DNA of 64,000 nucleotides from Patescibacteria group bacterium (GTDB taxonomy: Bacteria; Patescibacteriota; Minisyncoccia; Phycocordibacterales; UBA918), in NCBI GenBank assembly GCA_019750255.1, contig JAIEOU010000005.1:14078-78077 (forward strand), given 5' to 3'. The notes beneath the pieces are model-generated. The model had not been told where the DNA came from, ran no database searches, and was given only the letters and a program-made list of their open reading frames with translations. Positions 1 through 64,000 of this stretch are shown one piece after another; position 1 is the stretch's first letter; every line of letters starts with the position of its first letter. A program made the position numbers and the translations under genes.

Positions 1-39
1 CCTTTTGAACCGGCCGTCAGTACGGGCCTGTAGGTTGCT

Positions 40-1872
40 ATGAATCCGCTGTCTCAATTACTTGAACGTGGTGTAATCACTGAGTCATCTGCGCGTCAGG
101 TTGAACAACATGTGGTGGATACTGGACACTCTTACGAGACCGCACTGCTTGAGACAGGTCTCGATGCTAGTGTCGTCCGTACCTTGTATGCCGAGTATTA
201 CCAGGTACCCGCTTTTGCCATCCCGGAAGCTTTTTCTATCTCACAAGAAATCCTGAATTACATCCCTGAGGAGTCAGCCTCTCACTATCGGGTCATTCCG
301 ATTCAGCTAGAAGGTGATGTTCTGACGGTTGGGGTCAATAATCCAGACGACATTGCGCTCCGTGAAGTGCTGAACTTCATTAGTACGAAACACAACATTC
401 CTTACAAAATGGTGTTCATGCTGGACCGTGATATTGCCACCACCTTAAGTTTTTATGAAAATCTCAAGGGCGATGTGAGTGATGCGCTCGGGAATATTGA
501 AAATGACCTGGATGCAGAGATTGCTGCTGGTGCCGAGGAGACCGTCCAGGAGACCAAGAAGGCTCTTGAACATATTGAAGAGGATGCGCCGGTCACCAAG
601 ATTGTGGCGACTATTTTACGCTATGCTGTCGATGGTGGAGCGTCGGATATTCATATAGAACCCCGAGACCAAAAAGTCCTTGTGCGGTTTCGAGTTGACG
701 GGTCGTTAGCGGCTTCGCTGGAGCTTCCAAAGGCTGTGCATATGGCAGTGGTAGCACGTGTGAAAATTTTGTCGTCGATGCGCCTTGATGAACGTCGTCG
801 CCCACAAGACGGTCGCTTCTCGGCGACATTTGATAATCGAAAGATTGATTTTCGTGTCTCGCTCTTGCCGACCAGCTTTGGCGAGAAGGTGGTAATGCGT
901 ATTCTTGATAATACCCGGGGGGTCGCAAAACTCGAGGATACCGGTATTTCCCCGCACTGGCTTACCACTATCAGAAAAATGATTGACGAACCATACGGTA
1001 TTATCCTTATTTCTGGTCCGACAGGTTCAGGAAAGTCGACGACGCTGTACGCTCTTTTGTCAGAGATGGATCGTTTGAGTAAAAACGTACTTTCCCTCGA
1101 AGATCCGGTGGAGTACAACATTGATGGTGTTTCCCAGTCGCAGGTGCGACCCGAGATTGGATATACCTTTGCCAATGGCTTGCGCGCTGCGCTCCGTCAA
1201 GACCCAGACATTATTATGGTAGGAGAAATCCGCGATAAGGAAACTGCGCAGCTGGCTATTCAGGCGGCTCTCACGGGTCACTTGGTGCTTTCGACGATTC
1301 ACACGAATAATGCCATTGGAGTTATTCCACGTTTGATTGATATGGGCGTTGATCCCTACCTTATAGCCCCGACGCTTAAGCTAGCGATTGCGCAGCGCCT
1401 CGCAAAGCGAGTCTATAACGATACTGGTCGAGAAGAGCCGGTATCTAAGAGTATGAAGATAGTGATGGATGAGAGCTTTAAAACACTCCCCACTAAATAT
1501 CATAACCGCATTCCCGAAGCCCGTACCGTCGTTCATCCCGAACCGTCGCCACAGAGCACAACGGGACTCAAGGGGCGTGTCGCGATCATGGAGGTTCTTG
1601 AGATTAATGATGATATTCAAGAACTTATTTTAAAAAACGCATCAGAAGGACAAATCTTCAACGTCGCTCGTTCACAAGGATTCATGACAATGAAAGAAGA
1701 CGCCATCATCAAGGCGCTTGAGCACGTTATTCCGTATCAAGAAATGAATGCATTTGGTTCAAAGGCCGGAAATGAATCGATTCTAGAAGACGTTGTGCTT
1801 GCTGTCGATAACCAACCTCCGCCAGAGGGCGCAGAGGCTATACTTACAAGTGATGAAGATCCTTCTGGTTGA
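40..1872 (+). CDS. pilB: Type IV pilus assembly ATPase PilB/GspE family
   Basis: 610-aa ORF with an N-terminal GSPII_E N-domain-like region. Walker A GPTGSGKSTT, Asp box, His box and the GspE signature are present. It heads a pil operon. Confidence 0.9.
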   Translation: MNPLSQLLERGVITESSARQVEQHVVDTGHSYETALLETGLDASVVRTLYAEYYQVPAFAIPEAFSISQEILNYIPEESASHYRVIPIQLEGDVLTVGVNNPDDIALREVLNFISTKHNIPYKMVFMLDRDIATTLSFYENLKGDVSDALGNIENDLDAEIAAGAEETVQETKKALEHIEEDAPVTKIVATILRYAVDGGASDIHIEPRDQKVLVRFRVDGSLAASLELPKAVHMAVVARVKILSSMRLDERRRPQDGRFSATFDNRKIDFRVSLLPTSFGEKVVMRILDNTRGVAKLEDTGISPHWLTTIRKMIDEPYGIILISGPTGSGKSTTLYALLSEMDRLSKNVLSLEDPVEYNIDGVSQSQVRPEIGYTFANGLRAALRQDPDIIMVGEIRDKETAQLAIQAALTGHLVLSTIHTNNAIGVIPRLIDMGVDPYLIAPTLKLAIAQRLAKRVYNDTGREEPVSKSMKIVMDESFKTLPTKYHNRIPEARTVVHPEPSPQSTTGLKGRVAIMEVLEINDDIQELILKNASEGQIFNVARSQGFMTMKEDAIIKALEHVIPYQEMNAFGSKAGNESILEDVVLAVDNQPPPEGAEAILTSDEDPSG

Positions 1873-2218
1873 TGACGATAATTTCTTGCGTGACATGTAT
1901 GCCACGAAGTTTTCTCAAACCGGCCACACCGTCGACGCTGTTGACAATGGGGCGGCTGCGCTCACGAAACTAAGTTCTACCCAAGACTATGATGTTGTCA
2001 TGCTCGACATGGTAATGCCAGGCATGAGCGGGCTCGAGCTTTTGGTAAAGATTCGCGAAGAATTCCCCAAACTTAAAGCTAAGCTGATTGTTCTCTCAAA
2101 CCAAGGCCAAGAAGAAGATATTCGGGAGGCTACGGCAGCTGGTGCGTGCGCGTATATCATTAAAGCTGAGTCGGTACCAAGTGAGGTGCTGTCTAAGGTG
2201 GAGGCTGTGTGTGGTTAA
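1853..2218 (+). CDS. Single-domain response regulator (CheY-like receiver, PilH/PilG-like)
   Basis: MKILLVDDD... carries the phospho-acceptor Asp and K-motif (LSNQG) and has no output domain. The likely start (ATG 1853) overlaps the pilB stop. The ORF-track start at 1793 is probably too early. Confidence 0.75.
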   Translation: MKILLVDDDNFLRDMYATKFSQTGHTVDAVDNGAAALTKLSSTQDYDVVMLDMVMPGMSGLELLVKIREEFPKLKAKLIVLSNQGQEEDIREATAAGACAYIIKAESVPSEVLSKVEAVCG

Positions 2219-2241
2219 TTTAACCGGTAATTTAATTTAGT

Positions 2242-3309
2242 ATGGCCGTCGACTACAAGCGAGAACTGAATACGCTCATTGACCTGGTTATCGAAGAGCG
2301 TGCCTCAGACCTGCATTTTTCCGTCGGTGCACATCCGATTATCCGCGTCTCAGGTTCTCTGATTCCCTTGTTAAAAAAACCCATCCTTACCGATGAGGAT
2401 ATGCTCGGCTTTGCTAAGGCGCTCATCAGAAAAGATATCTATGAACGCTATGAAGGACGTAAAGAGGTGGACTTTTCTTTTGAGAATACCGAATCCGTCC
2501 GCTTTCGTGGCAATGCGTACTACCAACGCGGACGTATGGCAATTGCCCTTCGCCTCATTCCGAATGTCATTCGTACTTTTGCGGATTTAAATCTGCCGCC
2601 AATTCTGGAAAGCTTTACTCAGCGGCCACAGGGTTTCTTTTTGTGTGTTGGGCCAGTAGGGCAGGGAAAGTCTACGACGCTTGCAGCCATGGTAAATCAC
2701 ATTAACCAAACTCGTTCGGAGCACATCGTTACCATTGAGGACCCTATCGAGTACGTGTACACCGAAGACAAGGCGCTCATTGATCAGCGTGAAGTGGGTA
2801 TCGATACTGAAAGCTTCCAGGTTGCGCTCAACGCTGCCTTTCGTGAAGACGTTGATGTGATTTTGGTAGGTGAGATGCGGAATATGGAAACTATTTCAAC
2901 CGCCGTAACTGCGGCTGAAACCGGCCATTTAGTGTATTCGACCCTTCACACAAATGACGCCGCACAGACCATTAATCGAATCATCGATACGTTTCCGGGT
3001 GACCAGCAAAGCCAAATCCGCACCCAGCTAGCAGGGTCTCTCATTGCTATCTTCTCGCAGCGACTCATTCCACACATTGCGGGTGGTCTTGTGCCAGCGT
3101 ATGAGCTGCTTATCAACAACAGTGCGGTAGCTAACCTAATTCGAGAAAATCGCGTTCATGAGATTAATTCCGTCATCGAGACTGGGCTTGAGCAGGGAAT
3201 GATTGACATGAATCGTTCTCTGTTACGTTTGGTACAGAACGGAGATATTACCGTAGAGAACGCATTTACCTACTCAACCAACCCTAAAGGTCTCGAACGC
3301 CTCATGTAA
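2242..3309 (+). CDS. pilT: Twitching motility ATPase PilT (pilus retraction)
   Basis: 355 aa. Walker A GPVGQGKSTT, the AIRNLIRE-like C-terminal motif (AVANLIRENRVHEI) and a PilT-typical N-terminus. Confidence 0.85.
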   Translation: MAVDYKRELNTLIDLVIEERASDLHFSVGAHPIIRVSGSLIPLLKKPILTDEDMLGFAKALIRKDIYERYEGRKEVDFSFENTESVRFRGNAYYQRGRMAIALRLIPNVIRTFADLNLPPILESFTQRPQGFFLCVGPVGQGKSTTLAAMVNHINQTRSEHIVTIEDPIEYVYTEDKALIDQREVGIDTESFQVALNAAFREDVDVILVGEMRNMETISTAVTAAETGHLVYSTLHTNDAAQTINRIIDTFPGDQQSQIRTQLAGSLIAIFSQRLIPHIAGGLVPAYELLINNSAVANLIRENRVHEINSVIETGLEQGMIDMNRSLLRLVQNGDITVENAFTYSTNPKGLERLM

Positions 3310-3312
3310 TAT

Positions 3313-4530
3313 ATGCTTTTCAAATACATAGCAATCGATAAGGGGAATGTACAAAGGGAAGGCACCGTTGAGGCGGCCAGTATTGATGCCGCTATTTCAG
3401 CTGTACAAAAGCGTGGCTACACAGTAACCTCGATTGATCCAATTGACGAAAAAGGTTCGATAACTGATTTGCTTAATTTTGATTTTGCAATATTTCACAG
3501 CGTGTCAAACAAAGACATTGTTATTTTGTCTCGACAAATTTCCACGTTGTTTCAAGCGCATGTTTCACCACTGCGTATTTTCCGTCTCCTGTCGGCCGAG
3601 GTAGGAAATGCACAGCTGCAAATTGTAATGAATAAGATTGTTGATGACTTGCAAGCGGGGAGTTCAATTTCTCGGGCTTTGGCGGCCCATCCAAAGGTAT
3701 TCTCTTCCTTCTATGTCAACATGGTGCGGGCGGGGGAGGAATCGGGATCGCTCGAGAAATCCTTTGCCTACCTAGCCGACTACCTGGACCGTTCGTATGA
3801 AATTGTTGCAAAAGCCAGAAACGCTCTAGTCTACCCAGCCTTCGTGGTCACTATCTTTTTTGGGGTGATGGGCCTGATGCTCACCCTAGTAATTCCAAAG
3901 ATTGCCAAAATTTTGACTGACTCTGGGCAGGAGCTGCCGATTTATACAAAGATTGTTATTGGTCTTTCCGAGTTCTTAATTGGCTATCTTCCGTTTATAT
4001 TTATCGGTGTGGCTGCGACTGGGGTGGGGATGTGGCGTTTCGCCCGAACTGATGTTGGGCGCCGGACCATAGACGAGCTGAAAATCTCGCTCCCTGTTTT
4101 CGGTAATCTCCAGCGTAAGTTGTTGCTCACCCGCATCTGTGACAACCTCTCGACGATGCTTTCAAGTGGCGTATCGATGGTGCAAGCGCTCGAGGTGACA
4201 GCTGATGTGGTAGATAATACGGTCTTTAAAGAAATTGTTCAGTCGGCTCTCTTTGAAGTGAAGGGAGGACGGTCGTTTGCTGATTCCATCGCTGAGTATC
4301 CAGAAATTCCAACGGTTCTGTCACAAATGGCGCGCGTGGGTGAAGAAACCGGAAGTCTGTCGGAAATCATGACCACACTCGCCAATTTCTACCGACGTGA
4401 AGTGAACCAAGCAGTGGACACCATGATTGGGCTCATTGAACCAGCTATGATTGTGATGTTGGGTCTCGGTGTGGGTGTGCTCTTGGCATCGGTTTTGATG
4501 CCGATTTATAACCTCACCGGCAACTTCTAA
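3313..4530 (+). CDS. pilC: Type IV pilus inner-membrane platform protein PilC/GspF
   Basis: 405 aa with a duplicated GspF domain architecture and three TM segments. Sits between pilT and pilA. Confidence 0.85.
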   Translation: MLFKYIAIDKGNVQREGTVEAASIDAAISAVQKRGYTVTSIDPIDEKGSITDLLNFDFAIFHSVSNKDIVILSRQISTLFQAHVSPLRIFRLLSAEVGNAQLQIVMNKIVDDLQAGSSISRALAAHPKVFSSFYVNMVRAGEESGSLEKSFAYLADYLDRSYEIVAKARNALVYPAFVVTIFFGVMGLMLTLVIPKIAKILTDSGQELPIYTKIVIGLSEFLIGYLPFIFIGVAATGVGMWRFARTDVGRRTIDELKISLPVFGNLQRKLLLTRICDNLSTMLSSGVSMVQALEVTADVVDNTVFKEIVQSALFEVKGGRSFADSIAEYPEIPTVLSQMARVGEETGSLSEIMTTLANFYRREVNQAVDTMIGLIEPAMIVMLGLGVGVLLASVLMPIYNLTGNF

Positions 4531-4979
4531 GGAGAAACAGGAAGCGGCGAAGCCGCGACCATGTTTTCCTTATGCAGACGCCTCGTTACTTTCGAGCCTC
4601 AAAGCGAGGAAAGTAACGGCGGCGACCTGCGAAAGGAGACTTTGGATTGCTTCGCTGCGGCTCGCAAAGACGAATGCTGAATACGACTGCTTCGTCTCTG
4701 CGAGTTTACGAAGCAGTCCAGGGTTCCATACCCTTCTTTCGATTACATCACTAAGGCTCGCAAAGACGAAATATAATTTAACCCAATCCTACTAAGTAAT
4801 AGGTGCAGGGGCTTACGGTTTATACGGGAGGTTGTCCCCAGGTCTAGTTTTGTAAGCCGAAGCTGGTCGTATAATTGAGGCTAGCTACGCTACAACGTAG
4901 ATCTGTCGTTTACTATTCAGGTACACAGCTGATATCTGAATATAAAAAGACTTTATTTCAAAACGATTAATTTTAATTC

Positions 4980-5477
4980 ATGATCAAAACCATGCGGACC
5001 CGCGGTTTCACCCTCATCGAACTTCTCGTTGTAATCGCTATTATCGGTATCTTGGCCGCAACGGTACTTGCCGCCCTTGGTAACGCGCGAAGTAGCGGAA
5101 ACGACGCTTCGACGCAGTCGCAAGTTAATTCTGCCAAGGCTCAAGCTGAAGTGTATGCTAATGGTAATACAACAGCTCCCGGAAGTTATGTAGGCCTCTG
5201 TACTGCTGCGAACCCCAACAGCTTGGGTACACTCCTAACGGGTATCGCTCGTACTGCGCCCGGTACCGATGCTGCTGTATTGACTGCCACTGTACAGACT
5301 GCTAACACAGACGGTACTGGGGGTTCGATTAATTGCAGGGATGCCGCAACTACTTGGGTCTTGTCTGCGCCTCTTGCTCGCTCTACGGGAGGTTTCTTCT
5401 GTGCGGACAGTACTGGCTTTAGTGGCGTAAGAACCACGCCACTACCAGCAGCCAATACTGCTTGTCCAGCTTCTTAA
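4980..5477 (+). CDS. pilA: Type IV major pilin (prepilin, class III signal)
   Basis: N-terminus MIKTMRTRGFTLIELLVVIAIIGILAA matches the prepilin cleavage/methylation motif (G|FTLIE). Followed by a rho-independent terminator. Confidence 0.9.
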   Translation: MIKTMRTRGFTLIELLVVIAIIGILAATVLAALGNARSSGNDASTQSQVNSAKAQAEVYANGNTTAPGSYVGLCTAANPNSLGTLLTGIARTAPGTDAAVLTATVQTANTDGTGGSINCRDAATTWVLSAPLARSTGGFFCADSTGFSGVRTTPLPAANTACPAS

Positions 5478-5497
5478 CAATCTTACTGGATAAAAAA

Positions 5498-5522
5498 ACA
5501 CCCGTTCACGGGTGTTTTTTTA
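5498..5522 (+). terminator. Rho-independent terminator after pilA copy 1
   Basis: acacccg-ttca-cgggtgt stem-loop followed by T7. Confidence 0.8.
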
Positions 5523-5604
5523 TTGAAAAACCTACTGGGGAAATCCTACATAAGCACAATGGACTGTGTCATGATTAGGATAAACAATAATTCAACATAC
5601 CATA

Positions 5605-6102
5605 ATGCTTAAACAAACTTATCAAAAGGGCTTCACCCTCATCGAACTTCTCGTTGTAATCGCTATTATCGGTATCTTGGCCGCAACGGTACTTGCCGCC
5701 CTTGGTAACGCGCGAAGTAGTGGAAACGACGCTTCGACGCAGTCGCAGATAAACTCTGCCAAGGCTCAAGCTGAAGTCTATGCGACGGGGAATAACAATT
5801 CTTATGATGGGGTTTGTACGATTGCAAGCGCCAATAGTCTGGGTCCATTGCTGACAGGAATTGTAAGGACAGCACCAGGAAACAACACTCCTGTTATTGA
5901 CGGAGCGGTACAGACAGCAAACACCGATGGTACAGGTGGGACTATTAATTGTAATGACGCGCCTACCGCCTGGGCAGTGTCAGCGCCGCTCAATCGATCC
6001 ACTGGCGGATTCTTCTGTGCGGACAGTAGCGGATTTAGTGGAGTTCGTGTGACGCCGTTACCGGCGAGCGGTGCTACGGGTAGAGTGTGTCCTTCATCAT
6101 AA
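5605..6102 (+). CDS. pilA: Type IV pilin, second tandem paralog
   Basis: Same prepilin N-terminus. The first ~150 nt are nearly identical at DNA level to copy 1 (4998-5150 vs 5623-5775), and the C-terminal globular part diverges. Confidence 0.9.
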   Translation: MLKQTYQKGFTLIELLVVIAIIGILAATVLAALGNARSSGNDASTQSQINSAKAQAEVYATGNNNSYDGVCTIASANSLGPLLTGIVRTAPGNNTPVIDGAVQTANTDGTGGTINCNDAPTAWAVSAPLNRSTGGFFCADSSGFSGVRVTPLPASGATGRVCPSS

Positions 6103-6131
6103 TCTGATTCCGTTAAAAACAGGACTACATC

Positions 6132-6156
6132 AAAGAGCGCCACGAGGCGCTTTTTG
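6132..6156 (+). terminator. Rho-independent terminator after pilA copy 2
   Basis: aaagagcgcc-acga-ggcgcttttt. Confidence 0.7.
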
Positions 6157-6249
6157 TAAACTCCAGATTATTTGTGCTAAGCCTATAAGTGTTAATGGCG
6201 CAGCAACAGAAGACTCCTATGGTTAACTTTTGGCCACGGGAAGGGATGG

Positions 6250-7125
6250 ATGGGCTATAATAGGAACGTGTTTAGTCTAGCTACGCTCGGTCTGTCGACC
6301 CTCGTTCTTTCCATTATTGCCTTTGGCTTTGGAGCTATCGTCGGTAGCTTTCTTAATGTGGTGATTTATCGGTTACATACTGGCCGCTCTCTGCAAGGTC
6401 GGTCCCATTGTCTCTCGTGCGCAACTCCGCTCCGAGTGTGGGAGCTCATACCACTTTTTTCATATCTCGGTCTGCGGGGTCGTTGTAGTCACTGCCGGTC
6501 ACGGTTTACTGCGCGCTACTTTGGGGTTGAGCTTTTGACGGCGCTATTGTTTGTGTTGACGATGCTTTATTTTGCGACTGATGTGGTACTGGTCGGTATA
6601 TTTCTCTTTGTGATGTCACTGCTTGTGGTCGTATTTGTCTATGATCTTCGACACATGATTATTCCTGACGAATATGTCGTGGCGCTTACGCTTGCGGCGC
6701 TCGGCCGAGAATTTTATAGTGCGGTCGTTGTGCTCGGAACATGGGTACCGTTTCTCTACAGTGCATTCGCCGCTTCGACTGGGGCACTATTTTTCTACGC
6801 CCTCTGGTTTATGTCTGGAGGAAAATGGATTGGCTTTGGTGATGTTAAGCTCGCTTGGCCACTGGGACTTCTCCTTGGCAGTGGGGGAGTGTTCTCAATG
6901 GTGGTGTTTTCGTTCTGGATAGGGGCGGGGATAAGTCTATTGCTTCTTGCGCTCATGAAGCTCTCTGCCCGCAGTGGGGGAAAACCGTTCTTACCTTTCG
7001 GTCTCGGAACGCTTACAATGAAGAGTGCTGTTCCGTTTGCTCCTTTCTTGATTGTTAGTTTTCTTACAGTTCTTTTTTTCCAAGTTGATGTGCTCGCCCT
7101 TTTATCCTATGACTTCTTCCTCTAG
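6250..7125 (+). CDS. pilD: Prepilin peptidase PilD (A24 family, with N-methyltransferase Zn-finger)
   Basis: 291 aa, polytopic. Two CxxC pairs (CLSCATPL...CSHCRSRF) sit in the first cytoplasmic loop, and Asp-containing motifs are present. Confidence 0.85.
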   Translation: MGYNRNVFSLATLGLSTLVLSIIAFGFGAIVGSFLNVVIYRLHTGRSLQGRSHCLSCATPLRVWELIPLFSYLGLRGRCSHCRSRFTARYFGVELLTALLFVLTMLYFATDVVLVGIFLFVMSLLVVVFVYDLRHMIIPDEYVVALTLAALGREFYSAVVVLGTWVPFLYSAFAASTGALFFYALWFMSGGKWIGFGDVKLAWPLGLLLGSGGVFSMVVFSFWIGAGISLLLLALMKLSARSGGKPFLPFGLGTLTMKSAVPFAPFLIVSFLTVLFFQVDVLALLSYDFFL

Positions 7126-7726
7126 CACGAAGCCATGCAGAGCGCGTCTGCGCGCAGGTTTTGGTCTCATAGAACTCCTTGTGAGCATCAGTATCATGGT
7201 ACTCGTTACCTCGATTGTGCTCGCGCGGCACTCCGCCTTTAGCGGTACCGTACTTCTGAAATCACAGGCATATGAAATAGCGTTACGGCTACGCGAAATA
7301 CAGCTCTCGGCGGTGAGTGTAGCGACTTCGACTGTCGGCATCCGCTCGCACTATGGTATGCGTTTTGGTACAGCGGCTTCAGAAAATAGCGTCTACCCGG
7401 TTTTTGCGACTCCTATCCCAGCGGTCAATGGCTTCTACACTAATAATGCTTATTCTCTTGTTGGGACTCCGGGGTTACTCGATCAGCGCTTTGTGATTAA
7501 AGGAATTGACCTGAACTGCAGTTCTGTGCAATCAGCTACGGGAGTTATTATTATGTTTAAGCGTCCAAACTATGACGCTGAATTCCGAAGTGGGACTGGC
7601 GGAGCGCCGGCCTGCGCGGCTGAGTCAGTGAGTATTAGGATTGGCCCACGTGGTTCCCTCGTTGGTGATACCGCCTCGGAACGACGTGTTGTTGTTTCGA
7701 GCTCAGGTCAAATCACTGTAGAGTAA
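7109..7726 (+). CDS. Minor pilin / pseudopilin (GspH/FimT-like)
   Basis: After trimming to ATG 7109 the N-terminus reads ...RAGFGLIELLVSISIMVLV, a prepilin signal. Overlaps the pilD end. Confidence 0.7.
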   Translation: MTSSSSTKPCRARLRAGFGLIELLVSISIMVLVTSIVLARHSAFSGTVLLKSQAYEIALRLREIQLSAVSVATSTVGIRSHYGMRFGTAASENSVYPVFATPIPAVNGFYTNNAYSLVGTPGLLDQRFVIKGIDLNCSSVQSATGVIIMFKRPNYDAEFRSGTGGAPACAAESVSIRIGPRGSLVGDTASERRVVVSSSGQITVE

Positions 7727-7730
7727 TTTT

Positions 7731-8402
7731 ATGATTCCAACAAAGCTTTCACAGCGACGCGGTTTCACTCTCATCGAGATGATTGTTTCGTTGGGAGTGT
7801 TTTCGGTGGTGGTGACCATTACGGCCGGGGCGCTTATTACCTTAATTGCAACAAACCAGCGCTTTCAGCGTGAGCAAAATACGACAACGAACTTGGCCTT
7901 TGCGCTTGACAGTATGACTCGTGAAATTCGCACCGGGTCAAATTTTTACTGTGCGACCGGCACGGGAACACCTTTTGATAATGGAGCCCATGAACATCTT
8001 TCTGGTGGAGTCATTGACGCAGGGGTTGGCTCATCGTTGCTACGGCGCGATTGTCCAGACGGAAGAAATGGAGAAAGTCTCCATGGGATATCTTTCTTTG
8101 AGGGGGGGAATAGCATCACGACGGACCCGGGGGTTAGGCGTATCCTCTATTATTTTGACCTGACGGCCGGTACTATCTATCGACGTGTCGGGGATGAAAG
8201 GCCAGAACAGATTATTTCAAATACCATTGAAATTGTTGATGCTGATATTTATGTTACCGACACCAACATTATGCTTGCCACACCTGCGGATACAAAACAG
8301 CCCACAGTAACCATTCATATCGAAGCTCGGGATCGTTCTGAGCCAAGTAGTGAGACGTACCTCATGCAAACGACTGTAACGCAGCGGTCACTTGATATAT
8401 GA
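7731..8402 (+). CDS. Minor pilin (PilW/PilV-like prepilin)
   Basis: RRGFTLIEMIVSLGVFSVVV prepilin N-terminus. Confidence 0.7.
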   Translation: MIPTKLSQRRGFTLIEMIVSLGVFSVVVTITAGALITLIATNQRFQREQNTTTNLAFALDSMTREIRTGSNFYCATGTGTPFDNGAHEHLSGGVIDAGVGSSLLRRDCPDGRNGESLHGISFFEGGNSITTDPGVRRILYYFDLTAGTIYRRVGDERPEQIISNTIEIVDADIYVTDTNIMLATPADTKQPTVTIHIEARDRSEPSSETYLMQTTVTQRSLDI

Positions 8403-8993
8403 AAAATCTACTACCCAGCTTATTACAGTTAACGAGACATAAAAATGGTTTTTCACTGGTGGAAACGCTGGTCGCAGTCTCCATCCTTCTCCTTGTTGTG
8501 GTTGGTCCCTTGACGATTACGTCGCGGACGGCGAAAAGTAGCACCTTTTCGAGTGAGCAATTGACTGCTCAATTACTCGCTCAAGAAGGACTGGAACTGG
8601 TGGAAAAAGCGCGTAATGACTACATTCTTGAGAATTTCACCAATGCAGCTAACGGTGGCTGGGATGCATTCACCTCAGGAAGTGGTGTTTTTTCACAGTG
8701 CTTTGACACCGATGGTTGTGGTATCGACATTGAAGATTCTGGTGACATTAACTTTCCATTAAAGGCATGTGATATCGCCGGGAGTCCAGATCCGTGCGCA
8801 CTCTACCAAGGAGCGGCAGGTGAGCGGGCGCGGTATTCGCACACTACCGGTGGTACCCTGACTCCGTTTACTCGCACTGTGCGCTTTTACTCGACCACAA
8901 ATCCTGATCAGATTCGCGTGGAATCAACCGTTACCTGGCGTACGGGTTCCCTGATTGCCAATCAACGGGTAGAGCTCGAGACGTATTTATTTA

Positions 8994-9010
<17 letters not shown>
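8399..9010 (+). CDS. Minor pilin (prepilin-type N-terminus)
   Basis: NGFSLVETLVAVSILLLVVVGP prepilin motif. Overlaps neighbours by 4 nt. Confidence 0.65.
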
Positions 9011-11673
<2,663 letters not shown>

Positions 11674-11691
11674 TTTTGCTATAGTTGCGCC

Positions 11692-11988
11692 ATGACAAAA
11701 GAGGAAATTGAGCACTTAGCCAGGCTATCACGGATTGCCCTGTCGCCAGCAGAAACGGTCAGTTTTCAGTCCGAAATCACATCGATACTCGATTATGTGA
11801 GTGTGGTTAATGCTATGGCTGCAGATGAAACACCCCATGCACCAACAGTTCCCGAACACATCAATATCTTCAGGGCTGACGAGGTAACCAATGAGCCAGG
11901 GAGCAATACCGAAGTCCTCCTCGCGGCAATGCCCGAGACACATGGTCGCTTTATGAAGGTGAAAAAAATCCTCAACCAAAATGACTAA
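11692..11988 (+). CDS. gatC: Asp/Glu-tRNA amidotransferase subunit C
   Basis: 98 aa with a typical GatC N-terminus (LARLSRIALSPAE). Immediately upstream of gatA. Confidence 0.85.
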   Translation: MTKEEIEHLARLSRIALSPAETVSFQSEITSILDYVSVVNAMAADETPHAPTVPEHINIFRADEVTNEPGSNTEVLLAAMPETHGRFMKVKKILNQND

Positions 11989-13420
11989 CCACAAACCCCT
12001 CCATAACACTGTTAGTGAATTACGCGCTGCGTACCTAGCAGGTGACACTACTCCAACCCAGGTGGTGGCTGAAGCTCTAGGGATAATAGAGCGGACAGAT
12101 AAGGACATACATGCCTTCCTAGATGTGTACAAAGAGCAGGCCACAGCCGCTGCAGCAGCGGCTACTGCGCGGTTTGCCGCAAAAGAAACTAATCTACCTC
12201 CACTGCTTGGGGTCCCCGTTGCAATCAAAAATAATATTCTTATTAAAGGTGAGCGCGCTACTGCCGGCTCCAAGATGCTCGAGCACTACCGGGCAAGTTA
12301 TGATGCTACTATCATCGAGCGTCTACGCGCGGCGGGTGCCATTTTTATCGGAGCTACCAACATGGACGAATTTGCGATGGGTGGATCAACGGAACATTCT
12401 GCCTACGGTCCCACTCGAAATCCTCTCGCTCCAACCCGTGTGCCGGGCGGGTCATCGGGCGGGTCGGCGGCAGCGGTTGCAATGGGAGCGGCTCCTGTAG
12501 CAATTGGTACTGATACTGGCGGATCCATCAGGCAGCCAGCTAGTTACTGTGGACTTGTTGGCTTCAAGCCGACGTACGGTGCAGTCTCTCGGTATGGCCT
12601 CGTGGCCATGGGTTCGTCACTCGACCAGGCTGGGCCTCTTACACATACTGTTGCTGACGCCAAACTGATTCATGAGGTTATGGTCGGGCGCGATAGTTAC
12701 GACGCGACCTCGCGTGACTATCCTGTCTCTAGCTATGTGAAAGGTACACCGCTCACTTTCGGGGTGCCTCGTTCATTTCTAAAGGACGGCGTTGATGCAG
12801 ATGTGTTGGCGCTATTTGATAAACATTGCGCGGCCATTACTGCTGCTGGTCACAAGGTTGTCGATATTGAACTGCCGCTCTTCGAACAAGGTCTTGCTGC
12901 GTACTACATTGTCATGCCAGCAGAGGTTTCGTCGAACCTAGCGCGCTACGACGGCATCCGTTACGGTTTATCAGTACCCGGCAATGATCTCCTTGCTGTC
13001 TATGAAAATTCTCGTGCGGAGGGATTGGGGGCCGAAGTAAAACGACGCATTTTGCTGGGTACTTACGTGCTGTCGTCCGGATACTACGATGCGTATTACA
13101 AAAAAGCTGAGCTTGTGCGCACAAAAATGCGAGCAGAATTAGCCCAGGTATTTTCTTCGGTTGACGTTATAGTAACTCCAACCGCTCCAACGCCAGCGTT
13201 TAGGTTGGGCGAACAGGCCGACCCTCTTTCAATGTATCGTCAGGATATTTTTACGGTCCCTGTCAATTTAACTGGAATCCCCGCCCTGACTTTTCCAATG
13301 GGGGAGGTCAATCGTGACGCCGATTGCCTGCCGGTTGGGGTACAATATAGTGCACCGCTCGGCCATGACACCCGTCTTCTTGAGATTGGTATCGCCCTTT
13401 ACGACGAGCGGAGTCTCTAA
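11981..13420 (+). CDS. gatA: Asp/Glu-tRNA amidotransferase subunit A (amidase signature)
   Basis: 479 aa with an amidase-signature [12 protein letters not shown] and a Ser-cisSer-Lys triad context. Confidence 0.95.
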
Positions 13421-13422
13421 CC

Positions 13423-14055
13423 ATGGACCCAATAACATTGACCGACCCGGCCATTACTGCTTCTTCAGGCGATGGTGTCGGGCTTATCGGATATGACATT
13501 CTCTCGCCACTACTCGCGTGGCTTTTTGGTTCTGGTCCTCTCAGCGGAGGGACCGCCGGAGTGTTTGGATTTTTAAGTGCTTTATGGTCCATTTATGCCG
13601 TACTTGCCTACATTTTTGCGGCCGCTTGTCTGTATTTGTATGTCTACGCCAGTGTACGTAAGGGGCAATTAGATGAGCTCCGCGATGAACTCTTAGCCCA
13701 TAGTGAGCAGTTGTATGATGAGCAATTCCGTACTGGTCCCAAAAATGACCGACTTGCCGACGTGATTACTCACATCGCTACCGACAATCCGAACGATTGG
13801 AAACTTGCCATCATTGAAGCCGACATTATTCTTGACGACAGTCTTAAGCGAGCTGGTTACAGCGGTGCTTCCTTAGGCGAACGTCTGCGCGCCATTTCAC
13901 CCGCGCAGTTACAAACGCTCGATGACGCCTGGCAAGCGCACAAAGTGCGCAATTTGGTAGCCCACGGTAATGATGACTTTGTCCTTACTCGTCGCTTGGC
14001 CGAAGATACCATTAAGCAATACCGCCGCGTGTTTGATGAATTGGGCGTGAGTTAA
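13423..14055 (+). CDS. Hypothetical membrane protein
   Basis: 210 aa with two TM helices at the N-terminus. No recognised domain. Confidence 0.5.
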   Translation: MDPITLTDPAITASSGDGVGLIGYDILSPLLAWLFGSGPLSGGTAGVFGFLSALWSIYAVLAYIFAAACLYLYVYASVRKGQLDELRDELLAHSEQLYDEQFRTGPKNDRLADVITHIATDNPNDWKLAIIEADIILDDSLKRAGYSGASLGERLRAISPAQLQTLDDAWQAHKVRNLVAHGNDDFVLTRRLAEDTIKQYRRVFDELGVS

Positions 14056-14119
14056 AAGCGCTTCCGCAACGCTGATAGTAAATAAACTTTTCCAGTATCT
14101 GGACAGTTGGTGTTTCTCA

Positions 14120-14127
14120 TGTATAAT
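14120..14127 (+). promoter_or_regulatory. Extended -10 (TGtTATAAT) upstream of tRNA-Met
   Basis: tgtataat lies 18 nt upstream of the tRNA 5' end. Confidence 0.4.
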
Positions 14128-14144
14128 TCTCGGGCTGTATATAT

Positions 14145-14214
14145 AGCGGGGTAGAGGAGCGGTACCTCGGGAGGCTCATAACCTCCAGACCCCGGTTCGA
14201 TTCCGGGCCCCGCA
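14145..14214 (+). tRNA. tRNA-Met (anticodon CAT), initiator-like
   Basis: Cloverleaf with anticodon loop cuCAUaa. Initiator hallmarks are A11:U24 and a 1:72 mismatch (A.A); only 2 of the 3 G-C pairs are in the anticodon stem. CCA is not encoded. Confidence 0.7.
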
Positions 14215-14223
14215 ACACGATAG

Positions 14224-14252
14224 AAAACCCCAGGCAAAAGCCTGGGGTTTTC
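14224..14252 (+). terminator. Rho-independent terminator
   Basis: aaaaccccagg-caaaag-cctggggtttt. Confidence 0.8.
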
Positions 14253-14320
14253 TAGTATTGCATGACTAAGATCCAGCTACATAAGCAGGTGAATTTGTTG
14301 TAAGACCGGTTGAGGTCGTT

Positions 14321-15028
14321 CTAATTCTGATTGGTGAGGTGGCGAGTCTGAGCTTCAATTACATCCTGAAGCGTTTTAGTTGCCAAGCCATCAAGGAGCC
14401 CTTGTGCTTGAAAAAATGAAATCTCCTCAGACAGATGTTCAAGTGAGGATGTCGAGGCCGCTGCAGTAATGTTGTTACTCAGCAGCAAGCTAGCTCTGTC
14501 GCGCAAATACTCCCAGGTTGGCATAAAGTCATCAGTGCTCATTCTTCCCTCCGCAACCTCATTTCGCAGCAGTGCTAGCGCTCCCATGACGTCATCTGGA
14601 TCAGTTAGTGCATCAAGGTCATTTGTGAGTATTGCAAGAGCTGGTTGCTCGGTTGAAGGAGCCGGATTTCTGGCTTCTTCAATGAAAGATTCTAGTTCGC
14701 TCAAGAACTCTTCGGTGGTCTCTGGGATTCGATAATCCTTTACTTCTGCCGCTATCGCCTGGTCTCTTTTATCTTTGACAACTAACGCAAAACTAACTAT
14801 GTGACCCCTGTCGGCTTCGGGTAACTCGCTCGCACCTGTATCGCGAAGATTACTGATTATTTGCGTGATATAAACAGCATTATCAACGAGGTCGCTGCGG
14901 TGTCCTTGTACCATATCGGGATGAACGCACTTTAATAAGGAAGTACATCTTTTTCTTTTCTCCACTTGTTCATTACGAGGCTGTATGGCTTCAGGCATAT
15001 GGAAACAGTGTACCAGTCTCATAACCAA
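14321..15028 (-). CDS. Hypothetical protein
   Basis: 235-aa ORF with no recognisable motif. Divergent from 15058. The true start may be an internal Met. Confidence 0.45.
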   Translation of the reverse strand: MVMRLVHCFHMPEAIQPRNEQVEKRKRCTSLLKCVHPDMVQGHRSDLVDNAVYITQIISNLRDTGASELPEADRGHIVSFALVVKDKRDQAIAAEVKDYRIPETTEEFLSELESFIEEARNPAPSTEQPALAILTNDLDALTDPDDVMGALALLRNEVAEGRMSTDDFMPTWEYLRDRASLLLSNNITAAASTSSLEHLSEEISFFQAQGLLDGLATKTLQDVIEAQTRHLTNQN

Positions 15029-15042
15029 GCGTCGAACCGTCT

Positions 15043-15051
15043 TGTTATAAT
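15043..15051 (+). promoter_or_regulatory. Extended -10 TGtTATAAT, 6 nt before ATG 15058 (leaderless)
   Basis: tgttataat immediately precedes the start codon. Confidence 0.45.
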
Positions 15052-15057
15052 GACCAT

Positions 15058-15735
15058 ATGCAATGCGTTATTTTAGCGGCCGGAAAAGGTACACGACTAC
15101 GTCCATTAACTGAACATACACCGAAGCCACTCGTGAAGGTGCTAGGAAAGCCTCTGCTCGACCATGTTGCTGAGGCGTTGCCGAGCGCTGTTGAAGAAAT
15201 TATCCTGGTGATTGGGTACTTGGGAGAGCAGATTCGCGAGCACTGTGGTGAGACATATTATGGTCGAAAGGTTACCTATGTTGAACAGGTTGAACAGAAA
15301 GGAACCGGACACGCACTATGGTTGTGCAAAGATTTAATCAAGGGCCGTTTTCTCTATATGTTTGCCGACGATATTCACGGTAAGTTGGATATCACTCGGG
15401 CATGTTCATTCACCCGTTCAATGCTCACGTTAACTACCGAAACCCCTGAACGGTTCGGTATCGTACTGCGTAATCCTGATGGAACTCTCGGTGAGTTTAT
15501 TGAAAAGCCCATCCATGCTCCGTCAAATCTCGCGTCCACCGGGGTCTTTGTCCTTGATCAGAAGATCTTTGAATTCAAACCTGAAATTGAAACAAACGGA
15601 GAGTTCTATCACACTAATGTTATTAAGGAGTATGCGAAGCACTACCCAATAGCGGTGGTTGAACAGTCGCTCTGGATACCGATTGGCTACCCAGAAGATA
15701 TAGAGAAGGCAGAGCATCTATTAGCGCATACATAG
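15058..15735 (+). CDS. Sugar-phosphate nucleotidyltransferase (NTP_transferase family, e.g. glucose-1-P thymidylyl/uridylyltransferase-like)
   Basis: N-terminus ILAAGKGTRLRPLTxxxPKPLV is the canonical nucleotidyltransferase G-rich loop. Confidence 0.75.
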   Translation: MQCVILAAGKGTRLRPLTEHTPKPLVKVLGKPLLDHVAEALPSAVEEIILVIGYLGEQIREHCGETYYGRKVTYVEQVEQKGTGHALWLCKDLIKGRFLYMFADDIHGKLDITRACSFTRSMLTLTTETPERFGIVLRNPDGTLGEFIEKPIHAPSNLASTGVFVLDQKIFEFKPEIETNGEFYHTNVIKEYAKHYPIAVVEQSLWIPIGYPEDIEKAEHLLAHT

Positions 15736-15765
15736 TAAAAGACCCCAGGAGGGGCCTTCTACATG

Positions 15766-15839
15766 CGCGAGCGAAGGGATTCGAACCCTCGACCTCTTCC
15801 GTGACAGGGAAGCGCTCTAACCAGCTGAGCTACGCCCGC
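15766..15839 (-). tRNA. tRNA-Asp (GTC)
   Basis: Reverse complement folds as GCGGGCG...anticodon loop cuGUCac...TTCGAATCC. 74 nt. Confidence 0.85.
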
Positions 15840-15909
15840 AAACTACTTGTATGTAGGTGGCACGAGTATATAAGGTTTACGTACAAAATTCAATAGCGGC
15901 CGTCCAGGG

Positions 15910-15983
15910 TGTCGATGGGAGGAATTGAACCTCCGACCTTAGCTTTATGAGTGCTACGCTCTAACCAACTGAGCTACATCGAC
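15910..15983 (-). tRNA. tRNA with CAT anticodon (elongator Met or lysidine Ile2)
   Basis: The reverse complement has anticodon loop cuCAUaa and acceptor GTCGATG/CATCGAC with a G1-C72 pair, so it is not an initiator. Confidence 0.75.
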
Positions 15984-16070
15984 AATTATGTAGGTCGTAG
16001 AGTACTACATAATTGAGCTGTTATCAACGGACCAAGAGGGAAGGAGTACCGGGCTGGTAGAATAATGTAT

Positions 16071-16706
16071 ATGCTTACCAAACATCACTATTACGTAATC
16101 GCTTTTTCAGCGCTCTATCTAATCCTTGGCGGTATCTTCTTCGCCCGTGATTTTAACCTCGAATTTATCATCTATGTCGGGGTAATTATCGCCATCTTTG
16201 CGGGTGTGTTTGCTTCGTTGCGACATACCCAATTCCCAGTGTGGATGTTGTGGCTCTTGTCGGTGTGGGGACTTATGCACGTCCTCGGTGGGGCGGTTGA
16301 TACCAGAGACGGAGTACTCTTCGCCTATCGTATCTACCCGTTTCTTGATAGTGGTGGAGATTTTTATATTCTCAAATATGATCAGGTTGTCCATGGCTAT
16401 TTATACGGCTTGGTCGCGCTCATGAGTTACCACCTCCTTCGGGTGCCCTTCGGTGTTTCCAAAAATACGGTACTGGTGGCATTGGCAGCAGCGCTCATTT
16501 CACTGGGCGTGAGCGGTCTGAACGAAATCATGGAGTTTCTGATTGCGGTTAATCTTGAGAATAATGGTGTGGGAGGGTACGAGAACGCTATGCTTGATCT
16601 CTGTTTTAATTGGGGTGGGGCAGTGTTGGCGGTTGTCATCTATGCATTCCTAGAGAACCGAAGTTGTGATTGTAAATCAGAGACGCTACTAGCTTTGCGG
16701 GAATAA
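16071..16706 (+). CDS. Hypothetical polytopic membrane protein
   Basis: About 6 TM helices. The ORF track starts at 16065, but a TGgTAGAAT -10 at 16055-16063 places the transcription start at about ATG 16071 (leaderless). Confidence 0.5.
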   Translation: MLTKHHYYVIAFSALYLILGGIFFARDFNLEFIIYVGVIIAIFAGVFASLRHTQFPVWMLWLLSVWGLMHVLGGAVDTRDGVLFAYRIYPFLDSGGDFYILKYDQVVHGYLYGLVALMSYHLLRVPFGVSKNTVLVALAAALISLGVSGLNEIMEFLIAVNLENNGVGGYENAMLDLCFNWGGAVLAVVIYAFLENRSCDCKSETLLALRE

Positions 16707-16753
16707 GGAGTCCATCAAGTTAACAAACGGAAGTCTACGATAAGTAGTCTTGT

Positions 16754-16829
16754 TGGAGCCGACCCGGGGATTCGAACCCCGGACCTACGATTTACGATAC
16801 CGTTGCTCTACCATCTGAGCTAGGTCGGC
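16754..16829 (-). tRNA. tRNA-Thr (CGT)
   Basis: The reverse complement is GCCGACC...anticodon loop auCGUaa...GGTTCGAATCC...GGTCGGC-T-CCA, with CCA encoded. Confidence 0.8.
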
Positions 16830-16940
16830 AATGGTAAAAATAATAGCACAAATAAAAAAGTAGATGTGACGGTGGTTTGAATCTATAAACTTTTGTTTTG
16901 TTAAATAGTAGACTAATATTACAATATAGTATCGCTCTGT

Positions 16941-17558
16941 ATGATAAATAAAAGTACCTTACAAAAGTTATATGGTGAAAAAAAGTATTCTTCTGTTCAG
17001 ATAGCTAAGGAGCGTGGCTGTTCACCGGGACAAGTTAATTACTGGCTGTCTAAGTATTGTATTAAGAAGCGATCAATTTCCGATGCGGTATATGAGAAAT
17101 CTAACCCTGGTGGGGATCCATTTAGTTTACTTAAGGTGCGCTCTAAAGAGGAGTGGTTTTTGTATGGTCTTGGTCTGGGGTTGTATTGGGGAGAAGGTAA
17201 TAAAGCTAATCGCCTAGCTGTTCGACTTGGTAACACTGACCCTGGTCTTGTCCGAACGTTTCTTCGTTTTCTCTCGACCATTTACCGTGTTGACACCAGT
17301 CGTCTACGATTTGGTTTACAAATTTTCTCAGATTTAGATCCGGTGGAAGCAAAAGCATTTTGGTCAAAGGAACTTGGTGTAAGTGCTACGCAATTCCAAA
17401 AAACAGCTACAGTCTCTCGAATCCGCCGCGGAACGTACACGCATAAGGCTGCACATGGTGTACTCACTGTTTATTTTTCAAATACTAAACTTCGTGCTAC
17501 TATCATGGCCGCAATTGAAAAATTGCAAAAGCAACAGAACAGTACACTGCCGATGTAG
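16941..17558 (+). CDS. HTH + LAGLIDADG-like (single-motif) putative homing endonuclease/maturase
   Basis: N-terminal HTH (SSVQIAKERGCSPGQVNYWLSKY). The motif GLGLYWGEGNK aligns to LAGLIDADGS (G-L-x-x-G-E-G-N). Its stop lies 10 nt inside the intron-containing tRNA-Thr. Paralog of 53323..53982. Confidence 0.5.
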   Translation: MINKSTLQKLYGEKKYSSVQIAKERGCSPGQVNYWLSKYCIKKRSISDAVYEKSNPGGDPFSLLKVRSKEEWFLYGLGLGLYWGEGNKANRLAVRLGNTDPGLVRTFLRFLSTIYRVDTSRLRFGLQIFSDLDPVEAKAFWSKELGVSATQFQKTATVSRIRRGTYTHKAAHGVLTVYFSNTKLRATIMAAIEKLQKQQNSTLPM

Positions 17559-17819
17559 CTCAGCTGGTAGAGCACTTCCATGGTGGGTCGCATGACCTTG
17601 CCCGTGCTTGCGGTAACGTGAGCAACGAATCCCGAATAACGGTTAATAGCCATGTGTTGGCCAAGACCGTGGCCTTCTTTGCAAGAAGGCCCGAACGACT
17701 GCCAAGGGAGCACCAATTAAATGGTGCAAGATACAGTCTAGCCCCTCGATATGCACATAAATAAACGAGGGTGTAAGCGAAGGAAGAGGTCTCCGGTTCG
17801 ATCCCGGACATCGGCTCCA
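17549..17819 (+). tRNA. tRNA-Thr (GGT) interrupted by a ~195-nt group I-like intron between positions 36 and 37
   Basis: 5' exon GCCGATG-TAGCTCAGCTGGTAGAGC-A-CTTCC-AUGGU (17549-17584). 3' exon AA-GGAAG-AGGTC-TCCGGTTCGATCCCGGA-CATCGGC-T-CCA (17780-17819). Acceptor, D, anticodon and T stems all pair. The rule that the 5' exon ends in U and the intron ends in G is met only for a 36/37 insertion. Confidence 0.7.
17585..17779 (+). mobile_element. Candidate group I intron (IC3-like, same anticodon-loop position as the Azoarcus tRNA-Ile and Agrobacterium tRNA-Arg introns)
   Basis: R/S-like elements form P7: cgaacGACUGccaa and aagauaCAGUCuag (compare S consensus AAGAUAUAGUCC). It ends in G (omegaG) directly before the 3' exon. 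No ORF lies inside. Confidence 0.55.
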
Positions 17820-17822
17820 CAT

Positions 17823-17846
17823 AAAACCCCGCAAGGGGTTTTATTT
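17823..17846 (+). terminator. Rho-independent terminator after tRNA-Thr
   Basis: aaaacccc-gcaa-ggggtttt. Confidence 0.8.
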
Positions 17847-17861
17847 ATCTCAAAAAGCGAG

Positions 17862-17890
17862 AAGGCCGCCCGGTTGGGCGGCCTTGCATT
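17862..17890. terminator. Second GC-rich hairpin (likely bidirectional terminator for the convergent genes)
   Basis: aaggccgccc-ggtt-gggcggcctt. Confidence 0.5.
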
Positions 17891-18376
17891 TTAATGATCC
17901 ATGAACCTTCGAGATCGAGCGAGGTTGAATAGTTTGCTGGCTGCCCGGCGAAGGATTGAGCACGTCAGCGAGTGGTCGTTGAGTATGCCGGCATCGAGCC
18001 ACCCTGCTTCTTCCGGTCCACGAGCCAGCGTGTGTTCTTCTGCTGGGGTAACGATGACGATAGGCAAATGTATGCGATAGGGAATGTCAGCTGCGATAAC
18101 ACTCGTGGTCCCCTCAAATGGCGATTGTTGCGGAATTACCCCCGCCGTACCAATGTCCTTTCCGGTGAAGCGAAGTGCGTGTGGCCCGACTTTTTCTACT
18201 ACTAGTCTTGTAACTGTATTCAAAAGAAAGTGAGGCGGTAGTTCCTGCTCAATGTGGACAACTCCCGCCATCAGTAGACGCCAATGATACCCCGGGCTAC
18301 GCACAGCCAATAATTTATAGTTTGGGTGGGGTGAGTCCGAGTTGATGCACATCGGCATGAAACGATGACTAATCAT
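17891..18376 (-). CDS. dCTP deaminase/dUTPase-superfamily protein (putative)
   Basis: 161 aa. ...TLARGPEEAGWLDAGILN resembles the Dcd/Dut G-x-x-D-x-G motif region. Weak assignment. Confidence 0.35.
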   Translation of the reverse strand: MISHRFMPMCINSDSPHPNYKLLAVRSPGYHWRLLMAGVVHIEQELPPHFLLNTVTRLVVEKVGPHALRFTGKDIGTAGVIPQQSPFEGTTSVIAADIPYRIHLPIVIVTPAEEHTLARGPEEAGWLDAGILNDHSLTCSILRRAASKLFNLARSRRFMDH

Positions 18377-18449
18377 TGTTCTTCCTCCACAAATCCTCTT
18401 CTACGCTACGCTTCTCTAATGTCTTTGTCAAAGCAGATCTGGGCTCTTT

Positions 18450-18458
18450 TTGGTATAC
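18450..18458 (+). promoter_or_regulatory. Extended -10 TGgTATACT, 10 nt before the prfB ATG
   Basis: tggtatact. Confidence 0.4.
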
Positions 18459-18468
18459 TGGGTGACTT

Positions 18469-19350
18469 ATGAAACCTGAAGAAAAGAGCGCCCGAATTGC
18501 CGAAATTGAAGCGGCCATGCTGGCGCCAACGTTTTGGAGCGACCCTCGGGTCGCGCAGTCACTCATCAAAGAGCTGCAAGATTTAAAGGATGTATCGGAT
18601 GGGAAGGGTAAATTTGATCGCAACGACGCCGTCTTTACGATTGTCGCGGGTGCTGGCGGTGATGACGCAGAAGACTTTGCACGTATGTTGGTTGAAATGT
18701 ATCAGCGGTATGCGCTCGGTCGGGGATGGCCAGTGACTATTCTTGATAGTAATGCTAATACCGAAAATGGCTACCGTAACATTACCTTTCAGGTGGGAGG
18801 AAAGGGAGCGTACGGTAGTTTACGGAGCGAGTCGGGCGTCCATCGACTCGTGCGCATCTCGCCATTTAACGCTAACGACAAACGACAGACTTCCTTTGTT
18901 CTCGTTGAGGTGTCACCCTATTTTGCTCAGGTAGAAGCGAGTGTCCTGGCTGACGATGATCTTGAGATTTCTTTTGCTCGGTCGGGCGGGGCTGGGGGGC
19001 AAAACGTTAATAAGCGGGAGACTGCCGTGCGCATCGTTCATACACCGACAAACATTTCTGTTAACGTTTCAACCGAACGATCACAGCAGCAGAACCGCGA
19101 GCGGGGGTTGGCACTCCTAGCTGGAAAGGTGTTCGCTTTTGAAGAGTTGCAACGAGCGCGTGAGCTTCAGGGACTGTCGGTAGAAAAGACAGTAAAGATT
19201 GAGTGGGGGAGTCAAATCCGTTCGTACGTCCTCCATCCCTACCAGCTGGTTAAGGATCACCGAACAAACTTAGAAATTCGGGATGTGGAGCGCGTACTGG
19301 GGGGCGATATCCAGGCGTTTATCGACGCTGCTAGCGAGGTGATTTTATAG
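18469..19350 (+). CDS. prfB: Peptide chain release factor 2
   Basis: SPF tripeptide (RISPFNAND) and GGQ ([10 protein letters not shown]). N-terminally short relative to E. coli RF2. No in-frame upstream segment or CUU-UGA frameshift site is present. Confidence 0.85.
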
Positions 19351-19352
19351 CG

Positions 19353-19361
19353 TGGTATACT
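19353..19361 (+). promoter_or_regulatory. Extended -10 TGgTATACT, 7 nt before the ftsE ATG (leaderless)
   Basis: tggtatact. Confidence 0.4.
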
Positions 19362-19368
19362 TTAGTGC

Positions 19369-20052
19369 ATGATTTATTTTGATAACGTTTCTAAGCTCTA
19401 TAGCGACGGTCGGTCGGCGGCGCTTCAAGAAGTTACGTTTCAAATTGCTCCTAAAGAATTTGTATCAATCGTCGGGCATTCGGGTGCCGGAAAGACTACG
19501 CTTCTTAAAATGATTATTGCCGAGGATAGACCGACGTCTGGTCAGGTATATTTTGAATCACTTGATGTTCACAAGATTCCGCGTTCGCGTCTACCACACT
19601 ATCGCCGTAAGATTGGTACGGTCTTTCAAGATTTTAAGCTCCTGCCTAATAAGACCGCATACGAAAATATCGCCTTTGCCATGGAGGCTAACGGTCGCAC
19701 TGACGAAGAGATTGCCGAAAATGTTCCCCAGGCCCTTGCCCTGGTAGATCTCGACGACAAAGCCTGGAATTTTCCTAGTGAACTGTCCGGTGGAGAAAAG
19801 CAACGGGTCGCGATTGCGCGGGCGATTGTTAATCAGCCTGACATCATTGTGGCGGACGAGCCAACAGGTAACCTCGACCCCATCGCTACCTACGAGGTAG
19901 TACAGATTCTTCGTAAAATTAATGACCTTGGCACCACGGTGATCATGACCACTCACAATAAGGGAGTGATTGACGAGCTTGGCCGGCGCGTTATTACTAT
20001 GGACGAAGGTCGCATTGTTCGTGACGATGAGACAGGTAAGTACGTGCTATAG
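19369..20052 (+). CDS. ftsE: Cell-division ABC ATPase FtsE
   Basis: Walker A GHSGAGKTT, signature LSGGEKQR and Walker B. Followed by ftsX. Confidence 0.85.
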   Translation: MIYFDNVSKLYSDGRSAALQEVTFQIAPKEFVSIVGHSGAGKTTLLKMIIAEDRPTSGQVYFESLDVHKIPRSRLPHYRRKIGTVFQDFKLLPNKTAYENIAFAMEANGRTDEEIAENVPQALALVDLDDKAWNFPSELSGGEKQRVAIARAIVNQPDIIVADEPTGNLDPIATYEVVQILRKINDLGTTVIMTTHNKGVIDELGRRVITMDEGRIVRDDETGKYVL

Positions 20053-20054
20053 TT

Positions 20055-20981
20055 TTGTCTATGTTCACTGGAATACGTCGCGTGGTGCGGGCAGGGTTTG
20101 TGGGGTTCTGGCGTAGTGCCTATGTAAGTTTGGCGTCAATTTTTGTCATGATGGTGGCGTTGTTTGTGATTGGGTCGACAATGCTTATCGAGCAACTACT
20201 GACTTCGTCGCTGTCGACACTTCAGTCGAAGGTAGATATTAACGTCTACTTTGAACCGTCAGCTCCACAGGAGGAAATCGATGCGGTACGCAAGGCAGTG
20301 GCAGCGCTACCAGATGTCGCGCACGTTACCTATCTTTCCCGAGAAGATGCACTCCAGCGGTATCGTGAACGCTACCAAAATAACGAGATTGCCATGCAGG
20401 CATTAAACGAACTTGGCGAAAACCCCTTGGGGGCTACCATCGCTATCCAGGCTCGAGAAACTTCACAGTACGAAAGTATTGCTCGCTTCCTCGAAGAGCA
20501 GCGTACTCAGACCGCAGCGCAAAATCCAATCATAGAAGACATTAACTACGCTCGCAATAAAGAATCAATCGATACGCTCACTTCAATTATTGCTGCCGTT
20601 GAGCGAGCGAGTTTTATCACAATGCTCGTGCTGCTAATTGCGGCTGTCCTTATTTCGTTTAATACAATTCGTCTCGCTATATACACGTCGCGAGAAGAAA
20701 TTGGCATCATGCGTCTTGTGGGAGCATCGAATACGTTCATTCGCGGTCCCTTTATGCTGCAGGGTGTTATGTATGGTGTGATTTCTGGTGTGCTTGCGCT
20801 CCTCATTCTTTACCCTGTGCTCGTGTGGCTTGGTCCACGCACAGAACTCTATTTTGAGTTCAATCTCTTTACCTACTTCGTCGGGAATTTCACCTACTTC
20901 TTCGTCACACTGGTCGGTATTGGTGTGGCTATCGGCCTCATTTCGTCGACGCTCGCGGTAGCTCGGTATTTGCGCGTGTAG
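20055..20981 (+). CDS. ftsX: Cell-division permease-like protein FtsX
   Basis: One TM, a large extracytoplasmic loop, then a 3-TM FtsX permease domain. Adjacent to ftsE. Confidence 0.8.
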   Translation: MSMFTGIRRVVRAGFVGFWRSAYVSLASIFVMMVALFVIGSTMLIEQLLTSSLSTLQSKVDINVYFEPSAPQEEIDAVRKAVAALPDVAHVTYLSREDALQRYRERYQNNEIAMQALNELGENPLGATIAIQARETSQYESIARFLEEQRTQTAAQNPIIEDINYARNKESIDTLTSIIAAVERASFITMLVLLIAAVLISFNTIRLAIYTSREEIGIMRLVGASNTFIRGPFMLQGVMYGVISGVLALLILYPVLVWLGPRTELYFEFNLFTYFVGNFTYFFVTLVGIGVAIGLISSTLAVARYLRV

Positions 20982-20991
20982 CTGAACGTAT

Positions 20992-22677
20992 ATGAAAAAA
21001 CTTTCCCGTACCGCAAAAAAGCCAACTGATACACCGATCACTCCTAAGACACCAAAGTACATTTTTGTCGTGGGTGGGGTCATGAGTGGGGTGGGGAAGG
21101 GAGTTGCTGCGTCATGTATTGCGGCAGTGCTCAAAGGTCGTGGACTTACCGTAACTGCGCTAAAAATCGACCCGTACATAAATGTAGACGCGGGTACGAT
21201 GAATCCGACCGAGCACGGCGAGGTGTTTGTCTTAAAGGATGGTCTGGAGACGGATCAAGATATGGGTAACTATGAGCGTTTTCTAAACACCGACCTCACG
21301 AGCCAAAACTATATGACCACCGGAAGTGTCTACCTTTCGGTTATTAAGAAAGAACGCAACCTTGAATACGGAGGCAAGAATGTTGAAGTGGTACCTGATA
21401 TCCCACTTGAAGTGATTCGTCGAATTAAAGAGGCGTCAAAATCGGCCAACGCCGACGTGGCGCTCATTGAAATTGGCGGTACGGTAGGGGAGTATCAAAA
21501 CATTCTTTTTCTAGAAGCAATACGCATGCTCAAGTCAGAACATCCTCAGGATGTGGTCACGGTGATGGTAAGTTATCTCCCGGTCCCTGGTTCAATCGGC
21601 GAGATGAAAACCAAACCCACGCAAACTGCAGTGCGCACTCTGAACAGCGCTGGGGTGTTTGCCGATATGATTATTGCGCGGAGTCCCGTCGGCGTTGATG
21701 ACAAGCGCAAGGAAAAAATTGCCACGTTTTGTAACGTCCGAAAAGAGAATGTAATCTCCGCTCCGGATGTAAGTAGTATCTACGATATTCCGCTCAATTT
21801 TGAAAAAGATAATCTATCATTCCGCCTCTGTGAACTCTTAAACGTACCGTGCTCTAAAACATCTGATTTGGCTGCATGGAAGCGCTTTGTTACTCGTACA
21901 AAAGACGCTAAGAGCGAGGTGACGATTGCGGTTGTCGGCAAGTATTTTTCCACGGGGGACTTCGTTCTCTCTGATGTGTATCTTTCCGTACTAGAAGCAA
22001 TTAAGTACTCAGCTTATCATCTCGATCTTAAGCCGAAGATTGTGTACCGCTCAAGCCTAGATTTTACTGACAAAAAAAAGTGTAAAGAGCTTGATGCGTA
22101 TGACGGGGTGCTCGTGCCGGGGGGATTTGGAAGTACGGGGATTGAAGGGAAGCTCAATGTAATTGAGTATGTTCGTAAGCGAGGAATTCCCTACTTCGGT
22201 ATCTGTTACGGCATGCAGCTTGCTGTGCTCGAGTACGCTAGAAATGTCGTCGGCCTAAAAAATGCGAGCACTGAAGAAATTGACGCTAGTGCAAATGATT
22301 TAGTTGTACACACCATGGCGGAGCAAAGGCTAAAAATAGCCTCTGCTGATATGGGGGGCACGATGCGTCTTGGTGAGTCTGAGGCTATACTCAAATCGGG
22401 CAGCGTGGCACGGCAAGCGTATAAAGCAGCAAAGGTTACCGAACGCCATCGTCATCGGTACGAGATCAATAATGCGTTCGTCGAGCGCCTTACCGATAAA
22501 GGTCTTGTATTTAGTGGCACCTCACCCGACGGTTTACTGATGGAAATCATTGAACTACCCCGGGGTATGCACCCGTTTTTCGTGGGTACACAGTTTCATC
22601 CGGAATTCTTGGCGCGCCCCCTCCGTCCCCATCCACTATTTACCGCTTTTGTGAAAGCCGCCTACGAGCAAAAATAG
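20992..22677 (+). CDS. pyrG: CTP synthase
   Basis: 561 aa. N-terminal synthetase domain (GGVMSGVGKGV) and C-terminal class I glutamine amidotransferase (GICYGMQ, HRHRYE). Confidence 0.95.
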   Translation: MKKLSRTAKKPTDTPITPKTPKYIFVVGGVMSGVGKGVAASCIAAVLKGRGLTVTALKIDPYINVDAGTMNPTEHGEVFVLKDGLETDQDMGNYERFLNTDLTSQNYMTTGSVYLSVIKKERNLEYGGKNVEVVPDIPLEVIRRIKEASKSANADVALIEIGGTVGEYQNILFLEAIRMLKSEHPQDVVTVMVSYLPVPGSIGEMKTKPTQTAVRTLNSAGVFADMIIARSPVGVDDKRKEKIATFCNVRKENVISAPDVSSIYDIPLNFEKDNLSFRLCELLNVPCSKTSDLAAWKRFVTRTKDAKSEVTIAVVGKYFSTGDFVLSDVYLSVLEAIKYSAYHLDLKPKIVYRSSLDFTDKKKCKELDAYDGVLVPGGFGSTGIEGKLNVIEYVRKRGIPYFGICYGMQLAVLEYARNVVGLKNASTEEIDASANDLVVHTMAEQRLKIASADMGGTMRLGESEAILKSGSVARQAYKAAKVTERHRHRYEINNAFVERLTDKGLVFSGTSPDGLLMEIIELPRGMHPFFVGTQFHPEFLARPLRPHPLFTAFVKAAYEQK

Positions 22678-22687
22678 CAGGACGCCT

Positions 22688-22987
22688 ATGATCAAAGAAC
22701 AGCAAGTGCTCGACGAGTGGTTTAAGGCAAAGGGCTGGCCTTACTGGTCTCCGCATGAGATATTGGCGCGACTCATGGAAGAAACGGGAGAATTTGCTCG
22801 TCTCGTTAATCACGAGTATGGTCCGAAGAAGAAAAAAGACGGTGAGGCAACACAAGATTTTGAAGATGAACTAGGGGATATTCTCTATACTCTGGCTTGT
22901 TTTGCGAACACTCACCACATTGACCTCGACAGCGCCCTCGCGCGCAGTCTTGAAAAGGTAGCTGGTCGGGACAAAGACCGCTTCTAA
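22688..22987 (+). CDS. MazG-like nucleotide pyrophosphohydrolase (small single-domain)
   Basis: EETGEFARLV...ELGDILYTLACFAN is the EExxE/ExxD MazG helical motif. Confidence 0.7.
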   Translation: MIKEQQVLDEWFKAKGWPYWSPHEILARLMEETGEFARLVNHEYGPKKKKDGEATQDFEDELGDILYTLACFANTHHIDLDSALARSLEKVAGRDKDRF

Positions 22988-23042
22988 GGCCGGCACTTTT
23001 ATGGTAGTCTTTCGGAGCGCAAATTGCGCACCGAAGCAGATT

Positions 23043-23060
23043 TGGGATATCGTCTAATGG
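23043..23060 (+). repeat. Orphan 18-nt copy of the tRNA-Gln 5' end (direct repeat with 23186-23203)
   Basis: tgggatatcgtctaatgg is identical to tRNA positions 1-18. Its inverted complement gcctttccattagacgg sits at 23150-23166 and forms a ~16-bp hairpin. Confidence 0.8.
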
Positions 23061-23185
23061 AAAGCAAAGCTTCCTTGAACGGCGCTCGCACAATGGATGT
23101 AAGTACTCTTCCATCCCCGTGCTCGCTTGTTCAAGTAGGACAGCGAACTGCCTTTCCATTAGACGGACGGCAGGGTGAAACGTAT

Positions 23186-23256
23186 TGGGATATCGTCTAA
23201 TGGTAGGACAGAGGCCTTTGAAGCCTTTAATTGGGGTTCGAATCCCTGTATCCCAG
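23186..23256 (+). tRNA. tRNA-Gln (TTG)
   Basis: U1-A72 acceptor (UGGGAUA/UAUCCCA), anticodon loop cuUUGaa, T-arm GGGGTTCGAATCCCTG and discriminator G. Resembles E. coli tRNA-Gln. Confidence 0.85.
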
Positions 23257-23262
23257 CTCATA

Positions 23263-23292
23263 GAAAAACAACCACTCTTGTGGTTGTTTTTC
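23263..23292 (+). terminator. Rho-independent terminator after tRNA-Gln (centre of a nested palindrome)
   Basis: aaaaacaaccac-tctt-gtggttgttttt. Confidence 0.8.
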
Positions 23293-23295
23293 GTT

Positions 23296-23321
23296 TATGA
23301 GCTGGGATACAGGGATTCGAA
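23296..23321 (-). repeat. Inverted 26-nt copy of the tRNA-Gln 3' half
   Basis: tatgagctgggatacagggattcgaa is the reverse complement of tRNA 23231-23259. Confidence 0.85.
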
Positions 23322-23433
23322 AAGCGCAGCAATGTGAGGAGCTTTTACTAAAGCGACGAACCAGCGAGCTGGGGTCGAGAGCACTTACTAGAATTGGAGC
23401 GTCAGCGAACAATTATAGTTAGTGACTCGTGAC

Positions 23434-23454
23434 CGAATCCCTGTATCCCAGCTC
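23434..23454 (+). repeat. Direct 21-nt partial copy of the tRNA-Gln 3' half, followed by a terminator-like hairpin
   Basis: cgaatccctgtatcccagctc, then aaaacacccg-tca-gggtgctttt (23458-23481). Confidence 0.8.
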
Positions 23455-23486
23455 GAGTAAAACACCCGTCAGGGTGCTTTTACGTA

Positions 23487-23537
23487 GTGCTGGGATACGT
23501 AAGGTCTGGGAGACCTTGCGTCAGGGATTCGAAACCC
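23487..23537 (-). repeat. Second inverted tRNA-Gln 3' fragment, split by a 23-nt palindromic insert
   Basis: gctgggatac + gtAAGGTCTgggAGACCTTgcgt + cagggattcgaa. Confidence 0.65.
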
Positions 23538-23710
23538 GATTGAGCATAATTTTGCGCGAAGTGAACTATATGTACGATTGCAATAGTCCCTATGGATTTT
23601 TAGAGCCCTTCAGCTCGTTGGATTGTAAAAAATATCGGTCTTAACTGGTGATACACTGATTACTCGAACAGGCACATGTTGATATTCTTTAAATCATACC
23701 GACTCCCACT

Positions 23711-25243
23711 TTGAAACTCATGAGACAAATATTATTTGGCTTTTTACTGCTCCTCGTTTTACCGCTTCCGTTTTTGGCCGATGCACACAGTAATGAAGAT
23801 TTAGAACCGGTCACAATTATAATGACCGAACGCGGCTATGATGTAAAAACTTTAGAAATTGAAGTCGGGCAAAGGGTCATATTTAAGAATGAAGGGTCTG
23901 AGGGCCTTTGGCCGGCATCAAACATTCATCCTACTCACGAAATATATTCAGAATTTGACCCGAAAAAACCTATTCTGCCTGGTCAGTCGTGGGAGTTCAC
24001 CTTCGATAAGGAAGGAGAGTGGAGATTTCACGATCACCTGCTTCCGACCATTGTCGGCACCATCAGAGTTGTGTCCTCAAATGATGTGAGTGTGGAGAGT
24101 AAAGAAGTTCACGGTGAGCGCTCTGGCGTCTTCAGTAAAGTAAAAACATTTTTTGTAAATTTGATTAACTCACTTTTTGCATCCAATCGGTCGACAAGTG
24201 AAGTCGCTGAAAACACTCTGAATCTGCCAACGGTAACAAGGGACACTAAGGAGATTTTTTCAAACGACGAACTCCTTAAGTCATATGTGCAAAGCTTTGG
24301 ACCTAAAGCGACTGTCGAGTATTTGCATGAGCTTTCAGCTGAGTTTGGCGACTGCCATCAAAGCGCCCACGCTGCTGGTCATTTTGCGTATGAACTTTAT
24401 GGTAGCGAAGCGTTTCAAGCTTGTAGCGCTCAGTGTCACTCAGGTTGCTACCATGGAGCAACCGAAGCCTATTTTGGTGAACATGGTACCAAGGACTTAG
24501 CAAAAAATTTGGGTATTATCTGTGGCTCAGTATCCAATCCATTTTTTAGCCATCAGTGCATTCATGGCGTAGGTCATGGTTTAACCGCCTGGACCAGTTA
24601 TGATGTGCCTGAAGCCCTTAGGGCCTGTGACTTGCTTCCAAGCGGGCATGAGTCTTGCTACACGGGTGTTTTTATGGAAAACGTAGTTGGTGGAATTGCT
24701 AAAGATGAAGCAAAAAACAGTGAGGAAACTGCCCATGTTACCCAATACCTAAGTCAAGACCCGCAGTTTCCCTGCACTGTGGTAGATGAGAAATATAAAG
24801 CTTCATGTTACATATTCCAAACGTCTCGAATGGTCCAGTTGTATGATGGGGATTTTTCTAAGGTAGCTAAAGCCTGTCTTGCTGCTCCCGAGCTGTATCG
24901 AGCACATTGTTTCCAGAGTATGGGGCGTGATGTTGGTGGAGTAAATCGGGGAAATCCGAGCAGAGCGATTGCTGAATGTAAACATGTACCAGATGGAAAC
25001 TTCCGTAGTGATTGTTTGGTGGGGGCGGTACAAGATTCATTCTGGGACTCGTCAGGACACGATGTGGCCATAAATTTTTGCAAACTTTTAGTCGATAGCA
25101 CTGAAAAACATCACTGCTATAAAACAATTATTGAACGAGCGCCGCAGGTAATTGAAGCTAAAACCGACCGCCACATATTCTGCAATAAAGTTGAAACTCC
25201 TTTTCAGCAGGACTGTGCTGCAGTCATTGATCTAAACATTTAA
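23711..25243 (+). CDS. Secreted protein: cupredoxin-like N-domain plus degenerate Cys-pair repeat region
   Basis: Signal peptide (LLLLVLPLPFLADA). The N-domain fits a plastocyanin-like pattern (V.G..V.F.N...H...H...PG.S.EFTF..GE..FHDHL.P.IVG.I.V) but lacks the Cys ligand. The C-terminal ~350 aa carry about 8 Cys-x(n)-Cys/His-Gly modules. Confidence 0.5.
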   Translation: MKLMRQILFGFLLLLVLPLPFLADAHSNEDLEPVTIIMTERGYDVKTLEIEVGQRVIFKNEGSEGLWPASNIHPTHEIYSEFDPKKPILPGQSWEFTFDKEGEWRFHDHLLPTIVGTIRVVSSNDVSVESKEVHGERSGVFSKVKTFFVNLINSLFASNRSTSEVAENTLNLPTVTRDTKEIFSNDELLKSYVQSFGPKATVEYLHELSAEFGDCHQSAHAAGHFAYELYGSEAFQACSAQCHSGCYHGATEAYFGEHGTKDLAKNLGIICGSVSNPFFSHQCIHGVGHGLTAWTSYDVPEALRACDLLPSGHESCYTGVFMENVVGGIAKDEAKNSEETAHVTQYLSQDPQFPCTVVDEKYKASCYIFQTSRMVQLYDGDFSKVAKACLAAPELYRAHCFQSMGRDVGGVNRGNPSRAIAECKHVPDGNFRSDCLVGAVQDSFWDSSGHDVAINFCKLLVDSTEKHHCYKTIIERAPQVIEAKTDRHIFCNKVETPFQQDCAAVIDLNI

Positions 25244-25729
25244 GTTACCTGATAACCCTTCAAATTTTAGATAATATTAATACTTTGAAACGTTTTTTGT
25301 GAGCACTTCTGAAGAGTAATAATACACAGTGTGAGAGGGACAATAGTTGTGCGCTGAATGACTGTACCTAGCTCAAGTGACCAGAACTCCGGTGTGGTGC
25401 AGGTCTCGGCCGTCTCTTCTCACTGGCCACAGAAAAAGATTGCGCTATCGATTGATTTCACTGGTAGAGACCGTAAAGCTCAAAAAGCTGACCGATTAAC
25501 ACGTGTGCGTAATGGAAGTAGAGGCTCAACGGCTGTAATAAAAAGAAACATCCACCCGCTATTACTATACGGTTCGGATTCATCACCTGCGTTTGTCTTT
25601 GGCGCAGGCGTACGGGAGCACTTTTCGGTAACATGGAAGACGCAAAGAGCATATTCTTTTGACTCTTTGTGTCCGACTTCTGCAGTTATGAATTTATTTA
25701 TGCTAATCCCTGCTTAGCAAGGACGCATA

Positions 25730-26266
25730 GTGTTGAGTATTACCCATAATATATTTCCACCTTTTATGAAAAACGAACTCCAGAATAGAGATGATCACAA
25801 TCAACCTCACTCGCGTCGTGACGAATTCGCTAACCCGTTATCTCTGATTGATAAATTTTTTGAAGCTTCATCGGAGCCGTTTTCTCTGATGCCGCCGAGC
25901 CTCTTGCGTAATCGGGGATTTGGCACTGTTTCATCAATATTTCCTAAAGTAGATGTTGAAGAGACTGATCAGGAAATCAGGGTTGTCGCCAATGTTCCAG
26001 GCATAGATGCGCAGAACATTATTGTGGAGGTGGGGGACGACTACCTGTCGCTATCCGGTACGATTGATAAGGAAACGAAAGATGAAAAGAAAGGTAAGGT
26101 CTACCGCTACGAGCGCGAAAACGGTGAGTTCAGGCGCGAGTTTGCTCTTCCAGCTCGAGTGAATAAGAACGAAATAGTGGCAAGGTCAAAAAACGGGGTA
26201 CTTACCATCACCTTACCGAAGTCGGAAGAGGAACAGAAGAAACGCGTCAAGATACAAGTGGAATAA
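25730..26266 (+). CDS. Hsp20/alpha-crystallin family small heat-shock protein
   Basis: Alpha-crystallin domain (VDVEETDQEIRVVANVPGIDAQNIIVEV...GVLTITLPK). The start may be Met-13 (25766). Confidence 0.85.
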   Translation: MLSITHNIFPPFMKNELQNRDDHNQPHSRRDEFANPLSLIDKFFEASSEPFSLMPPSLLRNRGFGTVSSIFPKVDVEETDQEIRVVANVPGIDAQNIIVEVGDDYLSLSGTIDKETKDEKKGKVYRYERENGEFRREFALPARVNKNEIVARSKNGVLTITLPKSEEEQKKRVKIQVE

Positions 26267-26475
26267 ATTTACGTATTACTGCGGGGCGGGTCATGTATAG
26301 ACGTTGGGTAAAGAAATAAAATATCTAAAAGTAGTTAATGATTTCTTGCGTGGTTCAGGGCGTTATTCGGTTTACGATGTTCAGAGAACCACACCACATG
26401 TATGGATGTGGCCATTACTTACGCGAATCGTTGGAAGCAGGCAGCGTGAACCAAGTGCTGATCTGAGAATGATTT

Positions 26476-26484
26476 TGGTATAAT
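26476..26484 (+). promoter_or_regulatory. Extended -10 TGgTATAAT, 8 nt before ATG 26493 (leaderless)
   Basis: tggtataat. Confidence 0.45.
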
Positions 26485-26492
26485 TACTGAGT

Positions 26493-26771
26493 ATGACAAC
26501 GCTTGCTGCAGGAGTAATTCATTCAGTGCCGGTTGATATGCGGCGCGCCTTGTTGCAGTCAGGTAAGGTGAGTACTGCTTGGAACAGCCTTACGCCGCTC
26601 GCACGAAACGAGTGGATTTGTTGGACAACCTCAGTTAAAAGATCAGAGACGAGAGCGGCGCACATCGAGCGGCTGGTGTACGACATCACTCACGGTAAGC
26701 GGCGACCATGTTGCTGGCCTGGGTGTTCGCATCGAAGCAAAGTTCAGGCATCGATTAAGTCTAGGAAGTAA
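26493..26771 (+). CDS. YdeI/OmpD-associated family protein (DUF1801-like C-terminal domain)
   Basis: ARNEWICWTTSVKRSETRAAHIERLVYDITHGKRRPCCWPGCSHR matches the family signature ...KRRPCCWxGCxHR. Confidence 0.65.
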   Translation: MTTLAAGVIHSVPVDMRRALLQSGKVSTAWNSLTPLARNEWICWTTSVKRSETRAAHIERLVYDITHGKRRPCCWPGCSHRSKVQASIKSRK

Positions 26772-26802
26772 AGTGGTATGGCTTGGCTCACGCCACACCG
26801 AT

Positions 26803-27312
26803 CTACTGCTTGCTGCGTTTGAAGCAGTCGAGACACTTGAGGTTGCTTGTGTTTCGTGGAGTGAACGGAAGGGAGGCAATTGATCCGCCACAGCTTGAGC
26901 AGACCCAACTGCCCTCGACCTTCGGCTTTTCTGTGCTCATGGGAGATTCTCCAAGACCAAGGTCGTCGCCGTGCGCCGGTTCGCTGGCGAGTGGGGCGTC
27001 AAAAGGGAAGTCGGGGGCCTCGGATGCGACTGTCATCATCGGTTCAGATGATTCTGTTGGCTTGGCGCCGTTTTTGCCTTTGGCGTAGCAGGTGCGGCAG
27101 GTGAGACCTGAATCGCTCCGGGGTGTAAAGGGTAATTCGGTAATGGTTCCTCCGCATTGACTGCACTTCCAGTTTCCTTGTGGCATATGTTGTAAATTAT
27201 TGTGGGCACAGTATACGCCATAACCCCAGAAGCAGTCAGGGTTTGGATGGTAATTCTGGGGTAGAAGCGAAGTCAACACAATAAAGCGGAGATGCAATGA
27301 TAGTCTCATCAT
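26803..27312 (-). CDS. Protein with two tandem CxxCG-x7-PFxPR-x6-CxxC zinc-ribbon motifs
   Basis: WKCSQCGGTITELPFTPRSDSGLTCRTCY and WVCSSCGGSIASLPFTPRNTSNLKCLDCF. Hydrophobic N-terminus. Confidence 0.55.
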   Translation of the reverse strand: MMRLSLHLRFIVLTSLLPQNYHPNPDCFWGYGVYCAHNNLQHMPQGNWKCSQCGGTITELPFTPRSDSGLTCRTCYAKGKNGAKPTESSEPMMTVASEAPDFPFDAPLASEPAHGDDLGLGESPMSTEKPKVEGSWVCSSCGGSIASLPFTPRNTSNLKCLDCFKRSKQ

Positions 27313-27529
27313 GTTCTTAAGCCCCTCACCGTTGCTTAAGGAGGATAGCTGCTGTAGCGGATTTTAATATATAAACTGCATAAAGAGCCTAATGCTGTGG
27401 GGGTTGCGAAGCATATGCATCGGGTACTAGTGATCAATGGTCCGATTTGACCGTCAGTAACCTTGCGCAAGGATGGCTGGTTTATGGATACTCCTTTATC
27501 CCCGGGTGTAATTCCGCAGGTTTGTTATA

Positions 27530-28504
27530 TTGGTGCACGTTATGTTACTTACCACAGTTTTGTTTTTTATTGGATTTGTTTTATTAATCAAGGGAGCTGA
27601 TTTATTGGTAGAAGGAGCTTCTTCGCTTGCTACTCGCCTTGGGGTTTCGGCGCTGGTGGTCGGTTTAACTATTGTGGCCTTTGGTACATCGGCCCCGGAA
27701 TTAATCGTTAATCTCCTCGCGAGCATTAATGGTAATACTGATATAGCGATTGGAAATATTCTTGGAAGCAATATTGTTAACATTCTGATTATTCTTGGTG
27801 TAACCGCGGTCATTTATCCACTCACTGTTGGCCGGGGTACTGTCTGGAAGGAAATCCCGTTCGCGTTACTCGCAGTGGTGGTGCTTGGCTTTGTTGCCAT
27901 GGATACCGTCATTGACGGCGCGGCTACTTCGACCATAACCCGTGGTGACGGGCTGGTGCTTATTGCGTTCTTTGTCATCTTTCTTTATTACATCTTTAGC
28001 CTTGCTAAAAGTGATGCCGGGAGCGCGTCAGAACCGGTACCCGTTAAGCACACCTATACTCGCTCGGCCGTGATGATTGGTGTTGGGTTGGCAGGGCTGG
28101 TGGTGGGTGGTAAGTGGATAGTGGATGGAGCGGTAACGTTTGCGACGGCTCTTGGGGTAAGTCAGGCGCTTATTGGTCTGACGGTGGTGGCTATCGGGAC
28201 GTCCTTACCTGAACTTGCGACCTCAGTAACGGCGGCGCTTAAGAGAAATATCGATATTGCGGTAGGAAATGTGATCGGTTCAAACATCTTTAATATATTT
28301 TGGATTTTGGGCATCTCCGCATTTATTACTCCCTTACCATTTTCACCAGCCCTGGCGGTCGATTTAGCAGTAACCCTGGGCGCCACACTCGTGCTCTTCA
28401 TGGCCCTATTTGTGGGAAAGCGACACACGCTTGAACGCTGGCAGGGTGTGCTGTTCATCATTACTTATGTCGTTTACGTGGTCTTTCTCATTGCTCGAGG
28501 ATAG
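27530..28504 (+). CDS. Ca2+/Na+ antiporter (CaCA family, YrbG-like)
   Basis: Two alpha-repeats, GNILGSNIVNILIILG and GNVIGSNIFNIFWILG, with 10 TM segments. Confidence 0.85.
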   Translation: MVHVMLLTTVLFFIGFVLLIKGADLLVEGASSLATRLGVSALVVGLTIVAFGTSAPELIVNLLASINGNTDIAIGNILGSNIVNILIILGVTAVIYPLTVGRGTVWKEIPFALLAVVVLGFVAMDTVIDGAATSTITRGDGLVLIAFFVIFLYYIFSLAKSDAGSASEPVPVKHTYTRSAVMIGVGLAGLVVGGKWIVDGAVTFATALGVSQALIGLTVVAIGTSLPELATSVTAALKRNIDIAVGNVIGSNIFNIFWILGISAFITPLPFSPALAVDLAVTLGATLVLFMALFVGKRHTLERWQGVLFIITYVVYVVFLIARG

Positions 28505-28586
28505 TGTCCGTGATGCGCGCCAGGATGGGAAATAATACGTCCATTAAAGGGTGTGTTGTGGCTTTATTGTCAAAGTTATATTTATA

Positions 28587-28595
28587 TGATATAAT
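28587..28595 (+). promoter_or_regulatory. Extended -10 TGaTATAAT, 8 nt before ATG 28604
   Basis: tgatataat. Confidence 0.4.
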
Positions 28596-28603
28596 CCGAA
28601 ACA

Positions 28604-29200
28604 ATGAAAAACTTTAAATCAGGCGGCTTCCGTAAGGAGCGCGGTGGAGACGGGATGTTTCCGCGAGGTGGGGGAGCAAAGCGACCGGGGGGAAGTTACA
28701 CAAAGCGTCCTGAACGGTCGTCCGGAGGAGATCGTGAGAACCGAGAAATGTTTACCGCTCAGTGCACAATGTGTGGCAAGTCCTGCGAAGTGCCTTTCCG
28801 TCCAAGTGGTGATCGGCCAGTGCTCTGTCGTGATTGCTATGTCCGTAAGGATGGTGATGCGCCGCGCGAGGATCGTCGTCCAGACGCGCGAGCTAATGAC
28901 GGAGCTCGTCCCCAGCGTCGCGATGAGCGTGCCCCAGCCGAGTATCCAACCGTTCGTGTTGATCGGGGTATGGAAGAGGTCAAGCAAAAACTTGCGACAC
29001 TTGAAGCTAAGCTCAACCGAATTCTAGATCTGATTAATCCACCACAGCCTCGAGCGATTGTTCCTGAAGAAGCGGCTCCAGCAAAGGTGGTAAAGGTGGC
29101 AAAGGTTGCAGCAGAAGTGGTAGAAGTAAAAAAAGTGCGTAAAGAAAAAGTCGAGAAAGTTGCTCCAAAGAAGAAAGTGACCAAAAAATCCACGAAGTAA
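28604..29200 (+). CDS. RGG-rich / zinc-ribbon / lysine-rich putative nucleic-acid-binding protein
   Basis: N-terminal RGG/Gly-Arg region. One CxxCG...PFRP...RPVLCRDCY zinc ribbon, the same motif as in 26803..27312. A coiled-coil follows, and the tail is KVVKVAKVAAEVVEVKKVRKEKVEKVAPKKKVTKK. Confidence 0.55.
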   Translation: MKNFKSGGFRKERGGDGMFPRGGGAKRPGGSYTKRPERSSGGDRENREMFTAQCTMCGKSCEVPFRPSGDRPVLCRDCYVRKDGDAPREDRRPDARANDGARPQRRDERAPAEYPTVRVDRGMEEVKQKLATLEAKLNRILDLINPPQPRAIVPEEAAPAKVVKVAKVAAEVVEVKKVRKEKVEKVAPKKKVTKKSTK

Positions 29201-29202
29201 TA

Positions 29203-29228
29203 AAGGCCCCTGCGGGGGCTTTTATCGT
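29203..29228 (+). terminator. Rho-independent terminator
   Basis: aaaggcccc-tgc-gggggcttttat. Confidence 0.75.
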
Positions 29229-29230
29229 GC

Positions 29231-31147
29231 TTGCCTGATTCAGTGTTACAATTAAAACGTATGCTGCAAGCGCTCTGGTCTCACCGCTCGTTCGTTGTTC
29301 TGACAGCAGCCATCATGCTCCTGGCGTTCTTTAGCGCGCGGTGGGTATTTCTATCTATGACACCTCCTCCGCCTAAGGAAAATGCAGAGTATAAAGACAG
29401 CACGCTGCCAGCATCAGTGCGTGCACTCGATCTCCTTTCCTACATGTCACTCGAAGAAAAGGTGGGGCAGATGGCTCTGGTTGAGAAGAACAGTGTGGCG
29501 TCATCAAACGACATTGTTGCCTATGGTTTGGGCGGATTGCTGAGTGGTTCGGGAGCAAGGCCCGTGGACAACTCATTTAGTGGGTGGCGCACGATGATCG
29601 ATGACTATATGGATACCGCCCGTAGCTCACGCCTTGGTATTCCATTACTGTATGGGGTTGATGCGGTCCACGGACATGCGCATGTGCCGGGGGCGACCAT
29701 TTTTCCGCATGCTATTGGTTTGGGGGCTGCGGCTGATCCGGCGCTTGTCGAGGCGATTGGCAGAGCAACTGCTCGTGAGCTTTCCGCTACGAGTATTAAC
29801 TGGAATTACGCACCTACACTCGACCTGCCTCGCGACATACGCTGGGGGCGTGTATATGAAAGTTTTTCTGATGATGCGGAGCTTGCTGGAATTCTGGGGG
29901 CGGCCTATGTGCGCGGGCTTCAGGGTGCTAACACTGCGGGCGAAGAAAAAGTGGTGCTGGCGACACTGAAGCACTACATCGGTCTGGGTTCCATGCAGTG
30001 GGATACCTCGAGCAATAAAAATTTTCGAATTGATCAAGGCCTTACCGTTGCGGATGATGCTGCCTTGCGCAGTGATTACCTGCCGGCTTTTGCGACCGGC
30101 GTTGCGGCCGGAGCGGGGAGCGTGATGGTGGGATTAAATACCTGGGGCAAAAAGAAACTGGCGGCCGAATCATATTTGATAACTGATGTGTTGAAGGGAG
30201 AGCTCGGCTTTAAAGGGTTTGTTGTGTCTGACTGGTACGGTGTGTATGAAATTCCTGGCCCCCGCTTTTTCGCGACGGCAGAAGCGGTTAATGCAGGGGT
30301 GGATATGGTTATGTTACCGTTTGACTATAAAGCCTTCACTCGCCATATGAAGATTGCCGTATGGCTGGGGCTCGTGTCACAAGCCAGAGTTGATGATGCT
30401 GTGGTGCGAATACTGGAAGCCAAGTTCGCCTTGGGTTTATTTGATGATAGGGAAGTGCCGGTGTCGTACGATGAGGTAGCGCACAGCAACCTCGCACGAA
30501 CCGCAGTGGCAGCGTCGCAGGTGTTACTTAAAAATGATAATTCGCTCCTGCCGCTTAGCTCAAACACTCGCCATATTAGGGTGGTTGGGAGCGCCGCCAA
30601 TAACGTAGGGATGCAAGCTGGCGCCTGGACAGTGGAGTGGCAGGGAGTTGATGGGAACTGGCTGCCAAACACTACTTCAATCCTGGCTGGGATAAAAGAA
30701 GCGGTGGCGCCGGGAGTTATTGTTGAATACGATGAGCGGGGCGAGTTTGCTCCGGGTAGTAAACGAGCACCCGTGGGGATTGCGGTTGTGGGTGAGCGGC
30801 CGTATGCAGAAGGGTGGGGTGACAAGGAATACCCCATGCTTGATGAGGCAGATCGCGAGGCAATCAAAAAACTCCAAGCGTCCACTGAACAGGTGGTGGT
30901 GGTGATTGTGTCGGGCCGGCCGCTTTTTATTTCGAATGAAATTGATTCGTGGGACGGGCTTGTAGCTGCCTGGTTGCCGGGCGGGGAAGGAGCAGGGGTC
31001 GCTGATGTGTTGTTCGGCAAGGTACCCTTTACGGGCACCCTACCACTGCCGTGGCCGCGCCACGCAGAACAACTACCACTGACGGCCGACGGCGTAACGG
31101 CTGACGGGACACCGATATTGTTCCCTCGTTTCTATTCGCTGCGTTAG
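29231..31147 (+). CDS. Glycoside hydrolase family 3 (beta-glucosidase/beta-hexosaminidase-like), membrane-anchored
   Basis: N-terminal TM. GH3 catalytic region with KHYIGLG and the nucleophile motif GFKGFVVSDW. GH3 C-terminal domain. Confidence 0.8.
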   Translation: MPDSVLQLKRMLQALWSHRSFVVLTAAIMLLAFFSARWVFLSMTPPPPKENAEYKDSTLPASVRALDLLSYMSLEEKVGQMALVEKNSVASSNDIVAYGLGGLLSGSGARPVDNSFSGWRTMIDDYMDTARSSRLGIPLLYGVDAVHGHAHVPGATIFPHAIGLGAAADPALVEAIGRATARELSATSINWNYAPTLDLPRDIRWGRVYESFSDDAELAGILGAAYVRGLQGANTAGEEKVVLATLKHYIGLGSMQWDTSSNKNFRIDQGLTVADDAALRSDYLPAFATGVAAGAGSVMVGLNTWGKKKLAAESYLITDVLKGELGFKGFVVSDWYGVYEIPGPRFFATAEAVNAGVDMVMLPFDYKAFTRHMKIAVWLGLVSQARVDDAVVRILEAKFALGLFDDREVPVSYDEVAHSNLARTAVAASQVLLKNDNSLLPLSSNTRHIRVVGSAANNVGMQAGAWTVEWQGVDGNWLPNTTSILAGIKEAVAPGVIVEYDERGEFAPGSKRAPVGIAVVGERPYAEGWGDKEYPMLDEADREAIKKLQASTEQVVVVIVSGRPLFISNEIDSWDGLVAAWLPGGEGAGVADVLFGKVPFTGTLPLPWPRHAEQLPLTADGVTADGTPILFPRFYSLR

Positions 31148-31199
31148 CGGGCGAAAGAAAGTGGCTTTCGTACCGTAGTAAGGGTGCTCAGCTGATTTA

Positions 31200-31739
31200 T
31201 TGTTAACATCTTTTATGTCAATTTCATATTACGACACTACCGTACCGGTTTTTATTAAAAATCTCGAGAACCTCAAAGCCTTTATGGCCAAAGGTGTGGC
31301 ACATGCGGCACAGAACAGTGTAGCCGAAACAGATTTTCTTGCCCTGCAACTTTCGCCTGATATGTTCCCACTCATCCGCCAGATTCAGATTTCAACTGAC
31401 AACGCGAAGGGGGCGGTAGCACGACTTACTGGTGCTACTCCACTGGCTCTCCCGGATACCGAAACTACCTGGGCTGAACTGTCAGCTAGAGTTGATACGG
31501 TGATCGAGCATCTACGTACGTTTACTCCCGGGCACTTTGAAAAGGCTGGTGAAGCCGAGGTGTCTCTGCCATATTTCCCGGGTAAGTACTTTACCGGCCA
31601 TGACTATCTCGTTGAGTATGTCCTCCCAAACTTCTTCTTCCATATCAATATGGCGTACGCCATTATTCGCAGTAGTGGGGTACCCCTCGGAAAGGGTGAT
31701 TACCTTGGGTCGCTTACCCTCCACGATGTTAAGGCTTAG
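31200..31739 (+). CDS. DUF1993 family protein
   Basis: LPNFFFHINMAYAIIRSSGVPLGKGDYLG matches the DUF1993 C-terminal signature. Confidence 0.6.
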   Translation: MLTSFMSISYYDTTVPVFIKNLENLKAFMAKGVAHAAQNSVAETDFLALQLSPDMFPLIRQIQISTDNAKGAVARLTGATPLALPDTETTWAELSARVDTVIEHLRTFTPGHFEKAGEAEVSLPYFPGKYFTGHDYLVEYVLPNFFFHINMAYAIIRSSGVPLGKGDYLGSLTLHDVKA

Positions 31740-31756
31740 CTAGCGCTGAACATACT

Positions 31757-32341
31757 ATGATAACTATTAAAATAATTAGTGGCTCTAGTCGTCCTCTGCG
31801 CTTTAACGATCAGCCGGTTCGGTTTGTTGAGCAGGTTGCGCGCGAGGCACTGATGAGTAAAGAGGTTACTGTTGAGGTGCTTGATCTAGCTTCCATAAAC
31901 CTCCCGTTTCTAGATGAGGCTAAGCCTCCGATGATGCAGGACTATGCACATGACCATACGAAGGTCTGGTCAAAGACCATTGCTGAGGCTGACGGCTTCA
32001 TTATGGTGACGCCCGAGTATAATCACTCCTATTCACCGGTACTGAAGAATGCTATCGATTATTTGTTTAAAGAGTGGAACCATAAGCCGGTGTCGTTTGT
32101 TAGTTACGGTTCTCTAGCGGGTGGGTCAAGGGCAGTCGAGCATTTGCGAGGTGTCGCCGGAGAGCTCAAAATGTATGACTTGCGGGAACAAGTGATGCTA
32201 CCCAACTATTGGGATCATATGACAGAAGAAGGAACGTATGATTTTACGGAACGTCACAAAGAGAGCGTGAAGGAACTCGTAGAACAGCTCACGTTTTGGG
32301 CAACGGAGATGAAGGCTGTCCGTGCCAAGATGGTCGTGTAA
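31757..32341 (+). CDS. NAD(P)H-dependent FMN reductase family oxidoreductase
   Basis: IISGSSRP...FIMVTPEYNHSYSPVLKNAIDYL is the flavodoxin-like FMN_red signature. Confidence 0.8.
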   Translation: MITIKIISGSSRPLRFNDQPVRFVEQVAREALMSKEVTVEVLDLASINLPFLDEAKPPMMQDYAHDHTKVWSKTIAEADGFIMVTPEYNHSYSPVLKNAIDYLFKEWNHKPVSFVSYGSLAGGSRAVEHLRGVAGELKMYDLREQVMLPNYWDHMTEEGTYDFTERHKESVKELVEQLTFWATEMKAVRAKMVV

Positions 32342-32350
32342 ATTGAATTA

Positions 32351-32389
32351 AAATCACTCCCTCTAATCTATTGAGGGAGTGATTTTTTT
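32351..32389 (+). terminator. Rho-independent terminator
   Basis: aaatcactccctc-taatctatt-gagggagtgattttttt. Confidence 0.8.
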
Positions 32390-32436
32390 GTGGTGATAAA
32401 GAGCATGGAAGGAAAAGGTGGGAGTATAATCTAACA

Positions 32437-33465
32437 ATGCAAGGAAAAAAATATGGGCTTGGTTTTTTGGTACTTCTCGCTGCTGCCATTACCATTGGAC
32501 TTCTGGTGTATGCGTATCAGGTTAAGACGGGCCAGAATTTTGACGAACAAGACGGGACGCAGCCAGTACCTATTACTTTGTCGGGTAAGCGTGAGTGCTT
32601 GCCTCGTAAAGATACGGGTGGTGCAGAGGCGAAAGAATGCACACTAGGATTTCGAACGGAAAGTGGGGAGTACTACATATTTGATACAGAAAGTGCGGCA
32701 GAGGTACCTGACTTTATGAAGGAAGAAGTATTTACGGCCATCGGGACCATTAAGCCGATAGAGCGGTTAAGTACAACCACGTGGAATGCCTTCGATGTGG
32801 TTGGCGTATTTTCGGTAAATGAAATTAAGATGGTCGCGGGTGCAAAACCAGAACCAGAACCAGAACCAGTTCCTGTCGCGCCTGCGCCACCCACACCGCT
32901 ACCACCAGTGCAGGGGTGCTTTGTGGGAGGGTGCTCGAGAGAGGTGTGCGGTAGTGAGCCGGAGGTGGTCACAAACTGCATGTACAAAGAAGAATACGCC
33001 TGTTACCAGACCGCCGTATGTGAGCGTCAAGCGAGTGGTGTGTGTGGATGGACCGAGACCCCCGGTTTGGTTTCGTGTCTCAGTGCTGTGGCTGATGGAG
33101 ATTCTGAAGTGCCGGCAGTCAATTCATCGCTCACTGTTAAGTCGTGGGAATGGATAACGGCAGAATACAGTGATGGACGTACTGTTGTGCCTAAGGAGTC
33201 GGGGCGATTCGTACTCAGCTTTGATGCTAAGGGAACTTGGTTTGCGCGCACCGATTGTAATGGGGTAGGGGGAGAGTACGTACTTGGTGCAAATGATCAG
33301 CTCACCTTTTCAGAGATGATGCGTAGCACGCTCATGTACTGTGGCGACTCGCAGGAAGTGGTATTTCAACAGCTGCTCCGGGATACTGTGGTCTATCACA
33401 TTACCGGCGCAGGTGAGTTGGTCCTTACCCTCAAGGCGGGTGGTGGAACTGTTCTCTTTCGCTAG
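32437..33465 (+). CDS. Membrane-anchored protein with Pro/Glu linker, Cys-rich segment and C-terminal META/HslJ-like domain
   Basis: N-terminal TM and a (PE)n linker encoded by a GAACCA microsatellite. The C-terminal ~110 aa fit the META pattern (W.W......G.......G.F.L.F.......R.DCN...G.Y.......L.F......T.M.C). Confidence 0.55.
   Translation: MQGKKYGLGFLVLLAAAITIGLLVYAYQVKTGQNFDEQDGTQPVPITLSGKRECLPRKDTGGAEAKECTLGFRTESGEYYIFDTESAAEVPDFMKEEVFTAIGTIKPIERLSTTTWNAFDVVGVFSVNEIKMVAGAKPEPEPEPVPVAPAPPTPLPPVQGCFVGGCSREVCGSEPEVVTNCMYKEEYACYQTAVCERQASGVCGWTETPGLVSCLSAVADGDSEVPAVNSSLTVKSWEWITAEYSDGRTVVPKESGRFVLSFDAKGTWFARTDCNGVGGEYVLGANDQLTFSEMMRSTLMYCGDSQEVVFQQLLRDTVVYHITGAGELVLTLKAGGGTVLFR
32838..32868 (+). 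repeat. (GAACCA)n microsatellite encoding PEPEPEP
   Basis: ccagaaccagaaccagaaccagaaccag inside the CDS. Confidence 0.8.
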
Positions 33466-33523
33466 ATGGACGCGCAACGTACGGTGAGGCAGCAAGGCGC
33501 ATTCATTGGGTTGCTTTTGCTTC

Positions 33524-33532
33524 TGCTACAAT
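33524..33532 (+). promoter_or_regulatory. Extended -10 TGcTACAAT, 7 nt before GTG 33540 (leaderless)
   Basis: tgctacaatagtag is the same 14-mer as at 52581. Confidence 0.4.
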
Positions 33533-33539
33533 AGTAGGT

Positions 33540-33998
33540 GTGAAAGAACGATTTCCTTTCGTCAGTGCGGTGTACCTCCTTCACATCAAAGATGGTCAGA
33601 TACTGCTCGCGAGGCGGTGTAACACTGGTTATAAAGATGGTGAGTACGGAGTGCCGGCTGGGCATCTGGACGGTAATGAGACAGCTCGTGCGGGTATGGT
33701 ACGAGAGCTTAAGGAGGAGATAGGAATTACCGCTTCCCCCGATGATCTTCAGGTCGTACATGTCCTCCAGCGTAAAGCGAGCAACGAGAGGATTGAGTTT
33801 TTCCTCACCCTCAGTCGTCATGAGGGCGAGATTAGAAACACCGAGCCAGATAAGTGTGATGACCTACGGTTCTTTCCATTAACAGCCCTCCCTGAAAACA
33901 CCATTGATTTTGTCAGGTTTGTTGTAGAACGCTATCAGGTCGGTGAGTTTTACTCAGAGTTCGGGTACTCGTCACAAGAGCATACTGACAGTGTATAG
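33540..33998 (+). CDS. Nudix hydrolase
   Basis: GTG start. Nudix box GHLDGNETARAGMVRELKEEIGI. Confidence 0.8.
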   Translation: MKERFPFVSAVYLLHIKDGQILLARRCNTGYKDGEYGVPAGHLDGNETARAGMVRELKEEIGITASPDDLQVVHVLQRKASNERIEFFLTLSRHEGEIRNTEPDKCDDLRFFPLTALPENTIDFVRFVVERYQVGEFYSEFGYSSQEHTDSV

Positions 33999-34457
33999 TT
34001 GTGTGTTATGTCTTTAACTTCAAAGTTTGTAGTTCGTAGTCGTGCGGTTGTTGTTCATGATGGTAAGTTGTTGGTCGTACGCCACGCACATAATCCCTCA
34101 TACGCAGCCCTTCCCGGGGGACATCTCGAGTTTGGTGAATCACCTGAAGAGTGTTTGATTCGCGAGATTATAGAGGAGCTCGGCGCAACGCCAGTGCTCG
34201 GTCGCTTGCTGTACGTAAACACTTTCACCATCACCGTCGACGGAGTTCCTACCCAACCGCTAGAGTTTTTCTTTGAGGTTACAAATTCCGTTGATTTCCT
34301 CGACATTACAGAAGAGGGACGTAGTCATGCCCACGAGCTTGCCGCTATCGAGTGGGTGGAGGCCGACTCAAGTGTTACCATTTTACCGACTCGCATTGCT
34401 GAAGATTTGAGAGCGGGGAAGCTCCTTGCTGAAGGTGTTCGTTTTAATAAAAATTAA
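33999..34457 (+). CDS. Nudix hydrolase (second, tandem)
   Basis: Nudix box GGHLEFGESPEECLIREIIEELG. Confidence 0.8.
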   Translation: MCVMSLTSKFVVRSRAVVVHDGKLLVVRHAHNPSYAALPGGHLEFGESPEECLIREIIEELGATPVLGRLLYVNTFTITVDGVPTQPLEFFFEVTNSVDFLDITEEGRSHAHELAAIEWVEADSSVTILPTRIAEDLRAGKLLAEGVRFNKN

Positions 34458-34462
34458 TTACT

Positions 34463-35179
34463 ATGGAGTTCCTTCCGGTAATGACGCGGGTATTGCTTCC
34501 GCCACAAGACGATTTACGTGCCGTGTTGAAAGAGTCACTCCCGCCTTTAAGGGAACGTGATATTGTCGTCATTTCTTCAAAGGTGGTGGCGATTCACGAG
34601 GGGCGCTGTGTTGCGAAATCTGGTTTTGACAAAAATGCGCTCATTAAACAGGAAGCTGAGTTGGTTATTCCGCGCGGGTACGCTAAGTGGCCGCTTGTCG
34701 TATCCCGGCACGCCTTTGTCAGCGGCGCTGGTATTGATGAAAGTAATGGTAATGGCTACCATATATTGCTACCCGAGGACGTTTTTAAGAGTGCGCAGTC
34801 TCTCCACGAACACCTGTGTGTTACATACGGAATTGCCGATCTGGGCATAATTATTACTGATAGTGCCTCGGCACCCTTTCGTTACGGCGCACAGGGGGTT
34901 GCGCTTTCATGGTGGGGAATGGAACCACTCCAAAACCACATTGGCCGAACAGATTTATTTGGTCGTGAGATTCGCTACGAACGTTCAAACGTGGTTGATG
35001 GTATCGCGGGGGGAGCAACAGTCGTCGGTGGTGAAGTGGATGAGGCAACGCCAATTGTTATCGTGCGCGGTGTCCCGCGGGTAACGTTCGTGGCGGGCGA
35101 TACTCGCGATCAATTACTGGCACCATTTAGTGAGGACCGGTTCCGAGTTTTGTATGAAGAGTGGCTCCCTAAGGATTAG
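34463..35179 (+). CDS. CofE-like (F420-0:gamma-glutamyl ligase family) protein
   Basis: N-terminal RERDIVVISSKVVAIHEGRCV resembles the CofE substrate-binding region. About 240 aa. Confidence 0.5.
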   Translation: MEFLPVMTRVLLPPQDDLRAVLKESLPPLRERDIVVISSKVVAIHEGRCVAKSGFDKNALIKQEAELVIPRGYAKWPLVVSRHAFVSGAGIDESNGNGYHILLPEDVFKSAQSLHEHLCVTYGIADLGIIITDSASAPFRYGAQGVALSWWGMEPLQNHIGRTDLFGREIRYERSNVVDGIAGGATVVGGEVDEATPIVIVRGVPRVTFVAGDTRDQLLAPFSEDRFRVLYEEWLPKD

Positions 35180-35241
35180 ATTGATTTTTCAGTCAGTTGT
35201 GACATAGTAGCTGTAGAAACATCCTGCTACCTGCACGGGCG

Positions 35242-35694
35242 GTGCTGAAAGGATATGCGATGTCCGCTGTTGATAAACTAAACAATAGTGAGAACGTTTA
35301 CGCTCAGCTGCTTGGGGCGCCAGAAAAAATTCTGCAGGCGCTCACGGCGTTGCATCAATTCTCAGCAACCTTAGCTCCTCCTCATCGCCTCACGAGTAAT
35401 GAATTCGCAGAGGAGGTTTCTCGTGCCGTCAATGTAGGTGCCCCTCGCAACAGTGGCCCGTTCATTGCGCTATTAAAGGCGCTCAAGAAAATGGGTCTAA
35501 TTGAAGAGGCGGTATTAGCACTTACGTATAAGTATCCCGCAAACAAGCGGTACATTCAGGTGAGTGCGCTTGGAATAAAAATGGTTGAGTGGGGACTTGA
35601 TTTTTCACGAAAAGAGAAAGCACTCACAAGCATCAAGGAGCTGGTCGGAAAAAATGTTCCGCTATACGCTCCGCCCCCGTCAGGAAGTTCCTGA
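35242..35694 (+). CDS. Hypothetical protein
   Basis: 150-aa ORF with no recognised motif. Confidence 0.4.
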   Translation: MLKGYAMSAVDKLNNSENVYAQLLGAPEKILQALTALHQFSATLAPPHRLTSNEFAEEVSRAVNVGAPRNSGPFIALLKALKKMGLIEEAVLALTYKYPANKRYIQVSALGIKMVEWGLDFSRKEKALTSIKELVGKNVPLYAPPPSGSS

Positions 35695-35738
35695 CGGGGT
35701 ATCTTTAATAAAAGACCTCGTACGGTGCCCTGTCAGAT

Positions 35739-37136
35739 TTGTGCTGTATAATGTCACCTATGCCTACCACATCATCCCTTGCAGCCAATTACCTTCAAGC
35801 CTTTAAAGAAGCCGATATTCGCGGCGTCTACCCAAAAGAGATTGACGAAGAAGTGGCGTATTTAATAGCGCGCGCCTTTGTTGAGGAATTTTCCTATAAG
35901 CAAGTAGTGGTCGGGCGTGACATGCGACTATCATCACCCCAGCTTAGGGACTCTTTTGTTCGAGGTGTCATTGATGCGGGCGCAAGGGTGGTTGATATCG
36001 GCCTCGTAACCACCCCTATGCTGTATTTTGCGTCAGCTACGATGAAGCTTCCGGGGGTAATGATCACCGCATCGCACAGCCCTAAGGACCAGAACGGACT
36101 CAAGCTCGTTTCGACTGGAGCGGTACCTCTGACCGAAAAGACCGGCTTGCGCGCGATCCGTAACCGACTTACAAAAGGAACGTTCTTGCCCGATGCTGCG
36201 CGACCGGGAACGGTGGTGGAAAAAGACATCATAGCTGCGTTTGCTCGGTATGTACTTAAGGGGAACAAAATTCCTAAAGGAGCGGCCCAGGTGCGGGTGG
36301 TGGTGGACTGCGGGAACGGCATGGGGACGCTCCTGTTGCCAATACTCAGGGATCTTGGTTTGGACGTGACGCCTCTCTTTGTCGAGCTTGATGGAGCCTT
36401 TCCGCATCGTGGTTCCAATCCAACCGTGCCAAAAAATCAAAAGGCGATAGCAGCTGCGCTCAAAGCGGGAGAGTTCGATTTTGGTATAGCGTTTGATGGG
36501 GATGCCGATCGGGTGGCTTTCTTTGATGAGCGTGGTCAGTTCATAAACTGTGGAGCAATTGGGGCTCTGATCGCAGAGACGCTTCTACCGAAGAATCCAA
36601 AGGCGGTGTTTGTGGGTACGGTACTCACCAGTCGCGCCTTTCGTGAGGCGGTAATTACCCACGGTGGGCGATACAAGGAAGCGAGAGTAGGGCACTCGTA
36701 TGTCAAAGAGGTGATGCATAAAAACGACGCAGTGTTCGGGTGTGAGCACTCGGGACATTTTTTCTTTAAAGATTTTTTCCATACTGATACGGTAGAGCTC
36801 ACTATCCGAAGCGTCCTACATGCATATCGTACGGCTGGGGTCGCGTTTTCTGCACTGGTCTCACCGTATACTCAGTATTATCAAACTGAAGATTTGATGG
36901 TGGCAGTGTCTGATGAGAAAACGGCGTTGGCGGGAATGGTGGCGCAGGCACAGAAAGAAGCGGGAGCGAGGATGGTACTGCGGGACGGACTGACGCTCAA
37001 TTATGGAGATGCTTGGGTGGTTATTAAGCCGAGTGTTACTGAGACAGCCCTCAATATCATAGCTGAAGGGACTAATAAAAAGCGAGTCATTACTCTGCGT
37101 GACGCGGCAGTTGCGCAAGCGCGTCTCCTCGCGTAA
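35739..37136 (+). CDS. Phosphohexomutase (phosphomannomutase/phosphoglucomutase/GlmM family)
   Basis: Active-site Ser loop TASHSPKDQNGLK and metal-binding GIAFDGDADR. Confidence 0.85.
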   Translation: MCCIMSPMPTTSSLAANYLQAFKEADIRGVYPKEIDEEVAYLIARAFVEEFSYKQVVVGRDMRLSSPQLRDSFVRGVIDAGARVVDIGLVTTPMLYFASATMKLPGVMITASHSPKDQNGLKLVSTGAVPLTEKTGLRAIRNRLTKGTFLPDAARPGTVVEKDIIAAFARYVLKGNKIPKGAAQVRVVVDCGNGMGTLLLPILRDLGLDVTPLFVELDGAFPHRGSNPTVPKNQKAIAAALKAGEFDFGIAFDGDADRVAFFDERGQFINCGAIGALIAETLLPKNPKAVFVGTVLTSRAFREAVITHGGRYKEARVGHSYVKEVMHKNDAVFGCEHSGHFFFKDFFHTDTVELTIRSVLHAYRTAGVAFSALVSPYTQYYQTEDLMVAVSDEKTALAGMVAQAQKEAGARMVLRDGLTLNYGDAWVVIKPSVTETALNIIAEGTNKKRVITLRDAAVAQARLLA

Positions 37137-37146
37137 GGTACCGTAC

Positions 37147-37977
37147 ATGGAGAAAAAATTCCGCCGTCCGGCCACTAAGGGGAGCGCATCTTTTACCGGT
37201 CAGCCTCTTCGCAAAAGTAAACCCAAAAGTGCACTTGAGTTTATTTTTGGCAAACACGCGGTTTTAGAAGCGGTAGAGCGGCGTCCCGATGTAGTGAGGG
37301 AGCTGTATGTGTCAGCTGATTTTACGGACGGTGCGTACCTGGAGCGTCTTCTTAAAACTGGTCTGTCACCTCGGCCACTTAATCCCAAAAATCCACCGCG
37401 CGGTATTTCTGCCAATGCCCCACACCAAGGGGTGGTGGCCGGAATCATGCCCGAGCGGCTCATGGTACCGTATGCGGATTTCATTACTACCTTCACTCCG
37501 GACGCACACACGGCACTCCTTCTTCTTGGGGAGGTACAAGATCCACATAATGTAGGGGCGGTGATTCGTAGTGCTGCTGCCTTTGGTTTTGCGGGCGTGC
37601 TTATTCCGCCACACAACCAAGCGCCAGTAACGGGAACTGTGGTTAAAGTATCTGCGGGGATGGCGTTTCGAATTCCGCTTGTGGCTATCGGTAACGTGAA
37701 CACCACTATGCGCGATTTAAAAGACCGCGGTTTCTGGATGTATGGTCTTGAGGGGGAAGGGAACGCTTCGACCACCACCGAGAAATTTACTCACCCCACC
37801 GTATTTCTCCTCGGAAACGAAGGAGAAGGTTTGCGCGAGAAAACCAAAGAGCTGTGTGACGGTCTGATTTCTATTCCGATTCACCCGAGGTGTGAATCTC
37901 TAAATGCGGCGGCGGCGGCGGCAATTGTTATGGCGACGTGGAGTGCCCAGCACCCCAAGGCCCTCTCGCGCAGATAG
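37147..37977 (+). CDS. TrmH/SpoU-family RNA 2'-O-methyltransferase (RlmB-like)
   Basis: SpoU motifs LLLGEVQDPHNVGAVIRSAAAFG, FLLGNEGEGL and ISIPIHP...SLNAAAAAAI. The start is taken at MEKKF. Confidence 0.8.
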   Translation: MEKKFRRPATKGSASFTGQPLRKSKPKSALEFIFGKHAVLEAVERRPDVVRELYVSADFTDGAYLERLLKTGLSPRPLNPKNPPRGISANAPHQGVVAGIMPERLMVPYADFITTFTPDAHTALLLLGEVQDPHNVGAVIRSAAAFGFAGVLIPPHNQAPVTGTVVKVSAGMAFRIPLVAIGNVNTTMRDLKDRGFWMYGLEGEGNASTTTEKFTHPTVFLLGNEGEGLREKTKELCDGLISIPIHPRCESLNAAAAAAIVMATWSAQHPKALSRR

Positions 37978-38059
37978 GGGGAATTGTAGTACAATAGCGC
38001 CACGATTTCGCCATGAGGCTCCTCATCGTGATACGTTTAGTAATGTAACTGTTTTGAAT

Positions 38060-38845
38060 ATGGATGATCAGCAACAGCAGCCTGCTGAAACAACTACAGC
38101 AGCGGCAGCACCAACAGTCGCTGCGTCAGGAGCGCGCACCAGTCGACAGGGCATGTGGTATGTCCTCGCCTTTGTTGTAGTCGCGCTCATTGGCCTTGGG
38201 CTGTGGTTTATGATGGAAAAGGATGGTCGGGTATCGACGGGAGTATTTAGCGGTATTACTGCATACATGAAGAGTGGTGAGGCGGCTGCAACGGTAAATG
38301 GTGCTGATATCTCAGTGCTCGATTTCGAATCAACTTTGCGCCAGCTTACCGCCAACACTGCCGAACAAGGAGTTGATGTGGCTGACCCAACAATTGTAGA
38401 GGAGCTTCGTACTCAAGCGATCGAATCTCTTGTTAATACTGAGGTACTGCGCCAAAAGGCCGAAGCGAGTAATGTTACCGTAAGCGATGAGGACATCCAG
38501 GCACGGTACAGCCAGATCGAAGCGGGTCTGGGCGGAGCAGAGGGTTTGGCGGCACGCATGGTTGAGCTAGGTGTTACGGATGAAATGCTAAGGCGCGATA
38601 TCAAGAATGATATTCTCATTCAGTCACATCTTGAAGCGTCTATCGATCGTTCGGCGGTTACTGTTAGTGATGAAGAAATCCAGTCACTCTATAATCAAGC
38701 GACGGCCGGTGGTGCCGACGTACCGCCACTTGCCGATGTGCGGGAACAAGTAGAGATGCAGATTCGTAGTGAGAAGGAGCAGTCTCTCGTAGCGCAATAT
38801 GTTGAAGAACTGCGTGCAGATGCTGCGATTGAAGTTAAGATTTAA
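38060..38845 (+). CDS. SurA N-terminal-domain chaperone-like protein (membrane-anchored, no PPIase domain)
   Basis: Start ATG 38060. TM WYVLAFVVVALIGLGLWFMM, then a SurA_N-like helical region. Confidence 0.55.
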   Translation: MDDQQQQPAETTTAAAAPTVAASGARTSRQGMWYVLAFVVVALIGLGLWFMMEKDGRVSTGVFSGITAYMKSGEAAATVNGADISVLDFESTLRQLTANTAEQGVDVADPTIVEELRTQAIESLVNTEVLRQKAEASNVTVSDEDIQARYSQIEAGLGGAEGLAARMVELGVTDEMLRRDIKNDILIQSHLEASIDRSAVTVSDEEIQSLYNQATAGGADVPPLADVREQVEMQIRSEKEQSLVAQYVEELRADAAIEVKI

Positions 38846-38865
38846 GTAGACGCGACACGTAAAGA

Positions 38866-38900
38866 AAACGCCTCTCCCCAAAAAGGGGGAGGCGTTTTCT
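38866..38900 (+). terminator. Rho-independent terminator
   Basis: aacgcctctcccc-aaaaa-ggggaggcgtttt. Confidence 0.8.
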
Positions 38901-38980
38901 TGTGGTTTTTCGCTAGTCGACTTCACAAACACCCCAGAGACTTTCGAGTGTTTAAACAGGGTATACTTATCTGGTATTGT

Positions 38981-40234
38981 ATGTCGCCTGATCTTTTACA
39001 GAAGTCTAAACAACTTACCCGAAGTGCCCGGGAACGCATGAGTCTTTTGCGCGCACTTACCTTGCCAGAGCAGAGTGTGGTGCTGCTCGCGCTCACCCCA
39101 CACGTGCAGCAAAGTATTCTCACCCAGCTAAAAAATCATGAGCTGGTCGATATTCTTGACCATATGGATGTGAGAAGTGCCGAGTCGCTTCTCTCCCGTA
39201 TTTCCAGTATTAAGCGTCGCGATCGCATTGTCGCAGCGCTTAAGGGGGCCGTTAAAGATAAAATTGAATACTTCCTTCGCTTTCATCCAAAAGCAACGGT
39301 GGCGCTGATTAACTTTAATTATTTACTTCTCCCCGCCTCGCTTACTATTGGAGCAACGGCCGACGCAATTGATGAGCACTACAATGACACCGGGAAATTT
39401 CCTGAAGTGTTAGTACACGAAGCGGGGGTGCTCGTAGGTGAGGTGCCTATGAGTAACCTTGTGCGTGAGCGTAATACTACCTTATTGCGTAAGCAAGTGG
39501 TGCCGGTAGCAACTGTTCCGTATCAGGCCGAAGTGGCTGATATTGTAAATGCCCTCGCTGGATCACAAAAGCGGAAGGTAGTGGTGCTCGACGTCGATGA
39601 TAGTGTCCTCGGTATTATTTATGCTGACGAAGCCTTGTCACTATTTGGGGATCGCCTGGATGAGTCGCTCTATGATGTTGCGGGTGTGGCTGATAATGAG
39701 CGACCGTTTGACGGAGCTCTCACTAAGTTTAAAAATCGGTACCGCTGGCTTATGCTGAATCTCCTCACCTGTTTTTTTGCTGGGGGAGTGATTTATCTGT
39801 TTGAAGATACGATTGATACGCTCGTGATTCTCGCTATGTATATACCCATTGTGGCGGGTATGGGTGGGAATGCGGCAGCGCAGACCTTCGCGGTCACATT
39901 GCGCGGCATAACGCTGGGCAGTATTTCTCTAAAAAACTGCTGGCCGGCCATTTGGCGAGAGGTGGGTGCGGGTATGCTAAACGGAGTTGTTATCGGTATT
40001 ATCGTGGCAGCTATTTCTGTCATTTGGAACGAGAGCTGGTTACTGGGCCTTGCCGTCGGACTCACAATGGTTGGGGCACACATGATAGCCGGGTTCTTCG
40101 GTGGGGTAGTGCCGCTTATTATGAAGCGTCTGGGGTACGACCCGGCCGCCACATCTAGTATTTTTATCACTACAGCGACTGACGTCGGTGGGCTTGTGTT
40201 GCTGCTTGGTCTGGGTACCCTCCTCTTGATGTAG
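38981..40234 (+). CDS. mgtE: Magnesium transporter MgtE
   Basis: MgtE_N domain, two CBS domains and a C-terminal 5-TM MgtE channel domain. The start is trimmed past the upstream terminator. Confidence 0.85.
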   Translation: MSPDLLQKSKQLTRSARERMSLLRALTLPEQSVVLLALTPHVQQSILTQLKNHELVDILDHMDVRSAESLLSRISSIKRRDRIVAALKGAVKDKIEYFLRFHPKATVALINFNYLLLPASLTIGATADAIDEHYNDTGKFPEVLVHEAGVLVGEVPMSNLVRERNTTLLRKQVVPVATVPYQAEVADIVNALAGSQKRKVVVLDVDDSVLGIIYADEALSLFGDRLDESLYDVAGVADNERPFDGALTKFKNRYRWLMLNLLTCFFAGGVIYLFEDTIDTLVILAMYIPIVAGMGGNAAAQTFAVTLRGITLGSISLKNCWPAIWREVGAGMLNGVVIGIIVAAISVIWNESWLLGLAVGLTMVGAHMIAGFFGGVVPLIMKRLGYDPAATSSIFITTATDVGGLVLLLGLGTLLLM

Positions 40235-40245
40235 AGAGGGTGCGC

Positions 40246-40605
40246 TTATTTTTTTGCGTGACTGCGGCAGCGGCCACTGATAGATACCTCAAGGTCGCTA
40301 ATGATAAAACCGGGTAGCGAAAACTCCTTCGCCAGTTCGGCGTCGTTCGTCGTAAAGTGGATAACCTTTCCACACTCCGTACATACCGCATGGTGATGGG
40401 GTTCGTGCTGCACTTCAAAAAACGCCTCATCTCCCGCTAGGTGAACCTTTTTAACCGCTGACTCTGCCACGAGGTAGTCAAGGGCGCGGTAGATGGTAAC
40501 GAGGTTGATGTGGGGGAGGGCGCTATGGAGGGCGCTCGCTGAAAGTGCCTCACGAGAGTGGGTGAGGTAATCGAGGATTTCTTTTCGATGGGTAGTAAGT
40601 CTCAT
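40246..40605 (-). CDS. zur: Fur-family metalloregulator (Zur-like by genomic context)
   Basis: The ORF is trimmed to Met MRLTTHRKEILDYL. It has a winged helix plus HEPHHHAVCTECG and CxxC metal sites. Adjacent to the ZIP/COG0523 locus. Confidence 0.7.
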   Translation of the reverse strand: MRLTTHRKEILDYLTHSREALSASALHSALPHINLVTIYRALDYLVAESAVKKVHLAGDEAFFEVQHEPHHHAVCTECGKVIHFTTNDAELAKEFSLPGFIISDLEVSISGRCRSHAKK

Positions 40606-40878
40606 GAGTGTTTCCTGGTGGTTGTAGCCCGTCGCTTCCGCTCGCAGCGCAGACACAGTGTTACTAAGGTGAGGCGCGCACCGAGATATATGGTCAAGTC
40701 TCCTAATAGAAGGCTTATGGTGCCACGTGTCATCAAGAGGCTGTAATGGGTGCTCGGTAGTCCACACACAGTGCGCATAGGTAGATGATACAAAAGATTT
40801 AGGGATTTTAATAGTTCTAGTACTTCGATATAAAAAAGTGGGTGCGCGTCCATAGAGGTTGGCGCGCACCCGACTCGT

Positions 40879-41835
40879 TCAGACGCTTTCTGCGATGAAT
40901 CGACCCCTCGGTTTTAGGAGGGCCTGAATGGCGGCCGATTCCTCGGAGATGCCGTAGGCGAAGGGCAGGCAGTCTTCTTGTAGCTTCCAGGTCTCAGCCA
41001 GGAGATGGGTGAGCAGACTAGCAGTCATTCCGGCAACGTTTGATCGGGCCGGAGAAAATGCCATGGTCGGTGTACTGCAGGCCTCCACGGACACGAGACT
41101 GCAGTTGCAGTCGCAGTTGTGGTTGAGGACCATCCCGGTACGTTGCTGGAACACCGACTGCACATGGAGCATGAACGTATAGACCAGGCCAGCAGCGTGG
41201 AGGCAGCTATCGACGATGGTGTAGTGGGCTGGCAGTTTCCCACCACCCGCTTCGCGAAGAATCGACTGCTCTTCGGTAGGGTTTTCGCGCAAAGCGATGT
41301 GTGCGAACGAATGCCAGACGATTGAGGGCACTCGATCCCCATAAAAATCTGCGAGTTCGTCGAGGGCTGCCAGGACTTGCCTTGAGAGGGGGTTCGTGGC
41401 GTTGGGGTAGCTCGCAGTATCGAACCGCACTGCAAAACTGTGCCCGATGACGGCCAGGGTCGCCTGGGCGTTCGCTGTCCGGCCACGCTGTGCAGCGTAG
41501 GCTGCATGGGCACGGGCCCGCTCCACAAGATCGGGGTAAAAACCCTTGGCTTCGAGTTCCTGCCACTCGGGCGGCAGGCTGGCTGCGGCGCGGTCCTCTT
41601 TCTGTAGGAAGATATAGACCGGCTTGATGGTCTCACTGCGTTTACGCAGGTCGCACTTGATGCACATTCGTTTTGGTCTCCGCAAAGAACGGTTGAAGAA
41701 CAACTGGCACGTTGCCAGCCCGCTGTGCACGATGATTATCATGAACGGTGGGCTGGGAACGTACTTACGCGCGTGCTTGTAGGCGAGCTGCTTCAAATTT
41801 TTGCACCCGAGCCAGTCCATTTCCTGTAGGTGCAT
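40879..41835 (-). CDS. Hypothetical Cys-cluster protein (in the putative zinc regulon operon)
   Basis: 318-aa ORF containing CIKCDLRK and HNCDCNC clusters. Overlaps the upstream ATPase by 71 nt, so the true start is probably an internal Met. Confidence 0.4.
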   Translation of the reverse strand: MHLQEMDWLGCKNLKQLAYKHARKYVPSPPFMIIIVHSGLATCQLFFNRSLRRPKRMCIKCDLRKRSETIKPVYIFLQKEDRAAASLPPEWQELEAKGFYPDLVERARAHAAYAAQRGRTANAQATLAVIGHSFAVRFDTASYPNATNPLSRQVLAALDELADFYGDRVPSIVWHSFAHIALRENPTEEQSILREAGGGKLPAHYTIVDSCLHAAGLVYTFMLHVQSVFQQRTGMVLNHNCDCNCSLVSVEACSTPTMAFSPARSNVAGMTASLLTHLLAETWKLQEDCLPFAYGISEESAAIQALLKPRGRFIAESV

Positions 41836-42601
41836 GTTTTCTGATATTTTCTAGCGCTATGGCCATGGCTTCCGTGGTGGCAGCGTTTAATTGTGTGCTA
41901 TCGGCATGGCGTATACCCTCGTCATTTGGAATGGTGCCAATAATAGGTAATGAAAGGGTCGGAAGAGTATCGGAGGCACTGTGCTTGTTGATAAGTGCAA
42001 AGATAGGAAGCTGAGTATGAAGAGCGATGCGTGCTACTTCATTCGCGACACGAATACTGTTTGGGTGATTCTCGATTACCGTAACAATAGCATCAACACC
42101 ATTAAAGAGGCCAAAATTCATCATGTCTACTCCAGCTACCCCGTCAACTATCAGTGATTCCTGTGCTGCTAGGTGTAGTAATGGTAAGTAGAACTTGAGT
42201 GGCGCACTATGACCATGGGCACATTTTCCAGAGAAAAGAATATCTTCGGCCCCGAGACCGACGACAATTAGGTCGGTAGTATTGTTGATGGCGATAGTGA
42301 TACTGCGGGTAAAATCATCTTTGGGGTTGAGGGTGAAGGCGGGTAAGGTGCGACCATCAAGTACAATGTCGCTCCAACGTGCAGAGGCAGACTGTCGGAC
42401 AGCGACAAGAAATTCCGGGTGTGAGCGGTGCAGAGTAGGAGTTTGTTCGGAAACGGCAGCTCCCAGATTATGGGCTAGGTCCATATTATGGTCGGCGTCA
42501 ATTAAGAGGACGCGCTCATTGTCTCTATGTAGTACGGAATAAGCGAGCCAAGCAAGGCTACTTTTACCACTACCACCCTTGCCGATAAACGCTATTTTCA
42601 T
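41765..42601 (-). CDS. P-loop ATPase of the MinD/ParA/CooC family
   Basis: N-terminal KIAFIGKGGSGKSS deviant Walker A. About 278 aa. Confidence 0.65.
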   Translation of the reverse strand: MKIAFIGKGGSGKSSLAWLAYSVLHRDNERVLLIDADHNMDLAHNLGAAVSEQTPTLHRSHPEFLVAVRQSASARWSDIVLDGRTLPAFTLNPKDDFTRSITIAINNTTDLIVVGLGAEDILFSGKCAHGHSAPLKFYLPLLHLAAQESLIVDGVAGVDMMNFGLFNGVDAIVTVIENHPNSIRVANEVARIALHTQLPIFALINKHSASDTLPTLSLPIIGTIPNDEGIRHADSTQLNAATTEAMAIALENIRKHAPTGNGLARVQKFEAARLQARA

Positions 42602-42604
42602 AAC

Positions 42605-42619
42605 TGCAAATGATTTGCA
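42605..42619. promoter_or_regulatory. Candidate Zur/Fur box 1 (15-bp palindrome TGCAAATGATTTGCA)
   Basis: Perfect 7-1-7 palindrome in the divergent intergenic region between the CooC-like gene and the ZIP transporter. Confidence 0.55.
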
Positions 42620-42642
42620 TTATAGCGGGAACTAAGATAAAA

Positions 42643-42657
42643 TGCAAATCATTTGCA
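42643..42657. promoter_or_regulatory. Candidate Zur/Fur box 2 (TGCAAATCATTTGCA)
   Basis: Second copy of the same palindrome, 17 nt upstream of the ZIP start. Confidence 0.55.
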
Positions 42658-42673
42658 AATTTAAATAATACCT

Positions 42674-43579
42674 ATGTTAATTGAGATCTTGATTGCGGCG
42701 TTTAGTATCATGCTCGCATCGCTTGTGGGTGTCCTTTTCCTCTCGAGTGTAGCCCAGCAGTTCCTTAATGAGCGCCTCTCATACCTGGTGGCCTTTTCGG
42801 CGGGTGTCTTCTTGGTAACCGCAGGGGCTCTCGCGCTTGAAGTTTTTCATATTTACGAGACGGCACTGTGGTGGGGTCTTGGACTTATTATCGGCGGCTA
42901 TGTCCTCGGTTGGGTACTACAGGTGCTTTTGCCTGAATCCCACCATCATCATGATCCAGCGTGTGGTCATGGTCACGGTAAAGGTGCCCGTAAGCTCATG
43001 GTTGGTGATGCCATTCATAATATTGGAGACGGTATTATTTTGGTCCCCGCCTTCCTCGCTTCTCCCGCTATCGGCATTGCGGTGACGATCTCAATTTTGA
43101 TTCACGAAGCCCTACAAGAAATATCTGAATTCTTCGTGTTGAAGCAAGCGGGCTATAGCACCAAGCGAGCTTTGGCAATAAATTTTGGTATTTCCAGCAC
43201 CATTTTAATTGGTGTTGGGCTTTCGTATTTTGCCCTCGCAACACTTAACCTCGAGGGCGTGTTACTTGCTCTTAGTGCCGGATTTTTCCTCCACGTTGTG
43301 GTCCACGATCTTCTTCCGAAGCGGTCACAGCATGAATCATTTGGCGACTTTCTGAAGCACATGGTGGTGGTCGCGTGCGGACTTGCCCTCATGGCCGCGG
43401 TCAACAATGTCCTGGGAGATTCGCACGTACATGGTGATTCACATGATCATGGTGAAGCGCACGACCCTGAGCATCACGGTGCGCACGAAGGCACTCCAGG
43501 GGGAGCTGTGGTCCCAAAGCCAGCTGAGGAACATCATCATGGTGAGGGGTCTGATCATCATCACGAAGCTCCGCACTAG
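42674..43579 (+). CDS. zupT: ZIP family zinc transporter (ZupT-like) with His-rich loops
   Basis: Eight TM segments. HHHHDPACGHGHG loop and a C-terminal His-rich tail (HVHGDSHDHGEAHDPEHHGAHEG...HHHGEGSDHHHEAPH). Confidence 0.8.
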   Translation: MLIEILIAAFSIMLASLVGVLFLSSVAQQFLNERLSYLVAFSAGVFLVTAGALALEVFHIYETALWWGLGLIIGGYVLGWVLQVLLPESHHHHDPACGHGHGKGARKLMVGDAIHNIGDGIILVPAFLASPAIGIAVTISILIHEALQEISEFFVLKQAGYSTKRALAINFGISSTILIGVGLSYFALATLNLEGVLLALSAGFFLHVVVHDLLPKRSQHESFGDFLKHMVVVACGLALMAAVNNVLGDSHVHGDSHDHGEAHDPEHHGAHEGTPGGAVVPKPAEEHHHGEGSDHHHEAPH

Positions 43580-43585
43580 ATTCAC

Positions 43586-44644
43586 ATGAGTAATCCAGCT
43601 CCAGTTCCAGTAACAGTTCTCTCGGGTTTTTTGGGTGCAGGGAAAACCACGCTCTTAAATGCCTTGTTAAAAAATCGTGATGGTCTACGCCTGGCGGTGA
43701 TTGTGAACGATATGAGTGAGGTAAATATTGATGCCGAGTTAGTGGCGCGCGGAGAAGCCGCGTTTGACCGAACAGAGGAACGCTTGGTTGAGATGAGTAA
43801 CGGATGCATTTGTTGTACCCTGCGCGAGGATTTGTTACTAGAGGTTAGGGCGCTTGCTGCCGAGGGGCGATTTGATGCCATTGTCATTGAATCAAGTGGT
43901 ATCTCAGAACCACTTCCGGTCGCTGAAACCTTTACCTTTACCGACGAAGCCGGGCAGACACTCAATGAGGTCGCGCGACTTGATACGATGGTGACGGTCG
44001 TAGACGTAGCGCAGTTTTTAGACCTCTACCGTAGTAATGCTACTTTGGCTGATCAGGGTCAGGGTACAAGCGACACCGACGAGCGGACTATCGTACATCT
44101 TCTTACCGACCAGATTGAATTTGCCGACACCATTGTACTTTCCAAAGCTGATTTGGTTGCAGAGGAGAGGCTGGTTGAGCTACGAGCATTTGTTACTCGA
44201 CTTAATCCGGGCGCCCGTATCTTGGTTTCGGCTCACGGAATTGTACCGATTAAAGAACTCATCAACACGGGTCGTTTTAATTTTGAGTCGGCAGCGAGTA
44301 ATCCTGGGTGGCTAAAGGAGCTGCGCGGAGAACACCAGCCCGAAACCGAAGAGTATGGTATTTCTAGCTTTGTGTACACAGCACACAAGCCCTTTGACCG
44401 AAGCCGGCTGACGTCCCTGCTCGAAGCAGGAGTGTTTGCGTCGGTATTGCGCTCAAAAGGGTTTGCTTGGTTTGCTGACCGGCCCAAAGTTGCACACGTG
44501 TGGTCACAAGCAGGCAATATAATTAATCTTGACCCGTACGGTAGTTGGACTAGCGAAACCCCCGAGCAGAAGATTGTCTTTATTGGGCAACGTCTTAAGC
44601 GAGAAGAAATTGAAAAGTCATTGTCGAGCGCGCTTGTTGGGTAG
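43586..44644 (+). CDS. COG0523 CobW/ZigA-like GTPase (putative zinc metallochaperone)
   Basis: P-loop GFLGAGKTT, GCICCT CxCC metal motif and a CobW C-terminal domain. Confidence 0.8.
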   Translation: MSNPAPVPVTVLSGFLGAGKTTLLNALLKNRDGLRLAVIVNDMSEVNIDAELVARGEAAFDRTEERLVEMSNGCICCTLREDLLLEVRALAAEGRFDAIVIESSGISEPLPVAETFTFTDEAGQTLNEVARLDTMVTVVDVAQFLDLYRSNATLADQGQGTSDTDERTIVHLLTDQIEFADTIVLSKADLVAEERLVELRAFVTRLNPGARILVSAHGIVPIKELINTGRFNFESAASNPGWLKELRGEHQPETEEYGISSFVYTAHKPFDRSRLTSLLEAGVFASVLRSKGFAWFADRPKVAHVWSQAGNIINLDPYGSWTSETPEQKIVFIGQRLKREEIEKSLSSALVG

Positions 44645-44799
44645 TACGCCAGGCTAACAATCTGATGGGTAGTGAATAAGTCATGATGATACGCGTCGTT
44701 GCTTGTAACCCTAGAGCGCAAAAAATAGCCCGGAACAACTAATGTCGTTATGCGAGGTATGGTGCCGAGGTGAGGTAAAATTAGACGCCACAGATACCT

Positions 44800-45405
44800 A
44801 TGATACAAATCATTCTTGTTGTTTTTATAATGCTAGGGGCAAGCGTCTGGTGGTTTGAGGGTGGACAGTCCCCGTTCGGGGGGAGTGTGGCCACCACGAC
44901 GAATCCGGTTGCGGTGGTCGAGTCCGTAGAAACACTCCTAGAAGATATCGCTACAAGGACGGCAGTACGCAGGGAGGATGTGCTGGGGGAATCTCTTGGG
45001 TTCGTTGATGGAGATCTGCCGGCTGCCCTAAACGAATTTCCGGTGCGTTACCCAATGCAGATTGGAACGACTGCTGTAGAGGCTTCCGTTGCAACGTCCT
45101 TACCTGATCGGGTGCGCGGACTTTCTGGTACTAAAAACTTGCCTGACTCCGTTGTTAAATTGTTTATCTTTGAAACCGACGAACCCCACGGTATCTGGAT
45201 GAAAGACATGAACTATCCAATTGATATCCTTTGGGTTGATGGGACAGGTACGATTGTACATATAGCACCAAATACGCTTCCTGACACCTACCCGGAGTCA
45301 TTCTCTTCACCCGTCCCGGCTCGGTATGTCATTGAGGCTGTTGCCGGTTTTGTCGCAAAGCACAACGTCGCTGTCGGCACTCGCGTAGAGTTACCTACCT
45401 TGTAG
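44800..45405 (+). CDS. DUF192 (COG1430) domain protein
   Basis: MKDMNYPIDILWVDGTGTIVHIAPNTLPDT...ARYVIEAVAGF is typical of DUF192. Confidence 0.6.
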   Translation: MIQIILVVFIMLGASVWWFEGGQSPFGGSVATTTNPVAVVESVETLLEDIATRTAVRREDVLGESLGFVDGDLPAALNEFPVRYPMQIGTTAVEASVATSLPDRVRGLSGTKNLPDSVVKLFIFETDEPHGIWMKDMNYPIDILWVDGTGTIVHIAPNTLPDTYPESFSSPVPARYVIEAVAGFVAKHNVAVGTRVELPTL

Positions 45406-45420
45406 CAGAAAGCTTTCCAT

Positions 45421-45428
45421 TGTATAAT
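45421..45428 (+). promoter_or_regulatory. Extended -10 TGtTATAAT for rnpB
   Basis: tgtataat lies about 8 nt upstream of the predicted RNA 5' end. Confidence 0.45.
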
Positions 45429-45436
45429 AGGCAAGT

Positions 45437-45726
45437 ATGATGATCGCCCTTTCTTCGTAAGAAGGTGGGGAGGAAAGTCCGAACACGTCCTGGGTGACCA
45501 GGAGTAGGGTAGCGGGTAACCCCCGTCCGCCGCGAGGCGCGAGGTGCGAACAGAGACGCCCAAAGTGAAAATGATGGGCTTCCTTCGTAAGAAGGAAGAG
45601 TCGTCACGGTAACGTGTCGGGTGAAACGGCAAAATCCTTACCTACGTGCAAGGCCGTGCTATCGGTAACGGCGGCAACGCCCGAACTGATAGAGAGCCGC
45701 TTGAGGGTGATGGTAACATCATTCCT
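45437..45726 (+). ncRNA. rnpB: RNase P RNA (bacterial type A, reduced ~290 nt)
   Basis: Universal P4 motif GGAGGAAAGTCCG. AGGGTAgCGGGTAACCCC, ACAGAGA, GGGTGAAACGG, and AGAGCCGCTTGA (the P4 3' strand) are also present. The 5' ATGATG pairs with the 3' CATCAT as P1. Confidence 0.8.
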
Positions 45727-45780
45727 AGGTATATGATCATCCTGTACGCATGTGCAGACAGAATTCGGCTTATATACATG

Positions 45781-45815
45781 AAACGCTGCGCCACTTAAGG
45801 CGCGGCGTTTCTTTT
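45781..45815 (+). terminator. Rho-independent terminator after rnpB
   Basis: aaacgctgcgcc-acttaa-ggcgcggcgtttctttt. Confidence 0.75.
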
Positions 45816-45865
45816 GTGATAAAATAGTATCCGTACTTTATCAAGTAGCGTGGCGTGATTTATAT

Positions 45866-48412
45866 ATGATGAATATGACCTTTTCTCCCAAGTTTCGCTC
45901 GGGCAAAGACACTATAGAGCAGTGGTTACTATCAATTGCGCAGTATGTGCTCATTGTTACCGTCGTCGTCACCCCGTTCTTGTTCTTACCGCAGGCACAG
46001 TTATCGCTCGGTTTTACCAAAGGCTTTGTTGTTTTGGTGGGTGGACTGGTGGCGGTCATTGTTTTCAGTCTCTTCATGCTGCGAATTGGGGTGGTGCGTA
46101 TGGTCGCTCCTGTCGTGCTCATTCCATTGTGGACTTTCGTTTTGCTCGCCTTCGCGTCAGCGTTGCTGTCGGGTGACCGGCTTGATGCGCTTGTGGGCGA
46201 CACAGTGCAAATTCATACCGCTACGTTTATTGCGCTGATGGCGCTTGTTGTGTCGGCTACTGCGCTCATTTTGGAAGGGAAGGGCGTCATAATTCGTTTT
46301 TTTATGGCGTTCAGTATCATTAGCTTTGTCGTGCAACTTTGGCACGTGCTGAGACTATTTATTGGTCCGGAATTTTTATCATTTGGCATTTTTACCGCCA
46401 ACACTGTTTCACCACTAGGTAGCTTTAACGATGTTGCCCTTTTCTCAGGGTTAATAATTATGGTTTCAGTGGTCGCTCTTCAACAGCTCCCGCTGCGTGG
46501 CGTGGCGTTTTGGTTTGTTACCGGACTGGTTGTTTTGTCGCTCATCATGCTTATGGTGGTTAACTTCTTCCTGGTCTGGTTGGTGGTTGGGTTTTTCGGG
46601 CTAGTGGTATTTCTCTATACTCTGACTCGTGATCGACTGCTCTTGAAAGAACAAGTGGAAGGCGGCGTGCCGCCTAGTCCCACCGTTTCGCGCCAGGTGC
46701 TCGTTATTGTTGGGATGATCTGTGCTATTTCAGCAGTGTTTGTTGTAGCGGGAAATTTTGTGGGAGCAGCAATCAGTACAGCATTTAATGTCCAGTACAT
46801 TGAGGTACGACCATCCTTTGCAACTACACTTGATATCATTGGTGCCACGTATAGTAATGATAATGCAATACTTGGTATCGGACCTAATCGTTTTGAAGAC
46901 GCGTGGCGTCAGTACAAGAACCCGGTCATTAATGAAACTCTTTTCTGGAACACCACCTTCGTAGCAGGAAGCGGATACGTGCCAACACTGTTTGCAACGA
47001 TGGGCATTGCCGGCGGCCTGGCCTTTCTGGTATTTTTGGGCAGTTTTTTGTTTGTGGGATATCGTATGCTTGTCGCCTCTGTCCAGGGTGAATCATTCTG
47101 GTACTTTGTGGGAACGGCAGCCTTTACTGCAGCGGTGTACGTCTGGGGTATGGCTCTACTCTATGTTCCTGGAACGGCAGTCTTGCTCCTGGGGGCGTTC
47201 TTTACCGGACTTACGCTGGTGGCGTATGCCCAGCTCATGCCGCAGTCGCTGCGCGTGATGAACTTTACACAAAACCGTCCGCGTGCCTTTGTTCTCATAG
47301 GACTCGTGATGGTTGTTATCATTGCAGCAATCGCTTCATTGTTTGTCATGAGTAAACAATTCGTAGCTCATGTGGTGTATGCGCAAGCAGTGGTGGAGGC
47401 GGCAAACACCGCCGACGCGTCGATGGCTGCGGCCAATGCAGACGTAGCGCTCGATCGTGCCTACACATTGTTCCCGAGCGATCGCTATATATCGGAGCGC
47501 GTACAATTACGCCTTGGGGTAATTGGGGAGCTGCTTAATCTTCAGTCTCCATCAGAAAATGATATCGCTCGATTTAACACGGCGGCCGCTGAAGCGTTGC
47601 GGCTTTCAGTAATGGCAGTAACGGCTGACACTTCTAACCCTGCTAATCATGCGTTGCTTGGCAGCATCTATGGCATTCTGTCTGTAGCTGGTGCGACCAC
47701 AACGAAGGATAGTGCCACAGCGAGCTTCGAGAAAGCTCGTGCCCTCGATCCGCAAAATCCAGAATATGGTCTTATCGAGGCTCAGATTGCGACCAGAAGT
47801 GGTGATTTGGCTGCTGCCCGAACATCTCTTGCTCAGTCATTAACCGTAAAGCCTAATTATATCGACGCCCTCTTCTTGCTTTCACAGATTGAAGTAACAG
47901 AAGGTAATGCTGAAGGGGCGCTTGCAGCTACCCGTTCAATTGTAGCTATTGAACCACAGAATCCTGTGCGGTACTTCCAGCTCGGCTCACTACTTGTAGC
48001 TAATCGTGATCTTGTTGCTGCTCGGCAAGCTTTTGAGACAGCCATTGCGCTGGATCCGAACTTTGCTAACGCTCGGTACCTTCTCGCGCTCGTACATCTT
48101 GAAGAGGGTCGCCGCGATGAAGCGCTCGTACAGTTGCGGGTTGTGCAGTCAACTAATAGTGATAATGCTGATCTGGCGACCCTCATTACTCAGTTAGATT
48201 CGGGAGGTGCGGTTCCTCCGCCTCTCGGTCTGTCGACGCCGGTCGATGAACCATCGGTCGAAGTTGATGGTGAAGGTGTAACTACTACAGACACTGCGCC
48301 AGAAACAAATCTTATTGTGCCGGTCAATCGAGGCGGCGAAGAGACTGGTGACGCAGAGGCGGAAGCTGCGTCCGTACCGGTGGGTGACGCAACCAGCGCT
48401 CCTGCCGAGTAG
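45866..48412 (+). CDS. Large polytopic membrane protein (O-antigen ligase/Wzy-like) with C-terminal TPR repeats
   Basis: About 12 TM helices over the first ~500 aa, then an extracytoplasmic region with at least 5 TPR-like repeats (ALDPQNPEYG...AIALDPNFANARYLLALVHLEEG). Confidence 0.5.
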   Translation: MMNMTFSPKFRSGKDTIEQWLLSIAQYVLIVTVVVTPFLFLPQAQLSLGFTKGFVVLVGGLVAVIVFSLFMLRIGVVRMVAPVVLIPLWTFVLLAFASALLSGDRLDALVGDTVQIHTATFIALMALVVSATALILEGKGVIIRFFMAFSIISFVVQLWHVLRLFIGPEFLSFGIFTANTVSPLGSFNDVALFSGLIIMVSVVALQQLPLRGVAFWFVTGLVVLSLIMLMVVNFFLVWLVVGFFGLVVFLYTLTRDRLLLKEQVEGGVPPSPTVSRQVLVIVGMICAISAVFVVAGNFVGAAISTAFNVQYIEVRPSFATTLDIIGATYSNDNAILGIGPNRFEDAWRQYKNPVINETLFWNTTFVAGSGYVPTLFATMGIAGGLAFLVFLGSFLFVGYRMLVASVQGESFWYFVGTAAFTAAVYVWGMALLYVPGTAVLLLGAFFTGLTLVAYAQLMPQSLRVMNFTQNRPRAFVLIGLVMVVIIAAIASLFVMSKQFVAHVVYAQAVVEAANTADASMAAANADVALDRAYTLFPSDRYISERVQLRLGVIGELLNLQSPSENDIARFNTAAAEALRLSVMAVTADTSNPANHALLGSIYGILSVAGATTTKDSATASFEKARALDPQNPEYGLIEAQIATRSGDLAAARTSLAQSLTVKPNYIDALFLLSQIEVTEGNAEGALAATRSIVAIEPQNPVRYFQLGSLLVANRDLVAARQAFETAIALDPNFANARYLLALVHLEEGRRDEALVQLRVVQSTNSDNADLATLITQLDSGGAVPPPLGLSTPVDEPSVEVDGEGVTTTDTAPETNLIVPVNRGGEETGDAEAEAASVPVGDATSAPAE

Positions 48413-48415
48413 AAC

Positions 48416-50101
48416 ATGGTCCGGCGCGCGCTGTCACTTATGTATAGCGAGATACGCGGCCTTCACCAGGCTGCGTATCTTTTAGCGCTGTTTGCGCTCG
48501 GTTCGCAAATCCTAGCAATTGTTCGAGATCGCACGCTCACACACACCTTTGGTGCAGGAGAGGAACTGGATCTCTACTATGCCGCCTTTCGTATACCGGA
48601 TCTCCTGTACGTGTTATTCGTATCAGTGCTTTCCGTATATGTCCTCTTACCGTTTGTTGATCGGGCAAGGACGAGCGGCGGTAACGCTGCGGGGGCACGA
48701 GTGCTCGGCCAGTTTTTCTCGCTGTTCCTGTATGTCTATGTTGTTGTGGCGGGGGCTTTATTCCTTCTTGCTCCACTCTTCATTCCCTGGTTGTTTCCGG
48801 GATTGACCGAAGAGGCGGATACGCTGACGCTTCTTACGCGCATACTGCTCGTGCAGCCGTTTCTTCTTGGACTATCAACTTTGTTTGGAGTGATTACGCA
48901 GGCTGAGCGGCGGTTTGTGCTCTATGCTATCAGTCCTCTGCTTTACAACCTCGGCATTATTTTTGGAGTGATGGTGTTGTATCCTTATTTTGAATTATCA
49001 GGTCTCGTCTGGGGTGTGGTGTTGGGAGCTGCGGGACATATGCTGGTGCAGTGGCCGCTCGTGCGCAAAAGTGAGCTGTGGTTTCGTTTCATTCCCCGTA
49101 TCGAGTGGCCGCTCGTTCGGGAGGTGTTGTTCGTTGCGGTACCGCGCGCGCTCACCCTGTCAGTCCATCAGCTTATTCTCATTATCCTCGTTGGAGTTGC
49201 CACCACCATGACAGCTGGGTCGGTTGCTGTCTTTCAACTTGCATTTAATCTGCAGTCCGTGCCGCTCGCGATTATTGGTATGAGCTATTCGGTTGCTGCC
49301 TTCCCGATGCTGGCTGAATCTTTTGCTAAGAATGACCGGGTCACGTTTAATGCTCACGTTGTCAGTGCGCTCCGGCATATTATATTTTGGTCGCTACCAA
49401 TTGTGGGTCTCATTATTGTCCTGCGTGCACAGCTTGTCCGTACACTTTTTGGCAGCGGTTCGTTTGATTGGAGTGATACGCGGCTCACTGCGGCGGTACT
49501 TGCCTTATTTGTGTTGTCGCTCCTTGGGCAATCAATTCTTCTCCTCATTGTACGAGCGTTTTATGCTGCGAGTAAGATGTTTGTTCCATTGTGTGTGGCA
49601 GCGGTGGGGGTGGTAGTAACACTTGGTTCGGCTCTGTGGCTTCACAGCGCCTACGCAACCTCTGAAGGGTTTCGTACCAGGCTCGAAACCCTGCTGCGCC
49701 TATCGGACGTCCCTGGAACCGAAGTTTTAACCTTGTCGCTCGCGTTTACACTGGGAGTATGGGCCGAAACTATAATCCTTTTAATCCTTTTTATTCGCGG
49801 ATTTGAGGTGCAGCTTGGAGCATTGTGGCGCCAGACGTTACAGGCAGTCTGTGCGGCTCTCGCGGGCGCGCTCGCTGCGTACGTTACGCTCAACTTTATT
49901 GTTGATGGCGTTAATCAGGAAACGTTCATCGGCATCTTTTTGCAAGGTGCAGTAGCTGGCACAGTTGGCCTCATAGCGGTCATTCTTGCTTATATAGCAG
50001 TAGGATCACGTGAGCTTAATGAGCTCTACCGTTCGTTTAAAACCAAGCTCTTCAAGTCTGATGTTATTGCGCCTCAGGTGGATACTATCGACGCTCTCTA
50101 G
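48416..50101 (+). CDS. murJ: Lipid II flippase MurJ/MviN
   Basis: 561 aa, 14 TM. MurJ N-terminal signature RDRTLTHTFGAGEELDLYYAAFRIPDLLY. Confidence 0.85.
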   Translation: MVRRALSLMYSEIRGLHQAAYLLALFALGSQILAIVRDRTLTHTFGAGEELDLYYAAFRIPDLLYVLFVSVLSVYVLLPFVDRARTSGGNAAGARVLGQFFSLFLYVYVVVAGALFLLAPLFIPWLFPGLTEEADTLTLLTRILLVQPFLLGLSTLFGVITQAERRFVLYAISPLLYNLGIIFGVMVLYPYFELSGLVWGVVLGAAGHMLVQWPLVRKSELWFRFIPRIEWPLVREVLFVAVPRALTLSVHQLILIILVGVATTMTAGSVAVFQLAFNLQSVPLAIIGMSYSVAAFPMLAESFAKNDRVTFNAHVVSALRHIIFWSLPIVGLIIVLRAQLVRTLFGSGSFDWSDTRLTAAVLALFVLSLLGQSILLLIVRAFYAASKMFVPLCVAAVGVVVTLGSALWLHSAYATSEGFRTRLETLLRLSDVPGTEVLTLSLAFTLGVWAETIILLILFIRGFEVQLGALWRQTLQAVCAALAGALAAYVTLNFIVDGVNQETFIGIFLQGAVAGTVGLIAVILAYIAVGSRELNELYRSFKTKLFKSDVIAPQVDTIDAL

Positions 50102-50333
50102 TTCCTCATCAAAACATGACATGATGTTATTGTCAGCTTGCTGCTTCCAGCCTATCTTGCGGTCTGTCATTTTCTTTGATTGTGCTTCGGTTATTGCGAC
50201 TTCTTTCCATAATATTGACCCAGAACATCAGTAGTGCTGGTTTTTGGATAATGAGGCGCTACAAGTAGTTCCTTAACTCACCTGACTAGTCTTTTGGCCT
50301 AAATAAGGTAGAGTATGCTCACTAATACCTCAC

Positions 50334-52133
50334 ATGAACACCACTATTCGCAATTTTAGTATTATCGCTCACATCGACCATGGAAAGTCGACCTTGGCTG
50401 ATCGTATGCTCGAAATCACCAAGACCGTCGAGGCCCGCAAAATGAAGGATCAGGTCCTTGACTCGATGGAGCTCGAGCGAGAGCGGGGTATCACTATCAA
50501 AATGCAGCCGGTGCGTATGCGTTACGATTATAAGGGGCAACCGTTTGAATTAAATCTCATCGATACTCCCGGACATATCGATTTTTCCTACGAGGTCTCT
50601 CGTGCGCTAAAAGCAGTTGAAGGAGTGTTGCTGCTTGTTGACTCTACTCAAGGCATTCAGGCGCAGACGCTTACTACCCTGCAAATGGCCAAAGACCAGG
50701 GTCTCACTATCATTCCGGTGCTGACTAAAATCGACGTGCCGCACTCGCGTGTTGCGGATGTGAGTGACGAGGTGGTGACGCTCCTTGGCTGTGCGCCGGC
50801 AGATATCATGTGTGTGTCTGGCAAGACGGGAGAGGGGGTTAGGGAGCTCCTGGAGGCGCTCTGCGAGCGTATCCCACCACCGCGTCCCAGCGAAACCACG
50901 ACAGGTTTCCGAGGACTAATTTTTGATTTTCAATACAGTAACCATCGTGGAGTGATTGTGTATTTCCGTGTCTTTGACGGTGAGGTAAAGAAGGGTGATG
51001 TGTTACGGTTTATCGCTAGTGGCAAGAGCTTTACGGCGCTTGAGGTAGGGATTGTTACCCCTGAACAGCAGCCCGTGTCGTCACTCCTCGCTGGCGAAAT
51101 TGGCTACATCGTGACTGGGATAAAAGAGCCTGGAGTGGCGTCGGTAGGTGACACCCTTACGCAAGACAAAACTCCACTTCCGGCACTCCCTGATTATGCC
51201 CAAGCGCGACCGGTAGTGTGGGCGTCGGTGTTTCCCGATAACCAAGATGACTTTACTATGCTTCGCCAGGCTCTCGATCGTCTTAAACTCTCCGACTCAT
51301 CGTTGTCGTATGAAGAAGAGTCTTCTGGAGTACTTGGTCGTGGTTTCCGTTGTGGCTTTCTCGGCATGCTCCATCTTGAAATTGTCACCGAGCGTTTGCG
51401 TCGGGAATTTGATATTGAAATCATCATTACGGCGCCATCGATTGCCTACGAAGTCACCTACCTGGACGATGGGCGAATTGAGCATATATATGCCGCTTCG
51501 CGTTTCCCTGATCATGGTGACAAGGTTTCGGTACGTGAACCTTGGATTCTGGGCCAAATCTTTCTCCCCCCTCTGTATATGGGTGGTATTCTCACCCTGT
51601 TGTATGAGCATGAAGGAAGTGTGATCGATACTGAAGTGTTTCGGGATGGGCGCAATCTCCTAACGCTCGAGATGCCTCTGCGCGAACTCATGCGAAACTT
51701 TTTTGACAAACTAAAAAACGTCTCAAGTGGCTACGCTTCGCTTTCCTACGAAATTGCTGAGATGCGTCCGGCTGATGTGGTGCGACTTGATATTTTGGTT
51801 TCAGAAGAACTTATCCCGGCATTTTCACGAGTGGTTGGGGCGCGCAAGGCTGAATTTGATGCGAGGGCAATGGTTGAAAAACTTCACGACACCATGCCGC
51901 GACAACAATTTGTGCTTAAGATTCAAGCGATGGTGCGAGGTAAGGTCATTGCATCGCGTTCACTCTCGGCTTTGCGTAAAGATGTAACGGGGTACCTCTA
52001 TGGTGGCGACATTACTCGAAAAATGAAGCTCCTGCAAAAGCAGAAGGAAGGGAAGAAGAAAGCCCTCGAACGGGGTAAGGGTAATGTGCACATTCCTCAA
52101 GAAGTATTCATGAAAATGGTTAAATCAGACTAA
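50334..52133 (+). CDS. lepA: Elongation factor 4 (LepA)
   Basis: G1 AHIDHGKST and G3 DTPGH. LepA-specific C-terminal domain. Confidence 0.95.
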   Translation: MNTTIRNFSIIAHIDHGKSTLADRMLEITKTVEARKMKDQVLDSMELERERGITIKMQPVRMRYDYKGQPFELNLIDTPGHIDFSYEVSRALKAVEGVLLLVDSTQGIQAQTLTTLQMAKDQGLTIIPVLTKIDVPHSRVADVSDEVVTLLGCAPADIMCVSGKTGEGVRELLEALCERIPPPRPSETTTGFRGLIFDFQYSNHRGVIVYFRVFDGEVKKGDVLRFIASGKSFTALEVGIVTPEQQPVSSLLAGEIGYIVTGIKEPGVASVGDTLTQDKTPLPALPDYAQARPVVWASVFPDNQDDFTMLRQALDRLKLSDSSLSYEEESSGVLGRGFRCGFLGMLHLEIVTERLRREFDIEIIITAPSIAYEVTYLDDGRIEHIYAASRFPDHGDKVSVREPWILGQIFLPPLYMGGILTLLYEHEGSVIDTEVFRDGRNLLTLEMPLRELMRNFFDKLKNVSSGYASLSYEIAEMRPADVVRLDILVSEELIPAFSRVVGARKAEFDARAMVEKLHDTMPRQQFVLKIQAMVRGKVIASRSLSALRKDVTGYLYGGDITRKMKLLQKQKEGKKKALERGKGNVHIPQEVFMKMVKSD

Positions 52134-52211
52134 ATGTCTGATTTAAGACCTTACCAGATACTTTTGAGTTTACGAAAAAGTAGCGACAAGGTGTACTGGC
52201 ACCTGTAAGGT

Positions 52212-52318
52212 GAAGAGTGACTAGATGTCACTCTGCCAGACTCATTGAGAATTTTGCGAGTGGGCGAGCAAAAGTCCAATGAGTGGACAGGCCGCTGTAA
52301 GCGGAAGGGTGACTAAAA
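52212..52318. repeat. Dispersed ~100-nt intergenic hairpin repeat, family B, copy 1
   Basis: atgtcactctgcCAGACTCATTGag...CCAATGAGTggacag..ctgtaagcgg. A second copy is at 54821-54925 with conserved arms and a variable centre. Confidence 0.6.
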
Positions 52319-52580
52319 ATTGTGTATAATAAGGGGTGTAACGACTTTGTTTTTCATATATAGAATGTTCTCCTAGCAGAGAAAATCCTATGCTTCGCTT
52401 GGCACTATCCTGAAATAACGGAGAGTGAAGCTCCGTGGTCTTCGGAGCTATACTCCGCTTGAGTAGGCCAAAAGCATGCTGAGAATAATCACAATAGCAA
52501 TTGCACCCCAAATCCATTTAATGGCCGTTTTTGTGTTTTTGTGAAAAAGGAAACTCATATCAGCAAGCTATTTTTGTAAG

Positions 52581-52589
52581 TGCTACAAT
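52581..52589 (+). promoter_or_regulatory. Extended -10 TGcTACAAT, 8 nt before ATG 52598 (leaderless)
   Basis: tgctacaatagtag. Confidence 0.4.
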
Positions 52590-52597
52590 AGTAGCAC

Positions 52598-52918
52598 ATG
52601 CTAAGTTTTAACCAAAAACGGCAATTACGGCGAGTTGCCACTTCGCCGATTATGCAAGGGGTACTCCTCCTTGTGTGTATCTTTATGGCCCACAGTGCCT
52701 ATGGCCGCTACGCGATTGCCCGAGATATGGCAGAGCGTCGTATTGCTGCTGAGCGAGAAGTGGCAGAGCTGGAGGGCCGTCGGGCCGCGCTTAAAGAACA
52801 AGTGCAGTACATCACGAGCGAGCGGGGAATTGAGGCTGAGATGCGCCGGCAATTTGATATCGCTCGTGAGGGCGAACGGGTCGTTATTATTTTGGACGAG
52901 CCTGTGGCTGCAGAGTGA
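52598..52918 (+). CDS. Septum formation initiator family protein (FtsB/DivIC-like)
   Basis: N-terminal TM, a coiled coil, and a C-terminal ERGIEAEMRRQFDIAREGERVVII motif. Confidence 0.65.
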   Translation: MLSFNQKRQLRRVATSPIMQGVLLLVCIFMAHSAYGRYAIARDMAERRIAAEREVAELEGRRAALKEQVQYITSERGIEAEMRRQFDIAREGERVVIILDEPVAAE

Positions 52919-52985
52919 AAGAAGCTACCGTAAGGCTGCGTATATTTGGTATACTAGAAAGACTTAGCCATAAATCAATCTGATC

Positions 52986-53225
52986 ATGTCAAAGACCGTA
53001 ACTATTTACAGTACCCCCGTTTGTCACTTCTGTCACAAGGCGAAAGAGTTTTTTAAAGAGAACAACATCGCCTACACGGAGCATGATGTGGCGTCTGATG
53101 CCGACAAGCGCACCGAGATGATTGATATGACTGGCCAAATGGGCGTGCCAGTGATTCAGGTCGATGAGGATGTAATCATTGGGTACGACGAAGATAAGTT
53201 GAAGGAGTTGCTCGAGATTAAGTAA
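52986..53225 (+). CDS. Glutaredoxin-like protein (NrdH/Grx family)
   Basis: 79 aa with a thioredoxin fold and CHFC active site. Confidence 0.8.
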   Translation: MSKTVTIYSTPVCHFCHKAKEFFKENNIAYTEHDVASDADKRTEMIDMTGQMGVPVIQVDEDVIIGYDEDKLKELLEIK

Positions 53226-53242
53226 ACAGTTCTGTAAAAGCC

Positions 53243-53269
53243 AAAAAGCCACCCTAGAGAGGTGGCTTT
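53243..53269 (+). terminator. Rho-independent terminator
   Basis: aagccacc-ctagaga-ggtggctttt. Confidence 0.75.
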
Positions 53270-53322
53270 TGTGTTGACAACTGTATCTATAAATAATCTA
53301 TAGATAGTATTATGGTTCATAC

Positions 53323-53982
53323 ATGGCAAGTCGCCTTACAAGTGAAGCCGTAGAAGAGATTATAAACTTAAGAAAAACTGGTCATAGTTTGCCAGAGATA
53401 CGGCGAATTACAGGTCGTTCAAACGGTACCGTTTATAATTTGATCTCAAAAACTAATGTTCTGCCAGAATTCGCGTCACTTTTAAAATCAAAGCAAGGTG
53501 GTAGTAAAGAAAGGGCACGAATAGCATGGGAAAGTGCACGCTCTCATGCAAGCAGTATCATTCCCGAAATTTTTTCGCAACAGAGTATTCTTTTAGTGCT
53601 TGCGGCACTATACTGGGGTGAGGGGACGAAGCATGAGCTCAACATAATAAATGGTGACCCTTGTCTGCTACGCACAACCGTTATTGGACTTCGTGCGCTA
53701 GGCGTTCATGATGATGAATTCCGCGTTACGGTTAGGTTGTTTGGAAAGATGCCCGAAGTAGATGCTATAAACTACTGGTCTACAGCTGTTGATGTTCCAA
53801 AACACCAGTTCATAGGTATTGAACGATTGCCGGGTAACGAAAGTAAAAAGCTCCCTCGTGGAATGTGTCGTATCCGAGTTGCAAAAGGAGCAAAGTATTT
53901 CAAACTTATTATGAGTATGATAGATTTGATCAAATCTCAAAATTGCCCTGGTAGTTCAATGGATAGAACTTCGCACTCCTAA
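53323..53982 (+). CDS. HTH + LAGLIDADG-like putative homing endonuclease (paralog of 16941..17558)
   Basis: HTH SLPEIRRITGRSNGTVYNLISKT and motif LAALYWGEGTK. Its last 38 nt overlap tRNA-Arg, and its stop codon lies in the tRNA anticodon loop. Confidence 0.5.
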   Translation: MASRLTSEAVEEIINLRKTGHSLPEIRRITGRSNGTVYNLISKTNVLPEFASLLKSKQGGSKERARIAWESARSHASSIIPEIFSQQSILLVLAALYWGEGTKHELNIINGDPCLLRTTVIGLRALGVHDDEFRVTVRLFGKMPEVDAINYWSTAVDVPKHQFIGIERLPGNESKKLPRGMCRIRVAKGAKYFKLIMSMIDLIKSQNCPGSSMDRTSHS

Positions 53983-54016
53983 CGCGAGAATTCAGGTTCG
54001 ACTCCTGACTAGGGCA
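53945..54016 (+). tRNA. tRNA-Arg (CCT)
   Basis: Acceptor GCCCTGG/CTAGGGC, anticodon loop cuCCUaa and T-arm TCAGGTTCGACTCCTGA. No intron. Confidence 0.75.
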
Positions 54017-54037
54017 CAGAGCTGGTATACTAAAGTT

Positions 54038-54331
54038 ATGAAAGACATCCCCGATGTGGTGACAAACGAGCAGCTAAAAACCTTGCTCGAGGAAAATAAG
54101 CGTCTTCTGTCGGAGAATAACGAAATGCTTCACAAGCTCCGTCGGGGAGCACTATGGGCGACCGTCTTTAGGGTGGTCTGGTTTGCCTTTATTGTAGGGC
54201 TTCCCATTGCTTTGTACTACATGATATTAGAACCTAACCTGGCGACGCTCGAGCGTGCCTGGGGAGTGATTGAATCAAGCGTGCAAGACGTATCTGGGTG
54301 GCAGCGTTTCTTTGATCAAGCGGGTTCGTAA
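54038..54331 (+). CDS. Hypothetical small single-pass membrane protein
   Basis: 97 aa. N-terminal coiled-coil-like region, then one TM helix. Confidence 0.45.
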   Translation: MKDIPDVVTNEQLKTLLEENKRLLSENNEMLHKLRRGALWATVFRVVWFAFIVGLPIALYYMILEPNLATLERAWGVIESSVQDVSGWQRFFDQAGS

Positions 54332-54476
54332 CCGCAGGAGAGGAGTGGTTGAAAATACTGTCAAAATAGGTACAATACTCCATACCGAAGTAGAGGTGCC
54401 TGCGTGGGTAAGAGGAAACTTACCCAAGCTGCATTCAAACAGAATGTATGCCTAGCATCCATTTCGGTTCTCATTT

Positions 54477-54549
54477 GCTTGGGTAGCTCAGTTGGTAGAG
54501 CATTTCCCTGAAGAGGAAGGGGTCGCCGGTTCGAGCCCGGCCCCAAGCA
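54477..54549 (+). tRNA. tRNA-Phe (GAA)
   Basis: GCTTGGG-TA-GCTCAGTTGGTAGAGC...anticodon loop cuGAAga...GCCGGTTCGAGCCCGGC-CCCAAGC-A. Confidence 0.85.
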
Positions 54550-54552
54550 CAA

Positions 54553-54594
54553 GAAAAGCGCCTTCGGGCGCTTTTTGCGTGCTTGGGGCCGGGC
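54553..54594. repeat. Terminator hairpin plus inverted 16-nt copy of the tRNA-Phe 3' end (nested palindrome)
   Basis: aaaagcgcc-ttcg-ggcgctttt, then gtgcttggggccgggc, which is the reverse complement of gcccggccccaagcac. Confidence 0.8.
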
Positions 54595-54671
54595 GTGAAG
54601 GGGGTCGGGGAAACAGTTGTTTCCCCGTGGAGGAAGGCAGTGAGCGACGTTAGGAGCGAGCGTTGGAAAAC

Positions 54672-54697
54672 CGTGGGTTTCCAAAGTGCCTGGGCCC
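54672..54697 (+). repeat. 26-nt direct repeat, copy 1 (cgtgggtttccaaagtgccYRggccc)
   Basis: A second copy at 55088-55113 differs at 2 positions. Confidence 0.7.
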
Positions 54698-54820
54698 TAA
54701 GCTATATTACAAACTAATGCACCTTTCGTCCGGGCTCGAACGCCGGAGCGTTGTCACGAGCGTGCTTCCTAGCGCGAGTGATCACGAGGCGCGTCCAGCG
54801 GTCGTAATGACCGTAGCGTG

Positions 54821-54925
54821 AGAAGTGAATAAATGTCACTTCGCAAGACTCATTGAGGCACTATATGAGCGGTAGCGAAATATAGAACCCAATGAGTGGA
54901 CAGCTTCTGTAAGAAGTTAGAAAAA
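54821..54925. repeat. Family B dispersed hairpin repeat, copy 2
   Basis: See 52212..52318. Confidence 0.6.
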
Positions 54926-54931
54926 GCGGGA

Positions 54932-54943
54932 CGAGCCCGGCCC
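54932..54943 (+). repeat. Direct partial copy of the tRNA-Phe T-arm/acceptor (cgagcccggccc)
   Basis: 12-nt identity to tRNA 54532-54543. Confidence 0.55.
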
Positions 54944-54961
54944 TAATATGTAACCAAGCCC

Positions 54962-55042
54962 TGGATTGCTTCGTTGCGACTCGCAAAGACGAGGACCTCG
55001 CCGAGTGGAGGTCGAGCGAGTGAGATAGATTGTGAGCGAAGC
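54962..55042. repeat. Family A dispersed hairpin repeat, copy 2 (ggattgcttcg..ctcgcaaagacga...cgaagc)
   Basis: Shares about a 30-nt core with 4643-4718, plus a half-copy at 4753-4776. Both fold as long imperfect hairpins. Confidence 0.6.
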
Positions 55043-55067
55043 TAAACAAAGTATGCACAAGAGTGAC

Positions 55068-55081
55068 CGAGCCCGGCCCAA
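55068..55081 (+). repeat. Second direct partial copy of the tRNA-Phe 3' end (cgagcccggcccaa)
   Basis: 14-nt identity to tRNA 54532-54545. Confidence 0.55.
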
Positions 55082-55198
55082 CATTCTCGTGGGTTTCCAA
55101 AGTGCCCAGGCCCGAAGCAAATGTATCCTACTAACTTCGAATAAAAAAATATGATATCCGCAAAAAGAAACCGCTCCTTTAGGAGCGGTTGTCTCGTA

Positions 55199-55711
55199 TT
55201 ACTTCTGTACCGCGTTTGTCCGAACTCTAAGCTGCGTACTCCTTTGCTTATCGAGCTTTGGTAGGCGAATCTCAAGCATGCCATGCTTTTCCTGTGCTTC
55301 TGCCTCGTCAATTACAATTTCTTCGGGAAGAAGAATCGACCTCGAGAAGCTGCCCCAGAATAGCTCCCGGTTCTGGTAGTTGTCTTCATGTGTTTCTTGG
55401 AACTCTTCGCGCACGCCACGAATAGTAACCATATCCCGGGTGATTGAAATATCTAAATCTGTTGGACTAACACCGGCCACCAGGGCGCGAATGACGATAG
55501 TGTCGTTTGTTTGGTACATGTCGACGGGAAGTTCGCCCTCTTGTGGGCTACGGGCTGCGCCGGGTTCGCTTTGCCAATTGTCGTCTTCGTCTTGGGTCTC
55601 ATCCTCGGCACTATCGTCGTCACCAAAATGGCGATTATCATCCAGGATGCGGTCGTAATCTTCGCCAGGTGTGGCGCCGGTGAGTCGTTCTAAGAATGAC
55701 GGTTTTTTCAT
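55199..55711 (-). CDS. Hsp20/alpha-crystallin family small heat-shock protein (second copy)
   Basis: Alpha-crystallin domain (DMYQTNDTIVIRALVAGV...MLEIRLPK). Overlaps the prsW stop, so the two are likely co-transcribed. Confidence 0.85.
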   Translation of the reverse strand: MKKPSFLERLTGATPGEDYDRILDDNRHFGDDDSAEDETQDEDDNWQSEPGAARSPQEGELPVDMYQTNDTIVIRALVAGVSPTDLDISITRDMVTIRGVREEFQETHEDNYQNRELFWGSFSRSILLPEEIVIDEAEAQEKHGMLEIRLPKLDKQRSTQLRVRTNAVQK

Positions 55712-56436
55712 AGTGATGATGGCGCGGGGTTAGTGTCTGATGACTCAAGCAATTTTACTTTTTCAAAGAGAAGAAACAGCATGATGATGCCCATCCAGAC
55801 GAACAGAAATACTCCGAGAATCGTCTCTCCGCTTGCGTCTAGTATAAAAAAGTTAAAGAGCGCATGCAATACGATGGCAATGAATAACCCAACGGTGGCA
55901 TAGACGAGTCTCATGAAGGGTCGTTTATAAAAACCGAGCGCTAGAGCCATACCAACGGTTCCGGAGGCAAGGACGTGAAGTAGGGTGGCGCCAAGGAAAC
56001 GGAAGGTGCCCGCGAGCGCAGAGTCGAGATAGGCTCCTTCGCCCAATGGTCTAAAGATAAAGAGTGCGTTCTCTAGGGCAGCAAACCCAAGCGCAATCAC
56101 AATCATATAAATGACCATATCAATCGGCTCATCGACTTCACGGCGCCACAAGATCACGATGAGCGCGACGGCGTACTTGAGCACCTCTTCAATAATTACC
56201 CACAAGGTCATCAAATTATCACTAGGCGGATAGCACATGCCGGCCTGCATTATGTCGCAGGCAAATTTCTGCAGCGGTAGAGCCAGGGGTACTACCATCA
56301 TGCCCGCGATAAAGGTAATGGCGATAAGGAGGTATGGTTCAGGACGGGTACGGTCCTCTCGCAGCCAAAACCACAACCAAAATAGGGCGGGAATAAGACC
56401 GCCGAGAAAGGCTATGGCAAAGACGGTTGACGTCAT
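55708..56436 (-). CDS. PrsW-family intramembrane metalloprotease
   Basis: Six to seven TM helices. Motifs EEVLKYAV (EExxK), GFAALENALF (FxxxEN) and HxxxxG. Confidence 0.6.
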   Translation of the reverse strand: MTSTVFAIAFLGGLIPALFWLWFWLREDRTRPEPYLLIAITFIAGMMVVPLALPLQKFACDIMQAGMCYPPSDNLMTLWVIIEEVLKYAVALIVILWRREVDEPIDMVIYMIVIALGFAALENALFIFRPLGEGAYLDSALAGTFRFLGATLLHVLASGTVGMALALGFYKRPFMRLVYATVGLFIAIVLHALFNFFILDASGETILGVFLFVWMGIIMLFLLFEKVKLLESSDTNPAPSSL

Positions 56437-56560
56437 GGGTGTAGGTATTGTAACAAGCGCGGCGGCCCTGTAGGGCCGCCGCGCTTGTGTTCTGGGGACG
56501 TGGCTATGATGTAGAGTAGCTCGCCACCGCTACTTTTTTAGTATTGAGACAGAACTCGAT

Positions 56561-56940
56561 TCCTTAGTAAGTCGCTGCCACTGGTTTTTTCGCTCCGAAG
56601 CTTAAAACCAGTGAAGCGATTACATAAAGAAAACATAGTCGGTACTTCGTACCTTCTTGTTTCTCCTTAGTAAGTCGCTGCCACTCGTTATCTCGCTTTG
56701 AATCTCGAAACGAGTGAAGTGATTTCACCACAAGGGTACTTCATTTTTATAGTCGCTAGGCTCCTTAAAAATTGGTCGCATAAGGAAAGTATAGTCGGCC
56801 TGTGGCCTCCTTACTTCTCCTTATTATTTCTGCACAGCAGCTCGCCGCCGCTACTTTCCTCGCTTTGATGCTCGAAAGTAGCGAGGCGCCTGCATAATCA
56901 AAATATAGTCGTAGCTGCGCTACTCCTTATTTCTGCACAG
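56561..56940. repeat. Tandem array of ~100-nt degenerate structured repeats, overlapping the valS 3' end
   Basis: Units begin at 56561, 56664, 56763, 56808, 56818 and 56924, each with tcctta. Every full unit has a 9-10-bp hairpin of different sequence but maintained pairing, then gtgaagYgatt, atagtcg and a mini-hairpin. Confidence 0.7.
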
Positions 56941-59182
56941 GCCACTTCGCAACCATAAGGATTTCACGATCTTTGAGGTTTTTTGGTAGTTCTTGCCAAA
57001 TCGTTTCAGTAACAAACGGCATGAACGGGTGTAGTAATTTTAGGGAGGTGACTAGACATTCAGCTAATACGGCTTGTCTCGATTGTTTTGCTGCCCTGTC
57101 GTTACCGCTAAGAATGGTTTTAGACTCCTCTAAAATCTGATCGGCTAATTCGTGCCAGACGTAATGGTACGCTTTTTCAGCAGCGAGGTGCAAAGAGAAT
57201 TTTTCAATATCGGTTGTTATTTCATTGACCGTGCTCTTCAGTTGACTAAGTATTTCTGTGTCACGTTCAGTTAGCGGTATCGATTCCTGTGGCGTGTAGC
57301 CTTCAATGGAGGTCAAAGTAAAGCGTGTGATGTTCCAGAGCTTGTTGGCAAAGTGTTTGTAGCCTTTAGTCTTTTGCTCAGAGAGAGGGAGATCGTTTCC
57401 GGGAGCGACACCAATGATAAGCGAAAGGCGCACGGCATCTGCACCGTACTTGGCAATCATGTCGAGCGGGTCGATGATGTTACCTAGACTCTTGCTCATC
57501 TTGCGATTCTGCTCATCTCGAACCAGTCCGTGAAGGTACACGTTCTTGAACGGCACTTGTCCTAGGTGGAATGTGGACATAAGGACCATTCGAGCCACCC
57601 AGAAGAAGAGAATGTCATACCCGGTTTCAAGAACACTCGTCGGGTGGTAGGTGGCAAGATCTTTCGTTTTTTCTGGCCAGCCTAATGTTGAAAAGGTCCA
57701 CAAACCAGAAGAGAACCAGGTATCGAGTGTGTCGTTATCTTGTTCCCAGCCATCGCCCTCAGGTGCCGTGGTGTCGCAAAAGACTTCACCGTTTCTGTAC
57801 CAGACTGGTATTCGGTGTCCGTACCAAATCTGCCGTGAAATACACCAGTCTCGTAGGTTTTCAATCCAGTGGTAATAGATACGCTTGAATCGCTCGGGGA
57901 AAATATCGGTTCCACCGTGCTCTACCGCAGCGACCATAAGTTCCTTTAAGGTTACCGAGCTGCCACTTGCGACGCCAGGGATTTCTGAGTGTGGAAGAAT
58001 AAACTTTTTATTGACGTCTATGAACCACTGCTCTTTAATTTGCGGTTCGATAGTACCGCCACCGCGACTATTGGTGGCGACATTGTGTACATATTTTTCG
58101 TCGATTTTATCCACTAAGCCCTTTGACTGTAACTTTTCGATAATAGCAGCACGAGCTTTTTTGATGTGGGTGCCAGCAAACTCTCCGGCAATAGGGAGCA
58201 ATAATCCACGCTCATCGATTACTTGTTGTGTATCGAGTTTGTGTCGTTCAGCAATTTCAAAGTCGGTTGCATCATGCCACGGAGTAATCGTCATTACGCC
58301 CGTACCAAACTCCATGTCGATACTTTCGTCCTTGATTACCGTTGCGGTAATCGGACCGTTAATCCACTCGACCTCTAGCGTTTGTCTGTGGACGTAATCT
58401 TTGTAGCGCTGGTCTTCTGGGTGCATGACCACGTACTTATCGCCAAACTTTGTTTCGGGGCGGGAGGTACCAATGACAAATGGTCCGTACTTGAGGTAGT
58501 AAAACTGATCAGTTTGCTCAACGTGTTCAATTTCGTCGTCAGACACCGTGGTCTGCATCTTTGGGTCCCAGTTTACAATGCGGGCCCCGCGGTAAATGAG
58601 ACCAGCTTCATACATGTTCTTAAACGCCGTCATAACTGCCTTGTATCGCGGTTCATCGAGCGTAAAGGCATACCGTGACCAATCAAGGGAAGATCCCATG
58701 CGTTTGGTTTGGTTGATGATGGTGTCTTTACTCGCTTCAGCAAAGGCGTACACGCGCTTCAAGAACTCTTCCCGTCCAAGGTCGTGCCGGGTTTTTCCCA
58801 CTGCCTTATAAATTTCACTTTCCACTTTTGATTGTGTAGCAATGGCTGCAGAATCAGTACCTGGTATCCATAAGGTACGCTTTCCGAGCATTCGGGAATA
58901 ACGAACAAGGATGTCTTCAACAGCGAGCATAGCGGCGTGTCCCATATGAAGAGTGCCTGTAACATTTGGAGGCGGAAGGACAATCGAAAAGGTATCTGCG
59001 TCTGGTGCCGCAACGCCATGTTCTATGCAGATATCCGGATTAAAAAAACCGCTCTTTTCCCAGTGCGTATAGATACGGTCTTCGTGATCTTTAGGTTCAA
59101 ACGGTTTAAGAAAAACTTCGGGAATGTTTGGGGCGGAGGGCTTTGTTGAATCGCTCATAAATACGGTTAATTTAAAGCGCAT
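56927..59182 (-). CDS. valS: Valyl-tRNA synthetase
   Basis: HIGH (PNVTGTLHMGHA) and KMSKS motifs, plus editing and anticodon-binding domains. At 751 aa it is shorter than typical ValS, consistent with a reduced C-terminal coiled coil. Confidence 0.95.
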   Translation of the reverse strand: MRFKLTVFMSDSTKPSAPNIPEVFLKPFEPKDHEDRIYTHWEKSGFFNPDICIEHGVAAPDADTFSIVLPPPNVTGTLHMGHAAMLAVEDILVRYSRMLGKRTLWIPGTDSAAIATQSKVESEIYKAVGKTRHDLGREEFLKRVYAFAEASKDTIINQTKRMGSSLDWSRYAFTLDEPRYKAVMTAFKNMYEAGLIYRGARIVNWDPKMQTTVSDDEIEHVEQTDQFYYLKYGPFVIGTSRPETKFGDKYVVMHPEDQRYKDYVHRQTLEVEWINGPITATVIKDESIDMEFGTGVMTITPWHDATDFEIAERHKLDTQQVIDERGLLLPIAGEFAGTHIKKARAAIIEKLQSKGLVDKIDEKYVHNVATNSRGGGTIEPQIKEQWFIDVNKKFILPHSEIPGVASGSSVTLKELMVAAVEHGGTDIFPERFKRIYYHWIENLRDWCISRQIWYGHRIPVWYRNGEVFCDTTAPEGDGWEQDNDTLDTWFSSGLWTFSTLGWPEKTKDLATYHPTSVLETGYDILFFWVARMVLMSTFHLGQVPFKNVYLHGLVRDEQNRKMSKSLGNIIDPLDMIAKYGADAVRLSLIIGVAPGNDLPLSEQKTKGYKHFANKLWNITRFTLTSIEGYTPQESIPLTERDTEILSQLKSTVNEITTDIEKFSLHLAAEKAYHYVWHELADQILEESKTILSGNDRAAKQSRQAVLAECLVTSLKLLHPFMPFVTETIWQELPKNLKDREILMVAKWPVQK

Positions 59183-59235
59183 CGTAGCATAAAACAGGCT
59201 ACGCTTGAAGTGTCTAATGAAATTTTATTTTGGTC

Positions 59236-60396
59236 TTACGAAAGAGATTTGTTCCCCTGTGCCCGAAGCTCCCGGGCACCGATCGGAGTGAGCGATGACG
59301 AAAGGTGGGCATGGGCCGCGAGCGCAATCATTACGCTATTATCAGTCGAAAGAGCGATACTCGGTAGGTGGACCTGAAGGTGGGGAAAGGCCAGGGTGGT
59401 GCCAAGAGCGCTAATGCTTTCCCGTAGACGCGCATTAGCAGCGACGCCACCACCAAGAATGACGCTGGCTGCTCCATGCGTCTCTACTGCCTTGGTTAAT
59501 TTAGCAATAAGAACGTGAACGGCTGCATCCTCAAAATCGCGCGCCAGCGCTCTGACCTCGTCGTCAGTGAGGGACTTTTCAGCAATACCGTAGCGGACGG
59601 CGGTCTTGAGTCCAGAAAAAGAGAAGTCCAGGTCCCCTGAATGCAGCATTGGCCGGGGGAGGGAAATATACTCCGGTAGGGAAGCTTTGCGCGCTTCGTC
59701 CGCTCTACGGCTGATTTCTGGTCCTCCGGGATACGGAAGTCCGAGCAGTCGCGCTACTTTATCAAAGGCTTCGCCAACGGCGTCATCGCGCGTCTGTCCG
59801 ATAAGTTCATAGCGGCCCCATTCCTTCATGAGTACTAGTTCGGTGTGGCCACCTGAGACGAGGAGGGCAACGGATGGGAAGGAGAGGTTTGCTAAGCTGC
59901 TTCCGTCAAAGACGGAGGCGAGGATGTGCCCTTCCATATGATTGACGGGGATTACTGGAACATTCCACAGGTGAGCTAGCGCTTTGGCAAAGTTTATGCC
60001 AACCCAGAGGGCGGGCTCAAGCCCGGGTCCATTCGTAACACCGATAGCGTCGATGGGCGGAACGCCATGCTCCTCGTGAAAGGTGAGAAGTTGGTGACAG
60101 AGACCTGGTTCACGGGTGAGTAGGTCTTCTAGCAGAGATTCATCCCGGGTACCGTGCGGATGGGCACCGGTTAACCCGGCTTCCTTAATCGCTTTCTCCA
60201 GCATCGGAACGACCGTCGCTATATGTTCGCGTTTTGCAATAAGCGGAAAGACGCCGCCGTACTCACGATGTATATCAATCTGTGAAAACAGCGCGTTACC
60301 AAGCACCTTATATCTAGCATGAGGAAAATCGCCCGCTGCTTCGACTATACTGATAGCGGTTTCGTCGCAACTGGTTTCGATAGAAAGGAGAAGCAT
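59236..60396 (-). CDS. tsaD: tRNA N6-adenosine threonylcarbamoyltransferase TsaD (Kae1/Gcp)
   Basis: N-terminus LLSIETSCDETAISIV, two His metal ligands (HMEGH) and an ASKHA fold. Confidence 0.9.
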   Translation of the reverse strand: MLLLSIETSCDETAISIVEAAGDFPHARYKVLGNALFSQIDIHREYGGVFPLIAKREHIATVVPMLEKAIKEAGLTGAHPHGTRDESLLEDLLTREPGLCHQLLTFHEEHGVPPIDAIGVTNGPGLEPALWVGINFAKALAHLWNVPVIPVNHMEGHILASVFDGSSLANLSFPSVALLVSGGHTELVLMKEWGRYELIGQTRDDAVGEAFDKVARLLGLPYPGGPEISRRADEARKASLPEYISLPRPMLHSGDLDFSFSGLKTAVRYGIAEKSLTDDEVRALARDFEDAAVHVLIAKLTKAVETHGAASVILGGGVAANARLRESISALGTTLAFPHLQVHLPSIALSTDNSVMIALAAHAHLSSSLTPIGARELRAQGNKSLS

Positions 60397-60417
60397 GGGT
60401 GCTACTCTAGCGTGCTC

Positions 60418-61263
60418 TTAGAGGAAGGTAAAGGGGAGGTCGTTAAACGTGGCGACGCGGATACTGGCCGCATGTTTGTGTCCACCTGCGTTATATTTTT
60501 CGGCGATTGCTCCGACGTCTATATCACCTTCGCTCCGCAACGAAAGGTGAACCGCACCGCCATAATGATAGTAGACAATACCAAGGGGGATTCTTCCTTC
60601 GGCTGCATTGAGCTTTGCGAGGTGGTGACCGACAATTGACCGGTGTGGTCGAGCTATATTAACGGCGTACACTTCATGGCCTTCAAAAAGCACACGTTCA
60701 CGATAGGTAAGAAGTTCAAGAACGAGGGCGTCAGAAACTTTTGCAGCGGTGGTGCCGGTGGTGACACATTGTCTAAATTCCTGATCGTCTTCTAGTAGTG
60801 TCGCGAGCTGGTCCCAGCGTTCAAAGGATACAGGCTCGAGTGCGACGGCGGCGTTTATTTCGCGGTTATATGGCAGTACAAATTTCCATAAGTCGTGGTC
60901 TTCGACGTAGGTGAGTAATCGGGGAACTGGAGTGTTGGGATGGAAATAACGCCAGGCAAGGACCGCTCCAGAGTGGTCTAGGTCGAAAACGTTTTCAGAA
61001 AAAGCAGTGACGGCTGACTGCGCAGTTGCGTGATGGTCAATGACGACCATTGATTTGTTTACCGAACGTAGCCTGGTAAGTGTCGGAAGGTCAAAGCTGT
61101 AATCGACGACGTAAAGTTCCTTTTCAGTAATTCCGTCCGGCAGGGGTGCTTGTGTCTTCTGTGGTATATAGGTGGCAGTGTCACCAAATTTTTTCCAGGC
61201 TGCAAAGGCAGCACCGAAACCATCTTTACATTGGTCGTGGTAGATAATGACGATGTCTTTCAT
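60418..61263 (-). CDS. DHH/DHHA1 family phosphoesterase (NrnA-like nanoRNase/pAp phosphatase)
   Basis: N-terminal DHH-like HDQCKDGFGAA and C-terminal DHHA1 GGGHKHAAS. Confidence 0.7.
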   Translation of the reverse strand: MKDIVIIYHDQCKDGFGAAFAAWKKFGDTATYIPQKTQAPLPDGITEKELYVVDYSFDLPTLTRLRSVNKSMVVIDHHATAQSAVTAFSENVFDLDHSGAVLAWRYFHPNTPVPRLLTYVEDHDLWKFVLPYNREINAAVALEPVSFERWDQLATLLEDDQEFRQCVTTGTTAAKVSDALVLELLTYRERVLFEGHEVYAVNIARPHRSIVGHHLAKLNAAEGRIPLGIVYYHYGGAVHLSLRSEGDIDVGAIAEKYNAGGHKHAASIRVATFNDLPFTFL

Positions 61264-61478
61264 TAGTACAGGGTAGCGCGTAAGTGAGTGGAGTCAAGGA
61301 AGGGTGCGGGACTCGACCCGCAATCGCGGATTTTGTTGCGTCTTTAAGAGTAATTATTTACGGACTCGGTCACGAATCACTAAGTATATTTGTTCGTCTG
61401 CGACTCCAAATCTACTAAGTGTTCTTGACCACGGCTCACTGGTTCGTCGCCCAAGGGAAGGGGCGACTCACATCGCTG

Positions 61479-61504
61479 CGCCTTTCGAGTCCTGTGTCGC
61501 GCAC
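61479..61504 (+). repeat. Inverted, degenerate copy of the tRNA-Val 3' end
   Basis: The reverse complement gtgcgcgacacaggactcgaaaggcg matches 61553-61578 at 22 of 26 positions. A nested hairpin (gggtcatgc-aca-gcatgaccc) separates the two copies. Confidence 0.7.
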
Positions 61505-61553
61505 ATAAAGCAAAGAAGGGTCATGCTGTGCATGACCCGACTTATTGCTTTAG

Positions 61554-61626
61554 TGCGCGATACAGGACTCGAACCTGTGACCTCCACAATGTCAATGTGA
61601 TGCTCTACCAGCTGAGCTAACCGCGC
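61554..61626 (-). tRNA. tRNA-Val (GAC)
   Basis: The reverse complement is GCGCGGT-TA-GCTCAGCTGGTAGAGC...anticodon loop uuGACau...GGTTCGAGTCC...ATCGCGC-A. Confidence 0.85.
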
Positions 61627-61820
61627 AAATGTGTCCACGATGGTAGCATAATAAATAAGGCACGTAAAACCAGAGTAAGCGGTCAGGACTGGGTTTGTCG
61701 GGGTCCGAAAAAAGTCACCTTAACATCGAAACCTCGATGGATTATGAGAGGTGTGGCTAAGAATTGATATTTTTTATTCACCAGTACTGGCACAAGAACA
61801 GCTCGTTTCACTCTTTGTCT

Positions 61821-61829
61821 TGATATAAT
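61821..61829 (+). promoter_or_regulatory. Extended -10 TGaTATAAT, 11 nt before ATG 61841
   Basis: tgatataat. Confidence 0.4.
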
Positions 61830-61840
61830 AGAAATGCATT

Positions 61841-62632
61841 ATGATTCGTTTACCGCATCCGTTTCTTCGAGGAATGATCGCTGGTATTTTTGTTATCGCA
61901 TCAGGCCTCGCTTCGGTTAGTACATTTAATTTTGCCCGTACCGGCGAGGCGTGGCAGCAGTGGCAAGCAGGAAGACTGAGTGCGTCTAGTTTCTATTTTC
62001 AGCGCGGCAATTATTACTTTGGTGGTACAGAATATGACGTTGATAAGGCGCTTGCCAGCTTTGAAAAGGCGCTCAGGTACGATAATGTTCATAATGACCC
62101 GATTAGATATCAGATCGGCAGGGTTTATTTTATTAAAGGCGATTTAACGAAAGCGCTCAGCGAGTTTGATGCGCAGCTCGCGGAGGATCCGGACTATGTG
62201 AAGGCATATTATATGCGCGGTCTCACCTACGGCTACCGGCATCAGTTTAAACAAGCTGAAGAGGATTTTTTACGGTATATAGAAGTCGTGCCAGAGAGTT
62301 GGGCAGCGCATAATGATCTTGTCTGGGTGTACTTTCGCTCAGGTCAGTATGAGAAAGCAGAAAAATACGCTCGGGCGGGATTACAATTTGCTCCGGGTAA
62401 CGCCTGGCTCTCTAACGCGCTTGGAGCAATTTTAATTAATCAGAAGCGCTACGCTGAAGCTAAAGAGCCTTTAGAGGTTGCCTTGGCCGGGTTTACTGGT
62501 ATGGGAGCGGAAGGATGGGGAGTTGCCTATCCGGGTAATGACCCGGCGATATACCAGCAGGGCTATGAAGCATCTGTTAAATCGGCAGAGGACAATTTGC
62601 GAGTAGTGCGGGAGAATGTAGAAGTCGAGTAA
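61841..62632 (+). CDS. Membrane-anchored TPR-repeat protein
   Basis: N-terminal TM, then about 5 TPR-like repeats. Confidence 0.6.
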   Translation: MIRLPHPFLRGMIAGIFVIASGLASVSTFNFARTGEAWQQWQAGRLSASSFYFQRGNYYFGGTEYDVDKALASFEKALRYDNVHNDPIRYQIGRVYFIKGDLTKALSEFDAQLAEDPDYVKAYYMRGLTYGYRHQFKQAEEDFLRYIEVVPESWAAHNDLVWVYFRSGQYEKAEKYARAGLQFAPGNAWLSNALGAILINQKRYAEAKEPLEVALAGFTGMGAEGWGVAYPGNDPAIYQQGYEASVKSAEDNLRVVRENVEVE

Positions 62633-62881
62633 TTTCAAGATCACGTCCGCATAGTTCTGGTTGTTGATATATAAAGGTGTATAAGCATTATTTATACGTT
62701 CGCGACTTGCTATATAATAAATCAGTGGCTTTCTTCTCTATAAAATCAGGGGTATGTGCAAGAGTGATTGCATTGCGTAATCAGGAGGCACTGTTTTTGG
62801 GCGGTGTTATAAGCGTCCTTGTTCTTTTTTTGTTTATAGTTTTTTTTATACAGTAGTACAGTCGGACCCGGTCCCAACAGC

Positions 62882-64000
62882 TTGCATACGGCTGAGCTTG
62901 AATATGCGACCTACTCCCTCGCTACCGGTGAGTCGGGTGGTTCAGTCATTCCTGCTTCGTGCGATTCAAATCCAAGGGAGGCACACAGAGCGGGGGACTT
63001 AGATGGTTGTCTTAATTGGATACCTTATTGCACCGGTGCAGAAGGAGGGGCGAATGATTGGCAGTGGTGGGAATATACCGATTCTGATCCTTTTGTGGGA
63101 CGTCAGACAAGATTTTTAAGGGCGGGTGACGGCTCTTGTGTGCCCCCGACTGTTGTAAACTGGACCACGTACTGCACTGGTGGCGCTGATGTTAATGGTA
63201 ATAATTGGCAGTGGTGGCAATACTCTGATCAGCAACCTCCTCAGTATAGATTTTTGAGGCCAGGGGATGGGTCGTGTGCCCCCGGTCCGCGGGGTGACGT
63301 GCCATGGATTAACGCTTCATGTTACAACGCGCAAAATAACATGTACTTTGATTGGGGTCCCGTTGTGGCTGATCGGTACGGCTTAAGCTTTTCGGGCTTA
63401 TCAGCTGGTGAGTGTGCGGCGATGGGTTGGACATATGAAACGGTAGGAAATTCTTGCTACCACCTTAACTGGCCGACTGCGTGGACCGCGGTTTCTTTGG
63501 GAGCAGGAGGGTCATATAATCTTGGCAACATGACCGGACGTACGGTAAGTCTATCAGTTATTGCTGGATTACCCTGGGGTAACTGGACTGGAAGGTGGTT
63601 AACCTGCCGTCCGCCGACAGTTGCTCCTACTGGCCTCGCGCGTACCTGTGGGGCTGGGGGAACTAGCGCCACCATTACCTGGAATCAAGTACCGGGGGCG
63701 GTCCGTTATCTACCCCGCCTGCAAGGAATGACTCCCGCTCAGTGTGCAGCTAATGGGCTGACTTTATGGACTGATAACGTTACGTGCTACCACAATAACT
63801 GGACGTCTACATCCCTGACGGTAGCAATAACTCCTGATACCTGGCACAGCTTTTGGGTGCACGCCGGTGATTCGGTGGGTGATGCTAGTGTGGGACTGGG
63901 CTTCTCGTGCCCGTCGACGGCACCACCCATACCACCACCTACAGCGGTTACTGGGTCATGCAGTGCTGATGGTCGAACAGGTACGTTTTCGTGGACCGCT
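62882..64000 (+). CDS. Secreted Cys/Trp-rich repeat protein, 3'-partial (runs off the window)
   Basis: An open frame with codon starts at positions 2 mod 3 runs from the stop at 62837-62839 to the window end. Repeated modules C..G(A)DGSC.P and C..CY..NNWT are present. There is no in-frame ATG, so a TTG at 62882 or a join to an upstream short ORF across a poly-T tract is possible. Confidence 0.5.
   Translation, partial: MHTAELEYATYSLATGESGGSVIPASCDSNPREAHRAGDLDGCLNWIPYCTGAEGGANDWQWWEYTDSDPFVGRQTRFLRAGDGSCVPPTVVNWTTYCTGGADVNGNNWQWWQYSDQQPPQYRFLRPGDGSCAPGPRGDVPWINASCYNAQNNMYFDWGPVVADRYGLSFSGLSAGECAAMGWTYETVGNSCYHLNWPTAWTAVSLGAGGSYNLGNMTGRTVSLSVIAGLPWGNWTGRWLTCRPPTVAPTGLARTCGAGGTSATITWNQVPGAVRYLPRLQGMTPAQCAANGLTLWTDNVTCYHNNWTSTSLTVAITPDTWHSFWVHAGDSVGDASVGLGFSCPSTAPPIPPPTAVTGSCSADGRTGTFSWTA

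Follow-up and report, generated by a model that had tools for sequence, protein, structure and literature searches.

The 423-nt block at the end of valS in the 64-kb window (the whole stretch of DNA analysed here) is probably a cluster of ~105-nt non-coding repeat elements, which would be mobilised in trans and probably serve also as 3'-UTR hairpins. Judging from the compared loci, valS most likely had its end rewritten by the repeat and was not the source of it, because the same unit occurs elsewhere (after pilC and in other genomes), the corresponding sites are empty in the closest relatives, and the likely original gene end is found displaced beyond the block. The first-pass annotation had described tandem degenerate repeats of ~100 nt between prsW and valS, seeded from the valS 3' end. 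The repeats and the other sequence features listed there are indeed present at the given coordinates, although only two units, A and C, are complete; seeding from valS is contradicted by the unit after pilC, by the units in other genomes and by an empty spacer of ~69 nt in the closest relatives.

Organization of the repeat block

The block (56517-56939, minus strand) comprises about four periods of 103 nt and separates ...AAGTGGCC of valS from the probable original end of the gene, now displaced. The neighbouring genes are tsaD, valS, prsW, hsp20, genes for a DHHA1 protein and a TPR protein, and lepA. We distinguished two complete and three partial units, all on the minus strand; loci from related genomes that were compared with the window are given L numbers. 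Unit A (56836-56941; covariance-model matches of 120.5 and 108.9 bits) is complete, with a T and an H hairpin: its mini-hairpin GTAGC-GCA-GCTAC is located at 56911-56923, and its H stem is a perfect 10-bp helix (56849-56858/56874-56883). In the T module of the partial unit a2 (56735-56825; 35.6-65.4 bits), the AAGGAG arm is duplicated internally and the mini-hairpin is GCC-ACA-GGC (gcc-tgt-ggc at 56798-56806); the H module is replaced by a hairpin module X (cattttta/taaaaatt, 56742-56773) that also occurs as an inverted pair in L040 (8424-8590). Unit B (56672-56724) is represented by the H hairpin only (model positions 51-103, E=3.7e-5); its stem cactcgtt/aacgagtg, read from the sequence at 56682-56689/56709-56716, is identical in the unit after pilC in L126. 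The complete unit C (56566-56671; 116.3 and 109.7 bits) contains the mini-hairpin GGTAC-GAA-GTACC (56641-56653) and again a perfect 10-bp H stem (56579-56588/56604-56613). The degenerate last unit (56517-56565) retains only a TAAGGAA start and the H 3'-arm and tail (AAAAGTAGCGGTGGCGAGCTA), with repeat D5 being 76% identical to the H arm of unit A.

The repeat search detected D1 at 56561-56624, 56664-56727 (83%) and 56831-56894 (63%), with spacings of 103 and 167 nt, and a CATAAnnAAAnnATAGTCG repeat family with three occurrences, while Tandem Repeats Finder detected no array in the region. Two further features of the first-pass annotation were reproduced. The 14-nt copy of the valS end (ctgtgcagaaataa) at 56824-56837, just before unit a2, is an exact match to 56927-56940, and AAGGAG has five occurrences in the block, every one of them on the valS strand. 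The composite AAGGAG-N-CGACTAT-N-ATG is found four times in the block, nowhere in the rest of the window and in none of 100 shuffles.

The valS end and the ancestral spacer

The valS gene (valine-tRNA ligase, 751 aa; 56927-59182, minus strand) was identified by Pfam tRNA-synt_1 and Anticodon_1. The block is not wholly intergenic, as it begins within valS at 56939. When aligned with the other units, the final three codons and stop of the gene (GTG CAG AAA TAA, 56927-56938) fall within unit A, and the new C-terminus VQK* is supplied by the 423-nt block. In L114, which has a 91% identical valS, the sequence runs from AAGTGGCC into CTCTAATTAG-CGACGTCCCCAG with nothing between. The last codons and stop of the original gene probably survive in the window as a relic at 56504-56516 (minus strand), which is now non-coding and reads CTCTACATCATAG vs CTCTAATTAG in L114. 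When the valS end and spacer of L114 were aligned locally to the right edge of the window array, the score was 46, which none of 2000 shuffles reached; most of this score comes from the conserved spacer and downstream hairpin, and the 13-nt relic itself matches at 10 of 13 positions with two gaps.

The ancestral valS-prsW spacer (56447-56503, minus strand) comprises CCACGTCCCCAG, a hairpin of 17 perfectly matched bp (56453-56488) and, 10 nt ahead of the ATG of prsW, a TACAAT box. It lies outside the repeat family and is conserved in L001, L114, L115, L116 and L129. The entire spacer is ~69 nt long and unit-free in L114, and similarly short in L115, L116 and L129. The composite present in L001 is bounded on both sides by a direct repeat of the valS end, 22 nt in length (0 of 2000 shuffles), the right-hand copy being the decayed original end; in the window, a 14-nt repeat flanks unit A.

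Three other explanations of this region were rejected. A truncation of valS was suspected since its match to Pfam Anticodon_1 extends only to position 106 of the 148-position profile; however, all 80 clade homologues end 1-8 residues past KWP. The spacer is not decayed C-terminal coding sequence of valS, as stops are found throughout all frames. A derivation of the H arms from the valS end was likewise dismissed: the shared GGYGGCGA is microhomology only, and the match between the window valS end and the right end of the array is not significant (equalled in 1423 of 2000 shuffles).

Architecture, folding and covariation of the unit

The unit is non-coding, ~105 nt long and built of two modules, the T and H hairpins, when read on the strand of the upstream gene. 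The T module consists of an A-rich arm with AAGGAG, a 3-5-bp mini-hairpin usually closed as C-GNA-G, the motif CGACTAT and a T-rich arm ending in TTATGC. The C-GNA-G closure matches the d(GNA) mini-hairpins, which are known to be very stable (PMC13037366, PMC3201870). The H module is an imperfect stem of ~20 bp in which a U·G pair and a bulge are conserved; its 15-nt loop, GAGCaTCAAAGCGAG, has its own 2-bp apical stem with GA/GA on the flanks. The T hairpin begins ~8 nt from the left end of the unit and the H hairpin ends ~1-5 nt from the right end. The unit ends, CTAAGGAGAAAC... and ...GCGACYTRC, are not mutual reverse complements, the inverted repeats being the internal hairpins.

Co-varying arms in both the main and the mini-hairpins, as reported by the first-pass annotation, were confirmed in 10 units from 5 genomes against shuffled and slid controls. 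Pairing was observed in 93.8% of cells, compared to 75.9±1.4% after shuffling and at most 49% after sliding. Both-sided changes occurred at 22 of 33 pairs, and none of 500 shuffles reached the observed covariation. Both hairpins are thus maintained via compensatory changes between subfamilies, and with complementarity so far beyond the controls, simple decay of duplicates does not explain the pairing, as had been argued.

The folding z-score of the array region is -6.8 for the valS strand and -6.1 for the plus strand. There are 18 G·U cells vs 3 C·A cells, and the sense-strand fold is 6-9 kcal/mol more stable in four of five full forward units. The G·U pairs, the fold energies and the orientation of the units favour the gene-sense strand.

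Distribution of units, filled and empty sites

A single dispersed full copy, the best covariance-model match (125.6 bits), is located at 4526-4631 on the plus strand, 52 kb from the valS array. It begins at the stop codon of pilC (3313-4530), identified by Pfam T2SSF. Covariance models also detected copies in L001 (6298-6401 and 6343-6452), L003 (9969-10066), L114 (14147-14254) and L126 (3696-3799 and 3857-3916). These copies in four related Patescibacteria genomes follow valS, lepA, pilC or another gene. Altogether, units were found in five genomes, at two loci in the 64-kb window and at 0-2 per 10-22-kb locus in the relatives. No copies were detected in the other 78 valS loci (682 kb, covariance-model search) or in phages, plasmids or IMG/VR. 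Pattern scans of JGI metagenomes yielded no new copies, one scan giving only the sample of L003 itself and chance matches, and exact-protein look-ups of valS and a 56-aa ORF returned nothing useful. The element is restricted to a narrow Patescibacteria clade (Paceibacteria or Kaiserbacteria-like), and the literature that we searched contains no description of such repeats in CPR (Patescibacteria) genomes.

Units lie at or across the stop codons of unrelated genes, mostly in gene-sense orientation, and the L003 unit exactly occupies the gap between the stops of two convergent genes; inverted copies are present in L001 and L126. With respect to GC skew, whose sign is positive throughout the window, the two window loci are oppositely oriented; with respect to the upstream gene, their orientations agree. 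Downstream of valS, where the first-pass annotation suggested looking in relatives, units were recovered in L001, whereas none were found in L114, L115, L116 and L129. The site after pilC is filled in the window and L126 (92%) and empty in L117-122 (94%), L130 (90%) and L123 (84%). The left flanks of insertions differ (GGCC, CTTC, GCGAC, AATG), with no common tetranucleotide. Units A and C, as well as those of L003 and L126, have TAA at either end, but the pilC and L114 copies do not. At valS there is no clear target-site duplication in the window, while L001 has the 22-nt repeat.

Two related structures were also noted. Cousin elements adjoin tRNA genes and carry copies of tRNA 3' ends, and an H-like hairpin is conserved after lepA in the window and L001.

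The units of the array are not each other's closest relatives. Unit A is 83% identical to both the pilC copy and L001 6298-6401 but only 68% identical to unit C of its own array, which speaks against the drift within the array proposed earlier. Unit C is 88% identical (58 of 66 positions) to the inverted unit after pilC in L126, and the adjacent units B and C are 83% identical. Since A is closer to the pilC and L001 copies and C to the L126 copy, the array mixes at least two subfamilies that had diverged beforehand; it therefore grew as units inserted or accreted repeatedly, perhaps along with a degree of local duplication. Between genomes, four-fold degenerate sites are saturated at 31-51% identity, compared to 83-88% for units across genomes and loci; such values point to either recent spread or strong constraint. 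An orthologous unit under long-term purifying selection at valS was considered for the window and L001 (unit identity of 83% against saturated four-fold sites), and was weakened by the empty sites in L114 (91%), L129, L115 and L116.

Tests for coding, promoter, terminator and RNA-family signals

The proposal of a small-ORF leader array failed, as the ORFs after the ATGs are not conserved: the peptide MQAPRYFRASKRGK is common to unit A and the pilC copy, but unit C reads ATG-TAA, with the stop directly after the ATG, L003 reads ATG-TAG, and L001 lacks the ATG. Nor were sRNA genes or an attenuator borne out, given that promoter-like sites are no more frequent than expected by chance (1 vs 0.9) and prsW has its own promoter behind a strong hairpin. 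For the same reason, namely the TACAAT box of prsW behind the conserved hairpin, and since units also occur at unrelated genes, we ruled out an RNA thermometer or Shine-Dalgarno sequestration for prsW-hsp20. In an Rfam search of the region, the best match scored 28.4 bits, below the gathering threshold of 58, and concerned the prsW-proximal hairpin, not the units; only tRNAs and RNase P were found in the whole window.

Intrinsic (Rho-independent) terminators consist of a GC-rich stem with a U-tract directly behind it. The T mini-hairpins are terminator-like on both strands (6 vs 0.8 expected), with stems of only 3-5 bp. On the sense strand, the U-tract starts ~6-7 nt after the T mini-hairpin stem, and H has no U-tract. 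Many other window genes are followed by canonical A-tract/hairpin/T-tract terminators. Among the 54 window ORFs scanned with Pfam, there was no transposase, RAYT, integrase, reverse transcriptase or Nop/Tas protein.

Probable mobilisation of the unit and alternative explanations

If the units are mobile, their hairpins would be the cis-acting signals, read on the folded single strand by a trans-acting enzyme encoded elsewhere, on the model of REP/REPIN, of the palindromic elements derived from IS200/IS605 or of integron attC sites. Because no transposase, RAYT, integrase or reverse transcriptase was found among the 54 Pfam-scanned window ORFs, the enzyme is hypothetical. Once inserted, a unit would be transcribed as the 3' UTR of the upstream gene, where it probably acts as a transcript-end hairpin (barrier, terminator or stabiliser); a role of this kind would account for the G·U pairs and for the preference of units for the gene-sense orientation. 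The structured 3' UTR suggested earlier may be a secondary function, while the units themselves mark a patchy, probably mobile family. Against mobility stand the lack of terminal inverted repeats and of a consistent target-site duplication, the left flanks without a common tetranucleotide, and the low apparent copy number. Orientation that follows the gene and not replication argues against a lagging-strand single-stranded DNA transposon of the IS200/IS605 type. The patchy presence could also stem from old insertion followed by precise loss between flanking direct repeats, and the high identity of units could be due to a function in the host that is under purifying selection, instead of to recent movement.

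Such a host function is the core of an explanation that we consider possible but rather unlikely, in which T and H together form a cis-acting, host-selected RNA module kept at transcription-unit ends as a structured 3' UTR. This module would insulate transcription, terminate it in an unconventional way, offer an RNase III-type processing site or block 3'-exonucleases, and the array would be a multi-copy insulator between valS and the prsW-hsp20 stress operon. The units are always at transcription-unit ends and mostly gene-sense; the mRNA strand is favoured by G·U pairs and fold energy, with orientation tracking the gene and not GC skew. The exact fit of the L003 unit between two convergent stops, the excess of terminator-like mini-hairpins, the H-like hairpin kept after lepA in the window and L001, and a conservation much higher than that of synonymous sites are all in line with selection by the host. 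However, the closest relatives lack the unit at both the valS and pilC sites, units with identical stems are found at different loci in different genomes, and inverted copies occur in L001 and L126. The canonical terminators after many other window genes, the missing U-tract of H and the distance of the U-rich tract from the T stem also count against this function.

Two explanations invoke site-specific integration. In the broader one, which seems quite unlikely to us, the units and their tRNA-linked cousins would be CPR representatives of a new class of miniature integrative cassettes. Hairpin modules of ~100-200 nt would enter the stop-codon ends of conserved genes and tRNA 3' ends through the action of a structure-specific recombinase or by an RNA-mediated route, and the modules would copy or replace the target 3' end and accrete in tandem. 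They would be integron-like or CIME-like, but without cassettes or a known integrase and with site rules of their own.

The narrower version, which we judge improbable, has attP- or attC-like units integrated at gene 3' ends by a tyrosine or other structure-specific recombinase, each bringing in a replacement gene end, with tandem accretion at one attachment site. Integron attC sites are imperfect, strand-specific hairpins with a bulge and mismatch, and the hairpins of the unit are likewise imperfect and strand-specific, with a conserved bulge and mismatch. Recurrent insertion at the same gene ends in separate lineages, the cousins beside tRNA genes with their tRNA 3'-end copies, and the direct repeats of the valS end (22 nt around the L001 composite, 14 nt around unit A) would fit as well. 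On the other hand, the scanned ORFs include no integrase, the sequence has no attC core sites (RYYYAAC/GTTRRRY), the pilC and lepA copies have no long flanking repeat, and the 14-nt repeat could also come from tandem slippage.

Local tandem duplication seeded by the valS 3' end, with drift under selection for the hairpins (as an attenuator, sRNA family or small-ORF leader array), is very unlikely. The 103-nt period, the exact 14-nt copy of the valS end including its stop, and the reality of the covariation had suggested it, and the 83% identity of adjacent units B and C does fit one local duplication. However, the unit is also found away from valS and in other genomes, unit A is nearer to the pilC copy than to unit C, and relatives have empty sites. 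Moreover, the apparent valS end aligns with the A-rich arm of every unit and is also present in the L001 spacer away from the valS stop. The functions proposed for it fare no better, as the mini-ORFs are not conserved (one is ATG-TAA, one lacks ATG) and promoter-like sites number 1 vs 0.9 expected.

A TIGR-type guide-RNA array can be dismissed, since the likeness (a CPR genome with tandem hairpins whose stems vary yet stay complementary; PMC12045711) is superficial, whereas the scanned ORFs include no Nop-domain Tas protein, the unit is ~103 nt instead of ~36-60 nt, loops of 15 and 3 nt are too short for two 8-12-nt spacers plus box C/D motifs, inspection by eye found no TGATGA (box C core; nearest TGATGC in one loop), and single units occur at gene ends too.

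Implications

CPR genomes are small and streamlined. A structured, modular repeat can spread among their deeply diverged lineages. The element recurrently lands on the stop-codon region of conserved genes (valS, pilC and lepA), and an essential aminoacyl-tRNA synthetase can acquire a different C-terminus from it. Short-read assemblies break exactly at its hairpins, and it is therefore probably under-represented in metagenome-assembled genomes. For RNA-motif discovery pipelines, the hairpin covariation described here calls for caution, as it would reflect the requirements of a repeat element and not a riboswitch-like regulator. If a dedicated enzyme reads the hairpins, an uncultured phylum would possess a new system for the structure-specific recognition of DNA or RNA.

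Comparison with known repeat systems

With TIGR arrays, the block shares tandem hairpins, variable palindromic stems and occurrence in CPR genomes (PMC12045711), but it has no Tas protein, box C/D motifs or spacer-sized loops, and its period is three times longer. Integron attC sites (~60-140 nt) and the units are of similar size, and both are structure-conserved imperfect hairpins with strand-specific irregularities that directly follow stops and occur in tandem; in contrast to attC, the units have two hairpins each and lack R''/R' cores, intI/attI and cassette ORFs.

MITEs such as the Rickettsia palindromic elements and the Neisseria Correia elements enter coding ends. Like MITEs, the unit is small, non-autonomous and strongly structured, has no conserved ORF, shows filled and empty sites, and alters a gene or transcript end. 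It differs from them by the absence of terminal inverted repeats and of a consistent target-site duplication, by its strong gene-sense bias, and in that no related autonomous insertion sequence was identified. PATE, derived from IS200/IS605, have subterminal imperfect hairpins, no terminal inverted repeats, no evident target duplication and strand-specific structure (PMC6006769). The units similarly have a subterminal hairpin near each end and no terminal inverted repeats; however, there is no conserved 4-5-nt target to their left, their orientation is set by the gene and not by the replication strand, and no TnpA/TnpB was seen.

REP/REPIN sequences are short extragenic imperfect palindromes of proteobacteria, mobilised by RAYT and typically located just after genes, and REP elements probably also stabilise mRNA 3' ends or act as terminators (PMC3733652, PMC3337134, PMC3479197). 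Their palindrome is 20-40 bp long, and one of its ends bears a conserved tetranucleotide, GTAG or CGTC (PMC3733652). By comparison, the unit is ~105 nt long with two different hairpins, and its apparent copy number is low against the tens to hundreds of REP/REPIN per genome. GTAG is found within the stem of A-type units only (the corresponding position lacks it in the pilC copy, with GTAAC, in the B/C-type units, with CAGTGG, and in L003), and there is no CGTC tag. Furthermore, the units reach across stop codons, where they can change the encoded C-terminus; their host is a Patescibacterium, and no RAYT was found among the 54 window ORFs scanned. BIMEs are mosaic clusters of several module types in either orientation. 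The resemblance to REP, BIME and REPIN lies in a non-coding unit that follows genes singly or in clusters, with T, H, X and Z modules being comparable, and in the conservation of the hairpin rather than the sequence between subfamilies. The family described here is like MITEs, REPINs and PATEs, yet it fits none of their definitions.

Insertion of a repeat array at the valS 3' end

The key result of this analysis is the distinction between filled and empty sites among relatives. The window originates from a Patescibacteria (CPR) genome and has a GC content of 49%; its minus strand carries tsaD (59236-60396), valS (56927-59182), a gap of 490 nt, prsW (55708-56436) and hsp20 (55199-55711), in this order. 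In L114, the closest valS relative (protein 91% identical, 486-kb JGI contig), the valS-prsW spacer is just 69 nt long: valS ends with ...AAGTGGCC CTCTAATTAG CGACGTCCCCAG, followed by a hairpin, TACAAT and ATG. The spacers of three further relatives (L115, L116 and L129) resemble it. Both L114 flanks are present in the window, the left one as ...AAGTGGCC and the right one as CTCTACATCATAG CCACGTCCCCAG before the hairpin, and their alignment score of 46 was reached by none of 2000 shuffles. Because the window shares both flanks with this empty site, the 423 nt at 56517-56939 must have been inserted into the last valS codons. The first unit of the array now encodes the ValRS C-terminus, VQK*, and a relic at 56504-56516 likely represents the original last codons and stop. 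The 751-aa ValRS is full length for the clade, in which homologues end 1-8 residues past the conserved KWP motif. The first-pass annotation had the array seeded from the valS 3' end; the empty spacers of relatives reverse this order, with a unit inserted into the valS end.

Unlike the four empty relatives, L001 (valS 83% identical) has units in both orientations in the valS-prsW interval. The L001 composite consists of the hairpin modules H-reversed, T, H and T-reversed, and 22 nt of the valS end are directly repeated on its two sides, the right-hand copy being the decayed original valS end. In the A-type unit, ctgtgcagaaataa forms the left arm; this sequence aligns with CTAAGGAGAAACAAG of other units, and recurs in L001 ~60 nt 3' of the valS stop.

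All sequence features listed in the first-pass annotation were found in the valS array. A repeat search recovered three copies of a ~64-nt core (83% and 63% identity, spacings of 103 and 167 nt), three copies of the CATAAnnAAAnnATAGTCG box, the 14-nt duplicate of the valS terminus and two hairpins with perfect stems of 10 bp. AAGGAG occurs five times on the valS strand of the block and never on the opposite one, and the composite AAGGAG-N-CGACTAT-N-ATG occurs four times in the array and is absent from the rest of the 64 kb and from all 100 shuffles. Compared with shuffles, the array folds with z = -6.8 and -6.1 for the two strands. Tandem Repeats Finder reported no array at the block because only two units, A (56836-56941) and C (56566-56671), are complete. 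No Rfam family matched the units; across the whole window, the Rfam matches were confined to tRNAs and RNase P.

Dispersed copies of the unit

Pattern searches and the covariance models built from the units (R1 and R2) located a lone complete unit at 4526-4631, which begins at the pilC stop codon and lies between pilC and the pilin genes. Both the window and a 92% relative carry a unit at this site, which is empty in 94%, 90% and 84% relatives; PilC has 405 aa in the window and all compared relatives, filled or empty. The surrounding type IV pilus operon (40-9010) contains pilB, pilT, pilC, several pilins and prepilin peptidase. Where the window has its unit 3' of pilC, the L001 genome carries an insert of two genes (L123, 3805-4277), one of the HicA toxin family and, upstream of it, a small ORF without family match; the two may form a toxin-antitoxin pair. 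The pilC-pilin intergenic site is an insertion hotspot.

Outside the window, full units were found in four other genomes only. Besides L001, these are L003, where the unit exactly fills the gap between the lepA stop and that of a small ORF in convergent orientation; L114, where it lies 27 nt 3' of a phosphoribosyltransferase gene, within another repeated motif; and L126, where a unit in sense orientation starts the series at the pilC stop and an inverted one comes next. None occurred in the remaining 78 valS loci (682 kb), in JGI metagenomes other than L003's own sample, or in reference phages, plasmids and IMG/VR. The 80 closest valS loci from GTDB representative genomes all belong to metagenome-assembled genomes, nearly all labeled Paceibacterota, Kaiserbacteria, Saccharibacteria, Parcubacteria or Patescibacteria. 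Logan short-read contigs that are independent of each other and come from several samples all end within unit hairpins (5' ends of L081-L083, equal to window 56590; 3' ends of L127 and L128); therefore the elements break de Bruijn assemblies, and they are probably under-sampled in metagenome-assembled genomes.

Unit structure, orientation and interpretation

In an alignment of the two complete array units and two homologues, the unit measures ~105 nt and, on the gene-sense strand, forms two hairpins. Its T module combines an A-rich arm (CTAAGGAGAAACAnGAAG) with a mini-hairpin, closed as C-GNA-G in six of eight T modules (loops GAA, GCA, GGA or GUA), followed 3' by an invariant-like CGACTAT and a T-rich arm with TTATGC at its end. 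The H module has a ~20-bp stem in three segments, in which a U·G pair is conserved and one base is bulged, and a 15-nt loop that contains a further, apical stem of 2 bp between GA/GA flanks. RNAalifold predicted 34 pairs for the four units, with two-sided compensatory changes in 15 and single-sided changes in none. Standard pairing reached 96.4% of cells for seven units and 93.8% for ten, compared with ~76-78% for shuffled columns and at most ~51% for slid partners; these alignments were fitted to the covariance model, which favours the structure, and the margin over controls is large. Pairs changed on both sides numbered 21 of 34 (seven units) and 22 of 33 (ten units), and none of 500 shuffles reached the observed covariation score. 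The claim that the arms differ yet remain complementary is thus confirmed.

Since GC skew is positive throughout the window, the two loci, pilC unit and valS array, point in opposite directions relative to replication but in the same direction relative to their upstream genes. This speaks against an IS200/IS605-type ssDNA transposon of the lagging strand and for an orientation linked to transcription or selection. The structure contains 18 G·U and 3 C·A cells, with two conserved G·U positions, and the sense-strand fold is more stable by 6-9 kcal/mol in four of five full forward units. C-GNA-G closure is a classic, very stable DNA mini-hairpin (PMC13037366, PMC3201870), so a folded-DNA reading is also possible.

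The observations of the first-pass annotation were confirmed and its functional interpretation was supported only in part. The reading that we consider probable is a non-autonomous repeat element of two hairpins, confined to this clade, which enters the 3' ends of genes and has built up in valS by accretion, through a mobilising mechanism that we infer. The hairpins would be retained as a requirement of propagation, and after insertion the unit probably doubles as a 3'-UTR hairpin. The main rival, a host-selected RNA module at 3' ends, is compatible with the repeat-element reading and appears rather unlikely: strand-biased folding, gene-sense placement and the weak terminator scores of T mini-hairpins on both strands are on its side, but the H module has no U-tract. 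Canonical terminators follow many other genes of the window.

Four-fold degenerate sites are near saturation (identity of 31-51% between the window and L001, 32-39% for other pairs), and the units are far more similar than these sites of the same genomes. Unit A is 83% identical to the L001 copy. Between unit C and the inverted unit 3' of L126 pilC, 58 of 66 positions agree and the stem is identical; the stem of the H-only unit B was also found again in L126. Given the A-C divergence and these cross-genome matches, the array holds at least two subfamilies that diverged beforehand, and the same subfamilies occupy different loci in different genomes. This pattern fits recent repeat-element spread, or very strong constraint with movement. 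Local duplication followed by drift is a misfit, as A and C are only ~68% identical within the array, compared with 83% for A and the pilC copy. A small-ORF leader array is disfavoured, the ORFs after the unit ATGs not being conserved. Promoter-like sites are no more frequent than expected by chance.

Other conserved elements

A second element of ~170-200 nt lies directly 3' of tRNA genes, eight of which are present in the window. Copies follow tRNA-Gln (23186-23257; element at 23258-23530, plus strand) and tRNA-Val (61553-61626; about 61290-61552, minus strand), and minus-strand copies are found after tRNA-Phe in L041 (about 8480-8692) and L114 (about 14290-14420) and in L006 (9150-9315). The element starts with a terminator-like hairpin and TTTATG (not in L041), continues with an inverted copy of the 3' end of its own tRNA (T-arm and acceptor), and ends with a direct copy; these flanking copies vary with the tRNA (Gln, Val or Phe). 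The core between them, ...GGTCGAGAACACTTAGTAGATTTGGAGTCGnAGACGAACAAATATACTTAGTGATTCGTGACCGAG..., is near-invariant in four of the five copies (these four from three genomes), the fifth (L114) having a divergent hairpin stem. The element has no Rfam match; it could be an undescribed RNA gene or a target-copying element. Like the H module, it has a GA-flanked mini-hairpin within a hairpin, and it gave weak R1/R2 matches.

Another repeat of the clade is a two-part module (TTCGTCTTTGCGAGCC...GCGAA and GCAATCCAAAGTCT). The window has it in one piece directly 3' of the pilC unit (4632-4780, plus strand; motif copies at 4658-4673 and 4753-4768); it is split by a T+H unit in L114 (14120-14146 and 14255-14275), and split at the same point by an X module in L040 (8400-8500). 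Thus, the clade's intergenic repeats are nested mosaics of several module types.

A GC-rich, perfect hairpin 5' of prsW is conserved in every relative, with 17 bp in the window and compensatory differences between genomes. A TACAAT box directly 3' of it lies ~10 nt before the start codon, and a Shine-Dalgarno sequence is absent (window 56447-56503, minus strand; L001 6540-6610; L114 12263-12331; also L115, L116 and L129). This arrangement resembles a terminator or insulator set right against the promoter of an mRNA that is nearly leaderless. The lepA 3' flank (52125-52245, plus strand) is ~85-90% identical by eye to L001 (9420-9530, minus strand) despite saturated synonymous sites. Of its three hairpins, the first overlaps the stop (TCAGACTAAATGTCTGA), the second is H-like (CTACTTTT-GAGT..CGA-AAAAGTAG-CGAC) and the third shows G-C to A-T compensatory changes; L003 has its full T+H unit at this position. 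The window also encodes a class A bacterial RNase P RNA (132 bits; 45432-45784, plus strand). A 219-aa ORF (53323-53982, plus strand) overruns into tRNA-Arg (53945-54017) and matches HTH_38 below threshold (19.4 bits, cut-off 27); it may be a mis-call or a decayed DNA-binding or transposase-like gene.

Comparison with known repeat families

Pfam searches of 54 window ORFs gave no match to a transposase, RAYT, integrase, reverse transcriptase or Nop/Tas protein. TIGR-Tas stem-loop arrays occur in CPR genomes (PMC12045711); this candidate was ruled out by the wrong period and the lack of a Tas protein among the ORFs scanned, of a box C/D motif on reading the sequence by eye, and of a spacer-sized loop. 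In its behaviour the unit resembles REP/BIME/REPIN, MITE or PATE repeats and, in part, integron attC sites. It fails the defining features of each of these families among those testable here: it differs from REP/REPIN in having no GTAG or CGTC tag, from MITEs in having no terminal inverted repeats and apparently no fixed target-site duplication, from PATEs in having no conserved target tetranucleotide, and from integron attC sites in having no attC core sites.
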